Below, piece after piece: positions 1-64,000 of a stretch of 64,000 bases of DNA. Source of the DNA: Ylistrum balloti (lineage: Eukaryota). The stretch is from assembly GCF_031769215.1 (NCBI RefSeq), contig NW_026782197.1, positions 248,001 through 312,000 on the forward strand. The letters run 5' to 3'. The notes beneath the pieces are model-generated. The model had not been told where the DNA came from and did not search any database. It saw only the letters and a program-made list of their open reading frames with translations. The translations under genes and the position numbers were made by a program. Within the stretch, counting starts at the first letter, position 1, and every line of letters starts with the position of its first letter.

Positions 1-1705
1 ATATTTATTGACAAGTATTATTCAAATGCTGAAAAAAATACACATATTAAGAATTGATAAAAAAAAAAAAAAAAATTGAAAAAAATTTTGTGCAGGCAAT
101 CTGCATTATAGAATTACAATGTTTGATTACTTAACAAAATAGAATATGAAATGATATATCAATGAAGTAACAACGACAGCACAGAGAAGTAAAATGTCAA
201 ATTTACGAGGCAAGACAACATATAAAAAAAGCTTAATTCATCTAATAATCAAATGATTATGTGACAATGCTGTGCTTTACTCCAGGAAGTTTTATTTATG
301 AACTGAAGACACTTTTCTCAAATCCAAAATTTTGCTCCATTAGCATTTAAGTAGTTTTAAAATTAATTTTCTGGATTTCAATTATTTTCTTATTTTATTT
401 GGTAATAGAGCACTTATTGAAGCTAATTCTTAAGTAAATAAAATTAAATCAAGTTTTAGTGTTTATGGCAACAATCTGGTTTAGAAAATGCACTATCTTT
501 CCCCTTAATATATCTGTATACCAAGATACCAATACATATCTGATGTAAAATGTATATAATGAGTAAAGTTTCAGGAATATGACAAAAACAGAATTTTTGA
601 AAAATGTGGTTCAGAAACATGTCATTGACACATGTTTTAACACATGGGCAGTTTTCTGAAAATTCAAGCCTATATTTTGTATTGCTATTTATAGTACTGC
701 GAACAGGTGTGGATCTTTCTATAGGAAATTTAATATCAGCTGTAACCCCGCCTTTAATAGTGTGTAGGTAAGATTTATATATTTATAGTTAACACCTGTG
801 GCTAACACTTTAAGAAAACTCCCCTTCCGCACCATTTAATGTAACTTCTTTACTCTGTGTTTTCTTTTAATTCAGATGACAATAGCAGTATAGTCAGTGT
901 TGTTCAGAAATATATATTTCTGGTTTTGTGGGGGAAAAATATTAAAATTAAAAAACCCAAGAACTTTGAAGTGATCTTAAGTTGCTTATAAGGAGAGAAA
1001 GTATACTATGAGTTGGAAACAAAATTGTTTCAGGTAAGGTAGGTCATTAAATAAATTTATTACACAATAATCAATGTAAAGTTAAGATTATTTTGAAGAT
1101 GGTTGATATGTTATACACCCTATAGAACTATTAGCATTTGATAAATAATTTCCTAGCATCATTTAGATTTTTTTTATAGATAGTAAACTTAGATAACCTC
1201 AATATTGTTACAAAAACTTGTAGTGAGTAGCTGAGAAATGGTGCTGTGTTTCAAACTAAAACCCCGCGGATGTTTATGTTGTTATATAAACATACGAAAC
1301 AGGAACAGTGTATGTAGATATATCTGTTGGTGATATATTGTGTGTGCCTGGTGATGTACAGTGTATATACTGTGTTTCAGTATCATGATCAAAGAAGTTT
1401 CATTTTGGAAAATTGAAAGGAAAGGTACAGAGGCCATGCATGCTGATTACATTGGATGTCTTTACCTAAATAGCAGTCATTTTGATTGTCTTACGTCATC
1501 AATGTGGATCAGGTTGTAATTAACAAGATTCTGTTAGATTGTTTAACACTTTAGTTGACAGTATGCCCCCTGACAGTAATCAGCACTGTGCTGATGTGAC
1601 CCAGAAGACACAAAGATTTGTGAAGGAACCTTAAAACACTACTATTGTCTTTAAAATATTGAGCACAATTTTGTCTGGAAGATGTCAGAACTTCTGTTAG
1701 GTTTT

Positions 1706-2330
1706 AAAGACATATCACACTAGTTGCTATTTGTAAGTTGTACAAAGACATATCACTAGTTGCTGTTTGTAAGTTGTACAAAGACATATCACACTAGTTG
1801 CTATTTGTAAGTTGTACAAAGACATATCACTAGTTGCTATTTGTAAGTTGTACAAAGACATATCACTAGTTGCTATTTGTAAGTTGTACAAAGACATATC
1901 ACACTAGTTGCTATTTGTAAGTTGTACAAAGACATATCACACTAGTTGCTGTTTGTAAGTTGTACAAAGACATATCACACTAGTTGCTATTTGTAAGTTG
2001 TACAAAGACATATCACTATTTGTAAGTTGTACAAAGAAATATCACTAGTTGGTGTTTGTAAGTTGTACAAAGACATATCACTAGTTGGTGTTTGTAAGTT
2101 GTACAAAGACATATCACTAGTTGCTGTTTGTAAGTTGTACAAAGACATATCACTTTAGTTGCTATTTGTAAGTTGTACAAAGACATATCACTAGTTGCTG
2201 TTTGTAAGTTGTACAAAGAAATATCACTAGTTGGTGTTTGTAAGTTGTACAAAGACATATCATTAGTTACTGTTTGTAAGTTGTACAAAGACATATCACA
2301 CTAGCTGCTATTTGTAAGTTGTACAAAGAC
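1706..2330. repeat. Minisatellite, 36-38 bp unit AAAGACATATCACACTAGTTGCTATTTGTAAGTTGTAC, about 17 copies
   Basis: Tandem copies read directly. Confidence 0.95.
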
Positions 2331-2619
2331 AAATAAGTGGTTGGTACAGATCAATAGCTAATTTTCATATAAGGTTTTGAGGAAGGGAGATAACTCTATG
2401 TCGCTGTGGTAATATGGCTCACAGGATTGTAGCTATAGGACCGGATGAATTTTTCAGTCTTTTGTGTGTGCTACAAAGATGGATGCAGGTTCTGTATGTG
2501 CATACTAAAGTTATTTGGCAATTATTACTGAAATAAAATATAAAGTCAACTGATTGTGCTACTGTTTTGCCATAAGGACTTGTCAGTGATGCTAAAGGCG
2601 GAAAGCGTGGAACTCTTAC

Positions 2620-3114
2620 ATAGGAATTAAGTAACTGAAGCAGATCCAGATAAAAACATGTTGCTTTGCTTTGTCTGTCTGTCCATCCTTTTGTGTCAAC
2701 AGTTAAGTAAAAAGATCATGAAACTTCTCATTTTCTGTCGGTCCATCCTTCTGTGTCACCAGTTCAGTGATGACCATGAAATTTGGCTTTGTCTGTCTGT
2801 TAATCCTATTGTGTCAATAGTTAAGCAAGGACCATGGTTTTTACGTTTAACATTCAAAGAAGATGTGCAGTATACTGAATTCTCGACTGTGACCCCTTTG
2901 ACCTTTGTAAGAATTTAATGTCTGAAGCATAACTTTGCTTGCAATTTAAACAAGGACCATGGAACTTAATGTATATACATTAATCATACTAATATGATGT
3001 GCAGTGCACCAAATGCAGGGTCTGAAACCTCTTAATTATAGAGTTATTGCCCTTTGTTGAAATTTTGTTTTTTTGGGGGGGAGCATTCATCAGTTTTTTT
3101 TTTACTGATACTCC
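2620..3114 (+). mobile_element. Degenerate Helentron/HINE-like non-autonomous element (same family as 52175-52520)
   Basis: GTCY-type microsatellite stretch near the 5' end. Shares GTGCAGTGCACCA and AGTTA(T/C)TGCCCTTTGTT blocks with the 52 kb copy, and has a small 3' hairpin (CATCAG...CTGAT). Confidence 0.5.
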
Positions 3115-6060
3115 TATTTTCTCTATGATGTGGAGAGTTTCTTGCTGTTTTTAGTGGTTTGTGGGCAATCTCTTTCTATTTTCTCTATGATGTGGAGAGT
3201 TTCTTGCTGTTTTTAGTGGTTTGTGGGCAATCTCTTTCTTTTTTCTCTTTGATGTGGACAACTTCTTGCTTTTAGTGGTTTGTGGGCAATCTCTTTCTAT
3301 TTTCTCTATGATGTGGAGAGTTTCTTGCTGTCTTTAGTGGTTTGTGGGCAATCTCTTTCTTTTTTCTCTATGATGTGGAGAGTTTCTTGCTGTTTTTAGT
3401 GGTTTGTGGGCAATCTCTTTCTATTTTCTCTATGATGTGGAGAGTTTCTTGCTGTTTTTAGTGGTTTGTGGGCAACCTCTTTCTTTTTTCTCTATGATGT
3501 GGAGAGTTTCTTGCTGTTTTTAGTGGTTTGTGGGCAATCTCTTTCTATTTTCTCTATGATGTGGAGAGTTTCTTGCTGTTTTTAGTGGTTTGTGGGCAAT
3601 CTCTTTCTTTTTTCTCTTTGATGTGGACAACTTCTTGCTTTTTTTAGTGGTTTGTGGGCAATCTCTTTCTATTTTCTCTATGATGTGGAGAGTTTCTTGC
3701 TGTCTTTAGTGGTTTGTGGGCAATCTCTTTCTTTTTTCTCTATGATGTGGAGAGTTTCTTGCTGTTTTTAGTGGTTTGTGGGCAATCTCTTTCTATTTTC
3801 TCTATGATGTGGAGAGTTTCTTGCTGTTTTTAGTGGTTTGTGGGCAACCTCTTTCTTTTTTCTCTATGATGTGGAGAGTTTCTTGCTGTTTTTAGTGGTT
3901 TGTGGGCAATCTCTTTCTATTTTCTCTATGATGTGGAGAGTTTCTTGCTGTCTTTAGTGGTTTGTGGGCAATCTCTTTCTTTTTTCTCTATGATGTGGAG
4001 AGTTTCTTGCTGTTTTTAGTGGTTTGTGGGCAATCTCTTTCTATTTTCTCTATGATGTGGAGAGTTTCTTGCTGTTTTTAGTGGTTTGTGGGCAATCTCT
4101 TTCTTTTTTCTCTTTGATGTGGACAACTTCTTGCTTTTTTTAGTGGTTTGTGGGCAATCTCTTTCTATTTTCTCTATGATGTGGAGAGTTTCTTGCTGTC
4201 TTTAGTGGTTTGTGGGCAATCTCTTTCTTTTTTCTCTATGATGTGGAGAGTTTCTTGCTGTTTTTAGTGGTTTGTGGGCAATCTCTTTCTATTTTCTCTA
4301 TGATGTGGAGAGTTTCTTGCTGTTTTTAGTGGTTTGTGGGCAACCTCTTTCTTTTTTCTCTATGATGTGGAGAGTTTCTTGCTGTTTTTAGTGGTTTGTG
4401 GGCAATCTCTTTCTTTTTTCTCTATGATGTGGACAACTTCTTGCTTTTTTTAGTGGTTTGTGGGCAATCTCTTTCTTTTTTCTCTGATGTGGAGAGTTTC
4501 TTGCTGTCTTTAGTGGTTTGTGGGCAATCTCTTTCTTTTTTCTCTATGATGTGGAGAGTTTCTTGCTTTTTTTAGTGGTTTGTGGGCAATCTCTTTCTTT
4601 TTTCTCTATGATGTGGAGAGTTTCTTGCTGTCTTTAGTGGTTTGTGGGCAATCTCTTTCTTTTTTCTCTATGATGTGGAGAGTTTCTTGCTGTTTTTAGT
4701 GGTTTGTGGGCAATCTCTTTCTTTTTTCTCTATGATGTGGAGAGTTTCTTGCTGTTTTTAGTGGTTTGTGGGCAATCTCTTTCTATTTTCTCTATGATGT
4801 GGAGAGTTTCTTGCTGTTTTTAGTGGTTTGTGGGCAACCTCTTTCTTTTTTCTCTATGATGTGGAGAGTTTCTTGCTGTTTTTAGTGGTTTGTGGGCAAT
4901 CTCTTTCTATTTTCTCTATGATGTGGAGAGTTTCTTGCTGTCTTTAGTGGTTTGTGGGCAATCTCTTTCTTTTTTCTCTATGATGTGGAGAGTTTCTTGC
5001 TGTTTTTAGTGGTTTGTGGGCAATCTCTTTCTATTTTCTCTATGATGTGGAGAGTTTCTTGCTGTTTTTAGTGGTTTGTGGGCAATCTCTTTCTTTTTTC
5101 TCTTTGATGTGGACAACTTCTTGCTTTTTTTAGTGGTTTGTGGGCAATCTCTTTCTATTTTCTCTATGATGTGGAGAGTTTCTTGCTGTCTTTAGTGGTT
5201 TGTGGGCAATCTCTTTCTTTTTTCTCTATGATGTGGAGAGTTTCTTGCTTTTTTTAGTGGTTTGTGGGCAATCTCTTTCTTTTTTCTCTATGATGTGGAG
5301 AGTTTCTTGCTGTCTTTAGTGGTTTGTGGGCAATCTCTTTCTTTTTTCTCTATGATGTGGAGAGTTTCTTGCTGTTTTTAGTGGTTTGTGGGCAATCTCT
5401 TTCTTTTTTCTCTATGATGTGGACAACTTCTTGCTTTTTTTAGTGGTTTGTGGGCAATCTCTTTCTATTTTCTCTATGATGTGGAGAGTTTCTTGCTGTT
5501 TTTAGTGGTTTGTGGGCAACCTCTTTCTTTTTTCTCTATGATGTGGAGAGTTTCTTGCTGGTTTTAGTGGTTTGTGGGCAATCTCTTTCTATTTTCTCTA
5601 TGATGTGGAGAGTTTCTTGCTTTTTAGTGGTTTGTGGGCAATCTCTTTCTTTTTTCTCTATGATGTGGAGAGTTTCTTGCTGTTTTTAGTGGTTTGTGGG
5701 CAATCTCTTTCTTTTTTCTCTATGATGTGGAGAGTTTCTTGCTGTTTTTAGTGGTTTGTGGGCAATCTCTTTCTTTTTTCTCTATGATGTGGAGAGTTTC
5801 TTGCTGTTTTTAGTGGTTTGTGGGCAATCTCTTTCTTTTTTCTCTATGATGTGGAGAGTTTCTTGCTGTTTTTAGTGGTTTGTGGGCAATCTCTTTCTTT
5901 TTTCTCTATGATGTGGAGAGTTTCTTGCTGTTTTTAGTGGTTTGTGGGCAATCTCTTTCTTTTTTCTCTATGATGTGGACAACTTCTTGCTGTTTTTAGT
6001 GGTTTGTGGGCAATCTCTTTCTATTTTCTCTATGATGTGGACAACTTCTTGCTGTTTTGT
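3115..6060. repeat. Minisatellite, 62 bp unit, about 47 copies, with higher-order structure
   Basis: Unit TCTATGATGTGGAGAGTTTCTTGCTGTTTTTAGTGGTTTGTGGGCAATCTCTTTCTATTTTC, period 62. Confidence 0.97.
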
Positions 6061-9000
6061 TTAGCATCTGGATGATCTCTCACCAGTTTTTGGGCAATCT
6101 CTCAATTATAGGTTATTTCTCACTATGATGTCTGCTGGGTCAGGTGGCCCATGCAAGAACCCCTCGTCATTGTCACAGCCATAAACAGCATAGAACAAGA
6201 ACATAAATGAGGCTTGATTTCCCCAAATAGAAAATAAAATGTCGATATATGTTTAAAGCTGCAGCACTAACAAGGTTCAGGCCATGGAGTCTTGCAGGGG
6301 CTGTTAATTTTATAAAACGATCAGAATCTAATTAACTTGATCTATATGTTCCGACTGACCACGGGGGATCCTTACACATTCCGTGTTTCCACCACTTCGG
6401 CAATCATTGGCTTAAGTCATTCTTAAAGAGGTGTCAATCTCTGAAGTTCTGCGGTTTTGTGTCACCATGCACATTGTTTTAGTGACTTTTTCCTATCCCT
6501 GCATACACAATTACACATCTACTGATGTTCTTTTTTGCCGTTTATTTTAATTACAGTTATGTATAAGTTTATGCTGTGACTCAGTCTTTATTTTAAAAGA
6601 TCTATTTCGGCTCATTTCAGTTTTCCGAGGCTGCCACCTATATTTCACCATTTTAGGTCTTTAGGTTAACATCTTTGACAAGTCCCTAATGAAGCAAATT
6701 AATAATGTTTGCCTATGACTGATACACACAAAAATTGAATACACAATATAAACATGTAAATTGTAAATGTAATGGTTACATTATATTGAATTAAAAAATT
6801 AAATTAAAAAAAAAAAAATTGTAAATGGTTATCAGACAAATACTTATGAAATGTTTCATTTATCTTTTATCTGACTGGATTTCATTTACCCACAAACCCT
6901 TTGAAAATTATTTCATTTTGCAGAATAAAGTTCGAAAAAATAAAAAATTATTTCATCTGCTGACTTATACATTTAAAACATTTTCATTTTGAAATAATGA
7001 TGCGTTGTAATGAGATGCTAAATCAGTCGGTATGGGTGATTTACCGGTCACCTCCTGACAGCAGTTGTCTCCCCTGAGAGTAGAGACCTGAATGGAAGCC
7101 TAGCAAAAACTGTAATAAAAGTAGAATTTAAAACACTACATTTCACAGATAGAATAAAGGAAATTTTGATCAAATTTTAAGATTGGATCTCCTTTGGTAA
7201 AAAATGGGTGACACCCCAAGAGACATAGGGACAGCCAAGCCCAGAAATGAAAGGGGAGTTTTACCTAATTTGGTCTACACATCGCCATTAAAGTTGCTTT
7301 TCAGTGTTTTTTGTTTGAAAACACCCCACATTTTCTTCTATGTCCTAACTTATGCAAACCTCATAGACACTGATATAGTTGACATGTATCGACCCTGACA
7401 TCATAGTGACGTATTGGGTTTACGCACTTAGCGTTAAGTCATGTGACAAGAATTTGGAGCAACATTAACAACACTGAATTAACCAAATTACAACCTCTAA
7501 ATGACATTTACGTGATACTAATCTAACAGCATTGTCTTAACCATTCCAAAAGAACCGTCGGTCTGAATTAATAAGTTTTCATGATTTGATTTTTACAGGA
7601 AAATTAAGCAAGTGAGGGGGCAGGTTATGGCAATATTTGTATGAAAAGGTGATATTTTAATGATTTGTCATTGGAAATTATTCAGATGGACACTAGAAAT
7701 CAGATTGTTGGATTTATTCTATTAACTAATAATACAAAAAATAGTTTTTTCCATAAAGGCTACGAGGTTACACCAATGTTAATGTCACTCAATCCTAATG
7801 AGACTTTTTAGTGTTCCTCGTAGTTGCGTCTATGACAACGGCTGCAGTAATTTATCAAATCATAGAAATCTTTCAGAATTCATTTAAAAAAGGCATGGAA
7901 GCTAAGAATATACTCTAAATTCAAAGATACAAACATTGCTCTACTTGACTGCATCAACAGAGACGAGCAGCTGGACTCTCAGATAGAAAATGACAATACT
8001 TAATGTGTTGGTGATGATGAAAATTTAACACATACCACATATATGCATTTTTCCAAAAGAATTTTACAACATATGTTCCATACCATAATAACGAAAATAA
8101 GATTTGAGATAAAAGTTCTATGCTACTTTCGTCAAACCGTTCATCAACATTGTTGCGCCATAAATATTGTGACGTTAGCTATTTAGGGATTTGTAACAAT
8201 GCATACTTTGCATGAGTAAATTAATGCGTAAAGTTTTACGGACCAACATTCACATACATGCCTACCAACCATGCACTTTGGTGCTTGTGAAATGTTTACA
8301 AGATTATGGACCTTAGTCATACTTCAGCACAGCAATGAACACCCTGTATCTGTTGGTCACATCATAGTCAACGTCTGAATCAGATCAATTTACAAATTAG
8401 TGTATACATGTAACTATAAAAATGGCAAATATATCACAGATTCTGTGGAAATAAAATCATGGGCTTTAAGCCACTGTACTATTGATGGGACCTGTGAATA
8501 TTTGTTTAATTACTGTAAAACAGCTGCCCATTATATTGGTATTTCTCTATCATAATTGTTATTGATTTTTTCATTCGCTGTGTTTGTTTTTATAGTTATT
8601 ATAAAATAGCCTGTTCAATACAGTTAGTAATGTATCCAAAACTTGTGTTAGAGGCGATAGATATTTACAGAATTCTAGACTCGCTCAAAGCTCATGGTCT
8701 GTACAAGACACAACTTATTCACTTTTTGTTTTTTTAAACTGAGTGTTTCTACATTCGGTCGTTCAAAATTTTAGTTTGAATATTAATTGAATGTCATTTC
8801 TTTGCAGGCCCTAATATATTGGCTCTTCCAAATGAATGACCGTTTTTGTGTTAATAGGCCATTAAAGCTAACAATGAAAGTTAAAAAGAATTAATTTTGA
8901 AATAAAAAAAAAGGTTTCATTTCTCAGATGCTTCGCAGATGCCCCTTGTGATAAGGATATCTTCCATTCTGCATATCTGAGGAAGTGGGCGACATTTTGG

Positions 9001-9123
9001 TAGATATAGTTATGGTCGATATATATTTTATTTCAATTATGTAACATAATGTAATATAGCAGTTATATGTATTTCTGCAGTCTTGTGGGAAAATTTTATG
9101 TTTATGTCGAAGATTCTCAGTAG

Positions 9124-9705
9124 TCTGGCTGGGGGAGGGGGTTAGAAGGTCAGATGAGGTGAGGAGTAGGGGGTAATCTGGCTTGGGGAGGGGGTTAGAA
9201 GGTCAGATGAGGTGAGGGGTAAGGGGGTAATCTGGCTGGGGGAGGGGGTTAGAAGGTCAGATGAGGTGAGGGGTAGGGGGGTAATCTGGCTTGGGGAGGG
9301 GGTTAGAAGGTCAGATGAGGTGAGGAGTAGGGGGTAATCTGGCTTGGGGAGGGGGTTAGAAGGTCAGATGAGGTGAGGGGTAGGGGGGTAATCTGGCTGG
9401 GGGAGGGGGTTAGAGGGTCAGATGAGGTGAGGGGTAGGGGGGTAATCTGGCTGGGGGAAGGGGTTAGAGGGTCAGATGAGGTGAGGGGTAGGGGGGTAAT
9501 CTGGCTGGGGGAAGGGGTTAGAAGGTCAGATGAGGTGAGGGGTAGGGGGGTAATCTGGCTGGGGGAAGGGTTTAGAAGGTCAGATGAGGTGAGGGATAGG
9601 GGGGGTAATCTGGCTGGGGGAGGGAGTTAGAAGGTCAGATGAGGTGAGGGGTAGGGGGTAATCTGGCTGGGGGAGGGGGTTAGATGGTCAGTTGAGGTGA
9701 GGAGT
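9124..9705 (+). repeat. G-rich minisatellite, 53-55 bp unit, about 11 copies, G-quadruplex prone
   Basis: Unit ATCTGGCTGGGGGAGGGGGTTAGAAGGTCAGATGAGGTGAGGGGTAGGGGGTA with four G4-G6 runs. Confidence 0.95.
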
Positions 9706-9976
9706 ATGGGTTAAATCCCATTTCAATCCTGAGGGGTAGAGGGGTAAAGCTAGTATTAACAGTCAGAATCAAGGAAGTTACGTAAAATAAACCAGCCAAA
9801 GAATGTCTGCACCTTTACGTTGGCATCATGTAGTAGATTTCTCGGATTCACCGTTCTAGTAGTTTTTGTCAACAATTTCTAAAAATGAGTGAACATTTTA
9901 TTTAATAGAAGTTTAGTTGTCATTTTCTGTACTGAAATATTCTGTATAATCATTTTATTTTTTTTCAATCTTTCAG

Positions 9977-10059
9977 GAAATTCAAGATTTTGACGATAAG
10001 CTACGACTCCTGATTCAGCAAGACCTTAACGATGCCAATAATTTTGATGACCATATAAG
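9977..10059 (+). CDS. M28B-like gene, first recognisable exon ([27 protein letters not shown])
   Basis: Polypyrimidine tract plus ttcag acceptor and AG|gtaatt donor. Open frame, phase 2 fits the next exon, and it resembles the helix at the start of the PSMA ectodomain. Confidence 0.75.
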
Positions 10060-13000
10060 GTAATTGTCCACCATTTTCCGTCTTTTTAACATGTACAGTT
10101 TATGTTGTATTATACCATATATATCCCATAATAAGCCCATTGGGACGACGATAAATTATCTCTCATTCAAAACCTTTAAACCACAGGGATGGACTCAGTA
10201 CAGGACATTAAGATAAGTTTAATTGGTGATACTTCACTGCATGGAAATACAATGTAGATATGGGTGGGCTTATTAAGAAACATGGGTTTATTTATTGCTG
10301 GATTAGTACAGTATTAATTTTTTCCTGATAAACATTATGTTCATTTTATCACGTTTTCTCGTGCAACAGTATATGGAGTTCCTGTTTCTAGTCATCATGA
10401 ATTGATTTAAACACAATTTGACCGCCAGTGACCTTGCCAACTCAGGTGCAGCCTGTCTGACATCCTGTATGCCATCTTATCTAGTTTCCCGATTCATTTG
10501 ACACCTAGTGCAATGAAATAGACATTTAATTGCCCAGATCAATTAGTGGTCATTTGGCGAGTGTGACGATGGTAAGGGTCAGTCAGTTCTGGTCATTAAC
10601 TGGCGTAATTGATGTCAAAAACAGGAATAATCCAGACAAGCCAGGCCATATATGACATTTTTAGCACTTGTATATAAAGATATGATAACTTAGCCACTTT
10701 CAAGACAAATTTAGCTCAGAACATTGCAATATATTTAGAACCAATAAAGTGAAGACAAGAAAAAAGCTAAATTTGTATTATACTGATGTTAGAATCTAGG
10801 TTGTGTGCTATTTCTTCATTCATATATTTTGAATAAATGACAACTTAGAATCTGGACATCAGGCGGCTTGTAAAACTCATCACGGAAATGATTCACTAAA
10901 CGTATAGGAAATTCATTTGGCCAGAATTGTATAGCTTTTGAGAACAAAAGGATACTAATGTAATGCAGAAGTTGATTGGTTCCGGGAACAGAAGGCTTTG
11001 GCCCAGACTGTTATAGCTTTTAGGTGTACAGAAGGGTGTGGCCCAGAAGTTATAGCTTTTAGGTGTACAGAAGGGTGTGGCCCAGAAGGTTATAGCTTTT
11101 AGGTGTACAGAGGGGTGTGGCCCAGGAGGTTATAGTTGTTAGGTGTACAGAGGGGTGTGGCCCAGAAGGTTATAGTTGTTAGGTGTACAGAGGGGTGTGG
11201 CCCAGAAGGTTATAGCTTTTAGGTGTACAGAGGGGTGTGGCCCAGAAGGTTATAGTTGTTAGGTGTATAGAGGGGTGTGGCCTAGAAAGTTACAGCTTTT
11301 AGGTGTACAGAGGGGTGTGGCCTAGAAGTTATAGCTTTTAAGTGTATAGCTTGTTAGGTGTACAGAAGGGTGTGGCCCAGAAGGTTATAGTTGTTTTAGG
11401 TGTACAGAGGGGTGTGGCCCAGGAGGTTATAGCTTTTAGGTGTACAGAGGGGTGTGGCCCAGAAGGTTATAGTTGTTAGGTGTACAGAGGGGTGTGGCCT
11501 AGAAAGTTACAGCTTTTAGGTGTACAGAGGGGTGTGGCCTAGAAGGTTATAGCTTTTAAGTGTACAGAGGGGTGTGGCCCAGAAGGTTATAGCTTTTAAG
11601 TGTACAGAGGGGTGTGGCCCAGAAGGTTATAGTTGTTAGGTGTACAGAGGGGTGTGGCCTAGAAGGTTATAGCTTTTAAGTGTACAGAGGGGTGTGGCCC
11701 AGAAGGTTATAGTTGTTAGGTGTACAGAGGGGTGTGGCCTAGAAGGTTATAGCTTTTAGGTGTACAGAGGGGTGTGGCCCAGAAGGTTATAGTTGTTAGG
11801 TGTACAGAGGGGTGTGGCCCAGAAGGTTATAGTTGTTAGGTGTACAGAGGGGTGTGGCCTAGAAAGTTACAGCTTTTAGGTGTACAGAGGGGTGTGGCCC
11901 AGAAGGTAATAGCTTTTAGGTGTACAGAGGGGTGTGGCCCAGAAGTTATAGTTGTTAGGTGTACAGAAGGGTGTGGCCCAGAAGGTTATAGGTTTTGGGT
12001 GTACAGAGGGGTGTGACCCAGAAGGTTATAGCTTTGGGGTGTACAGAGGGGTGTGGCCCAGAAGGTTGTAGGTTTTGGGTGTACAGAGGGGTGTGGCCCA
12101 GAAGGTTATAGCTTTGGGGTGTACAGAGTGGTGTGGCCCAGAAGGTTATAGCTTTTAGGTGTACAGAGGGGTATGGCCAAGAAGGTTATAGCTTTTGAGT
12201 ATGGAAGGATGTGACACAGAAGTTTACACACTGTGTTTCTGTAGGAAGCTCGGCGTATGTAGCCATCACCTAGATCATCTCCTAGCTGCTTGCTAGTCTA
12301 TTTTTAGCCTGGACCCAAGTTTACACTACAAAAAAAACAACAATGCATATGTAGCTCCGCAGAAAGGAAAGGAAATGTGTTTTGAAATTAGTTCAGGAAG
12401 TAGTTGATGCTGTAAATATTTTATAAAGATATGTATATAAGATAGAAAGATTAAAATCAGCCTGCTAAAATGTGATACTTGATAAAATGTTGTGTTGTAT
12501 ATGACATCTTGGAATTATCTCATGCAGATACTGCTAAGCTTCTTTTCTGTTTGAAGAAAAAGTTATTTTTAGCACCGTTTGAGTCTCTTCGACCATACAT
12601 TCTTAGTTTCTTATATACTAGATATTTTGTGATAAGGTCTTAATTTCACAACATAAGCAAAAGGTGTTGACTATTCTTCAGAAGATATTATATTATTGTC
12701 GGCAAGTGATTTCCAACATAGTTCTAAAACCAGAAGGTTGTATTTTGGTTTCATTTTCACTAGTTTTACCACGACAGACTTCAGAGATTGAGTTTCTGAC
12801 ATTATTTATCAAATAGATGTTTGAATTACTTTTCACTTTTGAAAATTATATGATAACAATAAATAAATTAAATTGTTAATGAAAACTTTTTATACCAAAC
12901 AACAATGACTAGAGTAGTCAGTTGTTAGCTTAAACTCAGCTTTGATAAAGTCTGCTTTGATAAAGTCTGCTTTGATAAACTCAGCTTTGATAAACTCAGC

Positions 13001-16000
13001 TTTGAAAAAGTCTGCTTTGATAAAGTCTGCTTTGATAAACTCAGCTTTGATAAACTCAGCTTTGATAAAGTCTGCTTTGATAAACTCAGCTTTGATAAAC
13101 TCAGCTTTGATAAAGTCTGCTTTGATAAACTCAGCTTTGAAAAAGCCTGCTTTGATGAAGTCTGCTTTGATAAACTCAGCTTTGATAAACTCAGCTTTGA
13201 TAAAGTCTGCTTTGATAAAGTTTGCTTTGATAAACTCAGCTTTGATAAAGTCTGCTTTGATAAACTCAGCTTTGATAAAGTCTGCTTTGATAAACTCAAC
13301 TTTGATAAAGTCTGCTTTGATAAACTCAGCTTTGAAAAAGCCTGCTTTGATAAAGTCTGCTTTGATAAACTCAGCTTTGATAAACTCAGCTTTGATAAAG
13401 TCTGCTTTGATAAAGTTTGCTTTGATAAACTCAGCTTTGATGAAGTCTGCTTTGATAAACTCAGCTTTGATAAAGTCTGCTTTGATAAACTCAGCTTTGA
13501 TAAAGTCTGCTTTGATAAAGTCTGCTTTGATAAACTCAGCTTTGATAAAGTCTGCTTTGATAAAGTCTGCTTTGATAAACTCAGCTTTGATAAAGTCTGC
13601 TTTGATAAACTCAGCTTTGATAAACTCTGCTCGTAAGTGTGGATGAGAAAACAATAAAGAGTGTGAAAGATATATTGCTGAAAGAAATAAAATACAGCTG
13701 ACAAACTACATAGATGTGAACAAAGCAGTCGTTCGATAATGTCGTTGAGTTTGTACAAATAAAAGGTTAGTAATTATCTACATATTGGCAACAGATTTGA
13801 TTATGTGTTCATGTTTTCGTCATAAGCTTATAGGCCTAATTATGATTCTACAAGGTATCATGACAAGCATGCTTAAATGCTTGAACAGCAAATAGCCTAC
13901 ACAAGTTTTTCCTTATATCATGTTATATCAGCAAATCGATTGTACTCCATAGTCTCGTGATGTATAATCACGAGCAAGGATTTATCAACTCGTTTTCCGT
14001 TGAAATGAAACCTATTGTGCAGTCATTTTTTATTGTATCTGGAAACTGAATGCATGATTGGTTTATATTTTGAATCTGAAATGAACATGTTTAGATCTTC
14101 CTTGATTTTGATGCAGTAATTAATATAGATAATTGGAAGGAGTAAGGAGCTGCTAGCTGCTGGGGTGTGAGACTTATGGCTTGAATTCTTCTTTTTCCTG
14201 GATTTCACCTCCATCAATACAGATGATTCTCCAGGCTATAGTGACCTGGCCTTTGGTTTGATCCTCACACTCTACTACTAGACTAAAGATACTCCCACTA
14301 GCCAAGGCTAGAAAGGTGAACATGTCTACCCTCACCTTCTACAACTTCTAGTATCAGAAGGACTTGTCAGTTTAAAACAGACTTTTTATTTGAGAATTGA
14401 TAATGTGCTATGCTCAAATAAGCTATGAACGAAAGAAATGTCATCGGTCACTATGTACAAGGTACTTTAAAAGAATAATGATAATAAACAAGACTACAAC
14501 TAATTGCCATTGGATAAACAAGCTAGTAATTGATTGGTTGTCCTGATCAGTAGCCAGATTACTGATCACTGATGTTGGAAATTTAACCCATCCTCATGAC
14601 CACAAGAAAATACTTAAACGATTTACAAGTTCATTACGTTTAACCTTCATGGGCCTGTAACTGTGCATTACACTGAAAATGTACAGATTTTAGGGTCACC
14701 CTGTGACTGGGCATGATCAATCATTACCTCTGTAAGTGAATACCTTTTAGGGACACAGGTGTTTAACGGAGAGGTTTACTCTGGGTAAGGATCAGAGTTT
14801 AGTAAATCACAGCGATAAGCTGATATTTCCAAATATAGAAGAAATTAATTAACACAGCAATGTGAAGAATTCATAGAAACTTCATTTTTTATTTTCTGGT
14901 AGATTAATCAGTGTTGTTTTTAATGGAGATTTGATAGCAAGTCCTGGATTGATGGGTCCAGGTTTTCAAATATCAATAAAAATTCATATTTCTATTTCCG
15001 CATTGGATTGAAGGCTTCATGATATCAATTGACTTTATATTTAACCATTTCCTGGTTTGATAATCATGTGATTTCCTACTCAGCATGCTGACTAGGATTA
15101 ATTCATCACATCTTTTCATTAGAATTTTAAATGCAATAGGATGTAGAACAAACAAACACTGAAGTCCTACATACTTGTCTCAAAATATCGTGGCAGGTAA
15201 ATTGGTGTCTTCCTATCATTATAATCAGGATAAGTGGAGTTTAGAACAGACCAACACTGTGTCCACAGGGGACCTGTAACAGTGTTTCTGGGGAATGAGG
15301 GTCTGTATGGTATACTATCACAGGGGCCTGTAACAATGTTTCTGGGAGATGAGGGTCTGTATGGTATACTATCACAGGGGCCTGTAACAATGTTTCTGAG
15401 GGATAAGGGTCTGTATGGTATACTATCACAGGGGCCTGTAACAGTGTTTCTGGGAGATGAGGGTCTGTATGGTGTACTATCACAGGGGCTGTGACAATGT
15501 TTCTGGGGAATGAGGGTCTGTATGGTATACTATCACAGGGGCCTGTAACAATGTTTCTGGGGAATGAGGGTCTGTATGGTATACTATCACAGGGGCCTGT
15601 AACAATGTTTCTGGGGATAAGGGTATGTATGGTATACTATCACAGGGGCCTGTAACAATGTTTCTGGGGATAAGGGTATGTATGGTATACTATCACAGGG
15701 GCCTGTAACAATGTTTCTGGGGATAAGGGTATGTATGGTATACTATCACAGGGGCCTGTAACAATGTTTCTAGAGAATGCAGGTTTGTAGGTATATGGTT
15801 TACTAGATATAATGTAAACCATACAAGCTCTCATCCTCTAGAAACATTGTTAAAGGCCCCTGTGCTGCTGTCTGCTGAGTCTAAATATCAAAAACACATA
15901 AATGGTGAATTGATGTCTCCCTATCATTATAAACAGGACTGATGGAAGGTGATAAAACCTGTTGTGTCTTGTCATATGACCATGAATGTCATAAATATTG

Positions 16001-19000
16001 TATCACTATAGCAATATCATGTAAGCCACATGTTGAGGATGTCACAACATTGTCATAGTTTAAAGCATGTTGTCTTGTAAGGAAATTGATTTTGGGGTGT
16101 TTACTCACTTGAAACAAAAAGTAAGGGTAATATATACATGGATGAATAGAATCTTGTACTAGTGCTGATATAATTTGGATTGAATTCCATATTATATTGA
16201 CACTCAAGTAACATATCCTCTATTTCTACCACACAGGTAAAGAGAGCAGGTTCTTGGACCATTTATACATTTCTCTGAACTAAGTAACCGTCTCCATTGA
16301 AATTTCAGCTGCAAATAGTACCAACAATTTTATCTTAAACTTTTCGCAAGTTTTCTCAAAGAGTTAAAGTACAGAAGTGTTAAGAATGATTTGATTGTCT
16401 CTCAATATGTGGTGATTGAACCAGACATTAAGTGTGCAATTCAAGGTACACCAATAATGGCTTCCACACATTAAGACGTTGTACTGTACTTTATGATGAT
16501 AAATGTTTAATAATGTTACTATTTATCAGCCGACTTAGTCCAAATGTGTAGTTATTGATTAAGCTTGAAGGACTATGTTAATCTATTAGGACATGAAAAC
16601 GATATTAAATTAAATTTGATGTTTAAAAAATTTGAAAATTTATTTAATTGACAGGAACAGTTACTGACAATTATGTCAATCAATATACCTAGCAATAAGC
16701 CCGCCTCTGTGCAGTTAGATAATATTGTCTTGTAGTAAGTCTACCTCGCTACTTTGAGTCAGAGCTTATGAAAACAGATACTATATCATTGTCCTGTAAT
16801 AAGCCCAACTCCCTACTTTGAATCTGAGGTTATGACTACAGATACTATATCATTGTCCTATAATAAGCCCACCTCCCTACTTTTAAGTCAGATTCCTTGT
16901 TGACCTCCTTGGGTTATTTCAAGGTACATCCGTTATATCTGAGGGTTCATTGACTTTAGAACCTTCAAGGAGAGAAGAGTTCCAGATAAAAACAAGAACA
17001 TACTGTCATATCAATTACATCTTGATCCAAATTTAAAGTCAATGCAACGAAGACAAGACATGAACCAATGACAGATAAACCTAGAGACCCTTTATAAATG
17101 TCAGGGAGAAAACGAGCCAAGAGCACCAATAGAAAAAACTTGGGGGTAATTATTATATATAATTATATTAAGAGTCTCTGATATGGGGATGTGGACTTGG
17201 TTCAGTAATCAACAGCCTCAAAATGTGAGAGGTAAAGAGGTTTTCGCTCTGTCATAAAAAGAAGGTTTATCCCACCCTCAGGAGCCAGAGGAGGAGAGCA
17301 TTTAAAGATTTCCTCTTTGTAGACAGACAGGGCTCTCGATCTGCCAGATTTAGGGCTGATATTCGGTCCCATTCCCAATGCAAAATAGTATCTTTTTTTC
17401 CCAATTTAGACCCCAAGTTTTCCCAATTCTAAGGAAAACATCATTATTTTTTCCCAATTCAAAGGGCCCCGGGCCCCAGTCCCATAATGGGGTGTGAGAG
17501 CCCTGACAGATGAAGGGATTTTTTCAAGATTTGTTGTCGAGTAATTATTGATGAAGGGGACTTTTTGTTGTATAATCAGAGCTATGGGTTTAAGGGGGTA
17601 TGTGATACTATAATATTTGAATAAGATGAGAGTTTTTGTTTCTTCAAACTGAAATGATTTGTTTGTTTCAGTAAAGTAACAGAGTTTGTACATCTATCAG
17701 GAGTGGGGTATACCAACAGGTTCATTAAGTATGTCCGAGAAATGTGGGGAACCTTCAGGTTTGACAGCATAGACATTCGCAAATATGGTGTGACGCTGTC
17801 TTACCCAAACTAGTAAGTATAATATTATTACATGGAAGCACTCACTGGATAGCAAATCTCAATATTCCAGGTTCAGTCCATATATCCTTACGTACCACTT
17901 CACCTCACTGGATAGCAAATCACTTCACCTCACTAGATAGCAAATGTTGATATTCAAGGTTCAGTTCATATATCCGTACGTACCACTTCACCTTACTGGA
18001 TAGCAAATCACTTCACCTCACTAGATAGCAAATCTTGATATTCCAGGTTCAGTTCATATAACCTTACGTACCGCTTCACCTCACTGGATAGCAAATCACT
18101 TCACCTCACTGGATAGCAAATCTTGATATTCCAGGTCCAGTTAATATATCCTTACATACTGCTTCACCTCACCAGATAGCAAATCACTTCACCTCACTGG
18201 ATAGCAAATCACTTCACCTCACTGGATAGCAAATCACTTCACCTCACTGGATAGCAAATCACTTCACCTCACTAGATAGCAAATCACTTCACCTCACTGG
18301 ATAGCAAATCTTGATATTCCAGGTCCAGTTAATATATCCTTACATACTGCTTCACCTCACCAGATAGCAAATCACTTCACCTCACTGGATAGCAAATCAC
18401 TTCACCTCACTGGATAGCAAATCACTTCACCTCACTGGATAGCAAATCACTTCACCTCACTGGATAGCAAATCTTGATATTCCAGGTCCAGTTAATATAT
18501 CCTTACATACTGCTTCACCTCACCAGATAGCAAATCACTTCACCTCACTGGATAGCAAATCACTTCACCTCACTGGATAGCAAATCACTTCACCTCACTG
18601 GATAGCAAATCACTTCACCTCACTGGATAGCAAATCACTTCACCTCACTGGATAGCAAATCACTTCACCTCACTGGATAGCAAATCACTTCACCTCACTG
18701 GATAGCAAATCTTGATATTCCAGGTCCAGTTAATATATCCTTACATACTGCTTCACCTCACCAGATAGCAAATCACTTCACCTCACTGGATAGCAAATCA
18801 CTTCACCTCACTGGATAGCAAATCACTTCACCTCACTGGATAGCAAATCACTTCACCTCACTGGATAGCAAGTCTTGATATTCCAGGTTCAGTACATATA
18901 TCCTTACATACCACTTTGCCTCACTGGATAGCAAATCACTTCACCTCACTGGATAGCAAATCACTTCACCTCACTGGATAGCAAATCACTTCACCTCATT

Positions 19001-22000
19001 GGATAGCAAATCTTGATATTCAGGTTCAGTCCATATAGCCTTACATACCACTTCACCTCACTGGATAGCAAGTCTTGATATTCCAGGTTCAGTACATATA
19101 TCCTTACATACCACTTTGCCTCACTGGATAGCAAATCACTTCACCTCACTGGATAGCAAATCACTTCACCTCACTGGTTCACCTCACTGGATAGCAAATC
19201 ACTTCACCTCACTGGATAGCAAATCTTGATATTCCAGGTTCAGTTCATATAGCCTTACGTACCGCTTCACCCCACTAGATAGCAAATCACTTCACCTCAC
19301 TGGATAGCAAATCACTTCACCTCACTGGATAGCAAATCACTTCACCTCACTGGTTCACCTCACTGGATAGCAAATCACTTCACCTCACTGGATAGCAAGT
19401 CTTGATATTCCAGGTTCAGTACATATATCCTTACATACCACTTTGCCTCACTGGATAGCAAATCACTTCACCTCACTGGATAGCAAATCACTTCACCTCA
19501 CTGGATAGCAAATCACTTCACCTCACTGGTTCACCTCACTGGATAGCAAATCACTTCACCTCACTGGATAGCAAGTCTTGATATTCCAGGTTCAGTACAT
19601 ATATCCTTACATACCACTTTGCCTCACTGGATAGCAAATCACTTCACCTCACTGGATAGAAAATCACTTCACCTCACTGGATAGCAAATCACTTCACCTC
19701 ACTGGATAGCAAGTCTTGATATTCCAGGTTCAGTACATATATCCTTACATACCACTTTGCCTCACTGGATAGCAAATCACTTCACCTCACTGGATAGCAA
19801 ATCACTTCACCTCACTGGATAGCAAATCACTTCACCTCACTGGATAGCAAATCACTTCACCTCACTGGATAGCAAATCATGATATTCCAGGTTCAGTACA
19901 TATATCCTTACATACCACTTCACGTCACTGGATAGCAAATCACTTCACCTCACTGGATAGCAAGTCTTGATATTCCAGGTTCAGTACATATATCCTTACA
20001 TACCACTTTGCCTCACTGGATAGCAAATCACTTCACCTCACTGGATAGCAAATCACTTCACCTCACTGGATAGCAAATCACTTCACCTCACTGGATAGTA
20101 AATCACTTCACCTCACTGGATAGCAAATCACTTCACCTCACTAGATAGCAAATCACTTCACCTCATTGGATAGCAAATCTTGATATTCAGGTTCAGTCCA
20201 TATAGCCTTACATACCACTTCACCTCACTGGATAGCAAGTCTTGATATTCCAGGTTCAGTACATATATCCTTACATACCACTTTGCCTCACTGGATAGCA
20301 AATCACTTCACCTCACTGGATAGCAAATCACTTCACCTCACTGGATAGCAAATCTTGATATTCCAGGTTCAGTACATATATCCTTACATACCACTTTGCC
20401 TCACTGGATAGCAAATCACTTCACGTCACTGGATAGCAAATCACTTCACCTCACTGGATAGCAAATCACTTCACCTCACTGGATAGCAAATCACTTCACC
20501 TCACTGGATAGCAAATCACTTCACCTCACTGGATAGCAAATCTTGATATTCCAAGTTTAGTTTATATATCCTTACATACCACTTTATCTAAACACTTACG
20601 TCACATTCTGTGTATATTTTCATACTCCAAGTACACGCTTCATACCCTAAAGGGCAACCTCATTCCCATACTACGAAGTACAATATATATTCTAAGTATA
20701 ACTTCATACCCTTTATGTGCTGCTTCATATATATCCAAGTACAACTTTGTGTTCCTAAAGTACAAAATTTGTACACAAAGTACAACTTCCAATGCTGAAT
20801 ACAACTTTACCTTTTAAGTACAACTTCCAACTCTAAATACAATTTTATCTTTTAAGTACAACTTCCAACTCTAAATACAATTTTATCTTTTAAGTACAAC
20901 TTCTAACTCTAAATACAACTTTACCTTTTAAGTACAACTTCTAACTCTAAATACAATTTTATCTTTTAAGTACAACTTTTAACTCTAAATACAACTTTAC
21001 CTTTTAAGTACAACTTCTAACTCTAAATACAATTTTATCTTTTAAGTACAACTTTTAGCTCTAAATACAACTTTACCTTTTAAGTACAACTTCCAACTCT
21101 AAATACAACTTTACCTTTTAAGTACAACTTCTAACTCTAAATACAACTTTACCTTTTAAGTACAACTTCCAAATCTAAATACAACTTTACCTTTTAAGTA
21201 CAAATTCCAACTCTAAATACAACTTTACCTTTTAAGTACAACTTCCAATGCTAAATACAATTTTATCTTTTAAGTACAACTTCCAACTCTAAATACAACT
21301 TTACCTTTTAAGTACAACTTCCAACTCTAAATACAATTTTATCTTTCAAGTACAACTTCCAACTTCAATTACAACTTTTTTTTAGGACTTTAAATACAAT
21401 ATCCAATTCTTTGGAATGTAAGGTCCAATTTTAATTTCAATTTTGTAAACAAATTACAACTTCTGACTGCAAAACTATCCACTTTGTACAACTTCCAACT
21501 CTAAATTCAATTATTTTGTACAACTTCTTACTATAGGTACAACTTTCAACTATGTAACTTTATACTGTATAAGTACAACTTCCTACACTAGATACAACTA
21601 CAGAATCAAAATTCAACTTTTAGTTCTAGAAAGAACTTCCAGCTTGAAGTACAACTTGCAGCTCAGAACATACAACTTTCTAACCCCAATACGACTTCTT
21701 GCTCTTAATATTAAGTGTTTGGATATATGTATGAAATGTACTATATACAGTTACATAAATATCTGCTTTCTTTTCAGTACAAATCCGAACAGCGTAGTTG
21801 TGAGAGCACCAAATTCAACTGTGATAATGGAGACCCATTCAAACATGTCCAACGTACATCCAGAGTACATGCCGTTCAACGCATTCTCTCCAGCACTTGC
21901 TGTGAAGGTAACTAAGGGAGATAACTATTTATGTATTAGATATAACCTGTCCTTTAAACAAATAAAATGCATTCTCTCCAGCACTGACTGTGAAGGTAAC

Positions 22001-25000
22001 TGAAAGGCTAAGGAACATGACTATTTGTGTCTTATATAATGTCCTTTCTTGACAGCAACATCCCTGCTTCCCAACTCAATGGTGTTTACATGTCACAGTT
22101 GATTACAAAGTGTTGGCAGTTCACAAATAGCCTCATAACAAAGGCCTTTGAAAGATGACAGATAACTTTTATGGTTGTCATGATGATTTCATTGGTAAAT
22201 ATGATATGAAAGTTGACATGTTTAATGGCCGATGGTATGCTTAGTGCTTTCGTTCTTGTTTATTTTATTCTCATAAGGGAACATAATATTACAGAAGCAG
22301 AAGACTCTAAATCTTCTGAAACACCTGGTCTTGTTCTCTTTGTACTATGTCAAAGGTCTCTGTGTACATCTTTCTTTTTGTCATTTTGCCTTCATTTCAA
22401 TGAATTTACGTTTCATAACAACCTTCTGTTGACATAGTTTCTTTATAGCTTTGTTATGTACAAATTGGTACACTCTCTCAAATAACCTCAACTAAGGGAG
22501 ATAACTACATGTGCTACATTTGTGTCCCCAAACAATGTAGCAACTACCACTTAGGTATCTTACCTTAGGGGAGATAACTCTTCGCAAATGTTGAAATGTT
22601 AATTTTTCGATCTGGTTGTTCTTTCAGGGTAAACTAGTCTATGCAAACTATGGTACTAAGCAAGATTTTGAGGAGCTGAGTCTCATGCACATCAATGTAA
22701 CAGGCACAATAGTCATCATTAAGTATGGGAAAATCCATGCGGCCAACAAGGTAAGTTTAACTTGTACAGATCTTCTCACTGTGTCTTGTGATTTATCACT
22801 TTTGAATTAACGTTCTTCATTTGATCAGTTTTAGATCTTGTCTTTGGCTAACAGAACATAATCTGATATCTTAGATAAAAGTTTCAAGAATTTTGAGTAT
22901 TGCAGTTATTTCATAATTACCAGCTATATGGATGTAACTTTTGTTTATAAACCTCTACTAAATCTCAGTAATTATCTCATTCTTGTGTTCATTAAACCTA
23001 AGTTCTAATTTTGTTTGTGTTTTCTCATCAACATGCCTCAGAACAATTGACCTAGTTACTGGCCATAGACTTGTTCTGTTGACCTTTCCTCACCAGACCT
23101 CAGGACAATTGACCTAGTTACTGGCCCTAGACTTGTTCTGTTGTCCTTTCCTCACCAGACCTCCGAACAATTGACCTATTTACTGGCCCTAGACTTGTTC
23201 TGTTGTCCTTTCCTCACCAGACCTCCGAACAATTGACCTAGTTACTGGCCCTAGACTTGTTCTGTTGACCTTTCCTCACCAGACCTCAGAACAATTGACC
23301 TAGTTACTGGCCCTAGACTTGTTCTGTTGACCTTTCCTCACCAGACCTCAGAACAATTGACCTAGTTACTGGCCCTAAACTTGTTCTGTTGACCTTTCCT
23401 CACCAGACCTCAGAACAATTGACCTAGTTACTGGCCCTAGACTTGTTCTGTTGACCTTTCCTCACCAGACCTCAGAACAATTGACCTAGTTACTGGCCCT
23501 AGACTTGTTCTGTTGACCTTTCCTCACCAGACCTCAGAACAATTAACCTAGTTACTGGCCCTAGACTTGTTCTGTTGGCCTTTCCTCACCAGACCTCAGA
23601 ACAATTGACCTAGTTACTGGCCCTAGACTTGTTCTGTTGACCTTTCCTCACCAGATCTCAGAACAATTGACCCAGTAACTGTTAAGTGGATTTGCTTATG
23701 ATTGAGCCACCAGATATTGGCAGACTTTTCAGGGTTTGGTTCTATTTAGGAAATAAAAATATTCAGTCCTGTCCTCTATAGATTGAACCTAATTGATATT
23801 TTGATTTCTCTGTAATGAATTCCATAAAGTTAAGCGAGTAAAGTAAGTGGATTTTATGGGCCCCATAGGCCTTTTACTCTATACACAAGTAATGAATTAT
23901 CAGAGGAAATTATTCCAGATATTACCTTGTTTGGAGTCACGGAGATTTAAGTGAACCCGGGGTAGAAAACGGAAATTCATTAATCCCACCCTAACATTTT
24001 CATCATCTGATTCTGTGGATCATATTTGGTTGTCATGGTAACTGCATGTCAATAAATCCAAACAAAGGCAGTCTGTCATTCAAATTCATTGTTTTTGGTC
24101 ATTAACTCTACAATAGACGTGAAATCAATGCCAGGTAATTTTACAGCTGATGACTTTGAGTACTGAGGCTCCCAAGGGTTGATGAAAAAAAATTTCAGTC
24201 TAAGGTTTTAGATGAAATTTAAAACTTTGAAGTATTTTTTCTCGGTCAACAAAATAATATGTGTAGATGCTTAACCGTTTTTTGATTTTTTCAGAGAATA
24301 TTTGTGATTTTCATTATAATTAAATTTCCACACAAGAAACACATTAATCAGCTTGATACTGGCCTCGGGTAAATATTTTCCTGTGTCCGATGGCTTGGAA
24401 TTCATTATTTTGTCACGCAACATTTGTTTTCACCTTTTTCGGATTTTATCACACATTTTTATTGCCATGTAAATCATAAAAGGATGTGTGACCTCCTACT
24501 ACTTGTAGAATCGTTAAGATTGGCTAATTCAGAATGGATATAAAACTATGACTCAGAAAAAAAACATTGATTTCTCTGCTGAACTATTTTGTTGGGTGTG
24601 TGATTCTGATGTCGTAAACTTTGTGAATAATCAAGATACTATTATTTTGCACATTATACCAATACGATTGTCTATAGAAGATTGTGTTGTCTATCAATGT
24701 TATGTTGTCTATCAATGTTATGTTGTCTATAAAAGATTGTGTTGTCTATCAATGTTATGTTGTCTGTAAAATGATGTTTTGTCTATAAAAGATTGTGTTG
24801 TCGATCAATGTTATGTTATCAATCAACATTGTGTCATCTACAAAATGTTGTGTTGTCTATAAAAGGTTGTGTTGTCTGTGTGGTTTGTAATGTTGTATGA
24901 TGTGTTGCCTTTAATTTGTCATGTTATCTTTGTCAGTTTTGTTGTCAGTTTTCCCCCCTGAAGCATGATGTTGTTACCACAATATCGTCTCTCAAAGATC

Positions 25001-40000: not shown

Positions 40001-43000
40001 ATTCGTCAACTTTTCATTTAAACAACTTCTGAAATACCGAAAGGCGTAGAGTTATCATATCACATATAGTCCTAAGGTTTGCCCTGTGCTCATGCGTGCC
40101 ATTAAACATCCAATTTTTTACTGGCTGATTTGCTTTGAATAAATTTAGAATTTAAAGTAGGAATTCCTTAATTCAATTTTCTTGTCATTTGTCAATTTGA
40201 AGGTTTCTTTAAGTTTTGTTTTGTTTTTTCCATTCACTCAAAATTGAATTAACCTGGTGTAAACTATTTAGGAACACCATGGAAATGCAGTGCAGACAGA
40301 ATGGTTATCATTTTCAAGTGAAATATTGATCTACTTCTATATATCTGAAAAATGGTGATACTTCTATTTATTTTAAAACCATCATACCTATCTATTTATC
40401 TAATTATTACTGCTATTTATTTCAAAGTGGAGGTAGTACTTATAATTATCTAAAAAAAAGTTGGTACATAATTGTGTACTTCAATTTTAAAATGCTTATA
40501 CGTCTGTTTATCTGTAGAAAAAAAAGTCTGACAAAATGGCTGTCTTTCATGTTTGTAGATTGTGACATTGTAATGATTGTCAGAAGACATTTACAATTCG
40601 TTGATTTTGAATATTTATAGATGGTGTGTACAGAACTCCGCCAGCCGCAGACTGTTATCCCAGAATTCCCTCGCAGCCGATCAGCTACAATGATGCAGCC
40701 GACTTGATGAGGTATTATCTGCATGTAGCCATAAGTTGATGAATTTTACATTAATCCTAAAACCCTTTGATAGTGACCGACATGTCCAAAGTAAGCAGTT
40801 ATTTTAGAGTTGAAGAATTCAGTATTAGTAGAGCCATGTTCGTACACCAACTGTTTTCACCAATAAAGACAATTTCCCGGGGGAAAAACAGGTACAGTTC
40901 AGACAAATTTTCTGATGTACTTTCAGGCATATCTTTGGTACTGCTTTTGTAACATAGAAAAAGAGGTGAAAATAAGAGGGAATTTATGGTCTCAACAGAG
41001 GTACGTTTTAGGCACATTGTGGAATATACATTCTCCATTGAACATACCTAAAGTGTGCTACTTGTGTTCATGTTGAGGAATACCCTAAAAATACCTAAAA
41101 TGTGCCTCCTTGCTCTCTTGTCAGGGTGTACATAAAAAGTACCTATTATGTACCTCATGTGTCTAAAATGTGCCTCCTTGCCCTCTTGTCGGGGTATACA
41201 TAAAAAGTACCTATTATGTACCTCATGTGTGTAAAATGTGCCTCCTTGCTCTCTTGTCGGGGTATACATAAAAAGTACCTATTATGTACCTCATGTGTGT
41301 AAAATGTGCCTCCTTGCTCTCTTGTCAGGGTGTACATAAAAAGTACCTATTATGTACCTCATGTGTGTAAAATGTGCCTCCTTGCTCTCTTGTCAGGGTG
41401 TACATAAAAAGTACCTATTATGTACCTCATGTGTGTAAAATGTGCCTCCTTGCTCTCTTGTCAGGATGTACATAAAAAGTACCTATTATGTACCTCATGT
41501 GTCTAAAATGTGCTTCCTTGCTCTCTTGTCAGGGTGTACATAAAAAGTACCTATTATGTACCTCATGTGTGTAAAATGTGCCTCCTTGCTCTCTTGTCAG
41601 GGTGTACATAAAAAGTACCTATTATGTACCACATGTGTCTAAAATGTGCCTCCTTGCTCTCTTGTCAGGGTGTACATAAAAAGTACCTATTATGTACCTC
41701 TTGTGTCTAAAATGTGCCTCCTTGCTCTCTTGTCAGGGTGTACATAAAAAGTACCTATTATGTACCTCTTGTGTCTAAAATGTGCCTCCTTGCTCTCTTG
41801 TCAGGGTGTACATAAAAAGTACCTATTATGTACCTCATGTGTCTAAAATGTGCCTCCTCATTCCTAAAATGTAGTTCAAATATTAAAAACCAAATCTTAA
41901 AGCAAAAATATTTAGTGATATCATGACCACACATTGGGTATTATACCTAAGTAACGTATATACATTGTTATTGTAGATACCTGAAAGCGTTCAATACCCG
42001 CCAAAATACACGTCTCAACAGTCACTGATTCCTGTGACTTAAATCACATCCTTCAAACTTAAGGATGATTAGGTCTTATGCTTACAGAGGCAAATTTTCA
42101 CATGAATATTACAATGTGGAATTGATTAATTAAAATTTCGATGTTCTTTTGTAAATTTTTTCGATCTGACACATATACATGTTTACTTAGCTATACATAT
42201 ACACAGGATATGCCACTGAGTCTGTCATGAACTGTTCACTTTTTCATGTGAAAATGGAATCAAGTTTTTGTTTGTAATGGCATTTCTGTTCCTTTTAAGG
42301 TGTAGGCGGCATCAATTATAGGCCAGTAGTTTTCAGCAGTTTATAACGGGAAATACTGAAAAGAGCAATAGCGTTTGTTTATGTTTTGTTAAACATTTGA
42401 TGTCAGACCTCGTTAAGAACAATAAACAAACAAACAGACACGTTGGTCACCATTTACATCTATGTTTGAGGACAGAATGTTAAAATCTTACAGAAAGGGA
42501 AGATCTTGTGACGAAATAGAATGTAGACATGATAACATTTCCACCATGAAAGTGACAAACAAGACCATTCAGCATAACATGCCAAGAATGCACAGATGAT
42601 GAATTAATTCTAGACAGTGATATTTGATAGACCCGACGCATTCAATAATAGTGATATTACTAGGCTGGCCATATAATTATATTAATATATTACACAGTGT
42701 TTCATTACATGACAATGAAATGAAACTCTAAGGAAGAAATGTAATTGAATTAAATTATGTAAAACTTGTTTGGCAGATAAATGTGCTTTTGCCATGACCA
42801 ATGTAAAATGAACACCTGCCAAAAAAATAAAGTAAAAAGCTCCAGTGACTAGCAGTGTAGGAAATCATGTTCTGACAAAATGTTTTCTTAGAACTAGGTC
42901 AAATTGACCTACTTTTGGTACACAACACACTGCCTCACTGAGGTAGATCTAATCTGGTTATAGTGTAAAGTTCTAGTTACAAGTAGATGTGATCCATTTA

Positions 43001-46000
43001 GACTTTTCCTCTGATGTACAGATTTGTGCAAAAAGTGAGTATAATTTTCCCCCCATGTTATTTCACTTCCGGGTTCATTCTTAATGTTCAAAGGTCAAAA
43101 TGAAGGTCAGAGTGACCTACTTTTTATACATGACACACTACATCACCTAGGTGAAACCTGCACAGAGTATGAGATTCTAGTGACAAGCAGTATAGGAAGG
43201 CACAGCCCAGACAACATGAAGTGCAAAAGGAATGTAGAACACAATACCTTAGCCCCATGCCATCCTGTTTCCCCACGGGTTAACTGGGTTAAACAAAGAT
43301 TAAGTATCAGTCGTTTAAACTTATATCATATTATTTACCGTGATTATTTAATTGCAATCAGAAAATGCAGTAACATTTATCATTCTATTGGTTTAAAGTA
43401 CAAATCTATGACTAATATAGGACTGTACAATAATGGAAATGCGAGGACAAAGAGCCTATCAAGTTATGACCTGTGTTGGACATATTATCGTTTAAAAATT
43501 CTTCAGAAATGTCATGGAAAATTTCAATACTTTTCCTCATTTTTTAATTTTCAAAAGGAAGTCACTACATTTCTACATCAGAAATTACCTCACTGACTTT
43601 TAAGTCTGAACCTAACTGGAATGTCACATTGATAACACATTACTGCAAAATGTTTATTGGCATTAAAACTGTTAACAAATTTTAAAAGATGGCCTCAACT
43701 TTCTGATTCTTACCTTCTATCCTACTGCTTCATACTGACTCTTCTCTCAAATCAGATTTTATTTATTATAGTCAAACGAAAATATTGATCACATGAGAAG
43801 TAGAATGTAAACATTGACACAGTGATAATGTTGCACATTTTTTCATTTGAGTTTTTCTAAATGTCATAAAGTAATTTCCAGAATGTATGATATTTCATCG
43901 ATCTTTAACCCAGTGGTTTTGAATTTAATGAATTTCTCATGGATCTACTTTGATTTAATGTATAACATATTATGAATTACAAAGAGATACAAAATGTGAC
44001 CTTGACTTTGAACCCTTAGACCTTACATTTAATCGGACATTTCTCATATGATTTTCAGCTCCTCTAGGCCGATGGGTGTTTACGGTAGCAAATGAACAAT
44101 ATATAATCTGTTGTTGTTCTGATATCCAATACCAATGCCAGTGGCAATCTTTTGATTTGGAACTTTAAATTGTTTCCAAGAAATGTATATTTAGCACAAA
44201 TTCTGACTTTTTGTCTGTATTCTATCATCCATATACATCGATCATAATCCTAATCAATACTATCACTTTTTGTCTGTTGTCTGTCCATCATCCGTCACAC
44301 TGCCCTATTCCTCATTACCCAGTACTGCAATCAGCTTTGGTTTGTTGTCTGTCCATCATCCGTTTACATTAATCATAATCCTTATTAATGCAATCTATCT
44401 TTAGGTTGCAAGAGACAAAGTCTCAAGTGACCTTTTGCTATCGTCTTTTGTCTGGCGTCATCCGGCATCTGTCATGCATCATAAACAATTTTCATTTTCA
44501 ACTTCTTTTGGATAACCAAAAGGCCCAAGGTGTTGGTATTGAGCCAGTAGTATGCTGGGATGAAGTGCTACCAAGTTTGTTCAGTTGAATTACCTTGACC
44601 TATTTTGAAGGTCACAGGGGTCAAATATGTGAAAATGTTTTAACTACTTCTTCGCAATAACTCAATGACCAAGGGTCATGATATTAGGCTAGTAGCATGC
44701 TGGGATAAAGGGCTAATATGTTTGTTCAAATGAATGACCTTGACCTTCATTTATTGGGTTACAGGGGTCAAATTTGCTAAACTAAAATGACAGACAATGT
44801 TATCAGTACAGTTGAATCGATAATTAAGCCTTCAAACTTAGAAACAATAAAAACTTTGTATAAATTAGTTCTGTTCTGTCTGCCCTAATGTTTTGACTGA
44901 TGAACAGGTTCTAAAACTGTCCAAAGACCTGAAGACCTCAGGTCACTGTTAAGGCCTGTGAGCCTCTCATTATCTGTCGGAGCATTCTTATTGATATATG
45001 AATAAGATTAAGGAATTTCGATTTGCACAATCATGTTTTAACATAACATGTTCCGTGCAAAAATCACAAAAATTAGATTATGACTGGAAAATCTATAATT
45101 TCCGTATCTTATTGCTTCAATTATTCAACAGACAAAACAGAATTGCATGTGTACTAGTGTTATCTTTGAGGGGTGTAGTGATAGATTAGATTTATTTCCT
45201 AACCACAATAATGTTTTCAATATCTAGTTCATTTAAAGGAATGATTTCACATGAGCTCACAAGCAAGGTGGCTTTTGTGAATAGATGTAAGGTATTATGG
45301 GCAAACAATGTTTCTTTTTGTTTATACACACATTGAAGTGGTTAGACCATCATATGGAAAAAGCATTGGAAGCCATTTTGACGGAATGATAAATTATTTG
45401 CTGTACATGTAAAAACAGAACAGGTGTTAAACCTTGTAATGATCAACCCTTATACCTTGCTTTTTCAATATAATTTTTACCTGCCAAGCTCTGTCATTTA
45501 TATCAGCTATGAATACTATAACTAGACAGTTGAGTGCTTCAATAACACATCATGGTGTGACATAAAATGCTTAACTGTGACTTAAACCCATGATTCTATT
45601 CTATTATTTAGTGATGCCCAGGGGACAAACACATAACCTGACGTCAAGGGATGGCCTTAGTATCAGACAATGGAATGATTTGTATTAACACTAAAGAGTG
45701 ATACCATATGTTTTAATACACATGGGCTTATTAAGAAACATAGCCTTATTCCAAGATAATTATGGATCATTACATATATGTCTTGTACTAATAAAACCTA
45801 GAGGTATATAAATTTAGAAAACATAAAATTTTAGATAATTAGTGGAAATATGTATAACTTTGATCTTATTTTTACAGGAATATGGGAGGCCCTACGGCTC
45901 CTAATAAGTGGTTTGGTGGACTAAACATAACCTACAAACTGGGACCAGGTTACCTGGACGACAGGTAAGTAAAACATCACCTACAGACTGGGACCAGGTT

Positions 46001-49000
46001 ACCTGGACGACAGGTAAGTAAAACATCACCTACAGACTGGGACCAGGTTACCTGGACGACAGGTAAGTAAAACATCTCCTACAGACTGGGACCAGGTTAC
46101 CTGGATGACAGGTAAGTAAAACATTACCTACAGACTGGGACCAGGTTACCTGGATGACAGGTAAGTAAAACATCTGCAGACTGGGACCAGGTTACCTGGA
46201 CGACAGGTAAGTAAAACATCTGCAGACTGGGACCAGGTTACCTGGATGACAGGTAAGTAAAACATCACCTACAGACTAGGACCAGGTTACCTGGATGACA
46301 GGTAAGTAAAACATCTGCAGACTAGGACCAGGTTACCTGGATGACAGGTAAGTAAAACATTACCTACTGATGGTTGGAATGTCTATAATGATCAGAATAA
46401 TTAAACATTTATAAATAATATCAGAATTTTCAAACATCTATAATTATCACTGTTTGTGTATCTGTAGTTATCAGAATTTTCAAACATCTATGATTAATAC
46501 CTGTTTGTGTTTATTTCAGAACTGTTGAGTTAACAGTAAATAACAAAAATGACAAGCGTAATATTTCCAACCTGATAGCAGTGATAGAAGGAAAATATGA
46601 AAAAGGTGAGGTCTGCTAATGACTCTTAATACTGTAAAAATACTCACTGGTGTCCATATTGATTTTTTATTCATTTCCATCCAGAGGAATTTATTTCAAA
46701 CAAAGCCAGAGGAATTTGGTTAACTAGATGAAAGAAAAGAACACTCATCTAAAAGATGCAACAAAGATCATACAAAGGGGTGATAAGATACCACAGTATT
46801 CTCTCTGTCTGTCTCTTGCCCAAAGGTCACCTCCCTACAAAGGTCACCTCCCTACAAAGGTCACCTTGTCACCTCCCTACAAAGGTCCATTATGAATGTA
46901 CTTTGAACATCAAGGTCAAGGCCATGCAAGGTCACCTTTTCTATATGGAGAAAATCATCAACTGATTCAATTAAAACACTGTGCAACTTCATTCTTTCAT
47001 GGAACTCGGTCAAAATTTACGCAGTGGTTAAGTATGAGTATGCTTTGGACATTGTTCTGTTTCAGGGGTCAAAGGTCAAATCCATGATCACCTTTGTTAG
47101 TTATAGAAAATTATCATCTGATCCAACACTGAAACAAATTTTGTTTGGTGGCAGGGGCATTTATGTCTCACAGACACTTCCTGGTTTTCTGTGTTTTTAA
47201 AGGTTTCGTGTCTGTCCTGTGTCTGTCTCCTGCATCTTCTGTCGTCTATGTTTCCTCCTGTCTGTCCATCCTGTGTCAGGTTGTCTCCCTTTCTATTTGT
47301 TCTCCTAATCAAGTTTGACATACTGTGTTGACATAGAGGAATCAGTGTTGGGGACATTTTCCCTTCTGTTTGTCTAGGATTACGATCCCTCAGTGCCAGG
47401 GGAGTAATGGGACGCCTTCATTGATCCTGGCAACATCCTGATTGACTTTGAGAGTGTATAAGAAATCAGGTCATTTAATGCTATAAATTCACACCACAGC
47501 TGTTTGATCTGATGTCTAGACAGTCCAGGACATTAAGTAGTTAATTTAAGAAGTTAACATTTTCAAGTTGTATAGATTGAATTAACCCCGAAATAGAAAC
47601 TTTCCTCAACCTTTAAAAGATTCATATATGGTCATTATTTCCTGGTTTTGCTGGAAACTAATGACCTTAAAGTGTCACTGTGGGTATTTAATGATTTTGT
47701 AGAATGATTTGCCTCGCTGATTAAAACTTGGCCTCACATTCTCAGACTTTCACCCTTTCTATTACTGGTTTTTCCTGGGGATCCTTCTTTCAGGTGTAGA
47801 CATTACTTTCCAGAAAGATATAATTGACTTTGTGAATAAATAGTTCTGGATATTTTGGTATCAAATTGTTATATATATCATTGGTACAGTACATTTTAGT
47901 GGTGTGGATATTTTTCACAGACACTTAAAGTATACACACCAAACTGACAACTCCCACTTTATGTACATTTATGTTTCAGATAAATATGTTATTGTGGGGG
48001 CACACATAGATTCCTGGACTAAAGGAGCCGTAGACGCAGGGTCAGGCTACGCTGTTATCTGGGAACTGGCTCGTGCATTTACATCCAAAGTGGAAAAAGG
48101 TAAGCAACAGCACATAAGACTGACTAAAGCAGGGTGTGTACAGATATAAATATATCAGGGATTTTACCAATATCAACATAACTGGGTTTGAATAGGTCAG
48201 AATAAATATGTCAGGGTTTGTATGGACATAGATATGTCAGGGTTTGTATGGACAAAGATATGTCAGGGTTTGTATGGACATAGATATGTCAGGGTTTGTA
48301 TGGACATAGATATGTCAGGGTTTGTATGGACAAAGATATGTCAGGGTTTGTATGGACATGGATATGTCAGGGTTTGTATCGATGTAGGAGTTTGTGTAGC
48401 ATCCACCATCCAGCGTCATCTTTTCCACTTAAACAACTTTGTTTCAATAACAGACAGATGAAATGTCATGGTATTTGACTGGTGGGTTGCTGGTATGAAG
48501 CCTGACAAAGTTTGCCAAAAGAAATTACCTTGACCCTTATTCAAGGTCACATTGGTCAAATTTGTTAAAATCTTTAAACAACATCTTCTGACTAACCAAA
48601 AGAAGCATGGTATTAGGTTGATAGGTTGCTAGAATGAATCCCAACAGAGTTAAAGTGACCTTGATGCTTATTCGAGGTCACTGGAGTTAACTTTGTTAAA
48701 ACTTTTTAACAATTTCTTTTGACTTATCAAAAGGGCAGAACCATGGTATTTATCTTTAAGGTTCATAAGATGAAGCCTCACAAAGTTAGTAAAAAAAATG
48801 ACCTTGGACCATATTCAAAGCCAAAAGGATCAAATTTGGTAAAACATTTAAACCGTGTTTTTCAAAAACTGCAGAAGCATGGTATTTGCTTGATGGATTT
48901 CAAGGATAAATCCCAACAATGTTTCCAAAACAGAATGATCTTGACCCTTTTTCAAGGTAACAGGGGTAAAATTTGTTAAAACTTTAAAAAACAATTTCCT

Positions 49001-52000
49001 TTGACTTATCAAAAGGCACAGAAGCATATTATTTGGCTTAAAGGTTCTAAGGATGAAGGCTAATGGAGTTTGCGAAAAAAAAAAAAAAAAAAAGAATGAA
49101 CTTAAACCATATTCAAAGTCACAAGGGTCCAATTGTCGAAACTTGTGAGAGAATTTTTCTGGCTAATCAAAAGTCTGAGAAGCTGGATATTTGGTTGAAA
49201 ACTGTTTGTAAGTCAAAGCTGACAAATTACAAGAAAAAAAGAAATGACATTTGCCTATAATCCAGGTGATAACTGTCACCATTTAGACTCGAGTATAAGT
49301 AGCTGTTTTTTGCATAAATTCCCACTTTCCATGCCAACGGTGAACATATTATATATATTTATGATGAACAGTGGTTCTATTACTGTATAGCATTGAATAC
49401 CAGGTGAGCGATGCAGGCCCATTGGGCCTGATCTTGTTACTTACATTCAGACAATGCTAATGTCAGGTTCATCTTAGGGAATTATGGTGTCACCCATGTC
49501 TCTCTGCTCCGTCCCTGTCCTAATCATTTTGAAATCTAGAGAATATCACAACATGTTTGGTTAACCTAATAGTATCATAACATTTAGTTAAACCCTTTTT
49601 TTACATTGGTTTTGGTAGGTTGGCGTCCACGGAGATCCATTCTTTTTGCATTGTGGGATGCTACAAAATACGGTCATATTGGTTCATTTGAATGGGTACA
49701 GGTATGTATAGAGTCAGCACAGGAACACATCCCTGTGGAGCAAAATTGTCACAGTGTCCAGATCTATCTCGTTGTTGGTGTAGATTTCAATCCAAGTCAG
49801 AATATCTAGTTAGAGAAATTCTTCAAGAACCAACATCCAGTTCAGTTAATATGCATGTCTAGGTTCCACAACTACATTCAGAGGGATCCTCCATAGTAAA
49901 CAGAGCTATCTTAAGAAATAATAAACAAAAAAAAAAAATAAATAAATAAATAAAAAGGGGAAGCAACTCTTGTATTCTACATTCATTTATGTCTGGTTGC
50001 CACCATCAGGGCACAGCCTACATATTATGGTTGGATTTCATGAACATTTAATAAACATAGTTAGCAGTAGGTAACAGATATTATGAGTATAACATGTAAG
50101 AGCTTTGAAAAGGGACACAACTCTTACTGTATTGACTGCCAGTGATGTGATTGAAAGTTTAATAATTTAAGGTGCTGTATGAGTCTAAATAAAATGGATA
50201 AAATCTCACTGATGCAAGATAACTTTTAAAATTCACACAAATTGAGTCAAGGTATTGGAGATTACCATAAAAGATGTTATAAAGGAAAATGTATGTAAAA
50301 CATGTAGATGATATTTGTTATTAATTTTACAGGAGTATGAAAAACAGTTATTGACAGGAGCTGTAGCTTATATAAACCTGGATGCAGTCATTAGAGGTAA
50401 GATATATATGTAGGGTAGTGAATATCTACTTTTTATGTTGTATGGGATTTAGATCAAAAGATGTTGTGTTATTTTGCTTTTATCATATTAGGATCCATTA
50501 TCTGAGGTGAGATTGAACCTCACACACTACTTCAAAATAAGATGATGAGTTTTGATCCCTTATCAGATGGTGGGCTGTTCAAATTGCTGTCATCTGTCCT
50601 TAAAACTCAGAGTTTAAATCTTCAATGCATTGCTTAACAGATAACATAAGGAATGGAAATAACCCACCTGTTAGTGATCTTATCACCATTTGCAGGTGAA
50701 TCACGTATATGTTATGTAAAGATGTTTTGGAAGCTAATGTATAGGAATGCTGTGTCTGATTTCACTGCCAGTTGAGTGTCTAACTGAAATCTGACAATAT
50801 AATGATGTTTGGTGATCAAAGTCTGGCGACAGTTGTGGGCAGTGTATATGATGAATCATTTATCAAATTAAAGAAAAAATGATTTATCTGTTGATTCAGA
50901 CCACTCCCAGCAGGAAAGCTTGAACAGCTAAGTGACAATCACAAGTTTGCTGAAGTTGGGTTGGTTCACTTGACCATTTGAGTGGAAATATTTTTATTAG
51001 TGTGAGTGTATTGACAAATGAGACGTATACCTGTGGTTCAGGAACTTCAGCTTATATGGAAAGTTTTTGAAATTTGTAAACTTTGATTCAGAATTTCATC
51101 AGGCCACTTCATTGGCCCTGTTTATCTTTTATAAACTTGGTTCCTGATAAATTTGAACACCCTGGTGTATGCCTTCATTTTCATCTTTACAGGTAACTAT
51201 TCTTTTTCTGCTGAAGCAAGTCCACTGTTATATTCTGTCATCAAAACTGCGGCCAGTCAGGTACCCTGTGTCGACCCCGACTACCATGATATGTCTGTTT
51301 TACAGATGTGGACCAAGAAGTTCCCAGACCTAACCAACAGTACACAGCCAAGGTAGGGGGAGTCAGGTCCTTCTATTTTATTGTAGTTTGGGGGAGGCAG
51401 GTCTTTCTATTTTATTGTAGTTAGGGGGAGGAAGGAGGGTTGTAGTATACCAGCATCAGAACTTTTAACCTTGTTTTTAGGGCCCTGCATCGCGATGCAG
51501 GTGCCCTATAGTAATCACCTTGTTATTCATAACATATACCACTCTGGTAAAGAGAACCTATCATTACTGTGATTGGTTGAATGTAGTATGCCAAGAGTTC
51601 TTAGTTGAAGGTAGATAATAACCAGTTGGTTATAATTTATAGAAATTTATATTCAGATAAAATTGTCTTGTTTTTGTTCACTTACTGAGCACTATACATA
51701 CACAATGTAGTGAGTTGTGTTCTGATGTACAGTTGTAATTATACAGGATCAAAAAGACGTTAAACTACAGAAAAATTGTCCATAGTCAATAAACATATTA
51801 AGGGTTAATTCTATTTATAGTGCTGATAAGGAATTGTACATGTCATTATTCTATACCTGTAGGATCTCATTTTTACAGGATCTTTCCCTTGGAAGGTGAC
51901 AGTGACCATTCTCCATTTTACTATTACCTGGGTGTACCTTCATTTTCACCTGCATACACCTTTAATGTAAAGGTAAATGAAATTTAATCAGTATTACAGT

Positions 52001-55000
52001 GACTGTACTGCAACTATTTTTTACAAGTGTTCTTAATTAATGCTGATCAGGTCTGGCTAAGTATATTGAGGTCATGCTAACACTCATAAGGCACTAATGA
52101 TATTGGTTTATGATAATCGTCGAGGTAATTGTTGACATTATATTGGATTACAGCAACCTTTCTTATTATGTTCCTGGAAGGGATAGCATATAGTTACCGC
52201 TTTGTCCATCCGTCTGTCTGTCCGTTACAATTTTGTCCGGAGCTTAACACGAAAACTATAAGAGGTATCAACATGAAACTTCATACTTGGTAGATAAATC
52301 TCAACAATGAGAAGTGCAGTGCACCAGAATCATCTTTTTCTTTTGCATAGTTCAAAAGTTACTGCCCTTTGTTATTTTTCATACTTGAATGTTTGTCTGG
52401 AGCATTACACTAAAGATAGATCTCAACAAGAAGGAGGACAGTGAACAAGAATCATAACTCTCTTAATGCCTTTGTTATTTATCACGCTTAAATTTTGTCC
52501 AATACGGGAAGCATAACCCGTCTCTGATGGCCCTTGTTTACAAATGTGTCGTCATTTTAACATACCTGTACCAAGTGTGGAAAGCAGAAGAAATTAGGAG
52601 TACATTGACAATATATTTTTGTTCAGATATGTGCATAGTTTGTTTCACTGTAATCGATTAACAGAGGAAATTAACTTTATAGTATCTCTTCGGTTTTTAA
52701 AATGCTCAAAATGGTTATATCGTCGAAATTGTTGTATAAATGTAATTAAAGACCAAGGCAGCATTGTAGAATACAAACAATTTGAGTTATCTTGAACACA
52801 TCCCTGACAGTCTTTTCAAATGTTCACTGGATCTGTTTTAGATAACTTATTATTACTCAGCATGATTAATGTCTAGCAAATTGTATTGTGTATCATTTGA
52901 ATTGTGCATGTATTAACAGATGTGTTTTTTCACCAACTTTGTTATCAATTCTGTCTGTCTTTGGCCTTTTTGAATTTGAATGAATTAATGAATGAATTAA
53001 TGGATGAATTAAGTAATTTTCAAGCATAATACAGTTGGCTGTCTAAAATGCGTAAAAATTGTAGATAAATTAGATTTCATCAGCATTCACCACTGTTTTA
53101 AATAGTTAAAACTCTGATTGAAACCAATTAATTTAATCTGTCACAGCTCTACAAGAATCTACCCACTTACCCAGCCTACAGTACACTGGAGGATACCATT
53201 AACTATCTACAAGTGTTCATTGATCCCAGAATGAAACTGCATGAAACTGTCTCCAAGGTTGTGTCCGATGTTATACTCCGACTCGCAGACAGTGCCATCA
53301 TTCCATTTGACATACAAAATTACATCAGCATTTTCGAAAGTGGAAAAATTTACTTGCACTCTTTGAAATCTGTCTTTGTAGTTGCAAATGTCAACCTAGG
53401 TAAGTCTAGATGATGTAGAAATCAAATTGTTGTGTATAAAATCAAGAAGAAATAATATTAGTTTGTTGAATTGGAATTTTTGTAAAAATTAATGAAGTAT
53501 TGTCAATTTTCAAACTTTAATGTCAAGTTGATTAAGTGTAAAACCGTACCATGGAATTCGGCGACGTAATAGTTATTTATGATTATTGTATTAACAACTC
53601 TGATTTGGAAATGCCTTTTTTAATTTAATGAAATTTTTTTTCAGATACATTAATTTCAAGAATTGATGATTTCACAAAAACCGTCGTCACATTTTCATCA
53701 AATATTACAAATATAGATGTTTCTAAATTAAAGTAAGTACATTTTCCTATCACTGATTATAATTATATGATACACGATAAATCAGTTAGTAAGCATATTT
53801 TGTTTGTTTCACTGATTAAAAACAGTCAAAGGTCTGTCATATATAGTGTATAAATAAACCAGTATTTCCAGTCATGCATTGTACATCAAGTTAAAATATA
53901 CTTTCCTTACAAATGACCTCCCCATTCTGAGATGACTTGACTGTTCATGGCTAACAAAAGAATTGTTTTTCTACATCAGGATGAAATAACTAGGGAATAT
54001 AGTATTGCCCTTGGCTATGAGCATATAGTTTAACACATATTTGACATGTCCTGTTCTAAATCAGGGTCATAGCTTTAGAACCTGTAAAGGTGTTTTTTTT
54101 CGTAAATAGCACATTTATGTATAGCATCATGTTCTACGAAGAAATTTGATAATTTGTGCGTATTCATCAAACAATTATATTTATATACAAGTGTAGGAAT
54201 GTGGCATTCCTGTCTGTGAGATATTGTCTGATGTGATTCTTGTTTGTATGGTAGTATGTTTTTATAAGTGATACTTATATAGGTATTAATATCTTCTATG
54301 TTTCAGTGAATATGAAATACATCATCTTAATCACAAACTCATGCAGGTACCACGGGTATTTATAGTAGACAAAGGGTTACCTGGACAGTCACAGTACAGG
54401 TAGGTCATCTACAGGTACCACGGGTATTTATAGTAGACAAAGGGTTAGCTGGTCGGTCACAGTACAGGTAGGTCATCTACAGGTACCACGGGTATTTATA
54501 GTAGACAAAGGGTTACCTGGACAGTCACAATACAGGTAGGTTTTCTACAGGTACCACGGGTATTTATATTAGACAAAGGGTTACCTGGACAGTCACAGTA
54601 CAGGTAGGTCATCTACAGGTACCACAGGTATTTATAGTAGACAAAGGGTTACCTGGTCAGTCACAGTACAGGTAGGTTATCTACAGGTACCACGGGTATT
54701 TATAGTAGACAAAGGGTTACCTGGTCAGTCACAGTACAGGTAGGTCATCTACAGATATCACGGGTATTTATAGTAGACAAAGGGTTACCTGGACAGTCAC
54801 AATACAGGTAGGTTTTCTACAGGTACCACGGGTATTTATATTAGACAAAGGGTTACCTGGACAGTCACAGTACAGGTAGGTCATCTACAGGTACCACAGG
54901 TATTTATTGTAGACAAAGGGTTACCTGGTCAGTCACAGTACAGGTAGGTCATCTACAGGTACCACGGGTATTTATAGTAGACAAAGGGTTACCTGGACAG

Positions 55001-55977
55001 TCACAGTACAGGTAGGTCATCTACAGGTACCACAGGTATTTATAGTAGACAAAGGGTTACCTGGACAGTCACAGTACAGGTAGGTCATCTACAGGTACCA
55101 CAGGTATTTATAGTAGACAAAGGGTTACCTGGTCAGTCACACTACAGGTAGGTTATCTACAGGTACCACGGGTATTTATAGTAGACAGAGGGTTACCTGG
55201 TCAGTCACAGTACAGGTAGGGCATCTACAGGTACCACGGGTATTTATAGTAGACAAAGGGTTACTTGGACAGTCACAATACCGGTAGGTTTTCTACAGGT
55301 ACCACGGGTATTTATAGTAGACAAAGGGTTACCTGGTCAGTCACGGTACAGGTAGGTTATCTACAGGTATAAAGGTTTACCTGGACAGGTACTACTCATA
55401 TATATAAATTAATATTATTTTCAAAAATTTATGTATCTTAAAAATAAAAGTATGTGGATATACATAAAAATAATTCTGTGTTGTTAATTGTGTAGTTTGT
55501 GATGTAATTGTAGAGTGTTTGGTGTATATATATATACACTTCTGTCTTTTTCTGTTTTGAAAATAAAAAAAAAATCTCTCAGATACTAAATTCAACTTCA
55601 TAACTCTAAGAAGGCAATCTCCAAACTACCAAAATACCTGATGTATTCAAACGTATACATATTTAATTGTGTATTGAGATTGAATGTGATGTATCTGTGT
55701 TGAATAGAAAAATTTTTTTTTTTTGCTGTCTTCCTGGTACCTTTATATTGACAATGTAAATAGAATTGATATTCCCTGTTACAGAAACATTTTAATGTCA
55801 CCACACCCTGAGGATCTCAACACACCACAAGTGTTCCCTGGGATCGCAGCGGCACTCAAAGATGTTATCAGTGATCAGAACTGGTTACCAATGAAAGAAC
55901 AAATCTCTTATTTAATCATAGCTTTACAACAGGCCACAGACTTATTAAGTGACAGCATTCTCGGTGAAACACTCTGA
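9977..55977 (+). CDS. Spliced gene, 5'-incomplete: GCPII/NAALADase-like (peptidase M28B, PSMA/TfR family) protein, probably catalytically inactive. 17 exons, 2073 nt, about 690 aa plus stop
   Basis: Manual join 9977-10059,17672-17812,21778-21907,22628-22750,29368-29551,40621-40711,45878-45964,46520-46605,47980-48099,49619-49701,50333-50396,51193-51352,51879-51972,53147-53399,53645-53732,54307-54399,55785-55977. All introns are GT-AG and all phases are compatible. Family motifs occur in the expected order: [58 protein letters not shown]. Confidence 0.93.
10995..12200. repeat. Minisatellite, 39-40 bp unit, about 30 copies
   Basis: Unit TTATAGCTTTTAGGTGTACAGAGGGGTGTGGCCCAGAAGG. Confidence 0.95.
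12931..13630. repeat. 15 bp two-variant minisatellite, about 46 copies
   Basis: ATAAACTCAGCTTTG and ATAAAGTCTGCTTTG units interspersed. Confidence 0.97.
15264..15770. repeat. Minisatellite, about 54 bp unit, about 9 copies
   Basis: Unit CACAGGGGCCTGTAACAATGTTTCTGGGGATGAGGGTCTGTATGGTATACTAT. Confidence 0.95.
16690..16880. repeat. Degenerate tandem repeat, about 3 copies of 65-70 bp
   Basis: Recurring AATAAGCCC...CTACTTT...CAGATACTATATCATTGTC. Confidence 0.7.
17328..17505. mobile_element. 178 bp MITE with 10 bp TIRs and a 5 bp TSD
   Basis: CAGGGCTCTC (17328-37) and GAGAGCCCTG (17496-505), flanked on both sides by ACAGA. Confidence 0.75.
17672..17812 (+). CDS. Exon 2 ([12 protein letters not shown]...[22 protein letters not shown])
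   Basis: tttcag acceptor, gtaagt donor. Homologous to the PSMA PHLAGT...YDVLLSYPN segment. Confidence 0.9.
17840..20585. repeat. Composite minisatellite: runs of a 25 bp unit interrupted by a 61 bp extended unit
   Basis: CACTTCACCTCACTGGATAGCAAAT, with or without CTTGATATTCCAGGTTCAGTACATATATCCTTACATAC. Confidence 0.97.
20620..21680. repeat. 38 bp minisatellite with two TACAACTT half-units. Core 20790-21400, degenerate flanks
   Basis: Unit AAGTACAACTTCCAACTCTAAATACAACTTTACCTTTT. Confidence 0.9.
21778..21907 (+). CDS. Exon 3 (TNPNSVVV...[15 protein letters not shown])
   Basis: ttttcag acceptor, AAG|gtaact donor, PFNAFSP motif. Confidence 0.92.
22628..22750 (+). CDS. Exon 4, PA domain ([14 protein letters not shown]...[10 protein letters not shown])
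   Basis: ctttcag acceptor, gtaagt donor, LVYANYG motif. Confidence 0.95.
23035..23675. repeat. 62 bp minisatellite, about 10 copies
   Basis: Unit CCTCAGAACAATTGACCTAGTTACTGGCCCTAGACTTGTTCTGTTGACCTTTCCTCACCAGA. Confidence 0.97.
24675..25150. repeat. Degenerate 18 bp repeat (24675-24870) followed by 3 copies of a 70 bp unit (24945-25150)
   Basis: GTTGTCTATCAATGTTAT units, and TTCCCCCCTGAAGCATGATG... at 24951, 25021 and 25091. Confidence 0.85.
27095..28620 (+). mobile_element. Helentron/HINE-like non-autonomous element with internal 120-180 bp core repeats
   Basis: 5' AGTCATCTGAC...AGATGAC hairpin and repeated core (CAAAATGCTACTC...GAATGGATTTCAACCAAATTTGGTCTGAAACATCA). Long blocks shared with 33225-34478. 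Confidence 0.65.
29368..29551 (+). CDS. Exon 5, PA domain ([18 protein letters not shown]...[11 protein letters not shown])
   Basis: cctcag acceptor, gtaagt donor, YSDP and GDPLTPG motifs. Confidence 0.95.
29790..30040. repeat. Degenerate tandem repeat, about 40 bp
   Basis: Recurring GTTACATGGAATTGTCTCCCCTTCATT. Confidence 0.7.
30154..30400 (+). mobile_element. Possible degenerate tRNA-derived SINE
   Basis: A-box-like TTGCTCAGTCAGTTGAGC, B-box-like GGTTCAAGA at about 30206, and a core-like GTGTTTTTCAGCAGGGCATTTTATCCCTTGTGCTC. Confidence 0.35.
30706..30828. mobile_element. 123 bp Tc1/mariner-type MITE
   Basis: TA|CAGTGATC ... GATCACTG|TA: TA TSD and CAGTG termini. Confidence 0.65.
31290..31760. 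repeat. Degenerate tandem repeat, about 85-90 bp period with sub-repeats
   Basis: Recurring CAACACCTGATGT...AATGACTGTAGTCTAGTT...CACTAATA. Confidence 0.75.
33225..34478 (+). mobile_element. Second copy of the 27 kb HINE-like family, 5' end missing
   Basis: Shared AAACCCTACTCCT...TCATACCTGG block. The 3' end has GTCAGATGACT (reverse complement of the 5' motif of the 27 kb copy), then the GCCCATGGCC hairpin and CTTGTT. Confidence 0.65.
34490..35910. repeat. 57 bp minisatellite, interrupted by unrelated sequence
   Basis: Unit CATGAGCCAGTGATCTGGTCACATTCTCCATATTTGGAAATGAACCTCCCTATAGAA. Older degenerate copies lie at 33105-33220. Confidence 0.9.
36036..36325 (+). pseudogene. Fragments of a Tc1 transposase C-terminus interleaved with satellite
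   Basis: Pieces translate as [17 protein letters not shown] / LN / [15 protein letters not shown] / IALQEEWQR / RSM / VIDVR / GHT, matching the Tc1 WP..SPDLNPIE..W...ALQEEW...SM...VI.A.GGHT.Y tail. Confidence 0.75.
36160..38045. repeat. (TA)n-containing satellite TTGTATACAGGTAAGATTTTCTGGATTCTGG(TA)n. Main array 36520-36975, resuming at 37935-38045
   Basis: Tandem copies read directly, flanking the Tc1 remnant. Confidence 0.9.
36974..37934 (+). mobile_element. Tc1/mariner remnant: left end plus N-terminal two-thirds of the transposase (ATG 37266), with a premature TGA at 37452 and a frameshift near 37792
   Basis: HTH region, GRPR linker, FTDESRF (first D), GGGSVMVWG and YRDEIL motifs. Truncated before the second D. 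Confidence 0.92.
38770..39420 (+). mobile_element. HINE-like non-autonomous element, degenerate
   Basis: GTCGGTCCATCTGTCC microsatellite start and core repeats related to the 27/33 kb cores (GGGCCCGAAAAGGG, GGTCTGAAACATCA). Confidence 0.5.
39915..40070 (+). mobile_element. 5' end of a HINE-like element
   Basis: CTCACCTGGCCCAAAGAGCCAAGTGAG hairpin followed by (CGTC/GTCC)n. Confidence 0.6.
40621..40711 (+). CDS. Exon 6 ([29 protein letters not shown])
   Basis: tttatag acceptor, gtatta donor. Matches the family P.IP..PI.Y.DA motif. Confidence 0.9.
41090..41865. repeat. 68 bp minisatellite, about 11 copies
   Basis: Unit AAAATGTGCCTCCTTGCTCTCTTGTCAGGGTGTACATAAAAAGTACCTATTATGTACCTCATGTGTCT. Confidence 0.97.
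44395..44975 (+). mobile_element. HINE-like element (TGACCTT/AGGTCA core family)
   Basis: 5' hairpin region, CGTC stretch, core TGACCTTGACC...GAAGGTCACAGGGGTCAAAT, and 3' AGGCCTGTGAGCCTCT. Confidence 0.55.
45878..45964 (+). CDS. Exon 7 ([28 protein letters not shown])
   Basis: tttacag acceptor, gtaagt donor. Matches the family MGG..P..W.G.L...Y..GPG motif. Confidence 0.92.
45923..46367 (+). repeat. Tandem amplification (46-49 bp unit) of the exon 7 3' end plus splice donor, 9 donor copies
   Basis: Unit GTAAGTAAAACATCACCTACAGACTGGGACCAGGTTACCTGGACGACAG. The first copy is coding sequence. Confidence 0.97.
46520..46605 (+). CDS. Exon 8 ([28 protein letters not shown])
   Basis: tttcag acceptor, gtgagg donor, I.N.I..I.G motif. 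Confidence 0.9.
47980..48099 (+). CDS. Exon 9 ([22 protein letters not shown]...), contains the His377- and Asp387-equivalent Zn ligands
   Basis: tttcag acceptor, gtaagc donor, G.H.DSW and D..SG motifs. Confidence 0.95.
48205..48380. repeat. 26 bp minisatellite, about 6 copies
   Basis: Unit ATATGTCAGGGTTTGTATGGACATAG. Confidence 0.95.
48480..49440 (+). mobile_element. HINE-like element with about 120 bp core repeats and an intact 3' end
   Basis: Repeated TGACCTTGA...TCAAGGTCAC...CAAATTTGTTAAAA core. Ends CAGGTGAGCGATGCAGGCCCATTGGGCCTGATCTTGTT. Confidence 0.65.
49619..49701 (+). CDS. Exon 10 ([27 protein letters not shown]), catalytic EE replaced by TK
   Basis: tggtag acceptor, gtatgt donor, WRPRR.I.F..WD motif. 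Confidence 0.95.
50333..50396 (+). CDS. Exon 11 ([21 protein letters not shown]), contains the Asp453 equivalent
   Basis: tttacag acceptor, gtaaga donor, VAYIN.D motif. Confidence 0.93.
51193..51352 (+). CDS. Exon 12 ([17 protein letters not shown]...NSTQP)
   Basis: tttacag acceptor, gtaggg donor, GNY......SPL motif. Confidence 0.92.
51879..51972 (+). CDS. Exon 13 ([31 protein letters not shown])
   Basis: tttacag acceptor, gtaaat donor, SD...F...LGVPS motif. Confidence 0.92.
52175..52520 (+). mobile_element. HINE-like element (same family as 2620-3114)
   Basis: GTCCATCCGTCTGTCTGTCCG, internal GTGCAGTG repeats, 3' GATGGCCCTTGTT. Confidence 0.6.
53147..53399 (+). CDS. Exon 14 ([17 protein letters not shown]...FIDP...[12 protein letters not shown]...), His553 equivalent replaced by Ser
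   Basis: tcacag acceptor, gtaagt donor, YP.Y.T..DT, F.DP and LADS.I.PFD motifs. Confidence 0.93.
53645..53732 (+). CDS. Exon 15, helical domain ([16 protein letters not shown]...)
   Basis: tttttcag acceptor, gtaagt donor, phases fit both neighbours. Confidence 0.85.
54307..54399 (+). CDS. Exon 16 ([30 protein letters not shown])
   Basis: tttcag acceptor, gtaggt donor. Matches the family N..LM...R.FI...GLP....YR motif. Confidence 0.92.
54344..55390 (+). repeat. Tandem amplification (68 bp unit) of the exon 16 3' half plus splice donor, 15 donor copies
   Basis: Unit CAGGTACCACGGGTATTTATAGTAGACAAAGGGTTACCTGGACAGTCACAGTACAGGTAGGTCATCTA. The first copy is coding. Confidence 0.97.
55785..55977 (+). 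CDS. Terminal exon 17 ([20 protein letters not shown]...[17 protein letters not shown]...TL*)
   Basis: ttacag acceptor, FPGI and EQIS.....LQ.A motifs, TGA stop. Confidence 0.92.
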
Positions 55978-56129
55978 TCTGAAGATATCACTATTTTGTT
56001 TCTTCGTTTTACTGTCATTTCCTTTTCCAATTTTTCTGATGTGAGTTACAAGGTATGCATGAAGAGAAGCCGAGGACTGAAGCTGTCAATCATGTTTTTT
56101 TTTTATTTCATTGTTGTAATTAGTTTTAC

Positions 56130-56188
56130 AATAAATCTGACTTTATTTATAGAATAATGAAAATATATGTATATATATAAAAAATAAA
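56130..56188 (+). promoter_or_regulatory. Candidate polyadenylation signals (AATAAA at 56130 and 56183)
   Basis: Hexamers 150-210 nt after the stop codon. The sequence is AT-rich, so chance matches are possible. Confidence 0.4.
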
Positions 56189-57629
56189 TGCATCATTGTT
56201 GATGCAGAAACTGCTTAAATGGTGAAAGATACTGCTTAATTAAAATTTCTAAGAATGTTTGGTAATGTGTGTAAAATTTGTATGTATGTAATTACATGTG
56301 AATTGAGAATGTATTTGTACATATAGAGAAGATGTGTTCAAATGTATGAACTTTTATTTCTTGACTGAGTTATATTGTGATAAAATGATATTGTGTATAA
56401 TTATCCAAAGTTTATCTGATCTCTGACTAAATTTACGATAGGACACCCTACCAGTATTCAATGTATGTGCAAGTGTTAAAGTCCAATTTTACTCTTTTTT
56501 CGCTATGATTGACAGAAACACTTATTGTTTAATGTTGAAAAAAACTGGTGATATGATTTCCTTACAATATCTGGTGATTCAGAGATGAACTCCTCAAAAA
56601 AGCGATTCTTTTTTAAATTTTAAATGTGTGATCTGTTTTTAAGATCCAATTCTGCAGTGAGTATTTAGCAAAGTATGGATTTTTTTTTTATCAACCAAAT
56701 GTTCACAAAAGCATACCTTCATTTTATGAGAATTGATTTATTGAATATATTTGCTGTTTATTACCTGTTAACATGTATTTATCATGAGTGGCTCTCACCA
56801 CTGCCAAAACTGAAAATAAAACTTCTTCTCCAAACTGATGTGAGGATATACACCAGAAGATGCTTCTGTACAGGTGTCAGAGGACGTTAAGAGTTACCTA
56901 CCTTAGTCCACAACCAGTATTTAATATTTACCTTGTGTTACAAATCAAGTTTTAGTTAACATATTACTGCATTCAGAAAAATGATCAATATTACAGTTTT
57001 AAATTTAAGTCCGCTTTGTGTTAACATCATGCAGACTAACATGTGCATCACTGCTTGTCAAGCTTTCAACTTAAAGGTCTCTGTTCAAAATTACTAACAA
57101 CTTTTGAGAAAATATTTTTTGATGTTTTTTAATACATCATATTTAGTATAAAATAAATATTGAAATATAAGGTTTGTGTACAAGATATCCCATGACAGAT
57201 TTTTTCCATTGTTACACTATCAGGTACTTAATTATTAGATTGTAATCAGTAATGATTAAAGGTCAGAGATCACACATGATTTGAAGATTGCTCATAAAGA
57301 TATATCATGAACCACTCTACAGCTTTAATTAAAGATAAAGGAAAGAGATATATATCTATGTGAGCACTTGCTCATCTCATTTTGATTTCAAATGAAATAA
57401 GTTCTTATCATTTTCCATAAGAATTAACTTTCTAAACTTTCTGCTATGAGTACATGCTCGTTAATTTGTAATGACAAACTTTTTTGCTACTTAACTGTGT
57501 CTGAATATGATCACTGTCTTCCAACTCATTTACATGAAATCAAACCCCAACTTCTCTGACAAACACAATAAAAGTGGTTGTATTGAGGTGATAGGCTCAG
57601 TTTTAAAAATCAACACTGTTGTGGCAGGT

Positions 57630-58085
57630 AATGTGGATATTCTGACCTAGAAATGACGATATTCTGATAATCTTACATGGCAAGGTGGAAATTCTGACAT
57701 AGCAATGAGGACACTGATAATCTGACTTGGCAGCATGGATATTCTGACCTAGAAATGACGATATTCTGATAATCTTACACGGCAAGGTGGAAATTCTGAC
57801 ATAGCAATGAGGACACTGATAATCTGACTTGGCAGCATGGATATTCTGACCTAGCAATGAGGATATTCTGATAATTTGACATGGTAAATTGGAAATCTGA
57901 CATGGCAATGAGGACACTGATAATCTGACATGGTAATGAGGACACTGATAATCTGACATGGCAATGTGGAAATTCTGACCTAGCAATAAGGACATTCTAA
58001 TTTCACAATGTGGAAATTCTGACTAGTAATGTGGAAATTTTGATATGGCAATGAGGAAATTCTGATCTAGCAATGTGGACATTCT
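57630..58085. repeat. Repeat of about 21 bp sub-units containing a 102 bp higher-order duplication
   Basis: GGATATTCTGACCTAG at 57635 and 57737, and recurring GGAAATTCTGAC..AGCAATG. Confidence 0.85.
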
Positions 58086-58269
58086 GTCAATGCTGATGGT
58101 AAATACTTTAGCTTCAGTTATCTACTGGTCATTTATTATTGGGGTTACTTGTAGTGTTATTGGGGACTGTAATTTGCTGGATTGCCTTGATTTTTTCAAG
58201 TTAAAATATGTCTGTTTCACTATACTGTTTTAGGTCAGGGTAAATCCATCTCATATTCAAGTATTTAAG

Positions 58270-58640
58270 GTCATGGAATGTCTGTCTTACGATTCAGTGT
58301 TTTGTGTCATGGAATGTCTGTCTTACGATTCAGTGTTTTGTGTCATGGAATGTCTGTCTTACGATTCAGTGTTTTGTGTCATGGAATGTCTGTCTTACGA
58401 TTCAGTGTTTTGTGTCATGGAATGTCTGTCTCACGATGCAGTGTTTTAGGTCACAAAATGTCCATCTCAGAATGAAGGTTTGAATGTCATGGTATGTCCA
58501 TTTCTGGATCCAGTGTTTTAGGTCACCAAATGCCTATCTCAAAATGAAGTGATTTAAGGCCATGGAATGTCCATTTCACAATCCAGTGTTCTGTATCATA
58601 GAATGTCCATGTGACAATTTTGCTTCTGTGGTCAGTGAAT
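58270..58640. repeat. 36 bp minisatellite, about 5 good copies plus a decaying tail
   Basis: Unit GTCATGGAATGTCTGTCTTACGATTCAGTGTTTTGT. Confidence 0.92.
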
Positions 58641-60548
58641 GAATGTTGTATCTGCTGACACCTAAGTATATACGTTCCACTACATAGTAATGAAACTATA
58701 ATGCAACAGTGACTCTTCCAGATATTAAAATGTGGGGGAAAAAACTTTAAATGTACAAAAATCACCTAGTATTAATACAAAATGTCTTCCAAAATTAAAT
58801 ACCTACAGTAATTAATATTTTTAGTTAAAACATTTTAAATATCTTCATCAGATTTATATGTTGGATGAAAAAAAATCATGAAAAAGTCAATTTTACAGTA
58901 TTTAATAAATAATTTCTGAATGAGAATGTTAAATCTATCACTGAGCCAAAAAAAATGTGTAGTCCTGTAGACGCTAGCTAGATAGAAGAAAAGTGCATGT
59001 TTACAGAGAATACTTACACCCTACTTAGTTTACATGTAGCACTATTCCTGTAGATTTATCATGTAGATGTTAGGGTTGAGATCTATTTTTCTACTTGATA
59101 CCATACAGAATGTTGGTTTGTCTGTTGAGAGTGAAAGAAAAAGAAACTAAACTTCTGTACATAGATTATATGTAAATAGGAAATTCAAGAGAGATCATCG
59201 AATGAATACCAAGGTAGGTTTGTCCAATCGAAGTTAGAGTGAGCTCCCCTGTTAAAAATTGGAGTGATCTCCCTTGTTATACATTTAAGTGAACTCCCCT
59301 CTTTTACTTACATTAGAATGATTTTCACCGATATGTGTTAGAGTGATCTCCCCTTTATTTTCTTCTTCACAGCTCCTATATGATATATTATGCATATTCT
59401 TTTTACCTGTAAATTGATTGATCATAACTAATCATGCTGTATAAATGTCTTTAGTTCAGCAGAGAAATATCTGTTTTGAAGGAAACTTGTGATAAAATAA
59501 AATCTGAGAAGAAAGAACGAAGATGGTGTGTGAAGCAGAGATACCTTTAAACTTCTTGAAACATCTTCAGTATATCATATCATTGATCGCATAAAGATTT
59601 GAAATTCTTTAAGTATGTCTTTTAATCTTCCTCACCTTTTGTTTCCCTATCATTGTCATCACAGAGCAAGATTGAGCATCAGTTCAATCTTATTTTATCA
59701 GCAACACATACTTATTTCTTCACTTAATAAAATATTAGTCTAAAATGCAGTCCCCCTCATTATCTCTGTACAAATCTTGCATCTGCAGATGTTGACATTC
59801 TTTTTTTTTCTTCCTGTTGAAAGTCACCTGGAAATTGCTCAATCCAGACCAATCTTTTAACTAATTCTCATTTATATTGATATAACATAGTTTATAGATC
59901 TATCATTAGGATGAATGATATTCATAATACTAAAAATTATATAAGTTAATTAACTTCAATAATATTATTGTACTAGATTTTTCTGTAATGTCATGGAGCT
60001 TAGCTAATGTAATATCACGTTGCCAAAATTTACTAAAATGTCACTAAGCTTAGATTTACTATAATATATAATAATTTTTATTTAACTTTTAGTATGAAGT
60101 TTCAGTAGATTTGCATTTAACTGCATTTTAAGTAGGGTTAAAGTATCTTAAGTAGTGTTGTGTATTTATATATTTATTTCATGTTAAGTGTATTTTATGC
60201 AGATTGTATTTTATGTCGAGTGTATTTTACATACCCAGTATATTGTTATTTTATGGATAGTTTACATTAAGGATATATGTTTGGTGGTGGTTGTTTTAAG
60301 TTGTGATGATTTTCCTATTTCCTGTTTATTTTACGTTGTCCCATTCCATTTAGTTTAATCTCCAACAACATATATGTCTAGTTTATATACAGTTTACATA
60401 GTTTGAGATAAATGCATGTGTTTATTTATTTGTTGAAATGTTGAACTGACATTGTACATTGACTCCACATATTTTACTCAAGGTATGCCTTCTTTAAGTT
60501 CAGAGTAACGCCTATATGTTTTGTTATTAATCTACCATGACATTAACA

Positions 60549-60675
60549 TGGATCTGGTCTGGTCATGACCAAGATCTAGTCTGGCACTGACCTAGATCTA
60601 GTCTGACCCTGACCTAGATTTAGTCTGGCTTTGACCTAGATCTAGTCTGGACATGACCTAAATCTGATCTGATCC
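60549..60675. repeat. 22 bp palindrome-containing tandem repeat, about 5-6 copies
   Basis: Unit TGACCTAGATCTAGTCTGGNNN. Confidence 0.85.
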
Positions 60676-61359
60676 ATCAATCTTTATCAAGTGAGTGAAA
60701 TGAAATTGTAATCAGTAAATTTTCATGATTGAAAATGAAAATATTTAGGTGAACATGTTTTTAGAACTTGACTTATGTCGAGTTGTTTGTTCTGTTACTT
60801 ATTTTACATTTTTCTCCGGAGCTTGTGTATAAAAGATGGGTATGATAATGCTCATAACCTATCAATCATTTCTACCACTGTTAGATAGCCAAACATTTCA
60901 GATTTCCATAAAACTACCCTCATACTTACTTCATTTTACCTGTATTTATTCAGAATCACTACCATATCTAGCAATTTTTACTGGTCAAAAGTTTTGCAAT
61001 TTTCTTTTGAATTGACTGAATAATATTTAAACAAATTCGGATTTCATGATCGGGATGTGAACGGACATCTAGTATACTCATGTCCCATTATTTCATGGAT
61101 TAAATTTTCACAATTAAGTTAATGTACCGTGAAATAATGAAAATAGTATCCCGTGATAAAGAGGTATAGAAATGAAGAATGGATTACTCGATCTGCTTAT
61201 AAACTCATCGGGTTATCGTTTACAGTCAGATTGGCATTGTGGTGAGTATGAGTGTGTGAGAATTTATTTCCATATGTAATACAAATAGTATTGATCAAGG
61301 AAAAATAAAATATTGCTTGTTCATTGTAATTGTTTCATGTCTTTTTTGTGGAAGAAAAA

Positions 61360-61519
61360 GTCTGGACATTTCACCTCACTGCATCACAATATTCATGACG
61401 TCACAATCACGGGGCTGTTATCTGAAGACATCAACACAAACCGCTGTCTCCGTATGGAAGAAAGCTGGATTAGAATATTAGGAACTTCTCAACCAGAAGG
61501 TTTGAACATTATAGCATAA
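61360..61519 (+). mobile_element. 3' tail of a Penelope-like element (C-terminal part of a GIY-YIG endonuclease)
   Basis: HFTSLHHNIHDVTITGLL...RLRMEESWIRILGTSQPEGLNI* matches the PLE HF...H...D....GL...E..WI..L.T..P.GLN signature. Confidence 0.75.
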
Positions 61520-61522
61520 TAG

Positions 61523-62004
61523 AAAAATAATGTAGTTGTTTACGGAATAGAGGAGAGTAGATCTATAGAAAAGCATCAACGGAGAGAAGAAGATAAGTAA
61601 TATTGAAGATATTAAAAACGTGCAATGTGAACACAGAGACAGAGGAACCCATCATAGGGAAAGTTGTAAGACTTGGCAGACTGAGGGATCCACAGACTGA
61701 GAGCCAAAGGGGAGAAGAAACAAATATAAGGAGTAGAGTCAGAGGGAGGCCCATTCTAGTTTCATTCAACAAAAAGGAAACTAAATCAGATTTATTTCAG
61801 AATATCAGGAATCTAAATTCTATTAAGGGAATGAGCAGTATCAGAATCTCCAATGATCTGACAAAAACAGAAAGAGACCAAGAAAAATTGCTGCAGGCAG
61901 AAGCCAGAAAAAAAGAGACACAGTCATCGGGGGAATTCAGATACAGAGTGCGGGGGCCACCATGGGCGAGGAAAGTGATAAAAGTAAAAGCGAATGCAAA
62001 CTAG
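61523..62004 (+). pseudogene. LINE ORF1 C-terminal part, 5'-truncated, with a frameshift near 61598
   Basis: KNNVVVYGIEES...REEDK in one frame, then VVRLG...RPILVSF...IRISNDLTKTER...YRVRGPPW in the next frame. Confidence 0.8.
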
Positions 62005-64000
62005 ATACAAAGAAAAACAAAAACTTTGTAAATAATGTAAATACGTTAGATACTTTTAATGTGTTAAACTCAAAATTTGTTGACGTTGATATAAATAACT
62101 CACCACAAAGCAATAACAGGAAATATATGAACAAGAAACAGAACTTGATCTGTATCAGCACTAATGCTGATAGTTTTATGAATAAATTTGATGAGTTTAA
62201 AAGTAGATTTTTAGTAGAAAACCAACCAGATATAATTGCAATTACTGAAGTTTTACCCAAGAATAGAAATTACACTATTGATAAAGCTGAACTAGAACTT
62301 TCAAACTACGAATTGTTTCCAAGCAATTTCCCAAACAATAAAAGAAGAGGTGTTATTGTTTATGTTACCAAGAAGTTGTGTGCTGTAGAGTTGAATTTTG
62401 AATCAGACTTTGAGGAAAGTGTGTTGCTGAAAATATCTCTGGATAAGAAAGATACAATGTTGTTTGGGTGTATATACAGAAGCCCTTCATCCAATGAACA
62501 AAACCTAGAGGCATTAAATGAACTGTTAAACAAGGCCTGTCAGGGTAACTTCACACATACCGTCATAACAGGGGATTTCAACTTCCCAGATATAGACTGG
62601 AATGATTTGACTACTAAGAATACAAATAGTGCTAAGTTCGTGGAATGTATTAGAGACAATTTTCTGTATCAAATTGTTGATAATGTCACCAGACATAGAC
62701 AAGGTCAAGAATCATCATTGCTAGATTTGATACTAGTTAACGATATTAACAATATTGTTGGGATCAAGTACTTGGATCCCTTGGGAGCCAGTGATCACTG
62801 TGTTATAAAATTTGAGTACCAATGCTACATAAAGGATGAAGGAAATAATCCCGACCGACTGAACTACTATAGAGGAAACTATGAAGCCATGAGAAAGGAT
62901 CTTGACATTGACTGGGATAAGGAGTTCATTGGTTGTGACACCATAAAGATGTGGGACATATTTCTCAGTAAGCTTTCATCGTCAATACAGAAGCACGTCC
63001 CAAAGGCCAAGCCTAGAAATATTAAGGGTTCAACACCACTGAGCAAGGAAACAGTAAAAAGTATTAAAAGGAAACACCGGCTATGGGAAAGACACATGGA
63101 AAGAGGCACAAAGGAAAGTTACAGGGAATATCGTAAGGCAAGAAATAAAGTGAAGCAACTAATTCGGAAAGAAAGGAAAGAAAAGGAGAGACAAGTGGCA
63201 GAATCAGCTAAGGCAAACAGCAAGAACTTCTGGAAGTATGTTAATTCAAAAAGAAAGTTGAGGGATGGTGTGGCAGAGCTTCATGTGAATACAACAGATG
63301 GAAAATCAGTAGCAAGCAGCGACGAAGAGAAGGCTGAAGTACTCGCAGACTTTTTCAGCAGTGTATTTACTGTAGAAGACTGTGAAAATATACCAGAGAT
63401 ACAAGAAAAAGATACAAAACAGAACAAAGTTGACAACATTACAACAGATGAAGTGAATAAAGTCCTGCATCAACTAAATGTTACAAAGTCACCAGGACCA
63501 GACAACCTACATCCGAAGGTGCTGCATGAGATCCAGAATGAAATAAGAAAACCATTGTGCATGATATTTGATAATACGCTGGAGTTGGGAAATATCCCAG
63601 AGATATGGAAAGTTGCCAAAATTACAGCAATTTTTAAAAAAGGGGACAAAAAATCAGCATCAAACTACAGGCCTGTCAGCCTGACCAGTATTGTGTGTAA
63701 GATGATGGAGAAGCTAATCAGAGTAAGAGCAATGGACTATATGAATGAGAACAACTTGTTTAGTGAGAGACAGTTTGGCTTCCTAGGAGGAAGATCAACA
63801 GCATTGCAACTACTGAGTGTTATTGACAGTTGGACTGAAGTATTAGACAGAGGGGGAGTGATTAATACAGTTTACATGGACTTCATGAAGGCCTTCGATA
63901 AAGTGCCTCACAAGAGACTCATTGAAAAGCTGAAAATGTATGGCTTACACCCGAAATTATGTCACTGGATTGAGCAATTTTTAACTAACAGGAAGCAGTG
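61962..64000 (+). CDS. LINE ORF2 (APE endonuclease plus reverse transcriptase), 3'-incomplete, uninterrupted for about 679 codons
   Basis: Manual translation: NADS, ITE, YRSP, GDFN, LDL and SDH (APE); KSPGPD..HP, NYRPVSLTS, QFGF and YMDFMKAFDKVPH (RT). No stop found. It is absent from the ORF track, presumably because it has no stop inside the window. Confidence 0.93.
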   Translation, partial: MGEESDKSKSECKLDTKKNKNFVNNVNTLDTFNVLNSKFVDVDINNSPQSNNRKYMNKKQNLICISTNADSFMNKFDEFKSRFLVENQPDIIAITEVLPKNRNYTIDKAELELSNYELFPSNFPNNKRRGVIVYVTKKLCAVELNFESDFEESVLLKISLDKKDTMLFGCIYRSPSSNEQNLEALNELLNKACQGNFTHTVITGDFNFPDIDWNDLTTKNTNSAKFVECIRDNFLYQIVDNVTRHRQGQESSLLDLILVNDINNIVGIKYLDPLGASDHCVIKFEYQCYIKDEGNNPDRLNYYRGNYEAMRKDLDIDWDKEFIGCDTIKMWDIFLSKLSSSIQKHVPKAKPRNIKGSTPLSKETVKSIKRKHRLWERHMERGTKESYREYRKARNKVKQLIRKERKEKERQVAESAKANSKNFWKYVNSKRKLRDGVAELHVNTTDGKSVASSDEEKAEVLADFFSSVFTVEDCENIPEIQEKDTKQNKVDNITTDEVNKVLHQLNVTKSPGPDNLHPKVLHEIQNEIRKPLCMIFDNTLELGNIPEIWKVAKITAIFKKGDKKSASNYRPVSLTSIVCKMMEKLIRVRAMDYMNENNLFSERQFGFLGGRSTALQLLSVIDSWTEVLDRGGVINTVYMDFMKAFDKVPHKRLIEKLKMYGLHPKLCHWIEQFLTNRKQ

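Follow-up and report, generated by a model that had tools for sequence, protein, structure and literature searches.

The question raised by this locus of Ylistrum balloti is whether a gene of the M28B peptidase family with replaced active-site residues still encodes an enzyme, is in decay, or has been turned to another use. The window analysed is a 64,000-nucleotide (64-kb) stretch of contig NW_026782197.1, to which all coordinates below refer. We think it likely that this is a constrained scallop gene for a pseudo-peptidase with the GCPII/TfR fold, in which the active site was lost once, before the mollusc classes arose, and which now encodes a putative surface binding protein or receptor.

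Seventeen coding exons, with AG/GT borders throughout and a single open frame to the stop codon, lie on the forward strand between 9977 and 55977, and the window letters contain no N. Over 690 residues the joined protein matches P0279, the Y. balloti RefSeq protein XP_060072483.1, at 100% identity; RefSeq already annotates the gene, but under an enzyme name. The first coding exon in the window (9977-10059) encodes residues ~92-119 of that protein, in the stalk, and is followed by exons 2 (17672-17812) and 3 (21778-21907). The PA domain includes exon 4 (22628-22750), where codons 22736-22741 give His-Ala at GCPII F209-R210, and ends in exon 5 (29368-29551), where codon 29497-29499 gives His at N257 and the equivalents of T269 and Y272 are present. 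Exons 6 (40621-40711), 7 (45878-45964) and 8 (46520-46605) precede the M28 domain exon 9 (47980-48099), and exons 10 (49619-49701), 11 (50333-50396), 12 (51193-51352), 13 (51879-51972) and 14 (53147-53399) follow. The stretch on which the preliminary description concentrated, 47980-53399, therefore holds six of the 17 exons. The helical/dimerisation domain is encoded by exon 15 (53645-53732) and followed by exon 16 (54307-54399), and the last exon (55785-55977) carries the end of the TFR_dimer domain and the stop codon, with Leu-Asn (55816-55821) at GCPII K699-Y700. Two tandem arrays begin within coding sequence: a 49-base array (45923-46367) takes in the 3' end of exon 7 and its donor, and a 68-base array (54344-55369) the 3' part of exon 16 and its donor. 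Residues 1-91 of XP_060072483.1, the cytoplasmic tail and membrane helix, were not matched at any point of the 64 kb, and tblastn upstream of 9977 with the N-termini of 20 homologues, the Mizuhopecten orthologue and the gene's own RefSeq protein gave no match. The intact 17-exon frame described earlier is therefore borne out for the exons themselves, while the exon(s) for the first ~91 residues lie outside the window.

Pfam matches for PA, M28 and TFR_dimer fall at residues 208-291, 388-594 and 655-772 of P0279, and the AF2 model (mean pLDDT 89.2, pTM 0.86; 96-98 in the active-site region) has a helix at residues 44-73. Foldseek matched the model to GCPII (TM 0.92, rmsd 2.4 Å, 35% identity) and to TfR1 (TM 0.89). 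This domain trio, with type II membrane topology and a GCPII-like fold as modelled, places P0279 in the MEROPS M28B/GCPII-TfR family, and the gene product is expected to be a type II membrane glycoprotein that adopts the complete fold of GCPII and the transferrin receptor. A canonical paralogue in the same genome, P0298 (31% identity), has all the catalytic and clamp residues, and RefSeq uses one enzyme name for both.

In GCPII, Zn1 is held by D387, E425 and H553 and Zn2 by H377, D387 and D453 (PMC8674901), Glu424 is the proton shuttle, and R210, N257, Y552, K699 and Y700 recognize the substrate (PMC10794815). This agrees with the ligand grouping and catalytic base given in the preliminary description, and the five motifs that it listed were found where it had placed them. 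In GAHIDSW, His (CAC, 48003-48005) occupies the H377 position and Asp (48009-48011) the D379 position; AVDAGSG supplies the bridging D387 (GAC, 48033-48035) and YINLD the D453 position (GAT, 50381-50383). WDATK has Thr (ACA, 49663-49665) at E424 and Lys (AAA, 49666-49668) at E425, and YPAYS has Tyr (53177-53179) at Y552 and Ser (AGT, 53180-53182) at H553. The Ser stands opposite His553 in a HMMER alignment to solved GCPII chains (full-length chain 9hlw_A), and Thr-Lys opposite two Glu of GCPIII in an alignment made through a 90%-identical scallop orthologue. The base and both private ligands of one site have thus gone, as was first proposed: the Zn2 ligands are all present, and the five-ligand zinc set is incomplete at E425 and H553. 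Nearby, His (49675-49677) is found at L428, Gln (49699-49701) at E436, Asp (51898-51900) at G518, Ser (51946-51948) at R534 and Ala (51952-51954) at R536, and the five substrate-recognition positions read A, H, Y, L and N. PDB entry titles call the GCPII mutants E424A and E424M inactive, so that loss of E424 alone would be expected to abolish activity, and R210, G518, Y552, Y700 and K699 are also not kept across the mollusc proteins. Because the proton shuttle, the private Zn1 ligands and the carboxylate clamp have been replaced, binuclear peptide hydrolysis of the GCPII type is predicted not to be possible, in line with the original suggestion of a non-catalytic protein.

The same substitutions extend throughout the molluscs sampled, in a comparison of 32 mollusc orthologues (bivalves, gastropods, one octopus and one chiton, so four classes) with 77 canonical family members. 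All 32 have the pattern H-D-[S/T]-K-D-[S/N/G] as tabulated: E425 is always Lys, E424 is Ser, Thr or Ala, and H553 is Gly, Asn or Ser. R210, retained in 76 of the 77 canonical proteins, is Pro or Ala in 32/32, K699 is replaced in every orthologue, and conservation has been lost at Y552, Y700, R534 and R536. G518 has become Asp in 27/32 and E436 Gln in 31/32. New histidines occur at F209 (30/32), N257 (27/32) and L428 (23/32); these three pocket residues are not universal, heterodont clams having Thr, Asn or Ser at 209/428 and the chiton Gln at 428. By contrast with these losses relative to GCPII/III (PSMA, NAALAD2), the mollusc clade shares with those enzymes the three-domain ectodomain, type II topology and the Zn2 ligands: H377, D379, D387, N451, D453 and D520 are retained in 32/32, and the clade also keeps the Ca-site residues T269, Y272 and E433. 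The nearest annelid and amphioxus relatives retain the complete site.

The gene is single-copy, expressed and under strong purifying selection. With Argopecten dN/dS was 0.036-0.062 and with Pecten 0.039-0.056; these two loci were taken because no contig encoding the Mizuhopecten orthologue (P0153) was found. Exon lengths there equal those of Ylistrum (exon 3 among them), and the key residues are the same in all three of Mizuhopecten, Pecten and Argopecten. One alternative, that the substitutions stem from faulty assembly or sequencing or that the gene is a decaying pseudogene, can be given almost no credence. Across three studies, contigs spanning the exons list no change at the key codons; exon 10 is covered by DNA contigs of runs X1, X3 and X5, whose sole listed difference, at 49632, is synonymous. 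Contigs of run X6 skip predicted introns: one begins at exon 9, one joins exon 11 to exon 12, exon 13 is included, and one covers 53145-53233 with 0 differences and so with the Ser codon unchanged. X6 is labelled 'DNA?', no run being recorded as RNA, and its coverage of exon 10 is confined to the final 30 bases, leaving out the Thr-Lys codons. Orthologues were also found as cDNA-length Logan/ENA contigs. Agreement between studies and between scallop genera, the open frame with canonical splice sites and a dN/dS of ~0.05 refute this explanation, and nothing was found in its favour. The earlier view that the losses are not random decay is also upheld, the pattern being fixed in 32/32 molluscs at a dN/dS of 0.04-0.06. 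Since strong selection has followed a loss that would predate the split of the classes, the product is probably a working non-enzyme, not a decaying gene.

Where the mollusc proteins belong within the family bears on whether their inactivity is new. The mollusc clade has a support of 99-100 and branches as the species tree does; it is nested among relatives with intact sites (Owenia and amphioxus adjoin it), apart from the GCPII/NAALADL1 clade. Within M28B it falls on the side of TfR and NAALADL2 with modest support (82-94% SH-aLRT in quick searches with long branches). At least eight transitions between intact and degenerate sites can be counted on the family tree. In several lineages that lost H553 independently, a ligand position is taken by Lys or Arg: Lys at 387 in TfR1 and at 424 in Saccoglossus and Strigamia, and Arg at 553 in a tick. 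One possibility raised at the outset was that the gene is an orthologue of vertebrate NAALADL2 whose inactivity was inherited and is already known. The two proteins are alike in length (781-795 amino acids), in a long cytoplasmic tail, in an 'IGY' motif of the membrane helix, in a similar G-x-IGS-x-EW motif, in a non-catalytic site where 424 is Thr and in tree side; NAALADL2 falls inside the same 22-row clade as the molluscs when TfR1 is left out. They are not united in the unconstrained tree, and forcing molluscs and NAALADL2 together costs 11.3 lnL units, which the AU test does not reject (p = 0.196) for a NAALADL2 branch that is very long. However, the substitutions differ: the six sites are H, D/E, T, T, H and E in NAALADL2, against H, D, S/T, K, D and S/N/G in molluscs; in the rodent protein 424 and 425 are both Thr, 453 is His and 553 is Glu. 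NAALADL2 is also far more degenerate, TFR_dimer alone being detected by Pfam in the rodent protein and M28 and PA not, and identity is only about 24-26%. Annelid, amphioxus and myriapod-clade relatives with intact H-D-E-E-D-H are closer to the molluscs than NAALADL2 is, therefore implying separate losses, and we regard NAALADL2 orthology as unlikely. An independent invertebrate parallel to the transferrin receptor, as had also been suggested, is the better reading of the tree side and of the adjoining intact-site Owenia and amphioxus proteins.

Such a parallel need not extend to iron. If the protein did in molluscs what the transferrin receptor does and mediated iron uptake, this would fit the TfR side of the tree, the Y-[ST]-[RK]-[WF] tail motif that clade relatives share with TfR1 (YTRF) and the proposal that a razor-clam 'NAALAD2' acts in iron handling (PMC12896564). 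TfR1 itself resembles the mollusc proteins in being a non-catalytic M28B member of closely similar fold, with Lys at a former ligand position and no H553; it differs in having also lost H377 and D387, its losses arose independently, and the two share only ~26% identity. The Tyr of the Y-x-R-W/F motif is Val or Leu in molluscs. The positions of the TfR1 RGD read R-I-D in the scallop, E-I-D in the oyster and A-M-D in the octopus, a weak test in that the fish TfR1 used also has no RGD; the motif is not conserved, so there is no link of the mollusc protein to transferrin. We therefore hold an iron-uptake role to be very improbable. The razor-clam ScNAALAD2 was set aside as functional evidence: with a membrane helix at residues 7-29 and an amphioxus protein as best match (PMC12896564), it probably belongs among the canonical paralogues. 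The oyster protein of a norovirus-ligand study is another paralogue, K1PUP1. No discussion of the mollusc clade or its site was found in the literature searched, and a 2024 review of pseudopeptidases makes no mention of M28.

The kept triad might instead point to a mono-zinc protein, in which H377, D387 and D453 bind one structural or catalytic metal and a new His base may give a new hydrolytic chemistry. None of the 32 molluscs, from all four classes sampled, departs from the triad, D379 or N451, and the active-site region is modelled with high confidence (pLDDT 96-98). Human glutaminyl cyclase provides a close comparison, as an M28 fold that works with one of two ancestral metal sites. The preliminary description had such cyclases keeping the opposite site, which holds for occupancy, as only Zn1 (D159/E202/H330) is filled in this enzyme, but not for the ligands, which are kept for both sites; the Zn2-equivalent triad (H140, D159 and D248) takes up no metal even when Zn or Co is in excess (PMC11312887). 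The mollusc protein differs in that Zn1 is destroyed and the Zn2 ligands alone are left. A retained triad can thus be empty, H377 and D453 are the positions most often retained in other degenerate members, TfR1 and NAALADL2 included, and may be structural, the Lys beside the site would repel a cation, and the substrate clamp residues are lost. A bound metal is possible but, on this evidence, doubtful.

We propose that the mollusc gene descends from a bilaterian subfamily that also appears to include vertebrate TfR and NAALADL2, and that its site was lost once, before the living mollusc classes split and independently of the vertebrate losses. The clamp for the substrate C-terminal carboxylate has also been dismantled, with R210 lost and Y552, Y700 and K699 not conserved. 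The ammonium of the invariant Lys 425 is predicted to lie in the former place of Zn1, pairing with the kept D387 and D453, which would stabilize the emptied cavity. In most molluscs the former S1' pocket has His at 209, 257 and 428 and may form a new ligand or metal site, possibly pH-sensitive, on a putative dimeric cell-surface binding protein or receptor. A bolder version, offered tentatively and with rather low expectation, is of a mollusc-wide receptor, in place before the classes diverged, from the peptidase lineage that yielded TfR, with Lys substituting for Zn1, a triad holding one structural metal or none, and a pH-switchable His pocket, formerly that for glutamate, which serves a novel ligand or metal.

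To our knowledge, the non-catalytic GCPII relatives described so far all come from vertebrates (TfR1/2 and NAALADL2). The route from peptidase to receptor is usually argued from these highly diverged end points. The mollusc clade offers a phylum-wide case that has diverged far less, at 35% identity to GCPII: one metal site and the clamp have been cleanly removed, the other triad is intact, and close relatives whose sites are intact are available for comparison. The clade is tractable for asking which residues govern whether a metal is bound, what comes to occupy a vacated metal site and which ligands such proteins bind. If the bolder version is true, the clade would represent a natural intermediate between a binuclear peptidase and a receptor. 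Studies of mollusc 'NAALAD2', such as those on razor-clam iron metabolism, must establish which paralogue is meant.

The stretch 47980-53399 is eukaryotic and intron-rich, with a GC content of about 35%, and translation of its six exon-like blocks bore out all five motifs and the codon positions that had been read from the sequence in the preliminary description. On the + strand the motifs and their key codons are GAHIDSW (His 48003-48005), AVDAGSG (Asp 48033-48035), WDATK (Thr ACA 49663-49665 and Lys AAA 49666-49668), YINLD (Asp 50381-50383) and YPAYS (Ser AGT 53180-53182). Full-length relatives were obtained with phmmer, using the largest exon as query against a library of 1.84 billion proteins, and guided the mapping of exons by tblastn and splice-junction enumeration. 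Within the window the gene has 17 exons (9977-55977, + strand) with AG/GT borders throughout and one open frame to the stop, and it is already in the RefSeq annotation under an enzyme name. Residues 1-91, comprising the cytoplasmic tail and membrane helix, were without a match anywhere in the 64-kb window and the ORF is therefore incomplete within it; the earlier description of an intact 17-exon ORF holds for the exons, the open frame and the stop, but not for this N-terminal part. The scallop protein matches PA, Peptidase_M28 and TFR_dimer in Pfam, and a confident AlphaFold2 model (pLDDT 89.2, pTM 0.86) superposed on GCPII with a TM of 0.92 and an rmsd of 2.4 A, and on TfR1 with a TM of 0.89. 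It belongs to the M28B structural family.

Several other features of the locus were noted. A 49-base unit is repeated 9.3 times (93% matches) at 45923-46367, beginning within exon 7; it includes the GTAAGT donor of that exon, which gives every copy a potential decoy donor. The unit length is not a multiple of 3, and tblastn also gave repeated peptide matches. A second array, 15.1 copies of a 68-base unit (93% matches) at 54344-55369, begins within exon 16 and takes in the donor of that exon; the corresponding intron measures only about 2.5 kb in Argopecten but about 10 kb in Pecten maximus. The intronic segments 48523-48703 and 52143-52504, where contig depth reached about 70,000 against about 30 in the flanks with many internal joints, are copies of high-copy interspersed repeats. 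The 11-kb intron 5 (29552-40620) contains a 124-amino-acid open frame (37485-37859), which we take to resemble a Tc1/mariner-type transposase fragment. Extended tracts of low-complexity and tandem-repeat sequence, strongly skewed in GC and AT (2000-6000, 8000-15500 and 34500-37000), lie 5' of the first in-window exon and in introns 1 and 5, and yield spurious long ORFs. The Pecten maximus orthologue is annotated as two genes (P0281/P0282, LR736853.1): an 'uncharacterized protein' of 130 amino acids corresponds to tail, membrane helix and stalk exon, and the other product is a 'NAALAD2-like' protein of 599 amino acids. The annotation has probably split a single gene.

In GCPII, D387/E425/H553 coordinate Zn1 and H377/D387/D453 coordinate Zn2 (PMC8674901), and Glu424 is the proton shuttle (PMC10794815), in agreement with the chemistry given in the preliminary description. 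A HMMER comparison of the 83-residue exon with solved structures placed the Ser of YPAYS opposite His553 of full-length GCPII, and the Thr-Lys pair faces the Glu-Glu of GCPIII in a gap-free alignment of a scallop orthologue. Relatives across animals were collected with the oyster orthologue as query of a word-index search, and 32 mollusc orthologues (bivalves including the protobranch Solemya, gastropods, Octopus and the chiton Liolophura) were aligned with 77 family members carrying the canonical H-D-E-E-D-H. Position 424 is S, T or A in the molluscs (26, 5 and 1 respectively), 425 is K in 32/32 and 553 is G, N or S (12, 11 and 9). R210, present in 76/77 of the canonical set, is replaced by P (28) or A (4), G518 by D in 27/32 and E436 by Q in 31/32, and conservation is lost at Y552, Y700 and K699. 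H377, D379, D387, N451, D453 and D520 are retained in all 32. F209, N257 and L428, which are among the residues immediately surrounding the ligand and zincs in GCPII (PMC10865363), are His in 30/32, 27/32 and 23/32 molluscs respectively. The loss thus extends further than was first seen: the entire carboxylate clamp is missing and the pocket is re-lined. By every feature tested, the scallop protein does not qualify as an active GCPII-type enzyme.

Assembly error and gene decay were both ruled out as explanations. Logan contigs from runs of three studies span 47980-53399; the listed differences are nearly all intronic and only two, at 49632 and 50389, fall within the six exons, both synonymous. 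Contigs of one run bridge the predicted introns exactly (50394 to 51191, 51350 to 51877 and 51970 to 53145) and are therefore transcript-derived, despite the run label 'DNA?'; they include 53145-53233, and so the Ser codon, with zero differences, and the Thr-Lys codons are outside their reach. Argopecten irradians has all 17 exons, and the stretch of the Pecten maximus locus that was compared has the 15 that fall within it, every one of identical length and with AG/GT borders. The substitutions had been described as other than random decay, and dN/dS values of 0.036-0.062 against Argopecten and 0.039-0.056 against Pecten, at a dS of about 0.7-1.2, support this. Key codons vary synonymously between species (ACA/ACT, AGT/AGC, GAC/GAT), as would be expected for selected residues.

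In a 58-row maximum-likelihood tree the mollusc clade was monophyletic (99*) and matched the species tree, with Lingula, the annelid Owenia, a Strigamia pair, amphioxus and one Saccoglossus protein as nearest neighbours. Together these group with Holothuria-type proteins, TfR1 and NAALADL2 (SH-aLRT 94), separate from the clade of NAALADL1 and GCPII-like proteins. A repeat restricted to ectodomain columns, leaving out either TfR1 or NAALADL2 to keep long branches apart, still placed the remaining one in the mollusc-containing clade (82-91). Support for placing the molluscs on this side is modest and comes from 'quick' searches. Within the clade, the site is intact in Owenia, an amphioxus protein (X5) and the protein P0187, which makes the mollusc loss an event distinct from the vertebrate losses; at least 8 intact/degenerate changes are required on the tree. 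Forcing molluscs and NAALADL2 together was 11.3 log-likelihood units worse but was not rejected (AU p = 0.196), and specific orthology may hold, although the active-site substitutions of NAALADL2 differ from those of the mollusc protein. Of the two origins first proposed, an independent invertebrate parallel fits the separate loss. Tails of the clade, encoded outside the window (P0153 of Mizuhopecten, P0131, P0024, P0120, P0028, P0058 and P0238), share [YV]-[ST]-[RK]-[WF] followed by acidic residues and D-I-x-Y, and the membrane helix ends G-Y-I-I-R-R. The YTRF endocytosis signal and IGY of TfR1 resemble these motifs, although in molluscs Val or Leu replaces the Tyr.

A canonical paralogue (P0298) with every catalytic and clamp residue coexists in the same genome, and a canonical paralogue is likewise present in Pecten, Mizuhopecten, Argopecten, oysters, mussels, abalone and the chiton. 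P0298 shares one RefSeq product name with the protein studied here (P0279, XP_060072483.1), though the two are 31% identical and differ at all catalytic residues. The razor-clam 'NAALAD2' linked to iron was rejected as evidence on the mollusc clade, as it is probably one of the canonical paralogues.

What is established is that the proton shuttle, the Zn1 ligands E425 and H553 and the carboxylate clamp are absent from a protein with an intact fold and dimerisation domain, which is transcribed and under strong constraint. We infer that it serves as a dimeric binding protein at the cell surface rather than as a peptidase. It is possible that the kept H377/D387/D453 triad binds one metal, as first suggested; against this, human glutaminyl cyclase has the same His/Asp/Asp ligands, and there second-shell residues keep the site free of metal even when metal is in excess (PMC11312887). 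Among the other degenerate members, too, H377 and D453 are the positions most often retained, for example D453 in TfR1 and H377 in NAALADL2. From the alignment we favour a Lys plug, in which Lys 425, invariant in the molluscs, would provide the charge formerly given by Zn1 and would pair with D387 and D453. Cationic residues at a ligand position accompany loss of H553 in several lineages independently (K387 in TfR1, K424 in Saccoglossus and Strigamia, R553 in a tick), a correlation from few cases. Within the literature searched, no paper on this mollusc clade was found; the clade provides an M28B pseudo-peptidase with a clean pattern across a whole phylum and with intact-site relatives near.
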